DNA of 64,000 nucleotides, taken from assembly GCA_000002445.1 (NCBI GenBank), contig CP000070.1, positions 2,080,001 to 2,144,000 of the forward strand. The letters run 5' to 3'. The notes under the pieces are model-generated. The model worked only from the letters and a program-made list of their open reading frames with translations, made no database searches and had not been told where the DNA came from. The position numbers and the translations under genes were made by a program. Position 1 is the stretch's first letter; every line of letters starts with the position of its first letter. The DNA is from Trypanosoma brucei. Lineage: Eukaryota. Below, piece after piece: positions 1 to 64,000 of the stretch.

Positions 1-2571
1 CGAAGGTGTGGACCGACAAGCGGAGCATGAGGGCCGCATTTTGGTCGAAAGGTCAGCGAGGACTTCTCGCAACTCTTCATCGTTCATCACTTCACTGGGG
101 AACTGCTGTCCGGCGAGGTAGAAGTGCTTCTTGAAGTGCTCCCATGAAAAATTCTCTTCCGAACTACAGGGCAACTTGGGTGGATTGTTTAAGTGATTAA
201 ACGCGTTATCTAAAGTCTTGAGACTGTTCATAAACTCCGGAATGTTTTTTGGTGGGGGCAGCCGCGGGGGTGTCGCCGACCGCGAACCACAGGTCGCACG
301 CTCCTCGTCAGCCATTTTTTTCACTGGAGTGCGGTTACCGGTTTCCGATCCATCGCCTTCCGCGTGTTGTTGCTGTTGTACAGGAGTGTGTTTCAGTGAC
401 CTTTGCTGGGAGGTTTGATCTAATTGATATTGCTGTAGTTGCTGCATGGGGGCTGCTTGCTGCCTTGCTCCACCGCTAGTGCCCTTACTGGAGGAGTTAT
501 TACGCACCCTTCCAATGTTTTGTTGCCCTCTTTTTGTATTCTTTAAATACTCTCGCCGCTTCTCTGCTAGCTGCACGTAGGAGCCACCACCAGATCGAAC
601 GACATTGCTTTCTTTGTTCACCTGACTCGCGCCATCCGTGTCTTTCTTTGGCCCAATCGACCACTTTGGTCGAGGCTTTCTTCGGCCCACCGGTGGTGCC
701 TGCCCACTTCCATTGCCACCTTTGCTATCGCCTGGTTCACCGTCTCTCCGGCAGTTGCATTGTTTATTACCGGTGCAATTGCAGTATGGACACAGTGATA
801 TGGATTGAGGGGAGAAAGCACCGGAAGGGTCAGTGTTCGCATCCTCCGTTTGTCCTGCGCCGGCCGCCCGCCATGTCTGATCCCTTTCGTCGTGCATTTC
901 ACTTTCGCTCGCTGGCTTCTGTCGTTCTTTGAGTGTTTCATCAGTTACATCATCTCCGACAAGAGTGTCAGACACATCCCGTCGAGCATCTCCCGAGTTT
1001 TTCCCTTCGTCATACGCGGCCTGTGCTGACGGTTGGGGAAGCACGCCTGTCGCGAATGAGTCCTGCTCCTCGTTGGGGATTGTGGAGAAGCAATCTGTTT
1101 CCGTATCATCCACGCCACCATCGTCATTTCCCTTTAAACCAATATCCCTTTCGGACCGCAAGGACCCCCTTTCTTGGGCTCGGGTGGTTGCACCCCGCTC
1201 GGCAATTTTGTTTACGGTGACTTTGCCAATATTCTTTTCCGCTTCCTTTGTAATTCCATCTGGTTTCATCCCATCATGTTTGGAACGCGATACCTTCGGT
1301 TCACCTTTGCGATCTTTCCCGTTGCTGTTGGCTGTGGTGCCTTCGTTATCTGAGTGTTCACCTCCGCATTTCCGCCCCTGGGGGGTTGTTTCATCGTGTT
1401 CGTGTTTCAGCGAACAGCCGGCTTTGCCATTCTTCCCCCTTTCTCCTTCTGCTACCGCTGCATTCAAGGCAACGGCTCTCTCTGCCTTTCCACTGGCTGC
1501 GATGGGGGCGCCACCGCCCGCAGTCCTTAGTTCTTTTGAATTATTCTTTCCCACGACATTGCGGGTGCCGCAACATGAAAACAAGCCCTTTATACGTTTG
1601 AAAAATCCTCCTTTTTTCTTTTCTTTGGCCGTCTGCTTCACTTGCTTAGCTTCCGGAGCCGCACGGGCGGCTGAGGGATGCACCGGAATAGCAGGTTGGT
1701 CACAGACTTGCTCGGGATTCACCGCTCCTGCTTCTTCTGGTTGTGGAAACGATGCATCGCATTTCTTTTCTCTTTTAAGCTGCGCATCCGCCCCTTTTTC
1801 TGCTGGTGCCGATGCAGGTCCTTCCACGCTTGCCTTGGGGGGCGGGCTCGTACTAGCAGTCATTGCATTATTACCGTTACTGTGAACCTGTTGTTCAGCA
1901 TTATTGTTTCCACTCCTGTTACTATTGGCAACGCTAAGGCTATTGTTTCCCCTTTCAATATCCCTGTGCTTGGCATTGCCTGAGGGAATGGGGAGGAAGC
2001 GGGGAGACCGGGCGGGGTTCAGCGCGTTTACCTTATCGGCTATCATGGAGTGGTTATGCGGACGAGAGATCCCAGCCAAATCGGTATCGCTTTCCGTCTC
2101 ATATTCCCTACCATCACCTCTTTTCAGTTCCCCAGAACTCTCCCTCTTAAGATCCTTCACAACCTTCACCTCCTGGCCCCTGAGGCGTTCTCCTGTTCCT
2201 TCGGGGTCATCAACATCGGTCATTTGCTCCACCGTTTCAGCTGTCACCCAACTCATACTTTGCTCTTCATTTTGATCACTGGCTGGTATTTCTAGACCGA
2301 CGTTTCGCTGCAGCATCAGTCGCACATCTTGTTGCATCTCTTCGCTGGTCGCATCGCCTGAGCTACTCGAACGAGGGACAGATAGAGCCGATACACAGGG
2401 CCTATACAGAGCACCTCCAGCTGCCATCACGTCGTCGCTAGTGTTGCATGCTACCGCATTCGTATTGGCCGCTGGGTTAGGGACCTCGCGAAGGCTGTGA
2501 CATTCTTCCTCCTCGGCTGCTTCATTCCCCTCAGTGTCCACCTCAAAGAATATAGACGAACTGGTGCTCAT
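1..2571 (-). CDS. Hypothetical protein, N-terminal 857 codons; partial, continues past the window start
   Basis: I translated the minus strand codon by codon from the ATG at 2571 to position 1 and found no stop. There is an in-frame TAA 8 codons upstream of the ATG. Composition is Ser/Gly/Asn/Glu-rich low complexity, with a Cys cluster CPYCNCTGNKQCNCRRDG. It is missing from the ORF track because it is open at the window edge. Confidence 0.65.
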   Translation of the reverse strand, partial: MSTSSSIFFEVDTEGNEAAEEEECHSLREVPNPAANTNAVACNTSDDVMAAGGALYRPCVSALSVPRSSSSGDATSEEMQQDVRLMLQRNVGLEIPASDQNEEQSMSWVTAETVEQMTDVDDPEGTGERLRGQEVKVVKDLKRESSGELKRGDGREYETESDTDLAGISRPHNHSMIADKVNALNPARSPRFLPIPSGNAKHRDIERGNNSLSVANSNRSGNNNAEQQVHSNGNNAMTASTSPPPKASVEGPASAPAEKGADAQLKREKKCDASFPQPEEAGAVNPEQVCDQPAIPVHPSAARAAPEAKQVKQTAKEKKKGGFFKRIKGLFSCCGTRNVVGKNNSKELRTAGGGAPIAASGKAERAVALNAAVAEGERGKNGKAGCSLKHEHDETTPQGRKCGGEHSDNEGTTANSNGKDRKGEPKVSRSKHDGMKPDGITKEAEKNIGKVTVNKIAERGATTRAQERGSLRSERDIGLKGNDDGGVDDTETDCFSTIPNEEQDSFATGVLPQPSAQAAYDEGKNSGDARRDVSDTLVGDDVTDETLKERQKPASESEMHDERDQTWRAAGAGQTEDANTDPSGAFSPQSISLCPYCNCTGNKQCNCRRDGEPGDSKGGNGSGQAPPVGRRKPRPKWSIGPKKDTDGASQVNKESNVVRSGGGSYVQLAEKRREYLKNTKRGQQNIGRVRNNSSSKGTSGGARQQAAPMQQLQQYQLDQTSQQRSLKHTPVQQQQHAEGDGSETGNRTPVKKMADEERATCGSRSATPPRLPPPKNIPEFMNSLKTLDNAFNHLNNPPKLPCSSEENFSWEHFKKHFYLAGQQFPSEVMNDEELREVLADLSTKMRPSCSACRSTPS

Positions 2572-3472
2572 TCGAAGAGATGAGTGACGGGTTTAGAGAC
2601 TAAGGGCACAGCAAGTTTTCAGGCCACAAATCCCTTCTCTTCGCCTACACTGCGAAATGATTTATTGAGGGGTCTTGCGACTGCACTCCACCTACACAGA
2701 TAGCCCTGTGACTTCCTCCTTATATATATATATATATGTATTTTAGTACGCGTGCGTGTCGTATTACTCTGCTGCTGTCTTCCTCTCTTCTTCGTGTAGT
2801 TGATGATTAAAACTACTATGTTCCTGTTGCCGTTGGCCCTACAGGGTCGTTACTTGCTTAAGCCCCTAGTTACTCGCTCACTTCCTACTTCTGGTGCCCT
2901 CCTCACTTTTCTGTTTCTCTTTCTAGGGACTCGCACCGTACCGCTTATGACAAAAAAAAACAAAACAAAACAATCCCAAGGGAATCGAGGAAATAAACGT
3001 ACAGGAGAGTAGGTAGTATGTGTGCGTCATTGGAAATGAAGCTACAAACGTGTGATCACAAATATTTCACCAAAAGCGGCTGTGGTGATTGGAGAGGACT
3101 TTTGCTGCGTATAAAATGTTTGCACGTCTGATTATGGTCACGACGTAGTAGTCACGGAAAACGATGTTAATTGCCACCCCCGTAGGCTTTACTCCCCCAT
3201 GCAACAGGGGCGCGGGTGTCGTGCCGGTGACTCGTAACAAACTTGACACGCGGATTCAGTCGATATACGTGCGACTAGTAAGGCTTATGCGGGAGATGGT
3301 TCACTATGCAATTTATACCACTGTACTGATGCATGTATTACCGCGGTTACTATTCTTCAGCTCCGCGTAGTCGCCTTTGCGGCCGCACTCAGTCAGTAGC
3401 AAAGATATGCAGGTAACACACTCTCCGCATGTGGGTTTGAAATCCCGCTTTTCCCTTTGCAAGATCCAACCA

Positions 3473-4450
3473 TCAGAAGCGATTCCATCGGACGAGACTT
3501 CCCGTGCTAAATCTCGGGCTCCGCACGGGCGGTTTCCCCTGCTCATCTGCTTTCTTATACCCCACACTGATAATAACGGGCACGGTGTAGCGCTCCGGCA
3601 AGCCCACAACCTCCCTAACTTTCGCTTCATCGAAACCTTCAAGAATTGCCGTATCCAATCCAGCAGCTGTGGCGGCGTAAATAAATGTTGTGGCGGGGAT
3701 CATTGCCTGCTTCCACGCGTAACCTTGCATTGTTGTGGGCACTGACAGCAATGGCGTCCCGGTGGCGTTGCTATACCAGGAGGAGATGCATGACTTTGCC
3801 TTTGCCATTGACCCAAACGGACCCCCGTGGAGATGATAGTACACCAACCGCAAATATGCAGCACCGTAGAGTGGATGATAGTAACCACTGTTGAGACCTA
3901 GTTCCAGTGCTGCAGGGGCCCTCCACTCGGGCTCCATGTCACCAGCAAACACTACAGTGACAGGGGCTTCACGGGGTTGCGGCTGGTCGAGCGCTGCATG
4001 CGATAAAGCACCCCGTTGCGATGTCTCATGTACGACAATGGCAACCCATGGCTGCAGGTTGAAAGCGGTGGGTGCCCGCGTAGTGGCCTCCAGCAGGCGC
4101 GCGATAAGAGTGTGGTCGACGGGACGTGAGCTGTCGAACCGCTTGCTGGAGTGACGTCTTTCCACAACACGTATAAATGCATCAAGTGACTTGCGCGATG
4201 CCTTTGAATAATATGTGGGTGGGATCCTATCTGGTTCCCTCGGCACCTCCTGTGCGGTGGCGGCGATGCTGGACCTCAGGAAAGTGAAAAACCGGGATAT
4301 GCCCGAGCCCCACGTCTCGTAGGGTGAGGTGCTATTCTGTGAATTAGTGGCAGACAAGGCGGCACCTGCATTCCACTTCCAGTATGAACGGAGGGATTTT
4401 ATGACGCCCTGCCAACGGCAGCGGCTCACGTTCATCTCGAGAGGGGACAA
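3473..4450 (-). CDS. NTR: Type I (bacterial-like) nitroreductase with an N-terminal mitochondrial presequence
   Basis: 325-aa ORF. Nitroreductase-family signature RFDSSRPVDHTLIARLLEATTRAPTAFNLQPWVAIVV. N-terminus is Arg/Trp-rich (MSPLEMNVSRCRWQGVIKSLRSYWKW), typical of a mitochondrial presequence. Position relative to the CRK and ATPase-alpha genes matches the T. brucei chr7 NTR locus. Confidence 0.8.
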   Translation of the reverse strand: MSPLEMNVSRCRWQGVIKSLRSYWKWNAGAALSATNSQNSTSPYETWGSGISRFFTFLRSSIAATAQEVPREPDRIPPTYYSKASRKSLDAFIRVVERRHSSKRFDSSRPVDHTLIARLLEATTRAPTAFNLQPWVAIVVHETSQRGALSHAALDQPQPREAPVTVVFAGDMEPEWRAPAALELGLNSGYYHPLYGAAYLRLVYYHLHGGPFGSMAKAKSCISSWYSNATGTPLLSVPTTMQGYAWKQAMIPATTFIYAATAAGLDTAILEGFDEAKVREVVGLPERYTVPVIISVGYKKADEQGKPPVRSPRFSTGSLVRWNRF

Positions 4451-4750
4451 AGCCTCTCTCCTATGCTACCTCCTTTTTCCTTCCTTTTAGTGGTTCTATT
4501 CTTTCTTGATGATTATCGTAGAGCGTACAAAGCAGCAAGAGCGGGGGTAAGAAGGAAAGGTCCAACGGGTCGCATCGCAACTTCAGCTGCTGATATATGA
4601 ATCCCGTGTAACACACCAGCACGCTTGAAATAATGGAAAATGCGCAGGGGAACGGAAGTGTCCGATAACAAGCAACGTTATCGCTATAATCAAAGTACGA
4701 ATGAAGGGGTGAGACGGCAAAAAGGATACACAGGGATAGCGACACGTGAT

Positions 4751-4800
4751 TCCCCCCCAAAAAAAAAGAAAAGGGAAAACACCGAAAATATCGTAACATC
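4751..4800 (-). promoter_or_regulatory. Candidate polypyrimidine tract ~300 nt upstream of NTR
   Basis: The + strand tcccccccaaaaaaaaagaaaagggaaaacaccgaaaa has a pyrimidine-rich complement (ttttcccttttctttttttttggggggga). Confidence 0.3.
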
Positions 4801-5379
4801 TACCTTTGGCTCCTTATTAATCCCTTTTCTCTTTTTGTACACTGCGTACTTTCACCTCGGTGCAATTTTTGCGCTCACCCCTGTACACTGTTGTCCCTTC
4901 CTCAAAAACAGCAAAAGAGAAACAACGCGTCAATAAATGCCCCCACGTTTCAATAAAGTGGGAATAAGGTGAGGTTAACGTACATACACATGACAATACA
5001 TTACAGACATTTACATTCTTCATAAACGCCCTGTATTCAACGGCACATTGATGAGTCAACAAAAAGACTCCAACTGCGGTACAGGTCCTTACGCGACAGC
5101 CATAAAGGAATGCAACGAACACCACAAGTAACACACCACCACTGACCTCTAAAAAAGGGGGGGAAGGGGAAGGAATGTAACACAAGCAAGGAAAAAACTC
5201 GTGCTTGTGATGCAGTAGACAATGCGTGAGAAGCGACTCTGAGGGGAGGGAACGGAAAGGGTGGGGAATGCTAAGAGACAAACAACAGTATATTACAACC
5301 GTTCTCTCAACCAATAAAGGCAATGGCACTCACAACGACGATTGGCTGAAACAACCTGAAGTCTATTCGTCGCTGCAGC

Positions 5380-7533
5380 TTACTCCTTGAGGCCCCGGGC
5401 TAACATAGGATGCTGTCCAGAGAAGAAGACGACCGATCTCCTGTCCGGTTTGGGCCGTCCGTAGAAACCAATGGATTCACAGCGGTGGCTCGTGGCTTTG
5501 CAGCCCTCGTACACTGTTCGACCGGAGGGACCGCTGCCAGCATATCCACCAGCTGATGGCGTTGCGCAGTCCCTCCCGCTGTGTGGCCTAATCGTGGCTC
5601 TCGATGTGTGTGACCACTCTGGCCCACTTCCCTTCTTCTCCTTGAGGGGCAACCGTCCAGGGCGTCCACGGGAAACACTGCTTTTACCAGTGGTAAGCCG
5701 GCACGGTTCCATTTCGTAGCCTGCTTCGTTTGTGAGTTGTTCATGCTTGCAGTGGTAGTGCAACACATTGGCATAAGGGACGATATCAGCTCGAGCGTCA
5801 CACCAGCAAGCGCGCAGGCGGCATGGCGGCCCAGTAACAGTCTTCCATATGGTCTTCGAACGGGGGGCCTCGCTGAGCGGCGCGAGAACGAGGCGATCAA
5901 AACCATTCGTTAACTCCTTCCTAGGTAGTACACTACTCTTGCTGTTCGCTGTGGTTCGTCCCGTTTCTTCCATTCGATGCTCCCCACTGGCTGGGCTTTT
6001 GTCTCTTCTTGCCTCCGTGTTGGAGAGCATGGAATGAGACGCCGATGAGCCACCTTCCACTGGACTTAACAGCAATCCTGGAAAGAAGGTGGCACTTTGT
6101 CGCTTGCGCTCTGCATAAGGGGGCATCGGCCGGAGACAACTCAGAGGTGCTGCTACGGGGGCGACAGAACCGTTTCTTGAGGCGTCCTTACCGCGCAGTG
6201 GGGGACGAAAGAAACCAAACCCTCCGTCTCTGTTGCCCGCTCCCGTTTCGATTTCCTCTTGCTTCTCTTCTCCTTCTGTCCCCTGCTCCCGTTCTCCATC
6301 TTCATCTCGATCTTCCTCTTCTTGTGGTCCCTGTGTCCCATTGTCACTCTTACTCTTGTCAGCACTGTCACATTCCTCCTGGTGTGATAAATCCGTTGCT
6401 TCCCCTCCGCATGTATCACACGACGCATCGCGGTAGCGCCGTGCAACCTCTAGCATCTCGTCGGTGTTTTTTGCCTCTTGATAAGCCCTCTCCCGTTCCT
6501 CCCGCAGCTCATCTACATAACGAGCACACCGCGGCTTCAGTATAGCCTCCACTTCTTGCACAAGGTCGGTTGGAAAAGGTGGGCGGCCGGCTAGGTCATG
6601 GCACAGCATTTCATTGCGAAGCAACGCGCGCGCGTGGCCGGCCGGATCCTCGGCCTTATCTGGCACCGCTTCCACTGGCTTCAATTCTTTGAGTCGGGCG
6701 AAGGTATTCATGTCATACGGCCCATCAAACATAACTACGGCAAGTTGCCTGTTAACACGTAGAACGTCAATCAGCTGTTGCAAGAATCCGCCAGTAAGGT
6801 AATTGCAATCCAGGTTGAGCTGGCGGAGGCGAGTGTTCACACGAAGGCCACGAAGCAGCGGCTCCACATCATCATCGTAGAGCTCATTGTTGTACAGCGA
6901 CAGGGCGCGAAGGGGTGGGTCCGTCTCAAGGAACTCTGCAAGTCGCTCGCAACCCACCCGACCAGCGCGGTTCCCAGCAAAGTTCAGAGACAACAGGTTA
7001 GGAGGAAGAAAACCACCGGGGAAACCATTGTCATCATGCGCGCCGTTATGTGGGGCTTTCCCGAGGAGCGCCTCAATAGAGACGTGTGTGAGGGCGTTGT
7101 AGGAAATGTTAAGCGAACGCAAACCCGGGCTATTGGCAAGCGTCTGCAGTACCGCTTCGTGCCCAGAGATAAGTCCCGCATCGCCCATATAATGATTGGG
7201 AATGTGGACCTCTTCTAATGGCTTTGCAGTGGTATCGGTAAGGAAGCTTGGGGGAAGGAAACGCAAACTTCCCCTGTACACACCACTCCCCAGCAGCGTG
7301 CACGACCCCTTGCTGACCGGTCGACATTTTGTTTCTTCCCATTGCGTTGGTGTGCCACTGTTCGCTACGGTTGGAAGGGACCCTTCAAATTTTACCGCTC
7401 CCTGTGAAGACCGTAGCTCAGAGCAGGATTGAAGCTTTCTCAAAGTAGCAAGTAGCTCCTCATAATTTGTGCATACAAACACATGCTCTTCACCTACCTT
7501 GCCCAGTAATTCACGGCTCTGTCCAATACCCAT
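5380..7533 (-). CDS. Leucine-rich repeat (RNI-like) protein with a MGxxxS N-myristoylation consensus
   Basis: 717 aa. Repeated LxxLxLxxNxL modules (LRSLNISYNALTHVSIEAL, LLSLNFAGNRAGRVGCERLAEFL, LRALSLYNNELYDDDVEPL, LRQLNLDCNYLTGG). N-terminus begins MGIGQS. Confidence 0.75.
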   Translation of the reverse strand: MGIGQSRELLGKVGEEHVFVCTNYEELLATLRKLQSCSELRSSQGAVKFEGSLPTVANSGTPTQWEETKCRPVSKGSCTLLGSGVYRGSLRFLPPSFLTDTTAKPLEEVHIPNHYMGDAGLISGHEAVLQTLANSPGLRSLNISYNALTHVSIEALLGKAPHNGAHDDNGFPGGFLPPNLLSLNFAGNRAGRVGCERLAEFLETDPPLRALSLYNNELYDDDVEPLLRGLRVNTRLRQLNLDCNYLTGGFLQQLIDVLRVNRQLAVVMFDGPYDMNTFARLKELKPVEAVPDKAEDPAGHARALLRNEMLCHDLAGRPPFPTDLVQEVEAILKPRCARYVDELREERERAYQEAKNTDEMLEVARRYRDASCDTCGGEATDLSHQEECDSADKSKSDNGTQGPQEEEDRDEDGEREQGTEGEEKQEEIETGAGNRDGGFGFFRPPLRGKDASRNGSVAPVAAPLSCLRPMPPYAERKRQSATFFPGLLLSPVEGGSSASHSMLSNTEARRDKSPASGEHRMEETGRTTANSKSSVLPRKELTNGFDRLVLAPLSEAPRSKTIWKTVTGPPCRLRACWCDARADIVPYANVLHYHCKHEQLTNEAGYEMEPCRLTTGKSSVSRGRPGRLPLKEKKGSGPEWSHTSRATIRPHSGRDCATPSAGGYAGSGPSGRTVYEGCKATSHRCESIGFYGRPKPDRRSVVFFSGQHPMLARGLKE

Positions 7534-8431
7534 CTTCCACTAAAACCTCGCTGAATGTTGATGTGAGCGTGTGTGCTACGTTGGGATAAAGAGACTGTGA
7601 ACTAATTGAATTTTCTTCCTGTTTCTCCTCACAGGCACCTTACAGTGTCTTTGTGGGAAAGAATTCTCTCTGGCTCCTTCACAGCTTCCCTCCACTTGGC
7701 GGGTGGTTGATAAGCCGAAGTATGTTTGTTGGTCACCGTGACCAACTTGTACTACCTTAATCACCCGCGAGACGAAAACACGCCAAAAAATATATGTAAT
7801 TCACGTGTGTGCAGACTTTTTTCCCCTTGCCGTCGCCGACAGCGTCAGTCACTGCCCGACACTCTGTGAGACAGAGAAAATAAACGTGAAAACAGAAACG
7901 GAAAGAAAGAAGCGAAGGTAACAATATATACATGTATATATATATATACACTTACATACATAATGGGGGGGGGAGACATGGTAACAACAACTGTACAACC
8001 CCCGACAGTCACTCAAGAGCAAGAATACATTGACACACGCTTGCTCACAGTCACACATCACTGATGGAAGAATAGGAGGAAAGGAGTGTAGGAGAAACAA
8101 CTCGTGGCGACATCTCGTCCCCGCCGACGTCTCACCCCTGGTAAAGATATCTTCTTCGGTAAACGACTCCTTTTCCACTTGCGCATGTGGGCATACGTTG
8201 GGAGGGGCCGTGCAGGGGAAGGGGTCATAGGATCAACGTATTTACATTGTTTGTGTATGTGTTAAGTTTCATTTTCCTCTCCCACTTACTTATCCCTTTC
8301 ATTATTCAGCTCTTCTCACATTCTGCCGATATTCTACACATGCATGTAAAGAGCACAAAACAACGATCCTTTCCACCCTCCGGGGTTCCCTTCTCACCCC
8401 TTTTAGTCGACCATATTGTACAGTGTCGGCA

Positions 8432-11400
8432 CTACGCTCTGCAATCCCCCCGCGACGGTGTGTTAATCGCTGAAGGTTCCGCCGTAAGCATGCACGCCGT
8501 CACTGTGGAATCGCACGGAATGGATGAGCTGCTGCTGCATCGCAGAACGGTGACCCCCTGGGGTTCGAGAGGGTTAAGTTGTTTGTGAGTCTTCCGTTGC
8601 TTCAACAAACTGGTTAAAAATTTGGCTACCCGACACCGCCCAAGTTCTGCAGCAAGAACCAAGGGCGTCCGACCCATTCCATCATAAACATTGAGGTAGT
8701 CCCATACTGTCTCCACATGGTTCTCGCGACAACCCTCGTCCCGCAGCACGCAAGTGACCTTGCTGTAGTGTGTGCCGCGGTGGTGTGTCAAAATTCGCTG
8801 CGTGATAGGAACTACACGAGGGTCCTCCACTGTGGTCGAGGCGCCCCGGAGTGTGCAAGGCGCATATACGTTCACATTCCTTAAAAGCGCCCGAAGACAA
8901 GCTTCACTGTCTGCTGTTACCGCATAATGCAGGGGCAGGGAACCACGTGCATCGAGGAAGAAGGCACAGTTACCCGTATCGTGGTTGAGGAGCTCTGTTA
9001 CAGCGTCTGCGAACCCGGAGGCGCAGGCATCGTGTATGGGCAAGCGACCCATTGCATCCACCTGAAGCACCAGTGTCTGCGCGAGGGTGCAGCTCAACAC
9101 ATCGCGAATGTGAGGCAGCAGCTCCTGTTGTACCACAGGGTCGCTGTGACTACACAAGTGGTGAAGTGCCGTACGAACTTGCTTGTCGGTGCAAAGCAAG
9201 TGGTGAATACCCACCGTGAGGACAGGTGGCTGGTTCCCTTCGCTGTCCAGGGAACTAACGCTGTATTCACAGCAACTGTTGGCGGCACCAGCGGTAGTTC
9301 CGGTTGTGCCGGCCAGGTTGATATTCACCCCCTCACTCATCGCATTCTGACCCGCGTTGAAGACCTCGTCATCTACATCGGAGGTCGCGGAGACGCTACT
9401 CGCGTCACGTTCGGCCGATTTCTGTTGTTTCTGCTGATTCGCTCGCGCCGAACTTTGCGTCCGAGCCCCTGCCTTGCCCTGCCGCCCCCCACGGCGATTT
9501 CGTGGCGTGTTAACGCTCTTTTTGGGGCGGTCGCCTAGTCGCTGCTGTGAAGAAATGCTATGACGCGACCGCGACTGCATGGAGAGATTCAACACACTAA
9601 CAGGATGGTTGTGGTTAGGTGGTGTGTGAGAGCTGACTGTTGTGTTGTTACTGTTATCATGGTTTCCAAAACGACCGCGGCTGCGCCGCGCAGTGTACGC
9701 CCCAAGCCGTCTTCCACTTCTGCTGTCCTGTCTTTGGTGTAGGAGTAAATCCACCATATCGGCCCTACCCCGTCGTGCCGCGATAATCAAGGGCGTCTCC
9801 AGTGTGTGCCCACTCTGAACCTCTACAGTAGCCTTGAAGCTCAGCAACTCTCGTACCATGTCAACAGCGACGGGAAGAGTGGACTGTGTAGCGAGGAAGA
9901 GCGGAGTTTGCTCTATGTCGTCCACCTCATTGGGATCCGCGTAGTATTCCAGTAAAACCTGGAGCATCGGCAGCATCCCCTGCGCCACAGTGCGGTGCAA
10001 GAGTGTTCCCCCGCTTGGCATCCCACTGGCATGCCGGACGCAAGCAACACCAAGGTTCAACAGTAGCCGCGCTGCCTCTACGTCGTGTGTTTCGCGGACA
10101 GCCATCTCAAGCGCTGTGAAACCTAACGCGGTATCTCGTGCTTCCACGTCAAGGGAGTGTGCCACGGTGTCGCCGGCGACTGGTTCACTGGAGGCTGCAG
10201 GTTGCCGATACCTTCGACGGAAACCGGATCCCGTGCGGTGCTGCCTGCGTTTGGTCGCCGGTGCTTGGCTGTGTGGGGACAGCACGCTGGTATCCGCGTT
10301 CGACACCACAGCTGCGCTCTCTGAATGGTGCAGCAGTATTTCCACAACATCTAACTGCCGTGCCAGCACCGCGAGATGCAAAGCCGTTCGACCCGCATGA
10401 TCTGTCTTCGAAGGTTGAGCGGCATTTAGACTGTAACTGCCTGCGCCAGCATTACTGTTGCCACTCGTACTGTTGAGAAGTAACCTCACAACAGAGGTAT
10501 TGCCGTACATGGCAGCGTAGTGAAGTGGTGTGCGACCGCAGCAATCCTGTACATTGATATCATACCTCTTCTCCGGGTTCACATTGATATGCGAAAGAAG
10601 CAGCTCCATTACGCTCGGGTGGAGTGCTATGGCGCCGTAGTGCAGCGCACAGGCCCCTTGCGCGTCTTGCACCATGGGGTCTACCCTATAATCTACAATA
10701 AACCGCCGAATTAACTCCGGATGATGAGCCACAATGGCATGCATAAGTGGCGTCATCCGCCCGACTTGCTGTACGGTCGGAAGTAGTTGATCAGAGCGAG
10801 AATTTCCCAATTGTCTAGACGGTGTCGATTGATTTGTCTGTGTCGTGGAGGCTGCTGCAGCCGGGGACGCTGCAGACAAGCCAACATCATCCCTAGACGT
10901 TCCGGGGGATGTCGGCAAGCTAGGCACGAGAGAACCCTTCTTGAAGTCCGGCAACAACCAAGGGGAAGAGGTAGCCCCCACTTCATACTGATGAGTGACC
11001 ATCGTGGTACGCTTATTCTCTGCGGAGCGCCGTATCAACCTGTTAGAGTCTATAGGAGCCAAGTTACCATGTACATTAGCCTCGCGATCACACAGCGTTT
11101 GTATCAGTTCCCATGTAGAACAGTTCCCAGGTAGAAAGTGCCACCATGCATCGGCGTCCCTTGGAACACCTGGGCAGTCCGTATCTGCAGCATTCCCCGC
11201 AGCGGTGGACGGCTTTGGATGCCTTGATGCACTTCCTGCCGTAGATGTTGTTTGAGGTGCTAAGATATAATTCTTTACTGCTGGTCCGGGAAGCGAAGCG
11301 AGACGCACCGCATCCAGTGGGCGCACCGCATCGCGAATACCGTGCTCACCATTGCACCCTTGTCCATAGCAAATCAGTGAAACGAGCGCCGACTCCCCCA

Positions 11401-12385
11401 ATGCATTTTCCGCGTCGATGGAGAGCCCACGTGCCAGTAGTAGGTCTAGTACAACCGGGTGCGCCACCGCGTAGTGTATGAGCGTGTAGCGACCATCCAT
11501 AGAAACATGCCACAGGTCATCACCGGCATCGAGAAGAATTTCTACAAGTTCTTTATCGCCCTGCGAACAAGCACGTGCAAGCAGCGTTTGATTGGCGTTC
11601 ACCAAACGGTGAAACGTACATGGCGCGCCATAGTACAGGAGCAACTCAACTGCTGCTGCATCCTTGCGTCTCAGGGCGATGTCCATAGCTGTCCATCCAT
11701 TCACTGAGGACCGTGCATTGAAGTCAATTAATACCCCGTCGAGATGCGGGTTCACATCGGACAGGATACCCAGTTGTTGTATAAAAGGAAGTTCAACCGG
11801 CAACCTAGACGCTTTTCTGGCACCACGTTTGCTTGTTACAGGTGACAAACTTCTTCCCCAATTATTTGGGGGATACGCAGATGACGATGCTGTGTTCGAT
11901 TTCCCAAGGCTACCACCGCTGCACTGAGCAGCCATTCCTAGCAGCGCGGGGTCCATTCGACACACCCGCCTAATAAAGGAAACAGGAAGGGGTCGTGGTT
12001 CTCCCACGAGGGCAAGCACTTGCAACAGCAGCGGCAGCTGACCCATTTGAAGAATCAAATGTAATATCGTACCCTCCTCAACTGTATCTGATGTTTCGTC
12101 CCTGTCCCGCATCGGCACCCGTTGTGAGACATCCGCCCCCCGTTCCACAAGCCACTTCATGGTGGCCACACATTCCGCATTACAGAGGCCGCGAAGTAGT
12201 AGCGCAATGAGCGGCGGTACGGGGGTTTGATGGAAGGGAACGGGCTCAGGTGCTGACGGATCCGCACCGTTGCACACTACCTTGTCGGCCTCCGAAATGT
12301 CGTTTTGTAGACAGGCTCGCATCAATTGACTGTTCCATGTGTTATTTGGGTCCTCTACCATACGTGGCCTAGGTCTGGGTGGCAT
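8432..12385 (-). CDS. Ankyrin-repeat protein, 1317 aa
   Basis: Many ANK modules, e.g. GRTPLHYAAMYGNTSVVRLLL, GRTALHLAVLARQLDVVEILL, GWTAMDIALRRKDAAAVELLLYYGA and TLLHRTVAQGMLPMLQVLLEYYADPN. The regions between them are low-complexity Ser/Gln-rich. Confidence 0.85.
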   Translation of the reverse strand: MPPRPRPRMVEDPNNTWNSQLMRACLQNDISEADKVVCNGADPSAPEPVPFHQTPVPPLIALLLRGLCNAECVATMKWLVERGADVSQRVPMRDRDETSDTVEEGTILHLILQMGQLPLLLQVLALVGEPRPLPVSFIRRVCRMDPALLGMAAQCSGGSLGKSNTASSSAYPPNNWGRSLSPVTSKRGARKASRLPVELPFIQQLGILSDVNPHLDGVLIDFNARSSVNGWTAMDIALRRKDAAAVELLLYYGAPCTFHRLVNANQTLLARACSQGDKELVEILLDAGDDLWHVSMDGRYTLIHYAVAHPVVLDLLLARGLSIDAENALGESALVSLICYGQGCNGEHGIRDAVRPLDAVRLASLPGPAVKNYILAPQTTSTAGSASRHPKPSTAAGNAADTDCPGVPRDADAWWHFLPGNCSTWELIQTLCDREANVHGNLAPIDSNRLIRRSAENKRTTMVTHQYEVGATSSPWLLPDFKKGSLVPSLPTSPGTSRDDVGLSAASPAAAASTTQTNQSTPSRQLGNSRSDQLLPTVQQVGRMTPLMHAIVAHHPELIRRFIVDYRVDPMVQDAQGACALHYGAIALHPSVMELLLSHINVNPEKRYDINVQDCCGRTPLHYAAMYGNTSVVRLLLNSTSGNSNAGAGSYSLNAAQPSKTDHAGRTALHLAVLARQLDVVEILLHHSESAAVVSNADTSVLSPHSQAPATKRRQHRTGSGFRRRYRQPAASSEPVAGDTVAHSLDVEARDTALGFTALEMAVRETHDVEAARLLLNLGVACVRHASGMPSGGTLLHRTVAQGMLPMLQVLLEYYADPNEVDDIEQTPLFLATQSTLPVAVDMVRELLSFKATVEVQSGHTLETPLIIAARRGRADMVDLLLHQRQDSRSGRRLGAYTARRSRGRFGNHDNSNNTTVSSHTPPNHNHPVSVLNLSMQSRSRHSISSQQRLGDRPKKSVNTPRNRRGGRQGKAGARTQSSARANQQKQQKSAERDASSVSATSDVDDEVFNAGQNAMSEGVNINLAGTTGTTAGAANSCCEYSVSSLDSEGNQPPVLTVGIHHLLCTDKQVRTALHHLCSHSDPVVQQELLPHIRDVLSCTLAQTLVLQVDAMGRLPIHDACASGFADAVTELLNHDTGNCAFFLDARGSLPLHYAVTADSEACLRALLRNVNVYAPCTLRGASTTVEDPRVVPITQRILTHHRGTHYSKVTCVLRDEGCRENHVETVWDYLNVYDGMGRTPLVLAAELGRCRVAKFLTSLLKQRKTHKQLNPLEPQGVTVLRCSSSSSIPCDSTVTACMLTAEPSAINTPSRGDCRA

Positions 12386-13413
12386 CTTGCTATATATATA
12401 TATCTATCTACTTACCTGTCAATGTTTCTGGTAATGAGTATACTGCTTTCAACAGTATCAATCCCCTCTTCTTTGTTTCTTTTTTTTTTTCTTGTTGCGA
12501 TCTATCTACTCCGTTATTCTCTCTTTCCCCCCTTATTCTCCTTCTCCCAAGCTTCTGCCTCCTCACCAGTTTCTGACTGTGTCTCCGAACACGTCTTGTC
12601 AGACTGTAAGGGTTTGTTTGCTTGAGGAAGAGAGGGAGAAGCTAAATTCGCTTCCAGTGGTAGTAACAGCTCCAGCAGCAACGGAGATGAGAAACACTTT
12701 ACGATCCTCCACCTTTTGGATATTTTATAGTTGCGTCTCAGCACGCGCCTGTGCAATGCCCTACTGACGGCCACAGTGTCGAAGACCTGAGGGGGAATAC
12801 TCGTTTCCTCACCAATCCCTTTCAGGACTCTGTTGTGTACACTCGTGCAATACATGTATGCGTACGTGGACAATGAGAGATGGGTGAAAAGGAAAGGGGA
12901 AGAAAAAGTTGTGGGCGCAGCAGCCAAGAACGGGGAGCGATACGAAAGTAGAAGAAAAAACAGACTCATGCGTAGCCAGTAGCGTAACTGCATACCTCTG
13001 TAAGCTCACCTGCCCTAGCAAAAGGATCGGACATAGGCACGTATGCAGAGTGCTTACTTGCGTGCTGTCCAGTACTTTAATTGGTGTCGTGCACATTTTA
13101 CACCCCTCCCCCGCAAAAAAAAAAGGAAAGCGTTGGTAAGTTCGCACTGTCACTGGCACTGAAAATAATAGTGGTGTACGGGGAGGAAAGTAAGAAGGGA
13201 CAGAGGTGAAGACTAAAGCGAAACGGAATGAAGGGTTAGCCGACATTTGAGACGTTTCTCCTCCAACCGCATTGAAGGCACCAAGTAAGTATACATAAAT
13301 ATATATGTATAAAAATAAATATGGTTTAACCCCACTGTACGTGCATACCGTTTGAACTCATACCTAATACTCAAGGCGTCCCCGGGAGTGGAGTGCAGAA
13401 ACTTCTATCTTAG

Positions 13414-16400
13414 CTATTGAGGGGGGTCCAGCTGTAATCTGAGAGCATCGCGAGCCTTGTACAGCTCCGCCAACTGCTTGTCAGCAGCTGGATCACCTGT
13501 CGATCGATACTCAGGTGCATATGGATTCGGTGCATCAAGCCCCGCCCCTCCCGCGCTAATTCCAGAGGTAACTCCGTAGCCGTTCCCATTATTGTCGTTA
13601 ATGGCACCGCTGCTTGAACCACCAGTCCAGCCATTCCGGAGTGCCGACCCGCCGAGAGGGACCATGGTGGATGGTTGACCCAACCTGTTATTTGGTGTGC
13701 TCTGCTGCGACAGTGTGGCAGGGACGGAGTGGTGCAACCGGCCGCACTCCGTGTCACTAGAAGCCCTCGTGTGGGTGGGCGCACTTCCCAAGCCACCGGT
13801 GTGAAGAAGACCGCCACGTAACTGCATGCCGCCATCACAACCCCACGATCGTCTCGAAGACAGTCCCTCCCGCAACGGTGGTAAGTCCGGCATCGACGCC
13901 GAAGCTGGTTTCTGTTCACCTAGTTGCTGTTTCGACTGCATTTGCTCCTGTAAGAAGTTGAGACGAGGCTTAAAACATGTTGGCCGCCCTGGCGACGCTG
14001 CCGCAGCCGTTGGTGGTGCTTTTTCTGTCGGGGGCGGTATTGTTGCTGTCGTCACCGCCGCCGTTGTAGTGGGATTAACCTGTGGGGTGGCAATGTTGTT
14101 GCTCATTGTTGTGGTATTGCTAGCAATGCTAACACCGTTACTGCTACCACTGCTGTCAGCATTCTTATAGCCCCCTGCTTTGACGGCCATGATAAGCTGC
14201 TTCTGCCTAATTTGAAGCCAATCCTCAAAGTCTTTTGTCAGTTGCTCTTGAGCGCGCTTCATGAAGAGATGCATGGCATCAATAGACTCTTTCTGCTGCC
14301 GCAATGAGGCTGCAAGATCATTATATGACGTTTTATGTGCTGCCAATTCCTCCAACGCGTTACGCTCCGCCTCGTCCACTTCCTCCACTCCCTGCAAAAC
14401 TCTTTCCGCACGCAGCCGCTGGATGCAGCCCTTCAGTTTCCGGATCTGGTCGACTACTTCATTCAACTGTCGTGCTGTAGTCTTACACGTCTCGTAGCGA
14501 GCCTTAAGTTCCTGCTTGTTGGACTCCATTTGTGCACACTGGCGATAGGAGCGACTGAATGCTTCGAAAGCAGTGGCGCGGTCCTGAAGCAACTCCGCGT
14601 CCGTAAGGGAAGAAAGATCATATACCTCGTTAAGCTGTTGTTGTTTCTCGAAGAACTCATCCACCGCTGTGACTTCGGCTGGTGCGAGGCGCTCACAGGC
14701 CATGCGACGAAGCGCCTGTGGTGAGTCCTGACCGTCATATCTGATGCTGCCGGCGTTGCTTGAGTGACCCGCCTCAACCACGTTCATACCGTGGGGCTGC
14801 TGAGCAGCAGCGGCGCTAGCGTACATGTGAGCTCCATTTGATGGGTGGCCCAGGGGCTTCTGAAACGGTGCTGCATGGCCCCCCTCTACTGATCCTCCGG
14901 TTCCGGGTGCAGTCTTAGTGCGACTTGCGTAGTTACTACTTTCACCATCGTCTGCTCCCGTCTGGGTTTCAGCATTATACTTTGCCCTGTGCACCTTCTG
15001 CAGCGCGTCGAAGAGCATGTTCATTTCATTTTCCTTCTGCTTCACACAAAGTTCAAGAGCGTCCACACGGGAACGGTACATATCAAGCTGTTGTTGTTGC
15101 TGTTCACTGAGTCCTCCACTGCTACCTGCGCCACAGCCGCCAACCCTGACACCTGCACCCCCTTCCGCCAACATGCGTTTCAACACATCAAAACAATAAT
15201 AAATGCGGGCCAAATCGCCGTCGAATCCCTCAAGTTTTGCATTCCCATCTGTGGCGGCGATGAACCGTTTCACCATTTCTTCACATCGCAGCTTTTCATC
15301 ATCACTCAGGTCACGGTCAGGTGCGCCCCCACCGTCTTTGGTATAGAAGGCTAACCGGTCACGCATCTGCTGCAGTTCCGCCTTCAGTTTGCGCACCAAG
15401 ACGTGTGGGTCCACTTCTTCATTGACATGCGCATCTTGCTTGATGAGAGCCACGCGCTGTGCAAAACGGCATGTGCTAATCGTCTCGGGTAGTTGATCCA
15501 CAGCAGGATGGGCGGTGGCCAACATACTAGTTTTGCAGTTTGGTCCTAATGAATCCCGTAACACCATCGTCATGAAGGAGTTACGGAAGGGAACGTGCTC
15601 ACGTCGACCATTGGCCTGCTCACTAAGCGCCATAATGACCTGCTCGAGGTAGTGCAACGAAAGGTTAATATATTTGGCTTCTGTGAGCACTGTCCCGCTA
15701 ACGCCCGTTTTCGCCACCCGTTCACTACCGGCCAAATCTACGAAGTGAAGCTTGGAGCGGCGCACTACCGACGCTCCATGTGGTCTTGCTTCCAGGTAGA
15801 TGGTAAAAACGCAGTGCGAGCGGGACGACGTTTTGTTCATGGGCGTCTCACAGTAAAGCCGATTTGTATCGCCGAGGAACAACAGGTTCAGCGCGTCTTT
15901 TGGGGTTGCGGCGGAGTGCTGCGCTAAACCACGGAGTGCCACCTCATCGCTATCACTTCCGCCATCGTGAATAGTCACCACAGGGAGGTCCTCCAACTTT
16001 CGCGCGTCGTGGCCGCGATTGAGGAGGTCTTGTCCCTTATCATTGTATATCTGCAGGTAAGAGATGGCTACGCTGTACGTCCCCTCCTGTTGCTGCCGCC
16101 GCGCAATTTCCTCATATAACAGGGCCAGCGCACGCGGGATGATACCTCGGTCCTCGTAACTCTCCGCGCCACCCGTAATGCTATGCGTTTTGCCACTACC
16201 CGTTTGACCGTAGGCAAAAACGGTGCTGTTGTAGCCATCGAGTGCGGCTAACACGCAGTCTTTTGCCACGGTGTTGAACACATCCGCCTGCGTAGCATTG
16301 GGCTCAAAGGCGCGGCGGAATGTGAAGGTAAAATCCTCTCGAGTGTTGTTTACCACATCTGCGTCTGTCCGCCGGTCCACGTGGAAGCGGACGGTGGAGT

Positions 16401-16539
16401 GTTCAAAGGTATGCTCCACGGAGTAGTTTTGCGTGTCATCAGCACCCCGTACAGAACCAACACCGTTAAGGGGACGCGGAAGACCCTTCGCGGCCGGACG
16501 GATGCGGAGGAACACGCGAATACCCTCCGACTTCCCCAT
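13414..16539 (-). CDS. Kinesin-like protein with an N-terminal motor and long coiled-coil, Gln/Gly-rich tail
   Basis: P-loop GQTGSGKTHSITG, switch I SSRSHCVFTIY, switch II DLAGSERVAKTG, neck IRVFLRIRP. The tail is heptad-like and Q-rich. Confidence 0.9.
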   Translation of the reverse strand: MGKSEGIRVFLRIRPAAKGLPRPLNGVGSVRGADDTQNYSVEHTFEHSTVRFHVDRRTDADVVNNTREDFTFTFRRAFEPNATQADVFNTVAKDCVLAALDGYNSTVFAYGQTGSGKTHSITGGAESYEDRGIIPRALALLYEEIARRQQQEGTYSVAISYLQIYNDKGQDLLNRGHDARKLEDLPVVTIHDGGSDSDEVALRGLAQHSAATPKDALNLLFLGDTNRLYCETPMNKTSSRSHCVFTIYLEARPHGASVVRRSKLHFVDLAGSERVAKTGVSGTVLTEAKYINLSLHYLEQVIMALSEQANGRREHVPFRNSFMTMVLRDSLGPNCKTSMLATAHPAVDQLPETISTCRFAQRVALIKQDAHVNEEVDPHVLVRKLKAELQQMRDRLAFYTKDGGGAPDRDLSDDEKLRCEEMVKRFIAATDGNAKLEGFDGDLARIYYCFDVLKRMLAEGGAGVRVGGCGAGSSGGLSEQQQQQLDMYRSRVDALELCVKQKENEMNMLFDALQKVHRAKYNAETQTGADDGESSNYASRTKTAPGTGGSVEGGHAAPFQKPLGHPSNGAHMYASAAAAQQPHGMNVVEAGHSSNAGSIRYDGQDSPQALRRMACERLAPAEVTAVDEFFEKQQQLNEVYDLSSLTDAELLQDRATAFEAFSRSYRQCAQMESNKQELKARYETCKTTARQLNEVVDQIRKLKGCIQRLRAERVLQGVEEVDEAERNALEELAAHKTSYNDLAASLRQQKESIDAMHLFMKRAQEQLTKDFEDWLQIRQKQLIMAVKAGGYKNADSSGSSNGVSIASNTTTMSNNIATPQVNPTTTAAVTTATIPPPTEKAPPTAAAASPGRPTCFKPRLNFLQEQMQSKQQLGEQKPASASMPDLPPLREGLSSRRSWGCDGGMQLRGGLLHTGGLGSAPTHTRASSDTECGRLHHSVPATLSQQSTPNNRLGQPSTMVPLGGSALRNGWTGGSSSGAINDNNGNGYGVTSGISAGGAGLDAPNPYAPEYRSTGDPAADKQLAELYKARDALRLQLDPPQ

Positions 16540-16607
16540 TACGAATCAAAGAAAGATAATGGGGATTAGCGGTAGGGTTTTCTTTTGTTTTTTTTTCTTT
16601 TCCGACA

Positions 16608-16665
16608 CTGAGCGAGTAGACTAGAGAGGGCGAGGGAAAGAGAGGTAGCGGGGAAAAACTCTTAG
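16608..16665 (-). promoter_or_regulatory. Candidate polypyrimidine tract / spliced-leader acceptor region upstream of the kinesin gene
   Basis: The + strand is purine-rich (gagcgagtagactagagagggcgagggaaagagaggtagcggggaaaaactc), so the minus strand is a CT-rich tract 70-125 nt 5' of the ATG at 16539. AG dinucleotides follow it. Confidence 0.4.
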
Positions 16666-17039
16666 CGCTAGGCTGTGCGCAGCGGACCCTGCCAATATAC
16701 ACAAAAATATATAAGAAATACTTCCTAGGTTCACTATCGCGTTTCGCTTTGTTTCTAGTATCCTGTACGACTACTAAATACACGCGTATGTTTATGTGTG
16801 TTGTTATGTCACAAAAGGAAGAGAACGGGGAAAAGAAAAGCAGACAAAGAGGGCATTTAAATAAATAAATATATCTCTTTATTCGCTAGCAAATGATAAG
16901 ATATTGCACTGGTACATGCAGACGCAGCCCACAGACCATTACCGCCATCAAGTGCTCAAAACACACATGTAGTCGCACAATCACTTCACCTCTTTAAAGG
17001 AGACGCCACCTCAGTAACTTCCTTCTTCGCAGCTTCCTC

Positions 17040-17060
17040 ATCATCATCATCATCATCATT
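17040..17060. repeat. (CAT)7 microsatellite in an intergenic/UTR region
   Basis: catcatcatcatcatcatcat. Confidence 0.9.
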
Positions 17061-18060
17061 CATTTGCTGCTGCACCCACTTCACCTCTACCAACAGGTTG
17101 AGTCATTTATTTCATATATTATTAGTTCCCCTAATGCACACAGGTACACAAAAGCTCATTGAGTGTTTCCTTCTTTTCCCTTGACGCCACGGTACCCGCC
17201 ATTTATGTCCACCAGCATCACGTGGGAGTCGAGGGTAAAATAATTATTGACGCCCAGTACGAAATAATGAATGTGAACGTGTTTTCGAGTTTAAACATTT
17301 GGCCCTACAACGGTTAGTAAGATAAACATTTTTCTTCCTAAAGGAAAAAAACCAAAATACAAAACAATAAGGTACAAGGAGGAAGCATAGTGATTACCAG
17401 TTAAGGTCACGGCAATATTACTTTGACTTCCGGTTATTACGCAGTAATCGCTTTCTTCTTTTTCACCATTCATGTGTGTCTGTGGTCCCGACGCAAAAAG
17501 AAAAAAAAGTAGAGTATATTCATAGCAAAGCAGGTAGAGATGCGAGAAATTAAACAATACCGTGCGGTATAATAAGAATCGTGAGCAACGGTAAAAGAAA
17601 AAAAACAAAGGCGAAAAATAGACGACGACGACGACAAAATGATGGGCCATGATAGGAATAGGGTTAAGCAAAAACAACAACAACGACAGTGACATCTCGC
17701 CTGAAAGAGTAGAAGTATCCGCGCAGCATTTATTCTAATCGCACCAAACGCAGGAAAGAAAAACTAGCGGGTGGTGCGGATGTCCACAGAGAACAACACC
17801 AATTTCAACTAAATGCAGACGTAGAAGAAATCTCACATGCTTCCTACCCTATAACAAGTTTTAGGTATTTTTGTGCAGGGTCTCACACCCTCACCCCTCA
17901 ACCACGTTCATTTTTCGCTTGACAATGTACCACATCTATGTGTTTTTCGTGGCGAAAAAAAAGAAAAGAAAAAAAAAGGATCACAAGTTCGGAGAAATAT
18001 TTCCCATGAACGGCCAAATAACACTTGAGACATACAAACCCGCGGCAGTTGCAAGGCCCA

Positions 18061-20427
18061 TTAAGACTTCAGGAAGCTTCGTTGGATACTCTCAAGCATT
18101 TTCATTTGCTCAATCGTACTCGAGATGACATCTTCTAACATCTCCCCGCTGTCGCACAGCTCCTCTAGAGGTTGGGTTTGTGGGTCACTTCCTTCATGCT
18201 TGTCAGAAGCGGCCACAGCAATTAATGGCGTGGCCGGTGGCGTCTTTCCGGTGCTGCGCAATGAGGTTTGAGTAGCGTTAAGTGGGGTTTGGGCGCTTAT
18301 GCTTCCCACCACCCGCAGGGCTCCGGATTCACTTACGCTACGCTGACTTTCCGCCGCCGGTGCAGCAGTGAAGGGTGAAGGCGCTGGGCGTCTCGGGCGC
18401 ATTGGAGAGCCCGTAAGAGTACCCAGCCGTGAGAGTGGCGTTGGACTTTGCGAAACAGACCGTTGTTGCTGTTGCTGTTGTTGTTGTTGCACCTCGGGTT
18501 TCTGTTGAAAAAGTTGCAATCCCTTCAAATTCTCTAGTACCTGTTGTTGCTGTAGTACTTGTAACTGCTCCAGCTGCTGAAGTGCTTCCGGTAAAGGCAA
18601 CTCTTGCTGCGGCGGCTCAATTTCTTGTGACTGTGTTTGCTCCTTACCATGTCCTTCAAGCGAAGCAGATCCACCACTTGGGTTGCCGCTGTTCTCTTCT
18701 GCTTCCTCCTCGGTTACCTTCTGCGTGTTACTTTCGTCGTGATCCATGTAAATGGGCATCGACGGATGTAGGAAGGAAAGTGGCACATCATCGCGCAGCA
18801 TCACACTACCAAGATATAAAACTTGCTGCGCAGCGCTCACTCCCAGCTGCTTCTCCACCTGCATTTTAATGTAACGCACAGTGTAATGACCGAGATTTGC
18901 ACTCGGTACTGCCACTTGGAGCGATACTGAGTTAATTTGATCACTGCTAGTCTTGGATTCATTCACTACTTCTTTCTTTCCCGCGTCAGCACGGTCAACG
19001 CCGTTCTCCCCACTGGTTGTGCCTTCACCCGCGACCACCTTTGGCTTATTACTTTTTCCGGTGATGGTAAAGGTCGTCGTTTCCACTGCCACATCCAATG
19101 AGTCCGTTGAAACAGAAGGAACCTTGGATGGGGATGTTATTCCCTCATCCTCGCTTACATCCACCATCGGCGCCGCTACCTCTACCCACGTCAGTGCAGG
19201 AGAGGGAACATGCACTCTGTACGTCTTGATAAAGTTGCATATCTCATCATTCAGTGTTCCGCGCCGGGAGGAGGACGTTCGGGTGCGCTCTCTGTTTCGC
19301 GTTGCTGCTTCTATGGTTGCGACATCCAAATCAGCCCTGGGCTTCCTTGAACGGCGCACTGGATCGCGCGTTTCATAACTTTTCGTGGTATCCTTCACCT
19401 CATGGTGCCGAGGCACGGCGGCGCAGGACTCGGAGGCTGTAAGTTTTTTTCTATGATTCCCTGAAGTGGACCTGTGCTTTGCGCTAGTGGCACGCCTGGC
19501 CGAAGCCATCTTTTCTGCAGCAGCGTTGTAGAGCACCTTTAATGCGTCATTCAGTGCTTGTTTCTCCTTTCCACGTTCTCGCCCACTCTGTTTGTCGGCA
19601 GAGTGCACTCGTTCTCTATGCCGTCGCTTTTGCGAGTGATGACGCTGCTGTTGCTGTTCCATCAGGCGGCGCTGCTGGCGATGACTGTTATAATAACCAG
19701 ACTCCACTTCAGCAGTAGTGGACGACCGAAGCGGCGATGGGGCGAGCACCTCTCCCAAGGCGAAACGCCGCTTTAATGCATTCCTCTCGCGATTTCCAAC
19801 ATCAGAAGGGCTGCCACAACTGGCAGGCCAACCGTCCATCGTTCCGTATGGGCTTCCGCTGATGTAGCTAACATCGTTGTCCAAGCAAATTGCAACGTCG
19901 TTGTTGTCATTGCCCGCCGTGACATGTAAATTGCCGCTGCCATCACTGTTAGTCTCTCTGTTGGTACCGCTATCGTGATTTTTTACCAGCCCCTTGTTGT
20001 TCTCTATGACACTAGGGGTTTCATCACTGCACACTACCATGTTGGTGCTGTCGACATTACCGTCCCCAATGTTATTCTCCCCATCGGTGTTCATATGGCA
20101 ACCAGTGACACTCGTGTCACATTCACGTGAATCATCGCGGCGGTGAACCACACGGCGAACGAGAGGAGGTGCGGAAGGCGGTGGCGAGCGATTAACTTCC
20201 GCACCGGACAATAACCCGTTTACAGGAGGGCAGCGCCAGGGTGGTTTCCCAGCCTGCAACACCGAACGTACACGAAGACTCAAATGCTTCAAATCAACAT
20301 CCGAACATCGATTTTCGGAACCGTCGCTTCCCAACGTCGGCGAATGCTCGCTGGAATGCGGGATCGATGAAACGAAGAGAGAGGGCGACGTCAGAGGGAT
20401 CAAAGGGGGTTCCGCACCGACATGCAT
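18061..20427 (-). CDS. Hypothetical Gln-rich protein, 788 aa
   Basis: Long ORF on the transcription-unit strand. It has a poly-Q tract (QQQQQQQQQ) and basic Ser/Arg-rich segments. I see no recognisable catalytic motif. Confidence 0.65.
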   Translation of the reverse strand: MHVGAEPPLIPLTSPSLFVSSIPHSSEHSPTLGSDGSENRCSDVDLKHLSLRVRSVLQAGKPPWRCPPVNGLLSGAEVNRSPPPSAPPLVRRVVHRRDDSRECDTSVTGCHMNTDGENNIGDGNVDSTNMVVCSDETPSVIENNKGLVKNHDSGTNRETNSDGSGNLHVTAGNDNNDVAICLDNDVSYISGSPYGTMDGWPASCGSPSDVGNRERNALKRRFALGEVLAPSPLRSSTTAEVESGYYNSHRQQRRLMEQQQQRHHSQKRRHRERVHSADKQSGRERGKEKQALNDALKVLYNAAAEKMASARRATSAKHRSTSGNHRKKLTASESCAAVPRHHEVKDTTKSYETRDPVRRSRKPRADLDVATIEAATRNRERTRTSSSRRGTLNDEICNFIKTYRVHVPSPALTWVEVAAPMVDVSEDEGITSPSKVPSVSTDSLDVAVETTTFTITGKSNKPKVVAGEGTTSGENGVDRADAGKKEVVNESKTSSDQINSVSLQVAVPSANLGHYTVRYIKMQVEKQLGVSAAQQVLYLGSVMLRDDVPLSFLHPSMPIYMDHDESNTQKVTEEEAEENSGNPSGGSASLEGHGKEQTQSQEIEPPQQELPLPEALQQLEQLQVLQQQQVLENLKGLQLFQQKPEVQQQQQQQQQRSVSQSPTPLSRLGTLTGSPMRPRRPAPSPFTAAPAAESQRSVSESGALRVVGSISAQTPLNATQTSLRSTGKTPPATPLIAVAASDKHEGSDPQTQPLEELCDSGEMLEDVISSTIEQMKMLESIQRSFLKS

Positions 20428-20480
20428 TCGGTATGGTACGTATCTATGTACTTATATCAACACTGTTGCCTAAATAAGTG

Positions 20481-20516
<36 letters not shown>
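20481..20516. repeat. (AT)13(GT)5 compound microsatellite
   Basis: atatat...gtgtgtgtgt. Confidence 0.95.
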
Positions 20517-21046
20517 ATACGTTTGCGCTTATGCGCCTGTGAGCGTCACTTCTAATCTATTTAGGGGCTATAAGAGTAGAGAGACGGTAAAATGCAGCTG
20601 TCCTGGGTGAGTGAAAGGGAGAAAGCAATCAGATAACAATATTTTCTTTTATTGTTAGGAGAAAAAAAAAACCCGCAATATCCGGCCGGATTGCCGCTTG
20701 CGCTGCCATGCTTTAGTGTTTCCTTCCTCTTCCACTTGACGAGATCGTCCCCCTAGTCTGATACGCAAACTCGACTTTCCCATCTCTTCATCTCTACATG
20801 CCAACCTCACGTCAAGTCCGTACACGTATATCGGAAAAACGCGTTGAGTTCCCTCTCCCTCTCCCTCTCCCAATCCAATGCCGGTATAGGCGCAACAGGG
20901 GTGTTGAAGGCAAACGACAGCTCCATGCCACATGTCAACGTGAAGAAGATCCCAGAAAAGCACATGTATACAAGCACCTCATTGTTTTTTTAAAAAGCGC
21001 CGCCACTCCCCCCCCCCCAAAGAAAATGAATAAATTAGCACGGAAA

Positions 21047-23002
21047 CTACGTTGTTTCAATCGTCTGCGACACCAGAAAATTATATTTCGACGCCAGCGT
21101 ACTCCAACAGCGGCTGCCGATCACATCACCATCGGACCACGAGGAGCACAGCTGCTTCAACCACGACAAAAGCAACAGACCAATCATGCAGACGGCGTCT
21201 CGATCCTCTTTCCTCAAGTCCATAACATCAGCGGAAACGGCTGTGGTCGATATCCGGGCCTGCACATGCAGGTGTGCGGTATGGTCAGTACCCATCGGTA
21301 GAATTCCTTCCGTCCCCTCCACTCCGGGGGGTTTCTCTTCATTTTTGTCAGCGTCCAATGCTTTAACCACCTGCAGTGATCCATATTGCCGAACCGTGTT
21401 GAGCGCCACAAGCAACGTGGCTTCAATAAGTGTGGGCATGATTTTCTCTACAGCACGGTTAAGTGCACGCACACTATGGCTGGCGGCTGTAGGCGTTATA
21501 ACCGCTGTGTTGGGTAATGGCATTAATGGCAGCGGTCCACGTGCCGAAGTGTTTGCAAGTACGGAAGCGGGAGGCACAAGTGAAGGGTCCGCACTCGTTC
21601 CCCTACTATTATTCCCACTGCCCGCTGGCTTATTTGCGCCCCCGCCTTGATGACCACCGTGTGATGCCACCATATTGGCCACATCTTCATCTAACAGCGG
21701 GTGTGCCCCACCGTTCCTTCCAATATCATTCAGCGTAAAAAGGTATGACAAGCACATGCAGCAGCGGGCGGCAGCGAGAAAAGCAGGGTTTCTACATGAA
21801 TTTCCACCGCTACTGCAACTCCCTGTCCTCGCAGCGACCGTGGTGTTGGTATTGCCGTTCCCCCTTGCTGCGTCGGCAGATGCGTAGGCTAGCCGTACGA
21901 CTTCATCAAGGATAAAGCTCATCAAGTGCAGTGCGGCCTTTTGGTGCTCAACTGCGAATACCATGCGCTCCGCTATGCGTTCACCATTCAGCAACGACGC
22001 AGCTAACTTACCTATACGTTCCTCCAGTGTCATCCCACAACAGGTGGCAGAGGATCCAGCAGTCGATGATGACGAAGGGGGAGCCGTAGTCGTAGTAGTA
22101 GAAGTAGTCGCCACTCCTCCCAGTTCTTCCACAATGTGGTCCATTGAGAGCAGTTTCTCCCACTTCTCCACTTCCTCTTTCCCCAGCGCTACAAAGTAGG
22201 TGCCCTCGGATACGCACATCCGCGAGAGCCACAAGGCCGACGGCTGCGGACGCGCCGCGCCGACTGCAGAGGCGTTCGAACTCCGTCCACTACCGTCTGT
22301 GGGCTTACCTTTCGTTTCACGAGGCCCTCCGGTGCAGGCACCAAGGAGGCACTCTGGCCCACTCGATATCGGCGGCGGTGGGATCCATGCGTAGGCATCT
22401 TTCCCCCGCTCAATCTGAAACGGCTCCGTTCGCCATTTTAACAACGTATCGCCTTGTAACAACGAGTACAGTCGCCAGCGGTAGTACAACTGCTGTGGAT
22501 CCTTCCACGTGCCACGCAGAAAGGCAAAGTGATGGTTGTTCGCCTCCCGTCGCATAATTTCCTCCTCCGCCGTTGGACCGCCTTGCACGATGTAAAATGC
22601 AACAAGATCGATGAAGGCTGCGACATCGACGGGAAGGTCGGACGGTACCTGCAGACACGGTGCGGAGGCTGCGATGACGTATTGCGGCTCGTCACCACTT
22701 CGGCCACTGTGATATGAACGGCCGCTATCGGAGTCACGATAGCGGTGGTAACTGCCGTGATGATAATGCCGATTGTGGCTGCCCTTCGGACTAGTCGAGC
22801 GCTCCCGCTTAGCGCCGGCACTGTTGCTCCCACCCCTGCTACCACTGTAGCCGTAGCCGTAGCTGTAGCTGTGATCACTGTTTGGCATGGGCTGATGAGG
22901 GAAACTGCTATAATGTTTGTCCCACTGTAAAGGTAGCCAAATACGTGTGTGCCTGTAATTGGCTTGATAATTTCCTTGCGCCGCGGTGTTTGCAGAGCGC
23001 AA
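21047..23002 (-). CDS. Surp/SWAP-module protein (possible U2 snRNP SF3a-like factor) with a Tyr/Ser/Arg/His-rich N-terminus
   Basis: 651 aa. Residues ~123-185 read VDVAAFIDLVAFYIVQGGPTAEEEIMRREANNHHFAFLRGTWKDPQQLYYRWRLYSL, which matches the Surp signature (..GP.FE..I...E.NNPKF.FL...DPYH.YYR.K). Confidence 0.6.
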   Translation of the reverse strand: MRSANTAAQGNYQANYRHTRIWLPLQWDKHYSSFPHQPMPNSDHSYSYGYGYSGSRGGSNSAGAKRERSTSPKGSHNRHYHHGSYHRYRDSDSGRSYHSGRSGDEPQYVIAASAPCLQVPSDLPVDVAAFIDLVAFYIVQGGPTAEEEIMRREANNHHFAFLRGTWKDPQQLYYRWRLYSLLQGDTLLKWRTEPFQIERGKDAYAWIPPPPISSGPECLLGACTGGPRETKGKPTDGSGRSSNASAVGAARPQPSALWLSRMCVSEGTYFVALGKEEVEKWEKLLSMDHIVEELGGVATTSTTTTTAPPSSSSTAGSSATCCGMTLEERIGKLAASLLNGERIAERMVFAVEHQKAALHLMSFILDEVVRLAYASADAARGNGNTNTTVAARTGSCSSGGNSCRNPAFLAAARCCMCLSYLFTLNDIGRNGGAHPLLDEDVANMVASHGGHQGGGANKPAGSGNNSRGTSADPSLVPPASVLANTSARGPLPLMPLPNTAVITPTAASHSVRALNRAVEKIMPTLIEATLLVALNTVRQYGSLQVVKALDADKNEEKPPGVEGTEGILPMGTDHTAHLHVQARISTTAVSADVMDLRKEDRDAVCMIGLLLLSWLKQLCSSWSDGDVIGSRCWSTLASKYNFLVSQTIETT

Positions 23003-23602
23003 CGCCTCCCAGGATCTTCGAACCGCGGTGGAGTGAACAACTAGGACTGGTCTAGTTGGTTCCCTTAACTGGCTCGTTAAGTTTGCAATAGAGTTTTATG
23101 GAGCGGTTAAACTTACAACCCTATCTGCAGTGAGCACTTATCGTTTCGATAGATTCACAGGTGCAAGCATTCCCGTAGTTCGTGTTCACAACCGGAAAAG
23201 AAGGGTAAATCAACAGGAAGAAAGAAACAGCAGTGACCTAACGAAGTGACGGCATCAGTAGCGTGTTACGAAGCGAAGCTACCGTGCTGGGACAGCCACA
23301 GACACGTGGTCACATATGTGTTAACAGATATTCAAACGCAAACACGGGAACACTCAATCCGTTTCACCCATGCGATCGGAACGGCAAATGCGGATGCCAA
23401 CGGCGGCTGACGAATCAGAACGAAACCAACAGCAGCACTAAGAGCATTGACAACAAAGGCGCCCCCGCGCCTTCGGTAATGCAAAATCTGATAAGCATTG
23501 TGCCTTTTGTCATTGGATTCCACCAAGGCTCAAGAAAAAAAAAAGCACCTCCCCCCCTTCACCCGAAATGCACTGAAGTAACCACAGGAGTGGCAAGCAC
23601 CC

Positions 23603-26600
23603 CTACAATCGAAGGCGGTCAATATCCTCCTGCTTGAACTCCACGCGGCAGCGAAGAACACGGCGTTTCTCATCCGGCGTAAGCTCGTTGCCACCGTATA
23701 TGAACCCCCCGCCTTGAAACGCCTTCTGGTCCTGTTTCTGCTCCGCCTCGCGTGGGTGATCCAAAAGTAGCAGCGCTGTCATGTCCATCAATTGAATGAA
23801 AGGCTCCCGCAGCTGTTCCTCATGCGCTCGACCAGTAAAGAAGGTGCGGAATGTCCGCACCTCACGGTCCACCTGAAGTGCGCCATAGGCGCTGATGGAC
23901 TTGCGGAGAAGCAACGAACGCGCCACCGATACGACACGCTTGACAAGGGCCAGTAGCAGCAAGTCGAAGGAGCGTGGGTCAAGATAGGTATCAAAGTGTG
24001 CTAAAGCAGCATCTGCTGCGGCGATGAACGCTTGCACCCATGGGTCGCTTAGTTCATATTGATAAAACACATCCTCTGTCATTTCGTAAGAGAGTGTGGC
24101 AAATGGTTCGATATGCCGCGCGAGGTGCGCCTGATAACACCGTTCCGCATAGTCCTCTAGCTTTTGTTGTATTCCTGTGGATAACTCACGGGCAGTGCCG
24201 TCCATATCATCAGCTTGTTCCGAGAAGCGTAGCACATCCTTTCCACTGAATTGCGAGCGCGAAAGCTGCCGCAACTCGTCTGCAAAGCGACGTATATATG
24301 TGATCGTACACTGTGTTGCCGCTGTCCAGCGCAGAATGCGAGTTGGGACAGTATACAGGTAGTTGTGTCCTTGCTGCTGCTGTGCCCGCTGTTGGTGCAC
24401 TGTTTGAAGTTTTTGGAGCTGTGTGGTGTGGGGCAGTGCAGTATACCTGTTCAGAGTGGGGATTAGTTGGGACTGGACAAGTTCTCCGCAGGCAATGAAA
24501 ACCGCCGAAATAATTTGCGTGGACTTTGTGTTCACCGCCCGATGCAAGGATATACGGAGAAAGTAGAAGACATCGTCTGGAAGTGTGATCGGCGCCAACT
24601 GTTGACTACTGGTGGAACTAAGAAAGTCTTCATCGATCACGGCAATCCCTGAGTTGTTCCCAGCACCACTTACGCTACTGTTCACAAGGGCACCAACCAT
24701 ACCACTGGCATCATTGCCACCGGTGTTGGCACTGCTTCCCGATGTTGTGGAATTATATATGGCCGCAGCCAATCCGGTCATCAAAGTTGCTGCTGCCTTG
24801 TTTGAGGTTGTGGATCCGTACCCCACCTGTTGCTTCGTGCTGTTATTGCCTGCAGTTACGGCAGCCGTAGTTGAAGGCATTGGGTGTTCGTGGCTGCTGG
24901 CATTAATGGCGTCTAACTGTATCTGCAGTACTTGGTGGAACGCGGCTTCAAAGTAATGCGTCTGAAGGGGAACAAAAATGGCAAGTATCTCTTGCACAGC
25001 AGTCATGAGAGGGTTATCCCGCGAGGACCACAGGGAGTCTGCCGACTGATTCATACCATCGTTTTGTTCTCGTGCTCCTCCCTCCTTCTCTCGCACCCGC
25101 TGAGTACACTCCTGCTGCTTGGACTGAGCAAAGGTCCAGTAAAGATGGTAGCAAGATACGAGATGGGACATCTCCTCCAATATTTGATCTGTACGACGCG
25201 GATCCAGTGTTGTACCGCGACTTTGAAGGGCACGGGGTTGACGCGGTGAGGTGACAGCACTCCTGCCACTGTTATCATTACTTTCCCCACGAGGTGACGG
25301 AGAGTTATTCGTACAGTCTACCGCCTGCAGTACCTCCTGTCGCTTCTTCAGGAAGTCTTTTAGCACAGGCACACATTGACTTGTTGACCGGCTGTGTAGC
25401 TCCGTCAGAAGCAAGAGAAGTCCAGCATCCCCAAACGTTTCGAGAACAAACTCCTCCTCATTTTCGAAGGTTGCTACCACCAAGTCAAGCCCCGCAGAGA
25501 CCAACGCTAAATGGCTCATGCCCGCTTCATTTGGGTCATCGATCTTTCGCAGTTCACGCTCAACCATCTTATTAAGTGCGACAATGGTATGTTCGCACAT
25601 CCACGAGCAGTACATGCAACAACACTCGTCGCGAAACCCGAGAAGCGTAAGCAGCCGCACAGTGTCCATTATTGTCTGCTTGTCGTTGACAACCTTTGCT
25701 GAGTAGAACCTCTTCATGAGTTTTTCGCGAACCGTCTGCCGGGCATTTACGATAATGCGATCCACCTCATCGTCAACCTCCCCGCGATTAGCGGTGACGT
25801 CGTTATCATTGTGTGCGGCTCTTCCACCGTATTCATCGCAACCACTGGAGCCCTTTTTCCAAGTACCCTTCCTCCTCATTTTTGCAGCTGCCTTTACCCG
25901 CGGTTCAGCCGCTGTTTCGTGGCCTCCAGCAGTCGATGAGGTGGAGGCGAGGACACCGCCCTCATCACCTATTCCCTGCGTTTGAAGCGTTTCCCCAACG
26001 GTTACTGCCGACACTGTCTCTTTTCTTTCTTCCATTTGTTCATCGGATGATAATTTCACCGCCGGCTGCACTTCTTCCTCTTCCTCCTCCTCCTCCTCCA
26101 CGCCGCTCACCACTTCCTCACCGTGTTCATCCTCTCCCTCCTCTTCACGTAGCAGAATGCGAGCTGACACACTGCGGCCACCCAATTTTCCGCTTGCCTC
26201 TTCGTACTTACGTATCAACTGCACAGCACTCTCCAATTCATCGCGATCGATCATGGTTTGCACCGCTATAACCGACCGTCTCATCTCCTGCAGGGAGTCC
26301 GCAACCATTCGCGCGGCCCGCACGCGGCTAAGAAGGAAGTCTAACTGCTTTACCCGTCTGGAACTTGACTCCGCCAAAGAGGCACTTATAGCGATGTGTC
26401 GTGCGAGCCCAGCCCCGCGATCGGCAAACTGCGGAAGCAGACCATACGAGACAGCTTTGATTTCCTCGATACTGGATGAGAGGCTTCCGCCATCGGCTAT
26501 AACACTGCGTGCGATATCCTGTGCAATGTGCTGGCGCTGCTCTGTGAGTTTTGCTACGCGCCGGAGCAAAAACTCCACGCGGTCATCAAGCGAATTCCAC

Positions 26601-26674
26601 ACCTGCTGGCTTTGCTGTTGTGGATGGGATTGGGATTGATATTGCTCCATCTGAAAAGACAGAACGACAACCAA
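23603..26674 (-). CDS. Hypothetical protein, 1023 aa, with an acidic poly-E tract
   Basis: Long uninterrupted ORF on the transcription-unit strand with mixed-complexity sequence and no motif I can name confidently. Confidence 0.7.
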   Translation of the reverse strand: MVVVLSFQMEQYQSQSHPQQQSQQVWNSLDDRVEFLLRRVAKLTEQRQHIAQDIARSVIADGGSLSSSIEEIKAVSYGLLPQFADRGAGLARHIAISASLAESSSRRVKQLDFLLSRVRAARMVADSLQEMRRSVIAVQTMIDRDELESAVQLIRKYEEASGKLGGRSVSARILLREEEGEDEHGEEVVSGVEEEEEEEEEVQPAVKLSSDEQMEERKETVSAVTVGETLQTQGIGDEGGVLASTSSTAGGHETAAEPRVKAAAKMRRKGTWKKGSSGCDEYGGRAAHNDNDVTANRGEVDDEVDRIIVNARQTVREKLMKRFYSAKVVNDKQTIMDTVRLLTLLGFRDECCCMYCSWMCEHTIVALNKMVERELRKIDDPNEAGMSHLALVSAGLDLVVATFENEEEFVLETFGDAGLLLLLTELHSRSTSQCVPVLKDFLKKRQEVLQAVDCTNNSPSPRGESNDNSGRSAVTSPRQPRALQSRGTTLDPRRTDQILEEMSHLVSCYHLYWTFAQSKQQECTQRVREKEGGAREQNDGMNQSADSLWSSRDNPLMTAVQEILAIFVPLQTHYFEAAFHQVLQIQLDAINASSHEHPMPSTTAAVTAGNNSTKQQVGYGSTTSNKAAATLMTGLAAAIYNSTTSGSSANTGGNDASGMVGALVNSSVSGAGNNSGIAVIDEDFLSSTSSQQLAPITLPDDVFYFLRISLHRAVNTKSTQIISAVFIACGELVQSQLIPTLNRYTALPHTTQLQKLQTVHQQRAQQQQGHNYLYTVPTRILRWTAATQCTITYIRRFADELRQLSRSQFSGKDVLRFSEQADDMDGTARELSTGIQQKLEDYAERCYQAHLARHIEPFATLSYEMTEDVFYQYELSDPWVQAFIAAADAALAHFDTYLDPRSFDLLLLALVKRVVSVARSLLLRKSISAYGALQVDREVRTFRTFFTGRAHEEQLREPFIQLMDMTALLLLDHPREAEQKQDQKAFQGGGFIYGGNELTPDEKRRVLRCRVEFKQEDIDRLRL

Positions 26675-27200
26675 CCTTCTTTAACTGTACCCCCTCCCCC
26701 GTTTTAATCGGTGCTCCTCTGAGTTTCTTCTTATGCTCGTAGGGTAGTACACGTAGCCGGACGTCCCCCGGTTTTCCCCCTTCCTACTAAGTTAGTGACG
26801 CAAAGCGATTGAAGGCATGAAGGGTGGAGTGAGAAAAACCATAGGAGCAAATAAAAGAAAATGCAATGATGGAAATATATGCAACGAGGGGGCGAGCAAA
26901 AAAAGTCAACTGTGTGCGCCACGCTCATAGTGCAAAAACCACATGACACCCCTATATACGCATCCTTCTTCTCCATTACTTTTCTTCCTTTTGATAAGAA
27001 TGGTCAGAGGGAGGCGGTACGCATCAGGTTTCGGAAGCGCGGAGCGTAAGTACACCCACCATCAAAGTACTAAAATATGGTACCTTCTGCGGCATATTGC
27101 CCGAAAAGAGTTCCGCACCCGCACCCGCACAGACGGGCGCACCCCGCTTTCCCTCTCCTTTTAGACAAAGACCAGCTGGAAGAGGGAAAACGGTAATACG

Positions 27201-30200
27201 TTAAGTTGTGATGGTGCCATGCGGGGAGCGCTGAGCACACGCCTGCATGAGGGCTGCGAGCACGGAAGGAATCTGAATCTGACGGCACTTTTGCTGTTGG
27301 ATGATGTCGGAGCCGATCGCGGGTGTTGTGCAGTTTGCCTCAGCACAGCTTACGAGAAAAGCCCAGAGCGGCTGTAACACCGCCTCATCAGATTGAAACA
27401 GACTCCGCGCGTGGTTCGTAGCTTGCTTTCCCTCCGTGCGCTGCCGTGTCAGCGATTCCTCACCTTTTGCCCTCCCATTGCGTCCATACGGTCGGCCCTG
27501 GTCACCCCCGCCATCAACATTGCCATCTTCATCACTGTCGTTATATTCTCCATCGTCTTGTTGCAATTCCGGGAACAGATCTTCGGTGTCCGCGTCCGCT
27601 CTCGATCCTGTCAGCTCACACCGGTCCCGTTTCTGCGCCCGGGATTTTTCAGAGGACCATGTGTCAGTCACTGGTGACGCATTTCCCAGCACAAAATCGT
27701 TACCACCACCGCTGCGTTGCTTATTCGTCCCGTCCCCACCGATACTGAAGCCACTTTTATCGCCTTTACGGGAAAGGTGTTGCTGTGCCCTCTGAACAAG
27801 TGCTGACGGAAGCGCTACAAGGGACACCGCCACGCCACTTGCACCTGCGCGACCTGTACGCCCCACACGATGGATATACCTCTGTACCGCCCCCTCTTCA
27901 CCGTCACTTCGACTGGCATTATCACTGCTCAAAGCTTGAACTACGGAGGGCATATCGTAATTTATCACCAACATGACGTTTGGCACGTCCAGACCGCGGG
28001 CTAACAAGTCGGTTGTGATCAATACCCGCCGCCCCCCGCTTCGAAAAGCGTCGACGAGACGCTGCCGCTGCACCTGCGACTGCTCTGAGTGGACGATTGC
28101 CACGGAGCGCAGATTGTCAAAAGGCGATGAGGACTGGCCATGCCGAGGCAACCGCTGAGTCTTGTGTGCCTGAAGTGCTTTCGGTGTCTCACCAACGAGG
28201 GTTTCCAGTGGGAAGGTGTCCGCCAAATTCATGAGCCGTGAAGCCTCAGCACTCAACTCGTTACCTAGGGCATCGCACGTCCGTTTCTCATTGGCAAACA
28301 CCACAATGGGTGGCGTGGCGTACACCAAGTAATTAACAAGACGGGAAAACTTTACAGGGTGTACCAATGGGTTCCTACGCCTCTCACTTACCTGTGGTCC
28401 CCCTTTCCCATTTTTCTTACCTTCCGTTGCCGGAGCTTTTCTTCCATCATCTCCTTTCACTTCCTTATTTCCCTCTTTGTCATGGAACTCCACCGTCGAC
28501 GACGTATCCGGGTCACTCGGCACCACTTCAAACGCTTGCACGATGGTGGAGCAGCTGTGCGGCACACGCACCACGACGTATCCATCGAGTGAAAAATACT
28601 TATTTGCAATCCCCTCGCACACACTACCAAGTGTTGCGGTGAACATGAGAGTTTGCCGCGGCCGCGGACAACGCTCTAACACAGCAATAAGACTCTGTTG
28701 TTGCTGCTGTTCAATGAGCATGCGATCCGCCTCATCCATCACAACGATGCCTACACTTCCAAGTGCCAATAGACGCTGCAGTAGCAATGCCTCGAGCTGT
28801 CCCACAGTTCCGATCACAACATGAGCCCCGGCTAGTAGTTCCTCGTACTGTGCATCTGCCCGCTCGCCCCCAACAATCTTCACAACACGTATTTCATCCA
28901 GTGCATTATATGGTGGGTCGTTGCTCCGCTTCCCTTCAGTGGAAGGCACGACAACGGGGCGCTCGTGCTGCAGCAGCGACTTCATTTCGTTGTCTGGAAT
29001 TCCGCTCACCAACTGTTGTGCCTCTCGCGTTATTTGATCAGCCAACTCACGCGTGGGAACCACCACGAGCGCCAGCGGACCCTGGGATGCAAATCGATCC
29101 TCGTCACATTTCCTAAAAGCGCTGCTGTTACCACCGTCGTCACCTGTCTTCCCGCTGCGGTCACCTTTGAGCCGCGACGGGGGAGACACAATTGTCGCGA
29201 GCAATGGAATGAGGTAAGCAGCTGTTTTCCCGCTTCCCGTCTCAGCTACAGCAAGTACATCGATCCGTCCGCTTCCCAATGGTGGGGATGCGTCAACATC
29301 GACACCAGAAGGTGCCAGGGCTACCGGGACGCACTGCGACTGAATGGGTGTTGGCAGAAGGAATCGCCGAGCCACCACCGTACCAAGTGCCAAAGGCAGA
29401 CGGGCTTCCTCCCAGCAGCGTATGGGTTGTAATGCTTCACCGCTGAAAGCGGTGGCTAAAGAATTTCTAGCACCAGCACCACCGCTGTTGTTGATATTGC
29501 CAGTGACGGAGGAACCGTGGCGGCGGCGAGCCACAACTTCTATGCGAATGCCTATCTGTTGACGGAAGACGTCCCACCCAGTAGATGTCATCGCCTTTAG
29601 TGGTCGTTTGCTCCAATGCAAACCGACTTGTACTTCTTGACGGAACATGTTTTCTTCGGTACTCCCTTTACTAACGGTGTTGCTGCCGCTGCTGCTGCTG
29701 CAGTGGCGTTCCTCGCCATAACCTCCGTGAATGGCTGTCGGCACCGAGGAAGTAATTGTTTTACCACTCATTCCAGTGCCTGACTGCAGCTGGGATTGCT
29801 GCTGTCGACGAAGTTTGCGAAGAAGAAGAGGGTCACGCGGAATTACACCCCTACGCGCCGCTGCTGCCGGTACGCCTGCGGTTTCCAGCAGTGTTGTCGA
29901 TACCTTTACGGCAGGTGTCGCATTTGTCCCCGCCACGGCAGATGTTTTTCCCTCGTTATTCCTTCCTTCGCGGCCAATATTGTGAGGATGCGGCCCGTCA
30001 CCATCGTTGCTCTTACGGGCAGCCTCTTCTCGTGCGTAGTTAACCACTGCCCTGTAAATGGCTGAGTTCTCAATGACTGAAGGAGGCATTAATGAATTTT
30101 GTGAGTGTTTTCCCTCCCCGCATCCGAGTGCGACAGGAAGAAGTTGCTTCTCCACCAGGTGAAGGAATGCTATATTTACATCACCTGTTGGACCGTCGTA

Positions 30201-30314
30201 CGACCTGACTGCAGGACTGGCGCCGCCAGTATTATTGTTGCATGCGTTCATGCCGCTTGTTTTATTTTTTCTTGTGCTTGGGCTTGTGCGGAGGGTTGAT
30301 AACGGGATTAACAA
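27201..30314 (-). CDS. DEAD-box ATP-dependent RNA helicase, 1037 aa, with long N- and C-terminal extensions
   Basis: Motif I AETGSGKTAAYLIPLL, Ia PTRELA, II VMDEADRML, III MFTATL, VI HRVGRTGRAG. Confidence 0.9.
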   Translation of the reverse strand: MLIPLSTLRTSPSTRKNKTSGMNACNNNTGGASPAVRSYDGPTGDVNIAFLHLVEKQLLPVALGCGEGKHSQNSLMPPSVIENSAIYRAVVNYAREEAARKSNDGDGPHPHNIGREGRNNEGKTSAVAGTNATPAVKVSTTLLETAGVPAAAARRGVIPRDPLLLRKLRRQQQSQLQSGTGMSGKTITSSVPTAIHGGYGEERHCSSSSGSNTVSKGSTEENMFRQEVQVGLHWSKRPLKAMTSTGWDVFRQQIGIRIEVVARRRHGSSVTGNINNSGGAGARNSLATAFSGEALQPIRCWEEARLPLALGTVVARRFLLPTPIQSQCVPVALAPSGVDVDASPPLGSGRIDVLAVAETGSGKTAAYLIPLLATIVSPPSRLKGDRSGKTGDDGGNSSAFRKCDEDRFASQGPLALVVVPTRELADQITREAQQLVSGIPDNEMKSLLQHERPVVVPSTEGKRSNDPPYNALDEIRVVKIVGGERADAQYEELLAGAHVVIGTVGQLEALLLQRLLALGSVGIVVMDEADRMLIEQQQQQSLIAVLERCPRPRQTLMFTATLGSVCEGIANKYFSLDGYVVVRVPHSCSTIVQAFEVVPSDPDTSSTVEFHDKEGNKEVKGDDGRKAPATEGKKNGKGGPQVSERRRNPLVHPVKFSRLVNYLVYATPPIVVFANEKRTCDALGNELSAEASRLMNLADTFPLETLVGETPKALQAHKTQRLPRHGQSSSPFDNLRSVAIVHSEQSQVQRQRLVDAFRSGGRRVLITTDLLARGLDVPNVMLVINYDMPSVVQALSSDNASRSDGEEGAVQRYIHRVGRTGRAGASGVAVSLVALPSALVQRAQQHLSRKGDKSGFSIGGDGTNKQRSGGGNDFVLGNASPVTDTWSSEKSRAQKRDRCELTGSRADADTEDLFPELQQDDGEYNDSDEDGNVDGGGDQGRPYGRNGRAKGEESLTRQRTEGKQATNHARSLFQSDEAVLQPLWAFLVSCAEANCTTPAIGSDIIQQQKCRQIQIPSVLAALMQACAQRSPHGTITT

Positions 30315-32739
30315 AAAAAAAAAGAAAGAGCAACCATATCACAGCGCACTAACAAGACAAACATCCCGAAAGAGAAAATGTGTGAAACACGTTTAGCGGG
30401 CCACAGTTCAGTTCCACTGCAATGGCAGTGTGGAAAGTGGTCAAGACATTCAGGTAAGGCAGGAGGAGTGTAGGTGGAAGAAGAAGAAGTGAATGTCAAC
30501 AAACAGGGGCAATTAACGAACAACTGAACTGAAAGAAGAAATGAAAAAAAAAAATGCGTACCTTCCAGTCCGCTCACGGAACTGCCATTAGGAAGCAGAC
30601 AAAAATCAAAAAAGGAAACAACCACCCGAAGACACACACACACACAAAAGATGTCATTTCCCACCAAACAAACGGCCCTTTTCTCGTGTGACGGCTGGAG
30701 TTGCACGACCCTTTGACCGAAGTGGGAGTGCAGAGCCGCTAAACATGCGCAGGTGACGGCGGACCGTCTGCTTACCCACTTGATAATATGTATATCATGT
30801 ACCCTCTTCATTCCCTTGTAATAAATAATATCAAAAATAATAATAATATAAAACAAGAAACGCTGAATATTCCTTATTTTTTTTCCTCTTTCGCTGCGCT
30901 TCCCACAGCACGAGGAAAGCAAGAGAGAAATAAAGCGTACCAACAACAACAACAAAAAGCCCTTTTGCATCGAGCCGGTCGGAGGCGCCAGCAGCAACTT
31001 ATTTTCCCTCTTCCTCTTCCTCTTCTTACGATCTCGCCTCTGTGCTAGCCACCGCCCATTCCCTTTTGCGAAAAAAGAAAAACAATTATCGTTTGCCCAC
31101 TTTGCTTATCACATTTTTTTTTTTGCTTCCCCAACCTCTTCCACAATTTTGGCTGCTTCGTTTTCGTTCCCTCTGCTGTAACCAGAGAAGAGGGAAACAA
31201 ATACACAAATAATAACAGTTAAACGCCCGCATGCCATAATCAAGCCATATACAAACCAGTCACGGGTGAAGAAAAAGGTAGACAAACGACAACATCTTCA
31301 CATGACCAGTGACATTTAGGAGCACCAGCAGAACAAAGAGAAAAAGGTTAAAATTGACATAAATACAAAAAAAAAACTACAACAACAAAAAACAGCACAA
31401 CACCAACACCAAAGAAGGGGAAGGGGAAGGGTAGCAATGTGGAAAGAGTCCCAATAGACACGCCCGTAATATAAAGCAGGAAGACGGTCCACAATGCAGA
31501 TGTGCGGCTATCGCATATATATATATATATATGTAATGCATACATCTACACATACATATGTCGGAAGAATGTAAGCAAAGTTGGAAGATATAGGGTAGAA
31601 AGACCGCTTCCAGGCTGTCAGCCACTAGTTTATGCACATGCACACGCAGCAAATTTTCAGAGAGAAGGTAGAAACCCGTTGATGAGGGGCTAAACGTGTT
31701 AGGGTAACGGAAGATCACGCCAAGTGTCGTAAAGCGCTGAAAGAAAAAATAAGAATCTGGAGCTTTACAGTTCAAAGTGGTCCCAGCCTACTTTTAATAT
31801 GCCGCAACCGACCGTCACGGTCGAGTTTCCACAACATCACCACCATCCATAAACTCTCCGTTTTTTTCTTTGCTTCTTGTTACCCGCTCCTTTTCTTATT
31901 CTTCTCATCATATCGGTTTGAATTCCCAACACATCCCCCTTTGACGCCATGTAAGTTATTTCTTTTTTTTATACTTCAAGCACCCGCGTCTCTCCCCCCT
32001 CCATTTTCCTTTTTTCCCTTCTTTCACATCTTTGGGCGTGCACGACGCGACCTCAGTGACACGCAAAAAAAAAAAAAGGCAAAAACTTCCAGCATATCTC
32101 ATAACAACATGCGTATGGACAAGCAAGAGGACGAGCTAAATTCGACTCTCCCCCTCCCACCTCTCAAAAAAAAAAAAAACACTAAACACTACACAAATAC
32201 AATCATATAAGCACGTAACCACACATAAATAAATAAATATATTTATGTTCATGTGAATATAAGTAATAACAGCGTAACAAAAAATGAATAAGTGTGCGCA
32301 ACCGAGGTGGAAAATGGGGGGGGGGTTGTACACCGTAGAAAATGAGCATCCTACCTCTTGAAAGAGAGTGTGACACCGCTTTTCGTCTCCCTGTTTTTAT
32401 AAATGCAAACGCTGCACGACCCCCTTGTCTGCGATTCCCGTTCGCACTAACAGCTTTGGGTCCCTGCAGCTATGATGAGGTCTTTGCTTATTCCCTCTAT
32501 GTGCAAGCTCTATAGTTCCACTTCGACTTCTCACTGCTTCTTCGCGCTTTCTCTCTCTCTCTCTATCTCGTTCTCCTCTTTTAAAGACCCTCTATCTTTA
32601 CGCATGTGTATGTGTGCGGTACGCCTGCCCCCATTTTTTAAAAATAACTTCTATTATTTCTGTTTCCTCCTTTTCACCGCTCTTACCTCTCTCTATTTGT
32701 ACCCATCTCGGTGGACATATGTGATCAGCGCTCCGAACG

Positions 32740-34929
32740 CTACACTTCATTCAGCATCCTATCGATGTCCTGAGGGTTAAGGAAGCCCGTGCTGTTCATT
32801 GTACTGTTATTGGTTTCGCTGCGCCCCCGACGACTGTGGCGTCGCCCACCCTCGCCACCGCTTTGGTCATCCCAGTCATTAAAATCTCCACTACGAGCAT
32901 TACGGCTGCCATCGCGGTGGCCCCTCCGACGGCTGCGGCTGCGGCGCCCGCGGTCCGCTTGAATATCACCTTCGTCCTCACCCGTAACAGAGCGCCCCGG
33001 TGAAGTTCCAAAGCCGGAGGGTTCCATGGTTTCTCCCGTCTCCGCCCCGCCGCGGCTATGACTGCGGTCACCCCTCCGTCTGCTGTGATCCCTGCGGCGA
33101 CGGCGACTGCGCTCATGCACTTCCCCTCCCTCAGCCTCGTCACCCGTCATACTGCTCTGCATCATCCGCTGCTGCTGTTGTAGTTGTTGCTGCACATGTT
33201 GTTGTTGTTGTTGCTGTTGTAGCTGTTGCCCGTGGGGCTGCATTTGCCCCGGGTTCATGGGTACCTGTGGGTACGAACCGGGTTGGGCCCCGGCGGCCCA
33301 GTTAGAGGCATACCGAAGGCTCGGCATGGATGGATCACGATCAATCGTGCTTTCGTCAACACATGAAGCGAAAAATGGTTTGCCCGTTCCGGTGAGCAGC
33401 CGCCATTGGCTGTCTGAGAAGCCGAGCCGCCTTGTATCCGCAAAATCCATAAAGAACATGTCGAGGCGGATGCAGCCCGGCATCTCATCTAGGGGAACAT
33501 CCGGTCGCAAGTTACCAAGCCCGGGATTACACATAGTTCTGTAGATGAGCCAAGGTATGATGAGCACAAACCACAACGCAATCTCAATCAGAATGTTTGA
33601 AATTGGCCACGCAAGGTAGATCGTCACACAGACGACTGTTGCGATAAACCGCTGATGGAATGCTGTGAGGAACTGCTGTAGCTCGCCACTTGCCCTGTCT
33701 CTATATTGCTGCGACTGTGCCATGTAGGATGCCATTAGCGTGTACGTCCACGTAACCACAGCAAAACCCATTACGAACCATGCGCAACGCATGGTCTCAT
33801 AGAAGGGTGTGCCATAGACTTGTATGGGATCAGCTGCACCCGTTCTCGGTGACATCTGCAACCCGGGCTGCATCTGGGTATTTTGACTGCCTTGTTGTGA
33901 GTCGTTAATGGTGGCGTCCAGCTGCCCTTTCACGCTTGGATAGCCCATTGCTGACCCTTGGTGACCCCCATGTTGATGTTGACTTGATGCCAGAGGATCG
34001 TTCTCATCGTTTGCCCCCCTGTTGCTCCGGCGGTGGAAGTTGATCAAATAAGCATACAAAAGAGTGAAGAGGGAATATATCATGGCCAGGAAATACATGG
34101 CGTTCCGTTGCGTACTCCACGTTTTCAGCTGTACTGTAAGTGCGAAAGCATCGATACCATCCCCCATGCACAACCTTGAATCGGTAAAGAATCCGTCAGT
34201 GCACCCACCGCTACTGGAAACAATATTACTGTTTATTTTCGCCTGTAGGGCCCTCGTGTTCGGTACCTTAAACTTGACAAGGATGTTGTCTTTGTCGCCA
34301 AGCGACATTACAGTGGCGAAGGCCGAGGTACTGAGCAGAAAGAAAAATACCATAGCGACAAATGTCCTATCACACATGGAGGCACAACAATTCAGTGGCC
34401 CCCCCGGCTCGGTGGGCGGTCCACAACAATACGGATTCGTCCCTTCGGTGGCGGTGCAGCAGCAACCACTACTGGCGGCACCCGGCCTCTCATAGTTGCA
34501 ACAACCCGGTACCGCGGCCGCTTCAGAGTACCTTCGGTCGTACATATTGGGGTTCCCCCTGTATCCCTGATAATTTGGCGGTGGGTAACCCCACATTGGT
34601 TGCTGCCCGTTGGAGTCTCCTTGCATTTGCTGCTGCTGAAATTGCTGCGGCGGTGCTTGCTGCATCTGCATCTGTTGTTGCGGCTGCTGCTGCATCTGTT
34701 GCTGTGGTATTTGTTGCATTTGGGCATCCGGCAACATTTGCATATGCACTTGTTGTTGTGGTTGCTGTGGCTGCTGCGGAGGTGTACCATTTGAATATCC
34801 GCTGTAAGGCCGCGCATATGGCATGCTGTACCCACTGTTTGCAGCATTCCACTGCTGCATGTTGCCAGGTGGGCTCATTTGTTGCTGTGGGTACATCGTA
34901 CCGTCACCTGACCCGTAGCGCACAAACAA
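32740..34929 (-). CDS. Multi-pass membrane protein with Gln/Pro-rich N-terminus and Gln-rich, Arg/Ser-rich acidic C-terminal tail
   Basis: 729 aa with at least four strongly hydrophobic helices (FVAMVFFFLLSTSAFATVM, YFLAMIYSLFTLLYAYLINF, FVMGFAVVTWTYTLMASYM, IATVVCVTIYLAWPISNILIEIALWFVLIIPWLIY). Both termini carry poly-Q. The C-terminus reads RSRRRRRDHSRRRGDRSHSRGG. Confidence 0.7.
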   Translation of the reverse strand: MFVRYGSGDGTMYPQQQMSPPGNMQQWNAANSGYSMPYARPYSGYSNGTPPQQPQQPQQQVHMQMLPDAQMQQIPQQQMQQQPQQQMQMQQAPPQQFQQQQMQGDSNGQQPMWGYPPPNYQGYRGNPNMYDRRYSEAAAVPGCCNYERPGAASSGCCCTATEGTNPYCCGPPTEPGGPLNCCASMCDRTFVAMVFFFLLSTSAFATVMSLGDKDNILVKFKVPNTRALQAKINSNIVSSSGGCTDGFFTDSRLCMGDGIDAFALTVQLKTWSTQRNAMYFLAMIYSLFTLLYAYLINFHRRSNRGANDENDPLASSQHQHGGHQGSAMGYPSVKGQLDATINDSQQGSQNTQMQPGLQMSPRTGAADPIQVYGTPFYETMRCAWFVMGFAVVTWTYTLMASYMAQSQQYRDRASGELQQFLTAFHQRFIATVVCVTIYLAWPISNILIEIALWFVLIIPWLIYRTMCNPGLGNLRPDVPLDEMPGCIRLDMFFMDFADTRRLGFSDSQWRLLTGTGKPFFASCVDESTIDRDPSMPSLRYASNWAAGAQPGSYPQVPMNPGQMQPHGQQLQQQQQQQHVQQQLQQQQRMMQSSMTGDEAEGGEVHERSRRRRRDHSRRRGDRSHSRGGAETGETMEPSGFGTSPGRSVTGEDEGDIQADRGRRSRSRRRGHRDGSRNARSGDFNDWDDQSGGEGGRRHSRRGRSETNNSTMNSTGFLNPQDIDRMLNEV

Positions 34930-35600
34930 ATGGGGGTCACTAAAGTTGCGTTTGCTTTCAAATGCACTTTCCTTTTATATCTGCCCACTCCCCGTGCCAC
35001 TACTGCTTGTTCCGCCCCTATTAAACGCTGCCTTGTAGCACAAGAAGCGACTACTAAAAATTCTTACGACATAAAGAATCAACGCAAAAAGGGTAAGGAT
35101 ACAGCAAAAAAAGGTTTATTGTCGTCGATGCTGCAAAGACAACTTACAGTAGCGCATACAAACTCAAATGTTGGCCCAACGGCAACACAGCGAAACAGAA
35201 CGCACAGACGCACACGTACGCATAAAATTCACGCCTCCTCTGCTACTTTTTCACATCTTCCTCTGATGCATCAACTACTTTAGGGGGCTGATGGAGTTGC
35301 AAGCCCTTGGCTCATCCTTCAGGCACGTATAGCTCAGTGGAAATTTTTTTCTTTTTTCTTTTTCTCTTGTCCGCGCAAGGAGGACGTGAGGTTTTGATTC
35401 CCAACTCGTCCGCACTTTTCTTCCCTTCTATGCATCCTTTTCATGAAGATGTTAACGTTGCCACATCGCATTTCTTCTGCCGTTTCCGGCACCTCCGATT
35501 AACGTATTCGACATGACCGACGGGTGATCAAACATACGAACTCGTAAACAAACAAACAAATAAATGAGGAAATGTCGGGCACTATCGACATGGCTTTCCC

Positions 35601-36839
35601 TCAAATATGCCGATAGTCGTAGTCCTCCGGATTCATTCCTGCGTCCTCGATACTACTGTTGGATTGCGACATCTCAGGTGCTCCCAACTTGGTCAGCCCC
35701 CTAACCCACCACTCCAACTCTTGCTCAGTGTTAATGACTTGCTTGTTTCCGAACTCCAATCGCAGCTCTGTCCACTCCTCCCGACGCGTATTGTTTTCGC
35801 CACCACCATCGGCATTTCCCGCGTCGAGACTCTCCTGCGTGCCCATGGCCCAGAGTCCCTTTTGGTCGATTTCAAACACAAACGCATTCGCTAGCTTCAG
35901 GGAATAGTTCATATTGAGTGAGGGGACCAACTTCTGCCGTGCAAGATTAAGCATCCTCACGAAGCGCGGTGAGCAGCGACACAACGGATCGGGTTCTGCG
36001 ATGAGTGGTTCCCACACACGATGTGTCTGTGAAGTGCAGTCCATCCACAGTTGTACATCGGGCTTTAGTCGCAGTACCGCAAAAGCATCAGGCTTAATCA
36101 CATACACCGGGCGCTCTTCGTCTTCCTCTGGTGTCGGGTTTCGCTCACGTTCTCGAAATTTCGCCCGCCAATCACTGCTACTCATACGCCTCATCCGCTT
36201 TTCATCTTCTTCCCGCTCCCGACGCTCAATCGTAACGATCTCCTCCTCAGTTTTACTTTCCTTTCGGTTCCACATCTCCTGTGCGATGCTGTGGATTACC
36301 GGATGACGAACGAATGTACGTTCCCAAGCTTCCTGCAGGAGATCGCCCGAAAGCACTTCGAACCGACCTGAGACAATGGCCCGTGGTGGGAGGGTGCCAA
36401 GTTGCTTAAACCAGTGGAACAACTGCGGGTCGGTATGACCAAACATGAAACTACCACGCGGGCAGTCAACGATGTTGCGGAAATGGTCCGAGTTCTTCGG
36501 AATCGCAATCAAAAGGGACCATTTGTCATCACGGTCGCGGTCGAACTTGTGAACTGCATGAGGCTGCAAATCGCTCTTCACGGGTGAGTTAGCACCGTCA
36601 TTGTTGTTGTTCTCACCACCACCTCCACTTTTATTATCGCTATCGTTGTTACTACCCCCATAGTCGAAGGGGATGCTTGCATCCTTGAGACGACGTACAT
36701 TGCTTGTGGTAAGTTGGCCTAAGCGATAAGTCCACATCATGTTGTAGAAGCGAGCGGGCAAGATATCGCCGAGGTTCGACTTGACTTTGGTCTTAATTGT
36801 CTTTGCTACCCCAACCCCAACATTTCCGCCTGAAGACAT
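35601..36839 (-). CDS. Hypothetical protein, 412 aa
   Basis: Clean ORF on the transcription-unit strand. It has a Gly/Asn-rich linker and a charged ERRERE segment. No recognisable domain. Confidence 0.65.
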   Translation of the reverse strand: MSSGGNVGVGVAKTIKTKVKSNLGDILPARFYNMMWTYRLGQLTTSNVRRLKDASIPFDYGGSNNDSDNKSGGGGENNNNDGANSPVKSDLQPHAVHKFDRDRDDKWSLLIAIPKNSDHFRNIVDCPRGSFMFGHTDPQLFHWFKQLGTLPPRAIVSGRFEVLSGDLLQEAWERTFVRHPVIHSIAQEMWNRKESKTEEEIVTIERREREEDEKRMRRMSSSDWRAKFRERERNPTPEEDEERPVYVIKPDAFAVLRLKPDVQLWMDCTSQTHRVWEPLIAEPDPLCRCSPRFVRMLNLARQKLVPSLNMNYSLKLANAFVFEIDQKGLWAMGTQESLDAGNADGGGENNTRREEWTELRLEFGNKQVINTEQELEWWVRGLTKLGAPEMSQSNSSIEDAGMNPEDYDYRHI

Positions 36840-37790
36840 AAGTTTTACTTTGCTTCACCTCACACCCACACGCAAAAATAAAAAGAGTTCGATCGCCGCG
36901 TCAGGGGCCTTGCCTTCAAAAAAAAAAAAGACTGGTGGTGAGCTACACTGTTGGTAGCTAGTGTGCAAGTCGGTAGAAGATGAAACCGCACAGCACCCTA
37001 TACATGGGAGTACAACTCACGTTTACAATAGAGGCAAGCGAATAACAGGAAGAATCCAAACATGACCAAAAATAACTGATATAAGTGTTTCGTATATTCA
37101 CCAAATGTATCCGTACAGCGGGGTATTCGGTAATTACGGGGGAAAAGCAACCGCATGTGTGTGCGTGCGGCAAAAGATGACGCCCCCTCCGATAAACGTG
37201 ACCCATATATATCAAATTATAAGGTGGCATTTCGACAGCTCACGAGCACAGCAAAAGGAGACCGCAAGAAATCAACAAAAAAAGCAAAGGAAAAGCTCGC
37301 ACTCTTCACCCCCCCCAAAAAAAAATACAATGAGATCACTACACACCATTCGCCACAAAAATTTGGCAGCCACCACAGGCGGAAGGAAGCTCCAACTTTA
37401 CATCCCCCCATCACGGTTTAGTTCCATGCTCCGCTGCTGCATCGTAGGCTACAAAATTTTTATACGTTTGTGTCTTCAATCGAACCCCTCGCCTGTTACG
37501 CACAAATTTACCACACAGACAGACACAAGTGTATACATGTATACATTACATGCAACGCCCGCCATTTCCTTTGGCCCATTTTCATCGTTCACACCTTTGC
37601 AAATATCACGACCACATTACCCTCTTTTTCTTCATCACCTCTCCCTTTTCAGGCTATGCGTTCCGCCATGTACTTTGGCATCCTTTCTTCCGTTCGCCTG
37701 TCTATGTTCCACTCTGCGACCGTGGTTCAAAATGTTTCGCATCATTAACTTTCCCCCCTTCACCCCAACAGCTGCACCGCCACTCTCCAT

Positions 37791-39137
37791 TCAGATCAAC
37801 GCCATGCGTTCGACTAGGAAAGCTGCAGCACCATAACTCAAAAACATCAAGACGAGAAGGGCGGTTAACGGAATGCCCTTTTGATTCTTCACGGCAGCGA
37901 CGGCGGACGTCGCGGGGGGAATGCGCATTATCACATCCGCTACAGCCGTACGGCGGCACCCCACTGAGCTCTCACCAGGAATTCCGTTCATTGCTTCGGT
38001 GCCAGTGCCTGCTGGTGAGGCGATGTTATTACTACCCCCACCCATCCCCGGATCGGCTTCTGGCGTTTTCATTTGCGAGATACTGGCTGCCTCTTCAGGG
38101 TGGATGCGGGGCCCACTGCGCAAAGCTTTAATGCCAAACTTCAGCGCCTGCAATTCGCCACCTCCGGCGGAGCTGGTGGGACCGGCAGCTGCACCATCAT
38201 TGTTAGTTGCACACGCTGGATCCCGTCGGAGCCGGTCACTTAACTTTCTGTGAATCATAGAGGTTACAAGTCGTGCATTCGGTGGTACAACCACCTGCTC
38301 CTCCTCATGACGTTCACTACTTCGATGGCTACCACTGTTGACGCTACTGGCGGTGCGCTGGACCTCATCACTGCTAATGGCACGGTTGTGTGCCCTGTGA
38401 CTCCTATTCTTGTCACTGTTGTTTCTCACAGCGCTGCCGTAGGCATCAGCCACAGCAGCCCCACTGTTGCAGTGCTTGTTGTCGTTACTAATAGTCATTG
38501 CAGTGGCCGTCGTCGAGGCATTGCTTGTAGCGGTTCCTGAGGCTTCATCACCTCCATCATTATGACTATGGTCGCTGAACCCTTCCCCCCTGCGGCCCTG
38601 CGTCTCATGCAGAGCCCTAACAACACCTCTCGTGTACGCTCGCAGGAACACTGTAGGACCTTGTGTTGCCTTTAGTTTACCTTCCGACACTTGCTCCCAC
38701 AACTCTCGTGCTGCCGTCTCAACGGTATTGGAACCCCTTCTATGAGGTCGTGAGAGTTCCTGAGTTAGGTGCTCGTGTGTTGCGGCGTCGGGCACGACGA
38801 GAAGGTACTCAATTGCAAAGCGGTCGCTATTATCCCTCCGCAGTGACGGTGGTGGCGGCTCTAATGGGTCGTCAGACTGCGGCCGAAGTCCGAAAGTAAT
38901 CGAAACAGCTGGTGGTTGTGGAGGTTTGCGACCGCTGTCATCGCTCACTAAGATGGTTCCATACCGTGGCACGATGTAGAACTTGTGTGGATTAGAGGCC
39001 TTGACCTTGAAAAGGACCACGCTGCGTGGCTGCTGAGCCGAGGCGGTGGCTGGGGCCCGCCACGTAAGAGTAACGATATTGTCCACAGACTCACCATCCG
39101 GAAAGTACAGACCGCTGCAGGACGCCACCAGTGCCAT
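37791..39137 (-). CDS. VAP-like protein: N-terminal MSP domain plus C-terminal transmembrane anchor
   Basis: The N-terminal segment VVLFKVKASNPHKFYIVPRYGTILVSDD matches the MSP-domain core (FKVKTT.P..Y.VRP..G.I). It is followed by a long disordered region and a C-terminal hydrophobic helix, IPLTALLVLMFLSYGAAAFLV. Confidence 0.65.
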   Translation of the reverse strand: MALVASCSGLYFPDGESVDNIVTLTWRAPATASAQQPRSVVLFKVKASNPHKFYIVPRYGTILVSDDSGRKPPQPPAVSITFGLRPQSDDPLEPPPPSLRRDNSDRFAIEYLLVVPDAATHEHLTQELSRPHRRGSNTVETAARELWEQVSEGKLKATQGPTVFLRAYTRGVVRALHETQGRRGEGFSDHSHNDGGDEASGTATSNASTTATAMTISNDNKHCNSGAAVADAYGSAVRNNSDKNRSHRAHNRAISSDEVQRTASSVNSGSHRSSERHEEEQVVVPPNARLVTSMIHRKLSDRLRRDPACATNNDGAAAGPTSSAGGGELQALKFGIKALRSGPRIHPEEAASISQMKTPEADPGMGGGSNNIASPAGTGTEAMNGIPGESSVGCRRTAVADVIMRIPPATSAVAAVKNQKGIPLTALLVLMFLSYGAAAFLVERMALI

Positions 39138-39982
39138 TTTTAAGAAGCATGCTTAAGACGAAGGGAAAGAATAATGCGAACACAAATTAATGAGCACCAG
39201 TGTAAACATATGTTGGTACGTGCGCGGCAAACATCAGCGTAGATATGCGCTTACATGGCTGTTTGAAGGAACACAAAAGGAAAGGCGTCAGCACAAATGC
39301 AGGTTGGACAAAGAGTGTGTAGACCGGTTAGGAAGTACCGCTTCGCAACATTAAGATGAAGGGCCCTGTGTGGAAGGCACCGGTCAAAGGGGAAGGGATA
39401 GAGCAGCGGCAAGCTTCAACTCAACATAAACCCAAGCGGCTGCACACAGTGACAAAATATTCACCAGCCCCCTCAAGTAAACACTTCACATGGGTAGAGA
39501 AGCGGGCAGCCTCATATCTCGTTCAAAATAGTTACAGAAACAATAGGATGGTGCAACAGAAGGCGATTCAAGAGGGGTCGCTGCCTGTTCGCTTTTTTCC
39601 CCGTGACCACAGTGGAAGTAACCTGACAGCTGGACACGGAACGACGACATCCGATAGCAGCGTTTCCCTCTTCACCATTTCCATACAAACTTCATCAACA
39701 GCACTTATTGCCAACATAGGTTAAATGCACCACTTCAAGTAGCGTCCGCAAACAACATCGACCTTCAGTCGACAGGAGGGGAAACTGGGGAGGTACCTGC
39801 CAGTAGTTGGATCCCACCCATTTGAGCGATCCGCTACATGCCAGTGTTAACTCACAAGAACGTGACTGTACCTGTGTTGTCCTATATTCCCTCACTTCAA
39901 AGAGGGGAAAAAAGGGAGGAACTGCTGCAAAGAAAAGAAAAGGAGAGAACAACAAGAAAACAAACGGTCGGTTCACTGTTAT

Positions 39983-39984
<2 letters not shown>

Positions 39985-40020
<36 letters not shown>
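39985..40020. repeat. (AC)18 microsatellite
   Basis: Visible acacac... run. Confidence 0.95.
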
Positions 40021-40022
<2 letters not shown>

Positions 40023-40946
40023 CTGCTCCGCTTCGTGGTGTTCGTGTTTTCCCATTTAATTTAGCCATCACTGGAGCTCATTGTGCATTGTTGCGGTGTG
40101 GCCGCTAGTCACTCATCGAAGACACTGCAAGGCTAACCAAAAGCTCACTAAAACGTGTAGATACTTATGACATACGCTGTATTCAAGGGGAAACTAATAC
40201 ACTCTCTATGGACAGATGCATACATATATAGAAATAAACAAATATACGATCTTTCATCCACCACCTTTCGTTTCCTCTCTTCTTTTCATCTGACTGCTCC
40301 GCAGCAGTCTCCATCGCTCACCGCGTCTTCTTTTTCAAACCCCTCACCATCCTTTCGCCCTGATTTGCCGGCCCCCAGGTCAGATTTGTGAGAGCGAAGG
40401 AAGATAAGCAAATGAACAAGCCAATAACCCCCTGATTCTTTGACCGGTACGCATGCTTGTGCATGCTCCGGTCCAAGCATGAGGGACATCATCCGCAACT
40501 CAGTAAACGCAGACGCACGCAATGATGTGATATCCGTGTGTAACGACACAGACTCATTTACGTACGCCCTTGTAATCTATACATCATCCGGAGTCTGGGA
40601 TTAGCGTTGGGAGTATGACAAACGAAGAGATAGCAATACAAGAAAAGGTTTGCGTGTCAGCGCATCACCTCCCCCTTCCCAAACCAGGAAGGCCAACACC
40701 CCCCTCCGATGTTAAACCGCGATTCCACCTCCTTTCCCCTAACTTTGCGTTGTCCTTACTTTTCCTTTTCTCTATCTTTTTTCCACTCCGCACGAAACTT
40801 TATAAGCTATCTCTTCACGGCCATTTCGAATCCTCAGCCATGCCGTTTCCCCTCGACAACTCTTCCTCAACCTATCCACAAAGGCAGGCGTATACACAAA
40901 GTGCCCGTCCATCTCTTCATAAAGTCGTACTGTTTCCCACCACTGC

Positions 40947-41984
40947 TTAAGCTCCGTTGAACCGCATCAACTTTTCCACTTCTTCCTCACGCACCTCATC
41001 AAAGTATGAGTGTTGAAGAGCCTCATAAGCGGTTATACGTTCCCTCGGGTTGTAGCACAGCATGCGCCGCAGTAAATCTACACCGTCGTCGTCCAACGCG
41101 GGAACTGCAGTGCGCAGTGGCTTCGCGGTCCACCGCGGGAAGTTAACGTTGTGGTGGGGTAGCGATGTGACGCCGCGCCAAGTTGCCTCCGTCGGTGTGC
41201 CGAGCAACTGGAATATGGAAAAGAGCTGATTGATGGCGGTATCCCCCGCGAAGAGCGACCTGCGACGGGCAAGTTCAGCAAAGACACACCCCATCGACCA
41301 CACATCCACAGCGGGGAGGTACTGTTTGTCCCCAAGGAGCACCTCGGGGGCACGGTACCACAGCGTCATAACCTCCGTTGTGTATGTCTGCAGGGGCACA
41401 CGGAAGGCACGACCAAGTCCAAAATCGGCAAGTTTCACGACAGACTCCTTGCGGTCAATAAGAATATTGCTTGGCTTAATGTCACGGTGGACGAAGCGGC
41501 GACTGTGGCACTCATGCAAGCCAAGAAGCAGCTGAAACATGATACGACGAAGCTTGCCGCCAACGAAGGCGGTGTTCCGTTGCTTCAGCATCCCTTGCAA
41601 GTCTTGCTCCATGTATTCAAATATGAGCAACAGCTTCGCCTCATGCAGTACCACATCGAGAAGCCGTACCACGTATGGGTGATTCAGTTCGCGTAGCAGT
41701 GATACCTCGCGGACGGCGGTGGAAGGTACGCCGCCGTCGTTTACGATAAGCGGGATCCGCTTCATAGCTACAGTGCGGCCGGTAAAGTTGTCGTGGCACT
41801 TGTACACAATACCGTAGGAACCTTCACCAACCTTCTCTATTCGGCTATACCGGTCCGGGGTGGACGTACCTCGGAGCGGGGCGGGGCGCAGCGAGCGCGG
41901 CACGAAAGAAGCAGGGCCAGCAGAAGGAAGTGGTCGCAGCGAACCATCACATGCCGTCTGTCCTTCCTGCACCTGCACCTGCAT
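40947..41984 (-). CDS. CRK2: cdc2-related protein kinase (CDK family) with a ~43-aa N-terminal extension
   Basis: GEGSYGIVYKC glycine loop, PSTAVRE cyclin-binding helix, HRDIKPSNILI, DFGLGRAF, WYRAPEVLLG. Length is 345 aa. The locus context (NTR upstream, tandem ATPase alpha downstream) matches T. brucei chr7. The symbol is assigned from memory of that locus. Confidence 0.85.
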   Translation of the reverse strand: MQVQVQEGQTACDGSLRPLPSAGPASFVPRSLRPAPLRGTSTPDRYSRIEKVGEGSYGIVYKCHDNFTGRTVAMKRIPLIVNDGGVPSTAVREVSLLRELNHPYVVRLLDVVLHEAKLLLIFEYMEQDLQGMLKQRNTAFVGGKLRRIMFQLLLGLHECHSRRFVHRDIKPSNILIDRKESVVKLADFGLGRAFRVPLQTYTTEVMTLWYRAPEVLLGDKQYLPAVDVWSMGCVFAELARRRSLFAGDTAINQLFSIFQLLGTPTEATWRGVTSLPHHNVNFPRWTAKPLRTAVPALDDDGVDLLRRMLCYNPRERITAYEALQHSYFDEVREEEVEKLMRFNGA

Positions 41985-42805
41985 CGTGGGGAAGGGGATG
42001 GAGAGTCAGAGTCTTGATGCAAAAACCTGTGGATCCGGCTCCTTGTCCACGAGTGTGAGCGTTTTTTTCCCCTACCCAATCCCTGTTCCTCCTTCTCACC
42101 CTGTATGTGTTTGTTCACTTGCTGCTAGTCTACCGCGCCGACACGTGTGGTCCCAAGAATTATGCGCCCCTTTTGCTCCTTTTCGACACACTAGCTAGTC
42201 ACTTGCGGGCAACACTCCCCACGTTATGCTTTCGTACCCAACGACGGCAGCGTATTGTCCTTACAAGCTAACCCGTAAACCTTCCTTGTTTTTTTTCCCC
42301 TCACAGATGGTATGACAAAAAGAGCACTTGGGAAACAAAGGCAGTTCCCGAGTGAACGAAGGCAGAAGCAAAAATATAATGGCAGGGGTAACCTTACGAC
42401 TTTCTTCACCCTTACTGCTGGTTGTTTCCTCTACCTGGTGGCCACTGAGGAGGGAATAAGATGGGGGGAGCTGAGGAGAACGAAATGGAAGGGCAACAAA
42501 CACGTTAACTTGCAAATACCTGCGGGACGCACGAACTTCGTTGCAAAGCATCAGCCATCCGCCGTCACACGTCTGCATCTCAGAGGCACCGGTACTGTTA
42601 CTGCTGTACTGGCGTGCATCCTCACGACGGATACATAAATATACGCTTGGTCGCTAGGTCTCGGTAGCTGGTAGGTGCCATTCCGCATCTGATCGCATAC
42701 TTCATATAAAGCCTACGAGGAAAACGCGTGTCCTCTGTGCATTTTTCTCCCTTCGCCGCGCCCAAACGGCCATCGTCCAGCCCGTTCACCGCACTCATTG
42801 ACATA

Positions 42806-43084
42806 TCAGTTAACCTGATACGATTGGGGAGCGAGAGTAATTGTTCTGATCTGCTCCCCCCGGATGAAGCGAAGGGATGCCGGTGCCGCCCCCTCGATTG
42901 ACGGCAGGTGCCCCGTAGTGCTCCAATCCTTCAGCATGATGTTGCAATGGTCGTCCACCGCCAGTAGTGTACCAGAAGTTGTCTCTCTATTCACGGTGTG
43001 CACGCGGACGGGGCAGTCCACGCTCTGCAGCAGAAACACGAAGGGATCCATGGCTTCAAACAGGGCGCGAGAAGTTTGCATCAC
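42806..43084 (-). CDS. Sm-like (LSm/Sm fold) protein, 92 aa
   Basis: Sm1-like VRVHTVNRETTSGTLLAVDDHCNIMLKD and Sm2 LRFIRGEQIRTITL (IRGxxIxxI). Confidence 0.65.
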   Translation of the reverse strand: MMQTSRALFEAMDPFVFLLQSVDCPVRVHTVNRETTSGTLLAVDDHCNIMLKDWSTTGHLPSIEGAAPASLRFIRGEQIRTITLAPQSYQVN

Positions 43085-43227
43085 ACGCGATCGGCAATGG
43101 AAGGATAAGAGCGCGAAAAAAGATTAAAAAGATAAAATACGGAAAGAATCAGCATTTCAATGGGAAACGAAAATCGTTGTTAACGGTAGCCAAGGAGTCA
43201 GAGGGGACCAATTGAAGTCAGCGGGGT

Positions 43228-43242
43228 GGGGGGGGGGGGGGG
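43228..43242 (-). promoter_or_regulatory. Poly(C) run on the minus strand (G15 on +) within a pyrimidine-rich stretch ~145 nt upstream of the Sm-like gene; candidate trans-splicing polypyrimidine tract
   Basis: gggtgggggggggggggggcgg on the + strand; the minus-strand equivalent is pyrimidine-only. In kinetoplastids the polypyrimidine tract directs both the downstream spliced-leader acceptor and upstream polyadenylation. Confidence 0.35.
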
Positions 43243-43778
43243 CGGAGAAAAATAAGGTAAAAAGATGGGGCAAAACGAGGCTTGCTCAAGACAAGAAGAC
43301 ACAGAGGGAAGCGCGCGTGGACAAATGGAAATGACGAAAGAGGCGACGACACATCTACTCAACTTCGTAAACCTCATCTAGTGCCCTTCATCTGCGGCTT
43401 CATCAAGCAGTAAAAAGAGCACAGTGCACCTTTACGCTGCGCATCGTTCCACCCGGTTAGCACCTGGGAGCGAAGTGCCCCTGCCGGTCCGGCCACAACT
43501 CCTTTTCTAACCTTCTTTCTGCCATTCTTCCTGCTTTCCCTCTTTAAGAGGCTGTTACATGAGGGCTCGACAGGAATCACATCTCGAAAGAAGGCGACGC
43601 AGCGAACACCAAAGCAACAATGGGACAATCCCAACGCATCTCCTTTTTCAGCTTCGTGGAGGATTTGCATGTTCATGAGACTGCTTATGAAAAAAAAAAA
43701 GGAGTAATGACACAACACAGGGGGCAACGCAGGGGAGGGACAAACCCTTCCTCCTTCCCTCACACACACCTATTGCAC

Positions 43779-46700
43779 TTATCGCACTTCGGAAAGTGAC
43801 GCAACCCACTTGGCGGCATCCCCTACCATCTCCTCCAACAGATTTTCAAGAGCATGACCTAACACCAACTGCGTGATTCCTGCACGGCGACTGTCCATGC
43901 CGAGTGTACCGGCACGACTTCCTGCATAGCACGGCGATCCCAGAGACCTTTGAGTCCCAGAATTCCCCAGACCATCTTCTCCACCTACCGCCAAAAGCGA
44001 TGCAGACGCTGAAGATGATAAGGCCCCATTACCGTCGTTACGCTCGAAAAGATTCTCGCGCAACCGCGCCTCACAGTAAAAGTCCTCCGCATTGTTGGTG
44101 CCCTTGCGCACCAGCTCTGTATAATGGTATGCAAGAAATCGAATATCACTGGGTTGTAGCCTCCCAAAGAGGCACTGTGGGGAGACGAGGCCAGCCGACC
44201 GCGACAGAGCCTCCTCTGAGGATAGAAAGGCTTCCTCATACCAAACGAACTCGTCCAGTCGCTGCAACTTCTCCCTTGAGGCCACTGTGATATAGTCGGA
44301 GGCTAGCCTTTCAGCCAAAGCACTGAGGCCCGCACGCCATTCTCCGGACAGCCCCCCCTCCCCCATCGCCGCAGCGGCAACCGAAATAATACTTTGGCTT
44401 AAAGTGCTCTCAATTGTTGAATAGGAAAGCAGACCGGGATGCGCTAAAGCCTCCAATGCCGTCCCCGCTCCCTCTACCAAGTAGTTGATAACAGAATCTA
44501 CCATGAACGCAGTGAACCGCTTCTCACAATTTCCAGCGTGCGCACTATACAGCAAAGAGGGGTCTGAAGGCGTAACCGTACCACTGTGCTCACCTTGCTT
44601 TTCAACCAAACGATTGGCACCACCCTCAGCAATAGACAACTCTACCACTGAATATATAGAAGGTGACTCACTAGAACCACTGATTACGCAATCAACAGAC
44701 GCAACACCAGCACCATTTAATTCGCCGACACAACTAAGCGTACCCTGGGTACCACAGTCGGGGCTTGGCAATGCACAGCTTCCGTACAACGTAGAGCTCC
44801 CGCCATAATAAAACTCAGAAGTTCCGGAAGAACAAACATCGTTATTAATCAGCATAGCAACGGTACTTATTCCGCTCGACAACACGTATTCCGTCACAGC
44901 CTCAGCAGCACCAACACAAGCTTCACCTCCACGAAAAGTATCCAGCAACGACATAGACATCACAGATTCCAACTCACCGCTATAGGCCACATCATCAACG
45001 ACACAACCAAAGCTACAAACGCCACCACAACAAACAGATGTAGCATCTTCGAAGCACTCTGATATCAAATTTACACACAAAGAACGCAAGCAATCAATAA
45101 TAAAAAGCTTATCACCAAACACTGCCGCCCCTTCACCATCAACCCCCAACTGTTCATCCTCTTCAGCCTTGAGACGAGATTCCTCTTCAGCCTTGAAACG
45201 AGCTTCCTCTTCAGCCTTGAGACGAGCTTCCTCTTCAGCCTTGAGACGAGCTTCCTCTTCAGCCTTGAAACGAGCTTCCTCTTCGGCCTTGAGACGAGCT
45301 TCCTCTTCAGCCTTGAAACGAGCTTCCTCTTCAGCCTTGAGACGAGCTTCCTCTTCAGCCTTGAAACGAGCTTCCTCTTCAGCCTTGAGACGAGCTTCCT
45401 CTTCAGCTTCTAGACGGGCGTCTTCCATTGCACGCGCACTGGCAATATGCCGTGAGAAGGCATCATTAAGGCTTTGCCTTATTATGTCGTCAGAGAGGGC
45501 TCTCACACGATCGATAATGTGTTCTTTACCTTCTAAGAGAGTAACAGCCTCTTCTTCAGCCTTGAGACGAGCTTCCTCTTCAGCCTTGAAACGAGCTTCC
45601 TCTTCAGCCTTGAGACGAGCTTCCTCTTCAGCCTTGACACGAGCCTCCTCTTCAGTTTTGAGACGAGCTTCCTCTTCAGCCTTGAAACGAGCTTCCTCTT
45701 CAGCCTTGAGACGAGCTTCCTCTTCAGCTTCTAGACGGGCGTCTTCCATTGCACGCGCACTGGCAATATGCCGTGAGAAGGCATCATTAAGGCTTTGCCT
45801 TATTATGTCGTCAGAGAGGGCTCTCACAAGATCGATAATGTGTTCTTTACCTTCTAAGAGAGTAACAGCCTCTTCTTCAGCCTTGACACGAGCCTCCTCT
45901 TCAGCCTTGAGACGAGCTTCCTCTTCAGCCTTGAAACGAGCTTCCTCTTCAGCCTTGAGACGAGCTTCCTCTTCAGCCTTGAAACGAGCTTCCTCTTCAG
46001 CCTTGAGACGAGCTTCCTCTTCAGCCTTGAAACGAGCTTCCTCTTCAGCCTTGACACGAGCTTCCTCTTCAGCCTTGAAACGAGCTTCCTCTTCAGCCTT
46101 GAAACGAGCTTCCTCTTCAGCTTCTAGACGGGCGTCTTCCATTGCACGCGCACTGGCAATATGCCGTGAGAAGGCATCATTAAGGCTTTGCCTTATTATG
46201 TCGTCAGAGAGGGCTCTCACACGATCGATAATGTGTTCTTTACCTTCTAAGAGAGTAACAGCCCCTTCTTCAGCCTTGACACGAGCTTCCTCTTCAGCCT
46301 TGAAACGAGCTTCCTCTTCAGCCTTGACACGAGCTTCCTCTTCAGCCTTGAAACGAGCTTCCTCTTCAGCCTTGAGACGAGCCTCCTCTTCAGCCTTGAG
46401 ACGAGCTTCCTCTTCAGCCTTGAGACGAGCTTCCTCTTCAGCCTTGACACGAGCTTCCTCTTCAGCTTCTAGACGGGCGTCTTCCATTGCACGCGCACTG
46501 GCAATATGCCGTGAGAAGGCATCATTAAGGCTTTGCCTTATTATGTCGTCAGAGAGGGCTCTCACACGATCGATAATGTGTTCTTTACCTTCTAAGAGAG
46601 TAACAGCCTCTTCTTCAGCCTTGACACGAGCCTCCTCTTCAGCCTTGAAACGAGCTTCCTCTTCAGCCTTGAAACGAGCTTCCTCTTCAGCCTTGAAACG

Positions 46701-49700
46701 AGCTTCCTCTTCAGCCTTGAGACGAGCTTCCTCTTCAGCCTTGAGACGAGCTTCCTCTTCAGCCTTGAGACGAGCTTCCTCTTCAGCCTTGAAACGAGCC
46801 TCTTCTTCAGCCTTGACACGAGCCTCCTCTTCAGTTTTGAGACGAGCTTCCTCTTCAGCCTTGAAACGAGCTTCCTCTTCAGCTTCTAGACGGGCGTCTT
46901 CCATTGCACGCGCACTGGCAATATGCCGTGAGAAGGCATCATTAAGGCTTTGCCTTATTATGTCGTCAGAGAGGGCTCTCACACGATCGATAATGTGTTC
47001 TTTACCTTCTAAGAGAGTAACAGCCCCTTCTTCAGCCTTGACACGAGCTTCCTCTTCAGCCTTGAAACGAGCTTCCTCTTCAGCCTTGACACGAGCTTCC
47101 TCTTCAGCCTTGAAACGAGCTTCCTCTTCAGCCTTGAGACGAGCTTCCTCTTCAGCCTTGAGACGAGCTTCCTCTTCAGCCTTGAAACGAGCTTCCTCTT
47201 CAGCTTCTAGACGGGCGTCTTCCATTGCACGCGCACTGGCAATATGCCGTGAGAAGGCATCATTAAGGCTTTGCCTTATTATGTCGTCAGAGAGGGCTCT
47301 CACACGATCGATAATGTGTTCTTTACCTTCTAAGAGAGTAACAGCCTCTTCTTCAGCCTTGACACGAGCTTCCTCTTCAGCCTTGAAACGAGCTTCCTCT
47401 TCAGCCTTGAGACGAGCTTCCTCTTCAGCCTTGAGACGAGATTCCTCTTCAGCCTTGAGACGAGCTTCCTCTTCAGCCTTGAAACGAGCTTCCTCTTCAG
47501 CCTTGAGACGAGCTTCCTCTTCAGCCTTGAGACGAGCTTCCTCTTCAGCTTCTAGACGGGCGTCTTCCATTGCACGCGCACTGGCAATATGCCGTGAGAA
47601 GGCATCATTAAGGCTTTGCCTTATTATGTCGTCAGAGAGGGCTCTCACACGATCGATAATGTGTTGTTTACCTTCTAAGAGAGTAACAGCCTCTTCTTCG
47701 GCCTTGAGACGAGCTTCCTCTTCAGCCTTGAGACGAGCTTCCTCTTCAGCCTTGAAACGAGCTTCCTCTTCAGCCTTGAAACGAGCTTCCTCTTCAGCCT
47801 TGAGACGAGATTCCTCTTCAGCCTTGAGACGAGCTTCCTCTTCAGCCTTGAGACGAGCTTCCTCTTCAGCCTTGAGACGAGCTTCCTCTTCAGCCTTGAG
47901 ACGAGATTCCTCTTCAGCCTTGAGACGAGCTTCCTCTTCAGCCTTGAGACGAGCTTCCTCTTCAGCCTTGAGACGAGCTTCCTCTTCAGCTTCTAGACGG
48001 GCGTCTTCCATTGCACGCGCACTGGCAATATGCCGTGAGAAGGCATCATTAAGGCTTTGCCTTATTATGTCGTCAGAGAGGGCTCTCACACGATCGATAA
48101 TGTGTTCTTTACCTTCTAAGAGAGTAACAGCCTCTTCTTCAGCCTTGACACGAGCTTCCTCTTCAGCTTTGATTCGTGCCTCTTCTTCAGCTTTGATTCG
48201 TGCCTCTTCTTCAGCTTTGATTCGTGCCTCTTCTTCAGCTTTGATTCGTGCCTCTTCTTCAGCTTTGATTCGTGCCTCTTCTTCAGCTCTGATTCGTGCC
48301 TCTTCTTCAGCTTTGATTCGTGCCTCTTCTTCAGCTCTGAGTCTCGCCTCTTCTTCAGCTCTGAGTCTCGCCTCTTCTTCAGCTTTGATTCGTGCCTCTT
48401 CTTCAGCTTTGATTCGTGCCTCTTCTTCAGCTCTGATTCGTGCCTCTTCTTCAGCTCTGATTCGTGCCTCTTCTTCAGCTCTGAGTCTCGCCTCTTCTTC
48501 AGCTCTGACTCTCGCCTCTTCTTCAGCTTTGAGTCTCGCCTCTTCTTCAGCTCTGATTCGTGCCTCTTCTTCAGCTTTGATTCGTGCCTCTTCTTCAGCT
48601 CTGATTCGTGCCTCTTCTTCAGCTCTGATTCGTGCCTCTTCTTCAGCTCTGAGTCTCGCCTCTTCTTCAGCTCTGACTCTCGCCTCTTCTTCAGCTCTGA
48701 GTCTCGCCTCTTCTTCAGTTCTGAGTCTCGCCTCTTCTTCAGCTTTGATTCGTGCCTCTTCTTCAGCTTTGATTCGTGCCTCTTCTTCAGCTCTGAGTCT
48801 CGCCTCTTCTTCAGCTCTGACTCTCGCCTCTTCTTCAGCTCTGAGTCTCGCCTCTTCTTCAGCTCTGAGTCTCGCCTCTTCTTCAGCTCTGAGTCTCGCC
48901 TCTTCTTCAGCTTTGATTCGTGCCTCTTCTTCAGCTCTGATTCGTGCCTCTTCTTCAGCTCTGATTCGTGCCTCTTCTTCAGCTTTGATTCGTGCCTCTT
49001 CTTCAGCTCTGATTCGTGCCTCTTCTTCAGCTCTGATTCGTGCCTCTTCTTCAGCTCTGAGTCTCGCCTCTTCTTCGAGAGATGGAGCGTGTTGAGAGGC
49101 GTGAATCGTAATTTCCTTTTGTTTTGTGTATGCGTGCTGTGCTGTGGGGTAGTTTGTTTCAATCCGTGAGGTAGTGTGAGTTTGTTTTCGTTCGATTTCC
49201 GTTCGATCGCTAAAATTTTGGCTTTGTGTTTTAGAGCTGTAACTTTTTTCTTCAAAATGTTTTGTTGGTTCGTGTGTTTCTTTTGCTTGTATAGCGAGGG
49301 TTTGTGTTGCTTTGTTTTCTGTTGGTGCCGGGTTTGTGTTTTGTATACTTTGAGTATGTCTTGTGATTGTCGTTCTTTCAGCAGCTGGTTGTCGCGTTAT
49401 GAGCGAGATGGTGTTGAAAGCAGACGGAGCTTCTGTATTGATATTGTTGTGGTTGTTACTTTTCTTGTAGTGTTTGTGTGCTTGTTCATCGTACTTGTTG
49501 TGCCGCTGCTCGTGGATTACTTTTTTCTGTGCGTCTTGTATTATACTTGATGAAAAGCAGTGACTTGTCTCTAGGTTATTACCAATCCCTGTACTTCGAG
49601 GTGGGCACCATGGGTCTGTGAATAGTTTGTTGCTTTGCTGTGACAACTGCACCGACTCTCTTGCTTTGTCTGCTTGTTGCAGCCCGTGGGGACCACTTAC

Positions 49701-50372
49701 TTTTCCTGCTGATGTTGGTTGGTGGTGCAGATGTGCGCTCACATGTTGTGCTGATAGCAAGACTAGTATTTTTTCCTCTCGGAAGGAGGCTGCAATGATA
49801 AGACGCTTCTTCTCGTACTTGTGAACTATCTCGCGGCGGGTGTGTGCTTCAGCTAAGACGACTGCGAACATCGCGGATGAGTGTTTTCGTGTCTCATAAT
49901 CGTCGGAAAGCAGTGATGTTGGAGGCCTTGTGACAGAATCCCCCCTTTTTTGGTATTCCTTCGAGGACCGAGTACCCGCTATGGGGTGCTGTTCTGACAC
50001 AAAACCTGGACCTAGTTGACATCCAGTGTATGCCCGCAGTGTCGGTTGTGTGGTCTCCGTTTGGACGTCATGGCTGCTACTCCGATGGGGCTGTTGAGCG
50101 GTCGTGGTTTTGGTGTCCCGCTTCCTCTTTGAACTGGATATTGGTTCTTCAGCCGCAGCGGCACATGTCCTATCGTGGTTTCCAAGGAACGCTTTCTGCG
50201 CCTCCCTTAATCTATGAATCTCTTCTTTTAGTCCATTAAGCTCCACACGGCTTCCTCCTTCTTTTTTGAGGCGCCTAAACTCTTCTATGAGCCACCCAGT
50301 CCGCTGTATATCTTCCAAGACCGCCAACGCATTAATGCGCACGACCGCCTTATCGCGGTGGGGTGGTGGCAT
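43779..50372 (-). CDS. Giant repeat protein (2197 aa): unique N- and C-domains flanking a predicted ER/K single-alpha-helix array and ~8 larger composite repeats
   Basis: Uninterrupted minus-strand ORF. A central EEEAR[LIFV][KR]A octad is repeated >100 times. Embedded ~45-aa modules read VTLLEGKEHIIDRVRALSDDIIRQSLNDAFSRHIASARAMEDARLE. The C-domain is Cys-rich. Confidence 0.8.
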   Translation of the reverse strand: MPPPHRDKAVVRINALAVLEDIQRTGWLIEEFRRLKKEGGSRVELNGLKEEIHRLREAQKAFLGNHDRTCAAAAEEPISSSKRKRDTKTTTAQQPHRSSSHDVQTETTQPTLRAYTGCQLGPGFVSEQHPIAGTRSSKEYQKRGDSVTRPPTSLLSDDYETRKHSSAMFAVVLAEAHTRREIVHKYEKKRLIIAASFREEKILVLLSAQHVSAHLHHQPTSAGKVSGPHGLQQADKARESVQLSQQSNKLFTDPWCPPRSTGIGNNLETSHCFSSSIIQDAQKKVIHEQRHNKYDEQAHKHYKKSNNHNNINTEAPSAFNTISLITRQPAAERTTITRHTQSIQNTNPAPTENKATQTLAIQAKETHEPTKHFEEKSYSSKTQSQNFSDRTEIERKQTHTTSRIETNYPTAQHAYTKQKEITIHASQHAPSLEEEARLRAEEEARIRAEEEARIRAEEEARIKAEEEARIRAEEEARIRAEEEARIKAEEEARLRAEEEARLRAEEEARLRAEEEARVRAEEEARLRAEEEARIKAEEEARIKAEEEARLRTEEEARLRAEEEARVRAEEEARLRAEEEARIRAEEEARIRAEEEARIKAEEEARIRAEEEARLKAEEEARVRAEEEARLRAEEEARIRAEEEARIRAEEEARIKAEEEARIKAEEEARLRAEEEARLRAEEEARIKAEEEARIRAEEEARIKAEEEARIKAEEEARIKAEEEARIKAEEEARIKAEEEARVKAEEEAVTLLEGKEHIIDRVRALSDDIIRQSLNDAFSRHIASARAMEDARLEAEEEARLKAEEEARLKAEEEARLKAEEESRLKAEEEARLKAEEEARLKAEEEARLKAEEESRLKAEEEARFKAEEEARFKAEEEARLKAEEEARLKAEEEAVTLLEGKQHIIDRVRALSDDIIRQSLNDAFSRHIASARAMEDARLEAEEEARLKAEEEARLKAEEEARFKAEEEARLKAEEESRLKAEEEARLKAEEEARFKAEEEARVKAEEEAVTLLEGKEHIIDRVRALSDDIIRQSLNDAFSRHIASARAMEDARLEAEEEARFKAEEEARLKAEEEARLKAEEEARFKAEEEARVKAEEEARFKAEEEARVKAEEGAVTLLEGKEHIIDRVRALSDDIIRQSLNDAFSRHIASARAMEDARLEAEEEARFKAEEEARLKTEEEARVKAEEEARFKAEEEARLKAEEEARLKAEEEARLKAEEEARFKAEEEARFKAEEEARFKAEEEARVKAEEEAVTLLEGKEHIIDRVRALSDDIIRQSLNDAFSRHIASARAMEDARLEAEEEARVKAEEEARLKAEEEARLKAEEEARLKAEEEARFKAEEEARVKAEEEARFKAEEEARVKAEEGAVTLLEGKEHIIDRVRALSDDIIRQSLNDAFSRHIASARAMEDARLEAEEEARFKAEEEARFKAEEEARVKAEEEARFKAEEEARLKAEEEARFKAEEEARLKAEEEARFKAEEEARLKAEEEARVKAEEEAVTLLEGKEHIIDLVRALSDDIIRQSLNDAFSRHIASARAMEDARLEAEEEARLKAEEEARFKAEEEARLKTEEEARVKAEEEARLKAEEEARFKAEEEARLKAEEEAVTLLEGKEHIIDRVRALSDDIIRQSLNDAFSRHIASARAMEDARLEAEEEARLKAEEEARFKAEEEARLKAEEEARFKAEEEARLKAEEEARFKAEEEARLKAEEEARLKAEEEARFKAEEESRLKAEEDEQLGVDGEGAAVFGDKLFIIDCLRSLCVNLISECFEDATSVCCGGVCSFGCVVDDVAYSGELESVMSMSLLDTFRGGEACVGAAEAVTEYVLSSGISTVAMLINNDVCSSGTSEFYYGGSSTLYGSCALPSPDCGTQGTLSCVGELNGAGVASVDCVISGSSESPSIYSVVELSIAEGGANRLVEKQGEHSGTVTPSDPSLLYSAHAGNCEKRFTAFMVDSVINYLVEGAGTALEALAHPGLLSYSTIESTLSQSIISVAAAAMGEGGLSGEWRAGLSALAERLASDYITVASREKLQRLDEFVWYEEAFLSSEEALSRSAGLVSPQCLFGRLQPSDIRFLAYHYTELVRKGTNNAEDFYCEARLRENLFERNDGNGALSSSASASLLAVGGEDGLGNSGTQRSLGSPCYAGSRAGTLGMDSRRAGITQLVLGHALENLLEEMVGDAAKWVASLSEVR
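45170..48150. repeat. About 8 composite tandem units of 320-442 bp, each a ~135-bp unique module plus a variable number of 24-bp octad sub-repeats
   Basis: The block gcttctagacgggcgtcttccattgcacgcgcactggcaatatgccgtgagaaggcatc... recurs at ~45408, 45728, 46120, 46468, 46882, 47203, 47548 and 47990. Confidence 0.85.
48150..49080. repeat. Near-perfect 24-bp tandem array (~38 units) encoding (EEEAR[IL][RK]A)n
   Basis: Variants gattcgtgcctcttcttcagcttt/ctct, gagtctcgcctcttcttcagctct and gactctcgcctcttcttcagctct repeat head-to-tail. Confidence 0.9.
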
Positions 50373-51550
50373 GCTAGACGAACGATCCCCGTTACTACTT
50401 ATTAATGAAAAGGAAGCTACCCGCTACTGTATAAAGGAGGGGATGCTTTCCCAGTGCATACACATGCGACGAAGAAAAAAAGAGAGTGTCGTCATGGCCC
50501 GAAACGCGTAGGCGAACCAATGGCAGTTAATACCAATATAAGTACGCGGCTCACTCGCAAGGATCTGAAGACATATAGTAGTGTGGGATGTAGCAAACCC
50601 TGAAGCAGCTGATCGAACTGGGAGTGAGGAAAGGAAACATAAAAGGTACGGGACATCTGTGTCGTGGGGGTTTGTTCGTGCACGCATGCAAGCACTTTCT
50701 TTCCGCCCCCTAACAGGAAGCACAGTCAAAGAAGAAGTGTTTGAAAGAACGCACGCTCCCCCCCCACCACATCTATAAATGATGGACCGAGCCTAACCCA
50801 AGTCAATTTCAACAAAGAGAGATATGCCGGAGGGCGCAGAGTACCATACATTCACGGTGCTTACGGTGTGCCAAAGAATGCTTGTATCTCCACATAGATA
50901 CACGCGCGCCCGCGCACTCGGTCAGCGGAACCGCAAAGTTGGTCCGCACGCAATAAAGAGCTATTTCACTCGCATCCCTTTTTTGCAGATTCCCAAGTCC
51001 TTTTAACCACCTCACGCCTCCCCATTTACCTTTTCTTTGTCCTCGTTTATCCTCCCACCTAACGCTTACAATGATAAGTTCGATACCCAATCCATTCGGT
51101 AACACCCAGCAAATGACAGCAAGGTGCGACTTACTTAACAGCGACACTTCACCTGCTACAGTTACTTGTTTCATTTTTTTCAGCTGGCGGAAGCCAAGGT
51201 AAGGCTAAATCTCATACGATCACTATGCTTGGCACGAATCCAGGCTCTCAGCAACTCACGTACAAAGTATTAGTCAACAGGGAATGTTGCCATGCAAGCC
51301 GCAACGCTGTCGAGTATCCTTCCCCCAGACACTCTAACGCGAATCTGTGCGCAGCCTGTGCTAGCGGTAAAAGCAATGGGGGAGGGAGCAGTAACACAGC
51401 AACATTTCCTACAAATTAAATGAACAGTGACGACCTGTCAACGCGCTTCCGCAAGGGCCCAAGCTACAAAGAAATATGGGTTCACAAGTTAAACTACTAA
51501 CGTACTATAATAAATCTCCAACAAGAGTGGTGCCCACCCAAGAGGTAGAT

Positions 51551-52558
51551 TTACTTCTTGACAACAACAATACCCTTTGTCCCTCCGTGAACAAAACATT
51601 CGTCCCACACGTCTGGCATCTTCTCCAAAGAAGGCGCCACGACCGTCGGGTACTTGAACCCCACAGAAGACAGTTGCTGCAAAACAACCTCCAGTTGTGT
51701 CTGCCGCTCTTCATATGAAAGTGACGCTAGATATGATGGAAGAAGGAACCCCTCCATTGTTACCTCGTTAAAGATTATGTTTGACCCGGAGATCATCAGT
51801 CCCACACCGCTTTGTGCACCGTAAGACACTGCGTGACCCCCCTTCCCAAGAAGCCCGAGAAACGTATCGAAGTGCCGGCCACCAATGGCGTTGAGGTACA
51901 GTGCTGCAGCGGAACCACCCAGTGCTTGACGCATCGCTCGGGATCCCTTTCCATTGTACTCGAATACCTCGCTGCCATATTCGGCATGGCGTTGTTTTGC
52001 CTTGTCGAACCGCTCACCCGGGGTACTGGCCGTCAGAACTCGGAAACCGAGGAGTTTACCCAAAGCTGCCACGGCAAGGGATGTAGCACTGCTACCGCCG
52101 TTCTGCACGATGACTTGTCCCTTACGTAAAGATGTAAAACCATTGACGAGGCGATGTGCAGTTATGTAGTTAGAAGCGTTCACCGCAAGTGGAATGTATT
52201 TGGAATCGATTTTATGTACGGAGTTGCAAGGCACGGCAACTCGCGTTGCCCATAACCCATTCAGCGGCGCTACCCAAACTGTGTCCCCTTCCTTTATAAC
52301 ACTGGAGCCGTTGTTGGCGACCACTACACCAACACCCTCAGAGCCACCTACCCTTGGGAAGGAAGGGAGTTGCAGCCGACGTCGACCCAGCACACTGCCA
52401 TTCACCACCGCCGCGTCTACACGGTGAAGCGGTGCTTGTAACACATCAACTACTACTTCGTTCCCTTTTGGAACAATTTCCATGGTCTCGTACTTCAAGA
52501 CATGGGCGATCGGTCCACACCGAGTATACAGCCACGCCTTCGAAGACAGCCTCGACAT
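51551..52558 (-). CDS. Medium-chain dehydrogenase/reductase (quinone oxidoreductase / enoyl-reductase-like)
   Basis: 335 aa. GroES-like N-domain followed by a Rossmann segment VIVQNGGSSATSLAVAALGKLLGFRVL. Overall MDR architecture. Confidence 0.75.
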   Translation of the reverse strand: MSRLSSKAWLYTRCGPIAHVLKYETMEIVPKGNEVVVDVLQAPLHRVDAAVVNGSVLGRRRLQLPSFPRVGGSEGVGVVVANNGSSVIKEGDTVWVAPLNGLWATRVAVPCNSVHKIDSKYIPLAVNASNYITAHRLVNGFTSLRKGQVIVQNGGSSATSLAVAALGKLLGFRVLTASTPGERFDKAKQRHAEYGSEVFEYNGKGSRAMRQALGGSAAALYLNAIGGRHFDTFLGLLGKGGHAVSYGAQSGVGLMISGSNIIFNEVTMEGFLLPSYLASLSYEERQTQLEVVLQQLSSVGFKYPTVVAPSLEKMPDVWDECFVHGGTKGIVVVKK

Positions 52559-53006
52559 TCAAAACTTAAGTTCAAGTGAGTATGATATTAAGTAAAAATA
52601 AACGGCAAGATGTGAGAAAAGTGCAAATAAGGCACACCAGTGGTCGTCACTAAAAATCCGTCCTTGACAATCGGCAACGTTACCTCCCTAGGGGCAAAAG
52701 CGGTGACCGCAGTTGTAGTGAGCATCGAAGCCGACAGAGCGAAACGCACTTCTCTACTGTTCAGAGGTAAGTACACGAAACAACAACAACCACCAAACAC
52801 ACCGCCTCCCGCGATATATATTCCACCATATGATCAAAGAATGTTAACGCCTTACTAACCATAAAGAAAGGACCGTCCATGTGTTCATCCGGTCCGTAAC
52901 CAAAAACCACCACGTGTACAATTCTCTGGAGTTTTATACCTAAAAGTGAAAATAAAAGTGCTACCGGAGGCTAACCTCATTCACTAACAAAGACCTGCTA
53001 GCTAAA

Positions 53007-54761
53007 CTACACTGCCCGCTTACAAGAGTAGAGTAGGTTTTTCAGTGCTTTCACATCCTTCTCGCTCTTGATGGCATTCATTTTCGACTGGTAATGCTGC
53101 AGAAACAGGTGGGTATGTTGTTTCAACATTTCTTCAAGCTCCCCGTGCAAGATTGGACTATTCAAAGTGAAGAAGCGGATCAGGTAGTTCAGCTCCTGTA
53201 CATACATGTAGAAGAACTTATTCTTCGCAGTACCGTACATGATTCCCAGATCCCTGTGGACAAGCAGGTACTCGTAGAACTTTACGTACTGAACCTTCAC
53301 GTCGTCCAAGTAACCATTCAGACACGCGTACAGAGACACAATTGCATTCATGAAATACGAGGGTTGTTTCTGGTTGAACAGCGCGACGAATCGGGCACCG
53401 CGGATCATGGGGATCGTTTGTACCTGCTGGCCGCCCACCGAGTCGGCGGCGAGCTTGCGGTACTCCGCAAGAATCCCCTTCAGCTTTCCGGCAACTCCTT
53501 TCATCGCCGCGTTCTGCGCGGAGGAGCCCACACGTGACACAGATAAACCGATGTTCACTGCAGGACGCTGGCCACCAGTAAACAGTTTCGTATCGAGGTA
53601 GATTTGACCGTCAGTAATGGAAATTACATTCGTCACAATATACGCAGTCACGTCGTTAGACAGCGTCTCCACAATGGGAAGCGCTGTCACGGAGCCACCA
53701 CCCTTTCCAGGGGAAAGCATAGCCGCGCGTTCCAGGAGCCGTGAATGCAGGTAGAAGACATCACCCGGATATGCCTCACGGCCCGGTGGACGACGAAGGA
53801 GCAGCGAAATCTGACGGTATGCGACAGCCTGTTTAGAGAGATCATCATACACGCAGAGACAGTGGCGACCACGGTTCATGAAGTACTCGCCCATCGTGAC
53901 GCCAGCGTACGGAGCCAGGTACTGGAGACCAGCAGGTTCTGCAGCCGTGGCAGCCATTACAGTTGTGTACCGCAGTGCACCGTATGACTGCAGAAGGCGA
54001 TGAATGCGCGCGACGTTCGAGCACCGTTGCCCAATCGAGACGTAAATGGAAATGACCGCATTCTTGGATAAAATCTGTTGGTTGATACGCACCTGGTTGA
54101 TAATGGTCGAGACAGCGATGGAGGTCTTGCCCGTCTGGCGGTCGCCCACAATTAATTCACGTTGACCACGGCCAATCGGAATCATGGTGTCGACAGCTTT
54201 GAAACCGGTTAACAGATTATAGTTCACAGGCGAGCGGGACACGATATTGGGTGCACCAGTGTCTACTTTACCCAACGTGCTGTCCAGCAGGCGGCGACTG
54301 CGGGTAACGAGCCCCACCGGAACCTCGTGGCCGAGTGGGTTCACGACCTTCCCCAGCACACCGGCTCCCACAGGAATGTGCAGTAGCTGACCTGTTGCCA
54401 TTACCTTCTGACCAGACTGCACTTCCGTTATATTGTCCATCAGAATGATACCGATACGGCCATCTTTCTCCAGGTTGAATACCAATCCAGCGGCAAATGT
54501 TGTGGGGCTCACCTGAATCTGAATGATGGTGTTGTACGCCACACCGGGATTCCCAGGCGCGGGGATTAGAGTGGCAATGGTGCCATCGATCGAGTGAACA
54601 TAGCCAATCATCTCAGTTGTTTTAAAGAATGACTTCTGAGCAGAAGATGTGCTGCTTGTGGTGCTGGCACCTGCCGGTGCCGTTGCTGCGCTCGCTAGGG
54701 GGCAGGCCAGGGCACAGCGTGACGCCAACCCGGAGGCAAACTTGGAACCAAAGCGACGCAT
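53007..54761 (-). CDS. ATP synthase F1 alpha subunit, mitochondrial precursor (tandem copy 1)
   Basis: Identical at nucleotide level to copy 2 from the ATG through ~72 nt past the stop. The ORF track extends it to 54854 via an upstream ATG lying in the pyrimidine tract; the conserved start is MRRFGSKF at 54761. Motifs: GDRQTGKT P-loop, ATP-synthase alpha/beta family signature. Confidence 0.85.
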   Translation of the reverse strand: MRRFGSKFASGLASRCALACPLASAATAPAGASTTSSTSSAQKSFFKTTEMIGYVHSIDGTIATLIPAPGNPGVAYNTIIQIQVSPTTFAAGLVFNLEKDGRIGIILMDNITEVQSGQKVMATGQLLHIPVGAGVLGKVVNPLGHEVPVGLVTRSRRLLDSTLGKVDTGAPNIVSRSPVNYNLLTGFKAVDTMIPIGRGQRELIVGDRQTGKTSIAVSTIINQVRINQQILSKNAVISIYVSIGQRCSNVARIHRLLQSYGALRYTTVMAATAAEPAGLQYLAPYAGVTMGEYFMNRGRHCLCVYDDLSKQAVAYRQISLLLRRPPGREAYPGDVFYLHSRLLERAAMLSPGKGGGSVTALPIVETLSNDVTAYIVTNVISITDGQIYLDTKLFTGGQRPAVNIGLSVSRVGSSAQNAAMKGVAGKLKGILAEYRKLAADSVGGQQVQTIPMIRGARFVALFNQKQPSYFMNAIVSLYACLNGYLDDVKVQYVKFYEYLLVHRDLGIMYGTAKNKFFYMYVQELNYLIRFFTLNSPILHGELEEMLKQHTHLFLQHYQSKMNAIKSEKDVKALKNLLYSCKRAV

Positions 54762-54769
54762 CTTCTCTT

Positions 54770-54805
54770 GAATCACTAGTGAGGGGGAAAAAAAAGCAAG
54801 CGTGC
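54770..54805 (-). promoter_or_regulatory. Polypyrimidine tract plus AG acceptors immediately upstream of ATPase-alpha copy 1 (very short 5'UTR)
   Basis: Minus strand reads gcttgcttttttttccccctcactagtgattcaagagaagATG. This is the start of the unique inter-copy spacer. Confidence 0.45.
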
Positions 54806-55096
54806 CACCAATAGCTTCATTAGTAAATAGAGTACCATAGCGTAGTGAAAACAAAACGACTCCGCATATTTGTTTACAGCCGCAACCACCAACGCCGCAC
54901 TAAAATAATGAACCGTCAACCTCTCAGTGACAACAAAAACACGCACACACGCACACAAACACACATAACCAAGTAAGAACAAAAAAACAAAATTCCCTAT
55001 ACCATCGCCACTTGTTCCTTTCGTTATACCTAAAAGTGAAAATAAAAGTGCTACCGGAGGCTAACCTCATTCACTAACAAAGACCTGCTAGCTAAA

Positions 55097-56851
55097 CTAC
55101 ACTGCCCGCTTACAAGAGTAGAGTAGGTTTTTCAGTGCTTTCACATCCTTCTCGCTCTTGATGGCATTCATTTTCGACTGGTAATGCTGCAGAAACAGGT
55201 GGGTATGTTGTTTCAACATTTCTTCAAGCTCCCCGTGCAAGATTGGACTATTCAAAGTGAAGAAGCGGATCAGGTAGTTCAGCTCCTGTACATACATGTA
55301 GAAGAACTTATTCTTCGCAGTACCGTACATGATTCCCAGATCCCTGTGGACAAGCAGGTACTCGTAGAACTTTACGTACTGAACCTTCACGTCGTCCAAG
55401 TAACCATTCAGACACGCGTACAGAGACACAATTGCATTCATGAAATACGAGGGTTGTTTCTGGTTGAACAGCGCGACGAATCGGGCACCGCGGATCATGG
55501 GGATCGTTTGTACCTGCTGGCCGCCCACCGAGTCGGCGGCGAGCTTGCGGTACTCCGCAAGAATCCCCTTCAGCTTTCCGGCAACTCCTTTCATCGCCGC
55601 GTTCTGCGCGGAGGAGCCCACACGTGACACAGATAAACCGATGTTCACTGCAGGACGCTGGCCACCAGTAAACAGTTTCGTATCGAGGTAGATTTGACCG
55701 TCAGTAATGGAAATTACATTCGTCACAATATACGCAGTCACGTCGTTAGACAGCGTCTCCACAATGGGAAGCGCTGTCACGGAGCCACCACCCTTTCCAG
55801 GGGAAAGCATAGCCGCGCGTTCCAGGAGCCGTGAATGCAGGTAGAAGACATCACCCGGATATGCCTCACGGCCCGGTGGACGACGAAGGAGCAGCGAAAT
55901 CTGACGGTATGCGACAGCCTGTTTAGAGAGATCATCATACACGCAGAGACAGTGGCGACCACGGTTCATGAAGTACTCGCCCATCGTGACGCCAGCGTAC
56001 GGAGCCAGGTACTGGAGACCAGCAGGTTCTGCAGCCGTGGCAGCCATTACAGTTGTGTACCGCAGTGCACCGTATGACTGCAGAAGGCGATGAATGCGCG
56101 CGACGTTCGAGCACCGTTGCCCAATCGAGACGTAAATGGAAATGACCGCATTCTTGGATAAAATCTGTTGGTTGATACGCACCTGGTTGATAATGGTCGA
56201 GACAGCGATGGAGGTCTTGCCCGTCTGGCGGTCGCCCACAATTAATTCACGTTGACCACGGCCAATCGGAATCATGGTGTCGACAGCTTTGAAACCGGTT
56301 AACAGATTATAGTTCACAGGCGAGCGGGACACGATATTGGGTGCACCAGTGTCTACTTTACCCAACGTGCTGTCCAGCAGGCGGCGACTGCGGGTAACGA
56401 GCCCCACCGGAACCTCGTGGCCGAGTGGGTTCACGACCTTCCCCAGCACACCGGCTCCCACAGGAATGTGCAGTAGCTGACCTGTTGCCATTACCTTCTG
56501 ACCAGACTGCACTTCCGTTATATTGTCCATCAGAATGATACCGATACGGCCATCTTTCTCCAGGTTGAATACCAATCCAGCGGCAAATGTTGTGGGGCTC
56601 ACCTGAATCTGAATGATGGTGTTGTACGCCACACCGGGATTCCCAGGCGCGGGGATTAGAGTGGCAATGGTGCCATCGATCGAGTGAACATAGCCAATCA
56701 TCTCAGTTGTTTTAAAGAATGACTTCTGAGCAGAAGATGTGCTGCTTGTGGTGCTGGCACCTGCCGGTGCCGTTGCTGCGCTCGCTAGGGGGCAGGCCAG
56801 GGCACAGCGTGACGCCAACCCGGAGGCAAACTTGGAACCAAAGCGACGCAT
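55097..56851 (-). CDS. ATP synthase F1 alpha subunit, mitochondrial precursor (tandem copy 2)
   Basis: 584 aa. Ser/Ala-rich presequence. GDRQTGKTSIAVSTIINQ P-loop, LLLRRPPGREAYPGDVFYLHSRLLERAA. Confidence 0.9.
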   Translation of the reverse strand: MRRFGSKFASGLASRCALACPLASAATAPAGASTTSSTSSAQKSFFKTTEMIGYVHSIDGTIATLIPAPGNPGVAYNTIIQIQVSPTTFAAGLVFNLEKDGRIGIILMDNITEVQSGQKVMATGQLLHIPVGAGVLGKVVNPLGHEVPVGLVTRSRRLLDSTLGKVDTGAPNIVSRSPVNYNLLTGFKAVDTMIPIGRGQRELIVGDRQTGKTSIAVSTIINQVRINQQILSKNAVISIYVSIGQRCSNVARIHRLLQSYGALRYTTVMAATAAEPAGLQYLAPYAGVTMGEYFMNRGRHCLCVYDDLSKQAVAYRQISLLLRRPPGREAYPGDVFYLHSRLLERAAMLSPGKGGGSVTALPIVETLSNDVTAYIVTNVISITDGQIYLDTKLFTGGQRPAVNIGLSVSRVGSSAQNAAMKGVAGKLKGILAEYRKLAADSVGGQQVQTIPMIRGARFVALFNQKQPSYFMNAIVSLYACLNGYLDDVKVQYVKFYEYLLVHRDLGIMYGTAKNKFFYMYVQELNYLIRFFTLNSPILHGELEEMLKQHTHLFLQHYQSKMNAIKSEKDVKALKNLLYSCKRAV

Positions 56852-59597
56852 ACTTTGTGCAGGTGGTGTTGCTTAGATGACTTGGGACCCTAGGAAAAGT
56901 GTTAGAAATGAAAATATTATTTTAAAAATGATTTTGGTAGACATATATCGGCAATACGAGGTGTGTGCATGCTGCCGTTGCAGTTGTAGGCCCATGTTCA
57001 TATGGGTTTGTATTTTAATACAGCGTGTACGATACGTCATACTTTTTTCTCTAACTTTCGGCTCCATTTTGTTCTGTAAATATGTTTTTCAATGCCTTGC
57101 ATCAATTTACACAAACCGTAAGCCTTTGTATTATTGCTTCCAAAACTTTTACCCCCACCACACAACAGGGCAGCAGTCACCACAAACGCTAAGAAATGCG
57201 TGTTCCCGTAATGTTTGGTCCATCAAGCATCAATTTACAAAACACCACGTCTGTGGTTTGGCTGCCAGTTTGCTTCAATTTCTTGAGCGAATGGAGAGCC
57301 GGGCTCCAGTGGAGGGAAAACGGAACGACGTCCCACTACGGTACACAGAAGAAATAGAAACAAACATTTCGTGATTGCACGGAGATAAAGAACGACGTCC
57401 TTTGTCTCCGTTGCAGCTAAGGAAAGCCGCCCCCCTCTTATGTACGACAGCTCACCGGAGAGCCTTCTCCAACGGTAAGGAAGGAGTGCCCTTTGATATG
57501 ACCAGTACTCACGCCAAACACTTGCACAGAGATCCTCACCCGAGCGGTAATGCTCTTCAACATGACGCTTTAACGGCTCATTCATGCGATCGATCCTCTT
57601 GCTCATGGATGTCGCGAGTGCGGTAAGTGGTCTTGTAAGAGCTTTTCGTGACATTATGCTGGTCGTGTGGTTATGCTGTTATGTGCGTGTTCCTTCTGTG
57701 TCACAGCGACACCAAAGGTTAGGTGAAGTACCTCGGAACGAATGTCGTAGTAGCAAATAGAATCAAGTAACCTTCAAGTCCCTGAAATTGTTCAGGATAG
57801 TAATACAACAACTATAACAAAAAAAGAAAGGAACAAATCCGTTTGCCAAGGGATGTCAACAGAACACCTCCAACGCCAGCAACAGTAAAGCAGATTGAAG
57901 GGGACTGGGAAGATGCTAAGGATCAATTGGAGATGAGGGGGAAGACCGGAGAGCCGCACGGGCGTAGTCCCTGCCCCGCATCTTAGAGAAACAAAACATG
58001 TGGCAACGCTTGCACATTGTTGATAGGTATGAGCATTGGCATCCCGGAAAGTCTCAAACATAAGATGATGAGAAAGGGGAGGAGTGAAAAGAAATTTGAA
58101 AAGTGCCTGTGTAGGCTCACATCTACACCAAGGTAAAGTGGCGGATCACGGTTCTTGAGACGGCCATCAACTCAGCACAACTTACGCGAATAGGCACGAG
58201 GGGGAAAGGCTTAAAAGAGAACATCCTCCTCCTCTCCCACCGCAAACCGAGGGAATTAATTACCACAAATGCGATTCCGCTCCCATCCCTACAGAGAACG
58301 AGTTTTCTCACCCCCGCTCGCGCGCACGCAGGCAAAATAAGCAAACAACTTCATGGTGTGCTGCCGCAAACCACCTGCCGTGATCACAATCATGCTTCGC
58401 CTCCGCCCCCCCCCCCCCCAACGGTGACATGTCCCTGTCAGAGCGACGAACAAACAAGTAAACGATACACTTGAAAATTATCCATAGGGAGTGGTATTGA
58501 CAATCCGGAAATTTGTCGACTGGTGCTACGCCGCGTCGCAAACTTGACAAACTGCTCTCATCCACACCTGCAGCTCATCGATCTGGTTTACGTGAATGCG
58601 GCTTTCCACAATACAAGTACAATGCCGGAAGGACTTTTCGTAGTAGCTGACAATGCGAAAAAGTTCGTGTGCAACCGAAAAGGGAGAGGACCGAGAGGGA
58701 CAAGTTCGAGAAAGGAAAAACCGACCTACGCCCAATCAATAACTTTCACGGCCAGAGGGACGGCGTCACCAGCACGCGGTCGTTACACATGTATAGAAAT
58801 GTTCCTTTGCGTCACTCATAATATGTCTGGACCATCAATAACAGTGGGACTGTATCCAATTACCCCCACAACAGGTACAATAGAATGAGTAGGTGCCACA
58901 AGCAGTGCTTAACAGTTAGAAGGTTTGTATTCATACCACTGAACAAGTGAATAGGCGCCCCGATGTTCACTTCCCCCCCGTGGTTCTCATGAGCCTTTCG
59001 CGGGAACGGAGAAGCGAATGCCAGGGACAACACCTCCTCCTCCTACGGAGGGAGAAAAAAGTTTGTACCGGAGCAGCACTGAGAACGAATACCCTTTGGA
59101 AAACTTGTCACCGCCCCTGCTGCTCAAAGGGCGCGTCATTTCTGATAGACCGAACGCAACAATACATGTAAATGTCTTCACATGGACTCTTCAACCTCGC
59201 CTTTATGTCCTATTTGTTGCAAGTGTGTCCCGCACATCGGGGTGTCATCTTCTGACGCCTGAAACCGAGGATGCCCACCACCTCAACCTACGTAAACCAG
59301 GGGAAGGACGGGCGTAGATGCAGCTAGCATTTCAGCTTCCTTTCCCCATGTAAGCATGTCATGCACTTCCGCCCCCTAATGTCGCCACCTTTTCTTCCAA
59401 CAAAATCACACATACATACACAGTGTTTGATGTGTTACCTTTCTAGAGATGCCACGGTGAGAGTGAAGGCGAGGAGGAGCAGGAACATAATTCAGTGCTG
59501 GACGAAAAGGGGGATGTCCACCAGACGCACCGCTCACTACGTGTAGTGTGTATGTACTTAAATACGCTTAAGTTACTTAATGTTAAATAGCGCGCCG

Positions 59598-61403
59598 TCA
59601 GTCCTGAGCTGCAAGAAGGAAGCGCCTCCACAGCTCATCGTCGTTGGGCCCGTCACCGGGTTCGGTAGAAATCGATGAGGGCTCGTGCAGATCCTTCTTA
59701 CGTAACCCCTTCTTCTTTGTGGGCTCCTGTCGCAACGCAAAGGTAGCAACTGTTGTATTAGGGTCTGGGGGTTTCCCGCTAAACTTGGGTTCAACTCGTT
59801 TCGTCGCATCGCCTTGCACTCCTTCTGCAGGCCGTTCCTCCTCATCCTCACTGCAGTATGGCTCATCTTTGTGATCCATCACACCATCAACTATGTTGAA
59901 TGAACTGTAATGTTCAATTACCTTCATATGCTTTGCCTCAGACAACCCCATTGTGTCGCGATAGTGCTTGTTTGATTCAAATGGGGGTGCACTAAACCAT
60001 GGGATGCGTCCACGTTGCCAGTCGTATAGAACCATGCGTGCTGCTGCCTCTGTATCCGGCTCTCCTCCCGTTACGAGTTTGCCACGAAGTTTCGCCAACT
60101 TCTCAAGAAAGTCGTTTACGTCCCGCCAACTCGAAATGCCGTACGTCGCAGCAATGTCTTTCGGTTTCACGATGTCGAGGACTGTATTCACCACATCTGT
60201 TTTATCAGCGTTCCCCAGGCGCTCCACTCGAACTACACCCTTAAGTACAGCTTGCACATCGTTGTTTGTCTCGCGGTCGTAAACCACCCCTGGGCAATCA
60301 ATCAAAAAGATATTCCTTGTTAGCGCAACGTACTGCCATACCTTTGTTTCCCCCGGAATTGGCGCAACCTTGCATACAGACTTGCGCCGCAGTGTATTGA
60401 TCAATGAACTCTTCCCAACGTTCGGGTACCCGATAATACCCACAGATATTGGTGTTTTAGTGCGACTGCTCCCCCGGTGGGTGACATTCTGCAGCTTTGA
60501 AAACTGCCGTAGAAGCGATATCACACTTCCTTTCCCAAAGGGATGGTTTACACTCGCATGGAAAGCGACCGTAGGATAGTCCTTACTCAGAACCTGAAGC
60601 CATCGGGCAGTGGCCCACAAAGGAATGAGGTCGCATTTGTTCAAAATGAAGACGAAGTGCTTATATTTCTTTTCTTTTCGCATGTAATCCTCGAGGTACG
60701 CACTGCGCGTTCCCAAAGGGTCGCGGGCATCCAAGACGTACAGCACGACGTCTGAGCTGTCAATGACCTTATAAAGTTCGTTCCAAATACGGTTTGATTG
60801 TCCCTTGCGCAAGAGACCTTGGTTCTTTGAACGATCGAGGCGCTCAGTCTCTGATTTTTTCACGAGATCACGATCCGTCCCTTTCTTGTGAGTAAGATAC
60901 TCAGTGTTTTTCGACTCTGCTTTCCTCGCAAAATCTTCCATATCAACAGTGTCTAACCGAATTCGCTTTCGATTAGATTTGTCACCGAAGGTCTTTTCCC
61001 ACTCCATTAGCTGCCTGACACTGCCTTCCTCCTTTTCGGTCATTGTGAGAAGACTGAGGGGAAGTTTCGATTGCTTAATGACAACACTGTACGGGTCTCT
61101 GTATTTAGCACCCATTTCTGTCCTAAACTTTTGCAGTGCCTCCTGCCCAATAACTCTTGTGTTGCCAAACCAGCGGCGATCAGGTGCAACACGCACCATC
61201 TGCTGTTCAACACGATCCGACGCCTTTAAAACGCTCCCCTTCACAATGTGACCCTTTTCATCACGAACAATCTTGGAAGTGTACATTTTCAATCGCTTGA
61301 TCGTCCGCTGGTCTCGCAAACTTGTTTTCGTGGGGTCCACACGGCGGTTAACATTCGTAGGTGCGAGGAGGCCTTTCCCGGCCTTTTTACCAGGCTTCCC
61401 CAT
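59598..61403 (-). CDS. Nucleolar GTPase NOG2/NGP1 (GNL2 family; circularly permuted GTPase)
   Basis: MGKPGKKAGKG N-terminus. Permuted motif order: G4 NKCDL, then G1 GYPNVGKSSLIN, then G3 DCPGVV. Confidence 0.85.
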   Translation of the reverse strand: MGKPGKKAGKGLLAPTNVNRRVDPTKTSLRDQRTIKRLKMYTSKIVRDEKGHIVKGSVLKASDRVEQQMVRVAPDRRWFGNTRVIGQEALQKFRTEMGAKYRDPYSVVIKQSKLPLSLLTMTEKEEGSVRQLMEWEKTFGDKSNRKRIRLDTVDMEDFARKAESKNTEYLTHKKGTDRDLVKKSETERLDRSKNQGLLRKGQSNRIWNELYKVIDSSDVVLYVLDARDPLGTRSAYLEDYMRKEKKYKHFVFILNKCDLIPLWATARWLQVLSKDYPTVAFHASVNHPFGKGSVISLLRQFSKLQNVTHRGSSRTKTPISVGIIGYPNVGKSSLINTLRRKSVCKVAPIPGETKVWQYVALTRNIFLIDCPGVVYDRETNNDVQAVLKGVVRVERLGNADKTDVVNTVLDIVKPKDIAATYGISSWRDVNDFLEKLAKLRGKLVTGGEPDTEAAARMVLYDWQRGRIPWFSAPPFESNKHYRDTMGLSEAKHMKVIEHYSSFNIVDGVMDHKDEPYCSEDEEERPAEGVQGDATKRVEPKFSGKPPDPNTTVATFALRQEPTKKKGLRKKDLHEPSSISTEPGDGPNDDELWRRFLLAAQD

Positions 61404-61702
61404 TATCTACTCTACCTTCTCTGACAACTCTTTTAAAAGAAGTAATGGGTGAGGGGACTTATTAGACACATCAACCAAACGCCTTTGTATCACTCCGCTG
61501 AGGGACAATGCAGTATATTTGTCGTGCGCTGCCCAACAACGCAGCACGAAGGCTCATGCACTTTCCCCACGTATTATTGCACCGTCTGTTTAAAATTGGG
61601 GGATGATAAAATGAAAAAGAACACAGAGCTATTAAAGGTGTGGAGTGAAGGACCCACTTTACTTTTCTTTTTTGCTTTCTCATCTCCCCTTTCCTTGTTC
61701 AT

Positions 61703-62281
61703 TTACCTCCTCACCGTTGGTTTGATAGCTTGGTCAAGCCACGTATATCGACATGCAGCTTCATCAAGATCACTTGGACCGATTTCTACGAAATCCTCGA
61801 GTCCCATTATCTTGTGCACAAGTTCTGTATCTTCCTCATTGCGAAGTTTGCAACTCAGACAAACACAAAGGAAATCGTGAAACCCCTTCATCTCATACTT
61901 TTCCGCCGCATTTATCGTTTGCAGATAATGCATGATGTTCAAGTCATTCATAAGGCGGGTAGTGAAAAATTCTCTCTCCCAGTCGTCCTTCAAAACATGC
62001 TGCACGTTACGATATATGCAGGGCCTAACTGTGCTGCTCACTGCAACCCCATCCATGCCGTACTTAAGTGTCCACTGGGCAAGGCTCTCGAGAACCGCTT
62101 CCGGATAATCAAATTCAATATCTTCCTCTTCGCTTGATTTCTCAATAAATTTTAGCCGGTTAAGGTGATCCTTTGATACCTCCGCGTACTTTCCGTCGCT
62201 ACAGTGCACAACCGCGTAAAGGGACCTGTCAACATTTGCGGTGTTGTAAACGACACGAATGCCGTGTGTGGAAAAAACCAT
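61703..62281 (-). CDS. Divergent Skp1-family protein (BTB/POZ-like N-domain plus Skp1 dimerisation region)
   Basis: CSDGKYAEV resembles Skp1 SSDGEIFEV. LESLAQW resembles ILKKVIQW. WEREF...NAAEKYEMKGFHDFLCVCLSCKL resembles WDQEF...[23 protein letters not shown]. Confidence 0.5.
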   Translation of the reverse strand: MVFSTHGIRVVYNTANVDRSLYAVVHCSDGKYAEVSKDHLNRLKFIEKSSEEEDIEFDYPEAVLESLAQWTLKYGMDGVAVSSTVRPCIYRNVQHVLKDDWEREFFTTRLMNDLNIMHYLQTINAAEKYEMKGFHDFLCVCLSCKLRNEEDTELVHKIMGLEDFVEIGPSDLDEAACRYTWLDQAIKPTVRR

Positions 62282-64000
62282 AACTTGATTTCGCCGCGGT
62301 GATATATATTTATATGTGTTAGTGGCTCAGTATCTTAGACAGAAATGTGAACAAACAAGCGACAAGAATGGGAGTACGCTAAAGTACATGTGTGTGTGTG
62401 TGGGGGGGGGGGAGGAGGTTTCGTCGTGGCCATATAACATGATAGTCCACGAAGAGCAATAATAATAATGACAACAACAGCACACCAGCAACTTTAATGA
62501 ATAAAAAAATATTGATATTATCACACGGAGCCCTCTTCCAGAATACTAAATTAACACAGCTCACCGCCACGAAAGCAACATAATTAGTTTTCAATAATAT
62601 TTCAAAAAAAAAAAAGTAAAAAAGAACGACAAAGGACGGTAAAATAATTGCAGTCGTGTCCAATTCGATAAACTCAGTAAAACGGACGCTGGAAACCGTC
62701 AGTCATCGGGGAAAGGTTCATCCTTACGTTCAAATTCGCACATGCGTCGTGATAAATACCGACGACGAAACACAAACAATGGCCCAACAAACAGGAAAAC
62801 AGCTCCCAAAGCATAAGGGGGCACATACACATATTACCACAAGGTGGCGACGGCATGAACTGACCAAGTTTTACCCCTGCTAAAAAAATCAACTTCTTAC
62901 ACGAGCGGCTGCCACAATAAAGAAGGAGAGCGGCCAGCGAACTCATCCGCTCCACAAACAAACTAGATCAGAGACCATCATAATAATGCCAGTAAAGAAA
63001 GCAATGCAACAAACCCCACGGCAATGACGGAAAGGAAAGTATAAACTGTCGGGCATTAAAAAAAAAAAAGAGGATGGAACGCAGTGGAACCTGCGCCGTA
63101 ACAACGGGACACGTCCATAATCAAAGCAATGCAAACAATAAACAAAGGGATAAACGTGTAGACGGAAATAAAATTAGTTCCACTTAGCAGATTTGGGGCA
63201 TTACCATTGCACTCAGTGATCTCACCGATCTTTCCACATGAAGCATAAGCCTCACCCCAAACCCACCCGACACCATGACAAAACGTAAGCGAATCAACCT
63301 CTTTGTGTGGTTTGGAGGCAAGCGCGGTGTGCTAAGTAACAAAGCCTGGGTGCGAACATCTTTCTACCCATCTCCCCACTAAACGACAGGGAAGTCTGTA
63401 GAGAGGTTAACACACAAAAAGGTCTGCTGCTTGCAGATGCACATCTGTGGAGAACACAGTTGCATGTGTCGTTTGTCCATAGATAGCTAAGGTACGAATA
63501 CAGTAACATAAAAACGATATGGTGCAAAGCGTTCCTCTGCACTGCATACATCCCCTGCCTTTCCATGGATTCAACAGAGGCTTCCCCCGGGGTGCGGCAA
63601 GTCTCAGGTTGTGTCCACCCCGTGTGCGTATCAGGCGTGCGTCTGCTTCCGTTGAAGCATTACGCATCTTGCACGCACCATCGACCGCCTGGCAGCGATC
63701 GGCTACAGCCTCGTAAAGTCTTCCATAGCTTCTTGACTGGGCTGCTCCGGCTACCCTGTCAGCAGCCCGTCGCCGACGTGCCTGCTTTTAGCCCACTTTA
63801 CATCACAACCGGAGGACGCCCTATACCCGTTGCGGGACCCTTCACGTGCTTCGGGTTGCTGTGCACAGCCGAGGCCCGCGCGAAGAATTATTTCCCGCGA
63901 GCTGTGTACTTATGCCGTCGCTTCCCGCATTTGCTTCTTTCTCCTGTTCTACTCCGGGGCATTACCCGCGCACACCGCTTGGGTGCCATAGCTGGGTCCT

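What the first reader, a model, noticed from the sequence alone, without database searches (positions are those of the whole stretch)
43779..50372. Giant protein built around a predicted ER/K single-alpha-helix of ~900 residues
The central ~0.9-1 kb of protein is almost purely EEEAR[LIFV][KR]A octads. In a helix this puts E1/R5 and E3/K7 at i,i+4 spacing, the salt-bridge pattern of stable single alpha-helix (SAH/ER-K) domains. With hydrophobic residues only at positions 4 and 6 and an 8-residue period, it is not a heptad coiled coil. At 0.15 nm per residue it would form a rigid rod longer than 100 nm linking the unique N-domain to a Cys-rich C-domain. The octad array is interrupted about 8 times by a conserved ~45-aa module (VTLLEGKEHIIDRVRALSDDIIRQSLNDAFSRHIASARAMEDARLE). 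The C-domain opens with a degenerate copy of that module (AAVFGDKLFIIDCLRSLCVNLISECFEDATS), which suggests the array grew by unequal crossing-over from a C-terminal seed. A molecular ruler or tether, for example in the cytoskeleton or flagellum attachment zone, is a reasonable hypothesis.
Basis: partly seen in the sequence, partly recalled or inferred. Interest (0 to 1): 0.65.

Follow-up and report, generated by a model that had tools for sequence, protein, structure and literature searches.

The report
Basal-body protein with giant charged-helix repeats
The ORF is the already named Trypanosoma brucei basal-body protein TbBBP248, and its huge repeat region is best read as nine charged single-helix spacer segments separated by eight near-identical amphipathic modules, a reading I did not find published but which is unproven and whose repeat number differs between genome assemblies.

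Summary
ORF 43779-50372 (-) encodes 2197 aa and holds 112 EEEAR[LIFV][KR]A octads and eight 51-aa modules.

The window is T. brucei TREU927 chromosome 7. The protein (247,993 Da) is Tb927.7.7400, or TbBBP248. N- and C-terminal tags both place it at the basal body. It has been annotated as "9 x coiled coil; 12 x Cornifin".

My analysis favours single alpha-helix (SAH) segments over coiled coil:
- six i+3/i+4 ion pairs per octad;
- no 3.5-residue hydrophobic periodicity;
- no Pro or Gly in 896 octad residues;
- AlphaFold2 gives one unbroken helix.

Two sub-arrays encode the same peptide with different codons, so the peptide itself is under selection.

- It is not one ~900-residue helix. It is nine ER/K blocks (312 aa, then 56-96 aa) separated by non-ER/K modules.
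- With a ~15 nm persistence length it would be a semi-flexible tether, not a rigid rod.
- It sits at the basal body, not the flagellum attachment zone.

The module is ancestral: it occurs in T. cruzi, T. rangeli, T. grayi and T. theileri. T. b. gambiense has 143 octads with different spacing, so the copy number is unverified.

It is a new candidate member of a known structural class, inside an already known protein.

The parts
43779..50372 (-). Complete CDS of TbBBP248 (Tb927.7.7400): 2197 aa, 247,993 Da, stop codon included
   Evidence: ORF. The mass of 247,993 Da matches the 248.0 kDa listed for Tb927.7.7400/TbBBP248 in the Dang 2017 supplement. Neighbouring genes are exact matches to TREU927 chromosome 7 proteins.
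49077..50372 (-). N-domain, aa 1-432. Basic (pI 9.55). Mostly T/S/Q/H-rich low complexity apart from two conserved motifs.
50187..50327 (-). Conserved N-terminal motif 1, aa ~16-62 (VLEDIQRTGWLIEEFRRLKKEGGSRVEL...LREAQ)
   Evidence: Conserved from T. brucei to Leishmania and an unnamed kinetoplastid sequence.
49758..49877 (-). Conserved N-terminal motif 2, aa ~166-205 (FAVVLAEAHTRREI...FREEKI)
   Evidence: Near-invariant LAEAHxRxEI core in seven orthologues.
48141..49076 (-). ER/K array A: 39 uninterrupted octads EEEAR[LIV][RK]A, aa 433-744. 312 aa, contour about 47 nm if helical.
   Evidence: codon family GAA GAA GAG GCR MGA NTC ARA GCT; SAH-like score 0.36
45165..48140 (-). Array B: eight 51-aa modules alternating with eight ER/K blocks of 12, 8, 7, 11, 8, 10, 7 and 10 octads EEEAR[LFV]KA, aa 745-1736
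   Evidence: codon family GAA GAG GAA GCT CGT NTC AAG GCT. AlphaFold2 gives an unbroken helix for aa 721-966.
47988..48140 (-). Module 1, aa 745-795
47547..47699 (-). Module 2, aa 892-942 (E to Q variant)
47202..47354 (-). Module 3, aa 1007-1057
46881..47033 (-). Module 4, aa 1114-1164 (EEGA variant)
46464..46616 (-). Module 5, aa 1253-1303
46119..46271 (-). Module 6, aa 1368-1418 (EEGA variant)
45726..45878 (-). Module 7, aa 1499-1549 (R to L variant)
45405..45557 (-). Module 8, aa 1606-1656
45036..45134 (-). Divergent ninth module at the start of the C-domain, aa 1747-1779 (EGAAVFGDKLFIIDCLRSLCVNLISECFEDATS)
   Evidence: 11/33 identities in register; score 41 vs shuffles 26.2 +/- 4.1. It resembles the T. 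cruzi module (LISEC/FLSEC; score 30, reached by 11 of 300 shuffles).
44538..45035 (-). Cys/Ser/Gly-rich linker, aa 1780-1945. Poorly conserved and of low AlphaFold2 confidence.
   Evidence: pLDDT <50; 13 Cys in aa 1737-1945; poorly aligned among orthologues
43782..44537 (-). Conserved all-helical C-terminal domain, aa 1946-2197, ending in RRAG[IL]TQLVLGHALENLLEE. This is the family signature.
   Evidence: Invariant columns. The profile finds orthologues across Trypanosomatidae. AlphaFold2 pLDDT is 70-94. No match in PDB by fold or by sequence.

Best explanation
The ORF encodes TbBBP248, a trypanosomatid-specific basal-body protein built as an elongated, segmented scaffold.

- **Ends.** Short conserved helical motifs at the N-terminus and a conserved ~250-aa helical domain at the C-terminus are the likely attachment sites. 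Tags at either end both localise to the basal body (shown in the literature).
- **Spacers.** Between the ends lie nine ER/K blocks. Each most likely forms a stable single alpha-helix held by E-to-R/K i+4 and i+3 salt bridges. The blocks would act as semi-flexible spacers of about 47 nm (array A) and 8-14 nm (the later blocks).
- **Modules.** The blocks are punctuated by eight near-identical amphipathic helical modules, plus one divergent copy. These are not SAH-like and probably bind a partner or each other (inferred).
- **Dimensions.** The fully helical contour would be about 196 nm. With a persistence length of about 15 nm the free molecule would span roughly 60-75 nm rms. It would therefore behave as an extensible tether or spacer near the proximal end of the mature basal body, not as a rigid ruler.
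- **Evolution.** The repeats expanded and are homogenised by unequal crossing-over, while selection keeps the peptide.
For: **Identity and location**
- Neighbouring genes are exact TREU927 chromosome 7 proteins.
- The mass of 247,993 Da equals the 248.0 kDa listed for TbBBP248/Tb927.7.7400, described as 'Between pBB and mBB'.
- The N-terminal Ty1 tag gives a basal-body signal, and the protein is a TbPLK BioID hit.
- RNAi knockdown is over-represented among cells with >4C DNA content.

**SAH reading**
- The octads are 62.5% charged and contain no Pro or Gly in 896 residues. They carry six opposite-charge i+3/i+4 pairs per eight residues.
GCN4 scores 0.06 and tropomyosin 0.12. Hydrophobic Fourier power at period 3.5 is 0.00, and the hydrophobic moment is about 0.02.
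- A Waggawagga-style score with my own weights is 0.36, above that tool's default cut-off of 0.25. It yields exactly nine segments, matching the published '9 x CC'.
- AlphaFold2 on aa 721-966 gives a single helix over residues 2-245 with mean pLDDT 86.8.

**Selection on the peptide**
- Arrays A and B use different codons for the same octad. Five of six consensus differences are synonymous (P = 0.0026).
- T. congolense has the identical EEEARLKA octad.
- ER/K character persists in T. grayi (period 10) and T. theileri (period 8-10).

**Conserved ends and module**
-.

**Precedent**
- p197 is a basal-body spacer with near-identical helical repeats only in T. brucei.
Against: - No experiment on this sequence shows that it is monomeric or helical.
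- The charged fraction (62.5%) is below the roughly 80% typical of SAHs (PMC5812594).
- A designed repeat with 57% charge, AEEAKKA, is helical but dimerises, and it scores 0.49 on my metric. The score therefore cannot separate an SAH from an Ala-seam dimer.
- Every fourth residue is Ala, which makes a continuous i+4 Ala stripe. A large hydrophobic residue recurs every eight residues.
- The AlphaFold2 run used a single sequence and a single chain, so it cannot test oligomerisation.
- The eight exposed amphipathic modules make an unpartnered single helix unlikely along the whole length.
- Both termini localise to the basal body at light-microscope resolution, so an extended conformation has not been demonstrated.
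- Leishmania and Phytomonas orthologues have no ER/K arrays at all. The array is therefore not essential to the family's core function.
Confidence: 0.55

Rival explanations
1. The helical region is not monomeric. The amphipathic modules, and possibly the Ala stripe and Arg-rich faces of the octads, drive parallel or antiparallel dimers, staggered bundles or a meshwork. The protein would then be a filament- or lattice-forming structural component around the basal body rather than a single-molecule SAH tether.
For: - The modules are amphipathic (18-residue hydrophobic moment up to 0.51), conserved across Trypanosoma, and score near zero as SAH.
- Identical modules could pair out of register.
- AEEAKKA dimerises and Arg-rich AEEEXXX repeats aggregate.
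- Array A is Arg-rich: in 24 of its 39 octads position 7 is Arg as well as position 5.
- p197 filaments are thicker than one helix.
Against: - The octads have no 3.5- or 3.67-residue hydrophobic periodicity.
- An i+4 stripe has periodicity 4.0, which by standard helix-packing geometry cannot sustain a long supercoil (my inference).
- The net charge of -1 per octad (-112 over the octads) opposes lateral packing.
- The best heptad a/d occupancy of the module is only 0.54-0.56, against 0.80 for GCN4.
- AlphaFold2 did not fold two modules onto each other within one chain.
Confidence: 0.25
2. The array is a weakly constrained, rapidly evolving low-complexity polyampholyte with no defined structural role. 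Such tandem repeats are common in trypanosomatid proteins, and it would be carried along by replication slippage and unequal crossing-over. Only the conserved N- and C-terminal parts would matter.
For: - Leishmania and Phytomonas orthologues lack ER/K arrays.
- Octad number and spacing differ between TREU927 (112) and T. b. gambiense (143).
- The repeat period differs between species.
Against: - Five of six consensus differences between the two sub-arrays are synonymous (P = 0.0026).
- T. congolense has the identical octad, although its N-domain is only 41% identical.
- No helix breaker occurs in 896 residues.
- ER/K character is retained in four Trypanosoma lineages.
- The module count of eight is the same in two assemblies.
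Confidence: 0.1
3. The array is real, but the numbers given for it (112 octads, eight modules, 2197 aa, 248 kDa) are partly an assembly product. The true protein may be longer or arranged differently.
For: - DAL972 has a frameshift inside module 6. Stitched across it, the protein is 2444 aa with blocks of 33|14|36|2|14|15|21|7|1 octads.
- The T. b. equiperdum IVM-t1 chromosome assembly ends inside the array.
- T. equiperdum OVI contigs break on both sides of it.
- p197 was under-assembled about three-fold for the same reason.
Against: - Variant units (S4, T8, EEGA, Q and L variants) give unique landmarks within the TREU927 array.
- Both assemblies agree on eight modules.
- No read-level data are available here.
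Confidence: 0.4

Closest known systems
ER/K or SAH (stable single alpha-helix) domains, e.g. myosin-6, myosin-10, INCENP, the CAF-1 KER region, and de novo AEEEKKK/AEEEKRK repeats
   Same: - E/R/K-rich sequence with dense i to i+4 and i+3 opposite-charge pairs and networks.
- No hydrophobic seam.
- Previously labelled 'coiled coil' by standard predictors, as is typical for SAHs (PMC5347031).
- Links two other protein parts.
- Rotated by one residue, the octad reads AEEEARLK, close to the designed AEEEKRK.
   Different: - A perfect octad period, repeated 112 times. Natural SAHs are reported as highly variable, and E4(K/R)4 octad patterns as extremely rare and not repeated (PMC5812594).
- Charge fraction 62.5% rather than about 80%.
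- Two Ala and one large hydrophobic residue per unit.
- Blocks of up to 312 aa, against the usual 40 to ~200 aa.
- Interrupted by non-SAH modules.
- Monomeric state untested.
p197 (Tb927.10.15750), the exclusion-zone-filament spacer of the T. brucei tripartite attachment complex
   Same: - Basal-body-anchored giant protein with conserved termini and a long alpha-helical centre.
- Near-identical tandem repeats in T. brucei that are absent from orthologues in other kinetoplastids.
- Repeats that confound assembly.
- Also a TbPLK BioID hit.
   Different: - No sequence homology was found.
- p197 repeats are 175 aa, not octads plus modules.
- p197's spacer role and end-to-end orientation were shown by doubly tagged expansion microscopy. 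Nothing comparable exists for BBP248.
- BBP248 localises between or around the pro-basal body (pBB) and mature basal body (mBB), and no tripartite attachment complex role is known.
Trypanosomatid orthologues annotated 'kinetoplast DNA-associated protein' (Trypanosoma) or 'kinetoplast-associated protein-like protein' (Leishmania, e.g. L. major XP_001687530.1, 2061 aa)
   Same: - They share the conserved C-terminal helical domain (profile E-values 1e-190 to 1e-10).
- They share both N-terminal motifs.
- Leishmania proteins have a similar overall length (2061-2121 aa).
- Trypanosoma orthologues share the module and the ER/K spacers.
   Different: - Leishmania, Leptomonas and Phytomonas members have no ER/K array, and module-like motifs match only weakly (independent E-values 0.07-0.8).
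- The 'kinetoplast' name is not backed by T. brucei localisation data.
- The same label is also used for unrelated genes: KAP6 and LinKAP, LINF_270007500, 660 aa.
Cornifin/SPRR (PF02389) and DUF2345 / phage gp5 C-terminal repeats (PF10106, PF22178), the Pfam hits
   Same: From my own knowledge rather than any test here, these families are also built on eight-residue repeats, which would explain why the profiles fire (E = 1.7e-52 and 7.5e-21).
   Different: The octads contain no Pro, Gln or Cys, unlike the Pro/Gln/Cys-rich cornifin repeats (my knowledge), and no Gly, unlike the Gly-containing gp5 beta-helix repeats (my knowledge). I treat the hits as periodicity and low-complexity artefacts, not homology.

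Membership tests
SAH / ER/K single alpha-helix domain | Sequence dominated by E, K and R (typically up to ~80%) with helix-favouring residues and no helix breakers | tested here: met
   The octads are 62.5% E/R/K plus 25% Ala, with 0 Pro/Gly in 896 residues. This is at the low end of the reported range.
SAH / ER/K single alpha-helix domain | Dense opposite-charge pairs at i,i+4 and i,i+3, and charge networks, giving a predictor score above threshold | tested here: met
   There are six pairs per octad. A Waggawagga-style score with my own weights is 0.36, above the 0.25 cut-off, in nine segments totalling 851 aa. The original program and its scoring matrices were not available.
SAH / ER/K single alpha-helix domain | No hydrophobic seam (heptad or hendecad a/d pattern) | tested here: met
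   Fourier power at periods 3.5 and 3.67 is 0.00-0.02. Hydrophobic moment is 0.02. Successive position-6 residues rotate by 80 degrees.
SAH / ER/K single alpha-helix domain | Monomeric, highly helical in solution, non-cooperative thermal melting, salt- and pH-tolerant | not testable with these tools
   This needs CD, AUC or SEC-MALS. AlphaFold2 on a single chain gives an unbroken helix, which is supportive only. AEEAKKA, of similar charge density, dimerises.
Canonical coiled coil (the published annotation '9 x CC') | Heptad (3.5) or related periodicity of hydrophobic a/d residues over the helix | tested here: not met
   Octad blocks have zero power at 3.5, and the best a/d occupancy is 0.43 against 0.80 for GCN4. 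Modules reach 0.54-0.56, which is weak.
TbBBP248 / trypanosomatid 'kinetoplast(-DNA)-associated protein(-like)' family | Conserved C-terminal helical domain ending in RRAGxTQLVLxHALxNxLE | tested here: met
   Alignment A1 shows the invariant columns. The profile retrieves 24 proteins, all of them trypanosomatid where a name is given.
TbBBP248 / trypanosomatid 'kinetoplast(-DNA)-associated protein(-like)' family | Conserved N-terminal motifs (LxxIxxTxxLxxxxRxLK...; FAxxLAEAHxRxEI) | tested here: met
   Aligned in T. brucei, T. congolense, T. grayi, three Leishmania species and one unnamed sequence.
TbBBP248 / trypanosomatid 'kinetoplast(-DNA)-associated protein(-like)' family | Identity with Tb927.7.7400 (locus and mass) | tested here: met
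   The gene lies between CRK2 and the oxidoreductase / ATP synthase alpha genes of TREU927 chromosome 7. The mass is 247,993 Da against a published 248.0 kDa. The exact protein sequence was not in the protein collection, so identity rests on position and mass.
AKAP-type amphipathic helix (docking site for RIIa/DPY30 dimerisation domains), considered for the module | Consensus [AVLISE]xx[AVLIF][AVLI]xx[AVLI][AVLIF]xx[AVLISE] (recalled from the literature, not checked here) | tested here: not met
There is no Pfam RII-binding hit.
Cornifin/SPRR | Pro/Gln/Cys-rich octapeptide repeats (feature recalled from my own knowledge) | tested here: not met
   The Pfam hit is E = 1.7e-52. The octad variants listed contain no Pro, Gln or Cys. 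I treat the hit as an artefact of the eight-residue period.
Molecular ruler or spacer of the p197 kind (functional class, not a homology family) | The two termini sit at different structures, and the distance scales with the length of the central region | not testable with these tools
   N- and C-terminal tags both give a basal-body signal at light-microscope resolution. No doubly tagged expansion microscopy or length variants exist.

The most novel reading that the evidence does not exclude
TbBBP248 is a natural 'beads-on-a-rod' single-helix scaffold. Nine true SAH segments would include the longest contiguous natural SAH so far (312 aa or more). They would hold eight identical docking helices at intervals of about 16-22 nm of helical contour (TREU927 assembly). 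[quoted passage not shown] That would make it a second p197-like spacer, built on a different structural principle.
Probability: 0.25. Interest if true: 0.65.

Novelty: new member of a known kind. Interest (0 to 1): 0.42.

Why it matters
If the octad arrays are true single alpha-helices, TbBBP248 would be an extreme natural example of the class. It would have a perfectly periodic octad, up to 312 contiguous residues, and about 900 residues in total. This would occur in a cell structure, the trypanosome basal body, where distances between parts are known to be set by single giant helical proteins such as p197.

It would correct the published '9 coiled coils + cornifin' annotation. It would also give a concrete, testable model for a basal-body protein whose knockdown perturbs ploidy: anchored ends, spring-like spacers, and repeated docking modules.

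The near-identical repeats and their variation between T. b. brucei and T. b. gambiense also bear on how reliable the 248 kDa size is. The practical importance is moderate, because the protein, its location and the SAH class are all already known.

Tried and rejected
- **AKAP-like docking helix for the module.** It looked similar by eye, but the recalled consensus is not met in any species while the control peptides match. There is no Pfam RII-binding hit. Rejected.
- **Pfam Cornifin, DUF2345 and Gp5_C hits.** Rejected as artefacts of the eight-residue period.
- **Third homologue search, using module + octads + start of the C-domain.** It was swamped by bacterial TolA-like low-complexity proteins and gave nothing usable.
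- **C-terminal domain.** The Foldseek search against PDB gave a best E-value of 0.17, and the profile search against PDB sequences found only a chance hit. The module profile against PDB found nothing. The afdb50 library was unavailable.
- **BLASTP of the module against the start of the C-domain.** It found nothing. The similarity shows only in an ungapped score compared with shuffles.
- **PDB sequence search with the octads.** It returned only compositionally similar charged helices (a Legionella effector, eL29, a designed 'HeliScrew'). Not informative.
- **Exact-sequence look-up of the full protein.** It failed, and neither terminal-domain search returned the TREU927 protein itself. Identity therefore rests on synteny and mass.
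- **The 1990 T. cruzi 'KAP' paper (PubMed 1694571).** This may be the source of the 'kinetoplast' name, but it is not held.
- **Last literature search.** It was wasted on a noisy term.
- **LinKAP (LINF_270007500).** It shares the annotation label, but it is a 660-aa chromosome 27 gene. I did not establish any relation to this family.
- **Microtubule-lattice ruler.** A 7-octad block plus a module is 107 aa, or 16 nm. I considered this and set it aside because spacing varies from 7 to 12 octads here and from 2 to 36 in DAL972.

Full report
**What is there**

The ORF 43779..50372 on the minus strand is open and encodes 2197 aa. Parsing the protein gives four parts:
- an N-domain (aa 1-432);
- 112 octads of the form EEEAR[LIFV][KR]A, with rare S4, T8 or G3 variants, in nine blocks of 39, 12, 8, 7, 11, 8, 10, 7 and 10 octads;
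- eight copies of a 51-aa unit that separate the blocks: EEEAVTLLEGKEHIIDRVRALSDDIIRQSLNDAFSRHIASARAMEDARLEA;
- a 461-aa C-domain (aa 1737-2197).

Tandem Repeats Finder confirms two 24-nt arrays and higher-order periods of 321-417 nt with up to 97% identity. The eight modules differ by 0-2 nt over 153 nt. Two ORFs that overlap it are by-products of a stop-free repeat: 45169..49095 (+) and 48116..49255 (-).

**Whose gene it is**

Seven neighbouring ORFs are exact matches to Trypanosoma brucei brucei TREU927 chromosome 7 proteins. They include CRK2, an oxidoreductase, ATP synthase alpha, a nucleolar GTPase and a kinesin.

The predicted mass is 247,993 Da. The Dang et al. 2017 supplement lists Tb927.7.7400 as TbBBP248, 248.0 kDa, '9 x CC; 12 x Cornifin', localised 'Between pBB and mBB', that is between the pro-basal body and the mature basal body. 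It was found by TbPOC11 and TbBBP46 BioID.

What the literature shows about it:
- McAllaster et al. 2015 found it as a TbPLK BioID hit. They localised an N-terminal Ty1 fusion to the basal body (PMC4551316).
- A genome-wide RNAi screen lists it among knockdowns enriched in cells with >4C DNA content (PMC9464253).

The protein is thus real, expressed from the annotated ends, and already named. I found no paper that calls it a single alpha-helix protein.

**Is the octad array an SAH?**

Each octad gives four i,i+4 opposite-charge pairs (E1-R5, E3-K7, R5-E1', K7-E3') and two i,i+3 pairs (E2-R5, K7-E2'). The pairs form continuous E-R-E-R and E-K-E-K ladders. The 896 octad residues contain no Pro or Gly and carry a net charge of -112.

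| Measure | Octad arrays | Controls |
|---|---|---|
| Hydrophobic Fourier power at period 3.5 or 3.67 | 0.00-0.02 | tropomyosin 1.59; GCN4 1.43 (at 3.5) |
| Hydrophobic moment | about 0.02 | GCN4 0.35 |
| Waggawagga-style score, own weights | 0.36 | that tool's default cut-off 0.25; modules about 0.03 |

The position-6 residue rotates by 80 degrees per repeat. The Waggawagga-style score follows the published description of the algorithm (PMC5812594), but the original matrices were unavailable. It yields exactly nine segments, which explains the published '9 x CC'. AlphaFold2, run on a single sequence covering aa 721-966 (two modules with 12 octads between them), gives one unbroken helix with mean pLDDT 86.8.

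**Evidence that the peptide, not only the DNA repeat, is selected**

- Array A (aa 433-744) and array B (aa 745-1736) encode the same octad with different codon families. A uses GAA GAA GAG GCR MGA NTC ARA GCT. B uses GAA GAG GAA GCT CGT NTC AAG GCT. Five of the six consensus differences are synonymous, where 22% would be expected (P = 0.0026).
- T. congolense carries the identical EEEARLKA octad, although its N-domain is only 41% identical.
- T. grayi uses a 10-residue unit and T. theileri uses 8-10-residue units, and both still score as SAH-like.

A changing period with conserved charge pattern fits an SAH better than a geometry-dependent coiled coil.

**Cautions on the SAH reading**

- SAHs are reported to have a persistence length of about 15 nm and typical lengths of 40 to ~200 residues (PMC5347031).
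- The contour here would be 47 nm for array A, 134 nm for all the octads, and 196 nm for aa 433-1736.
- A worm-like chain with a 15 nm persistence length gives rms end-to-end distances of only 31, 60 and 74 nm for those three lengths. 'Rigid rod >100 nm' is therefore overstated.
- The charge fraction (62.5%) is lower than typical.
- AEEAKKA (57% charged) is helical but dimerises, and Arg-rich AEEEXXX repeats aggregate. AEEAKKA scores 0.49 on my metric, so the score cannot prove a monomer.
- The i+4 Ala stripe has periodicity 4.0. By standard helix-packing geometry (my inference) this does not allow a long supercoil, but it could allow local contacts.

**The modules**

- They are amphipathic (hydrophobic moment up to 0.51) and are predicted helical with pLDDT above 90. 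They are not SAH-like and are only weakly heptad-like.
- They are not peculiar to T. brucei. Homologous modules sit between ER/K repeats in T. cruzi, T. grayi and T. theileri, the last with at least three non-identical copies.
- An HMM built from these modules finds an independent copy in T. rangeli (independent E-value 2.9e-6) and weak motif matches in Leishmaniinae.
- The stretch at the start of the C-domain (aa 1747-1779) aligns in register with the module. It has 11/33 identities and a score of 41, against 26.2 +/- 4.1 for shuffles. It resembles the T. cruzi module at LISEC/FLSEC.
- I read this stretch as a ninth, unhomogenised edge copy of an ancestral multi-module architecture. A 'seed' origin is possible but not required.
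- I tested and rejected an AKAP-type docking helix.

**The ends and the family**

The C-domain has two parts:
- a Cys/Ser/Gly-rich, poorly conserved, low-confidence linker (aa ~1780-1945, 13 Cys in aa 1737-1945);
- a conserved all-helical domain (aa 1946-2197, pLDDT 70-94). It has no detectable relative in PDB by fold or by sequence.

A profile of this domain retrieves 24 proteins, all of them trypanosomatid where a name is given. They include 2061-2121-aa Leishmania 'kinetoplast-associated protein-like proteins' as well as Leptomonas and Phytomonas proteins. These share two N-terminal motifs with TbBBP248, at aa ~16-62 and ~166-205. They have no ER/K arrays. The ER/K expansion is therefore a Trypanosoma elaboration of an older family with conserved ends. 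p197 shows the same pattern (PMC9546609).

**Copy number**

- In T. b. gambiense DAL972 the orthologue has one frameshift inside module 6. Stitched across it, the protein is 2444 aa with 143 octads, eight modules, and blocks of 33|14|36|2|14|15|21|7|1 octads.
- The T. b. equiperdum IVM-t1 chromosome assembly ends inside the array, where the last blocks read 9|9|3.
- T. equiperdum OVI contigs break on both sides of the array.

The module number agrees between two assemblies. The spacing and octad number do not. This argues against a precise ruler, and it leaves the 248 kDa size unverified.

**Verdict**

The best-supported reading (about 0.55) is a basal-body scaffold made of nine single-helix ER/K spacers, eight or nine amphipathic docking or association modules, and conserved anchoring ends. 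It would act as a semi-flexible tether.

What is shown:
- the sequence anatomy;
- the identity of the protein, and its location from the literature;
- selection on the peptide;
- conservation of the ends and of the module.

What is inferred:
- the monomeric helical state;
- the spacer function;
- what the modules bind.

The main rival (about 0.25) is lateral self-association into dimers or bundles. This is a new candidate member of a known structural class, inside an already known protein, and of moderate interest.

Noticed in passing
window 45169-49095 (+) and 48116-49255 (-): Two long ORFs overlap the repeat array: a 1308-aa antisense ORF of RASSSAL-type repeats, and a 379-aa out-of-frame ORF of KKRHESEL-type repeats. 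They exist only because the 24-nt unit has no stop codon in those frames. They are not genes.
   Followed up: partly
L002:875-8208 (T. b. gambiense DAL972 chromosome 7, FN554970.1): The orthologue is called as a 2443-aa product but has a frameshift inside the sixth module, at about nt 4863-4938 of the gene. Part of an array-A-like segment appears twice. The cause is either a sequencing or assembly error, or a real disruption.
   Followed up: partly
L003:1-2758 (T. b. equiperdum IVM-t1, CM010678.1), L001 and L004 (T. equiperdum OVI contigs): One chromosome-level assembly ends inside this gene's repeat array. A second assembly has contig breaks on both sides of it. The locus is a recurrent point of assembly failure.
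   Followed up: partly
window 43779-50372 (-), Pfam scan: The strong Pfam hits (Cornifin E = 1.7e-52, DUF2345 E = 7.5e-21, gp5 C-terminal weak) are all to families that, from my own knowledge, are built on eight-residue repeats. The published '12 x Cornifin' annotation of TbBBP248 would therefore be a periodicity artefact.
   Followed up: yes
literature / Leishmania LINF_270007500: The label 'kinetoplast(-DNA)-associated protein(-like)' is attached to at least three different things: this family, KAP6, and the 660-aa repetitive mitochondrial antigen LinKAP. Name-based transfer of function or localisation between them is unsafe. Whether LinKAP's E/R/K repeats are related to this family was not resolved.
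   Followed up: partly
whole window 1-64000: All but one of the ORFs of at least 250 aa that do not overlap the repeat array lie on the minus strand, which is what a single trypanosomatid polycistronic transcription unit would look like. GC skew is negative throughout. Two 2-kb bins have lower GC content (16001-18000 at 0.451; 30001-32000 at 0.438).
   Followed up: no
window 49077-49720 (-), aa ~218-432: The stretch just before the repeats is a T/S/Q/H/N/K-rich, basic, low-complexity region. It aligns poorly with orthologues and is probably disordered. The whole N-domain has pI 9.55, against 4.3-4.8 for the rest of the protein.
   Followed up: no
one search hits (bacterial metagenome proteins): Many bacterial TolA-, MotB- and LysM-linked proteins carry E/A/K/R-rich helical linkers. 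These are similar enough in composition to outscore true homologues in a word-seeded search. This is a reminder that ER/K-like spacers recur widely, and that E-values for them are not evidence of homology.
   Followed up: no
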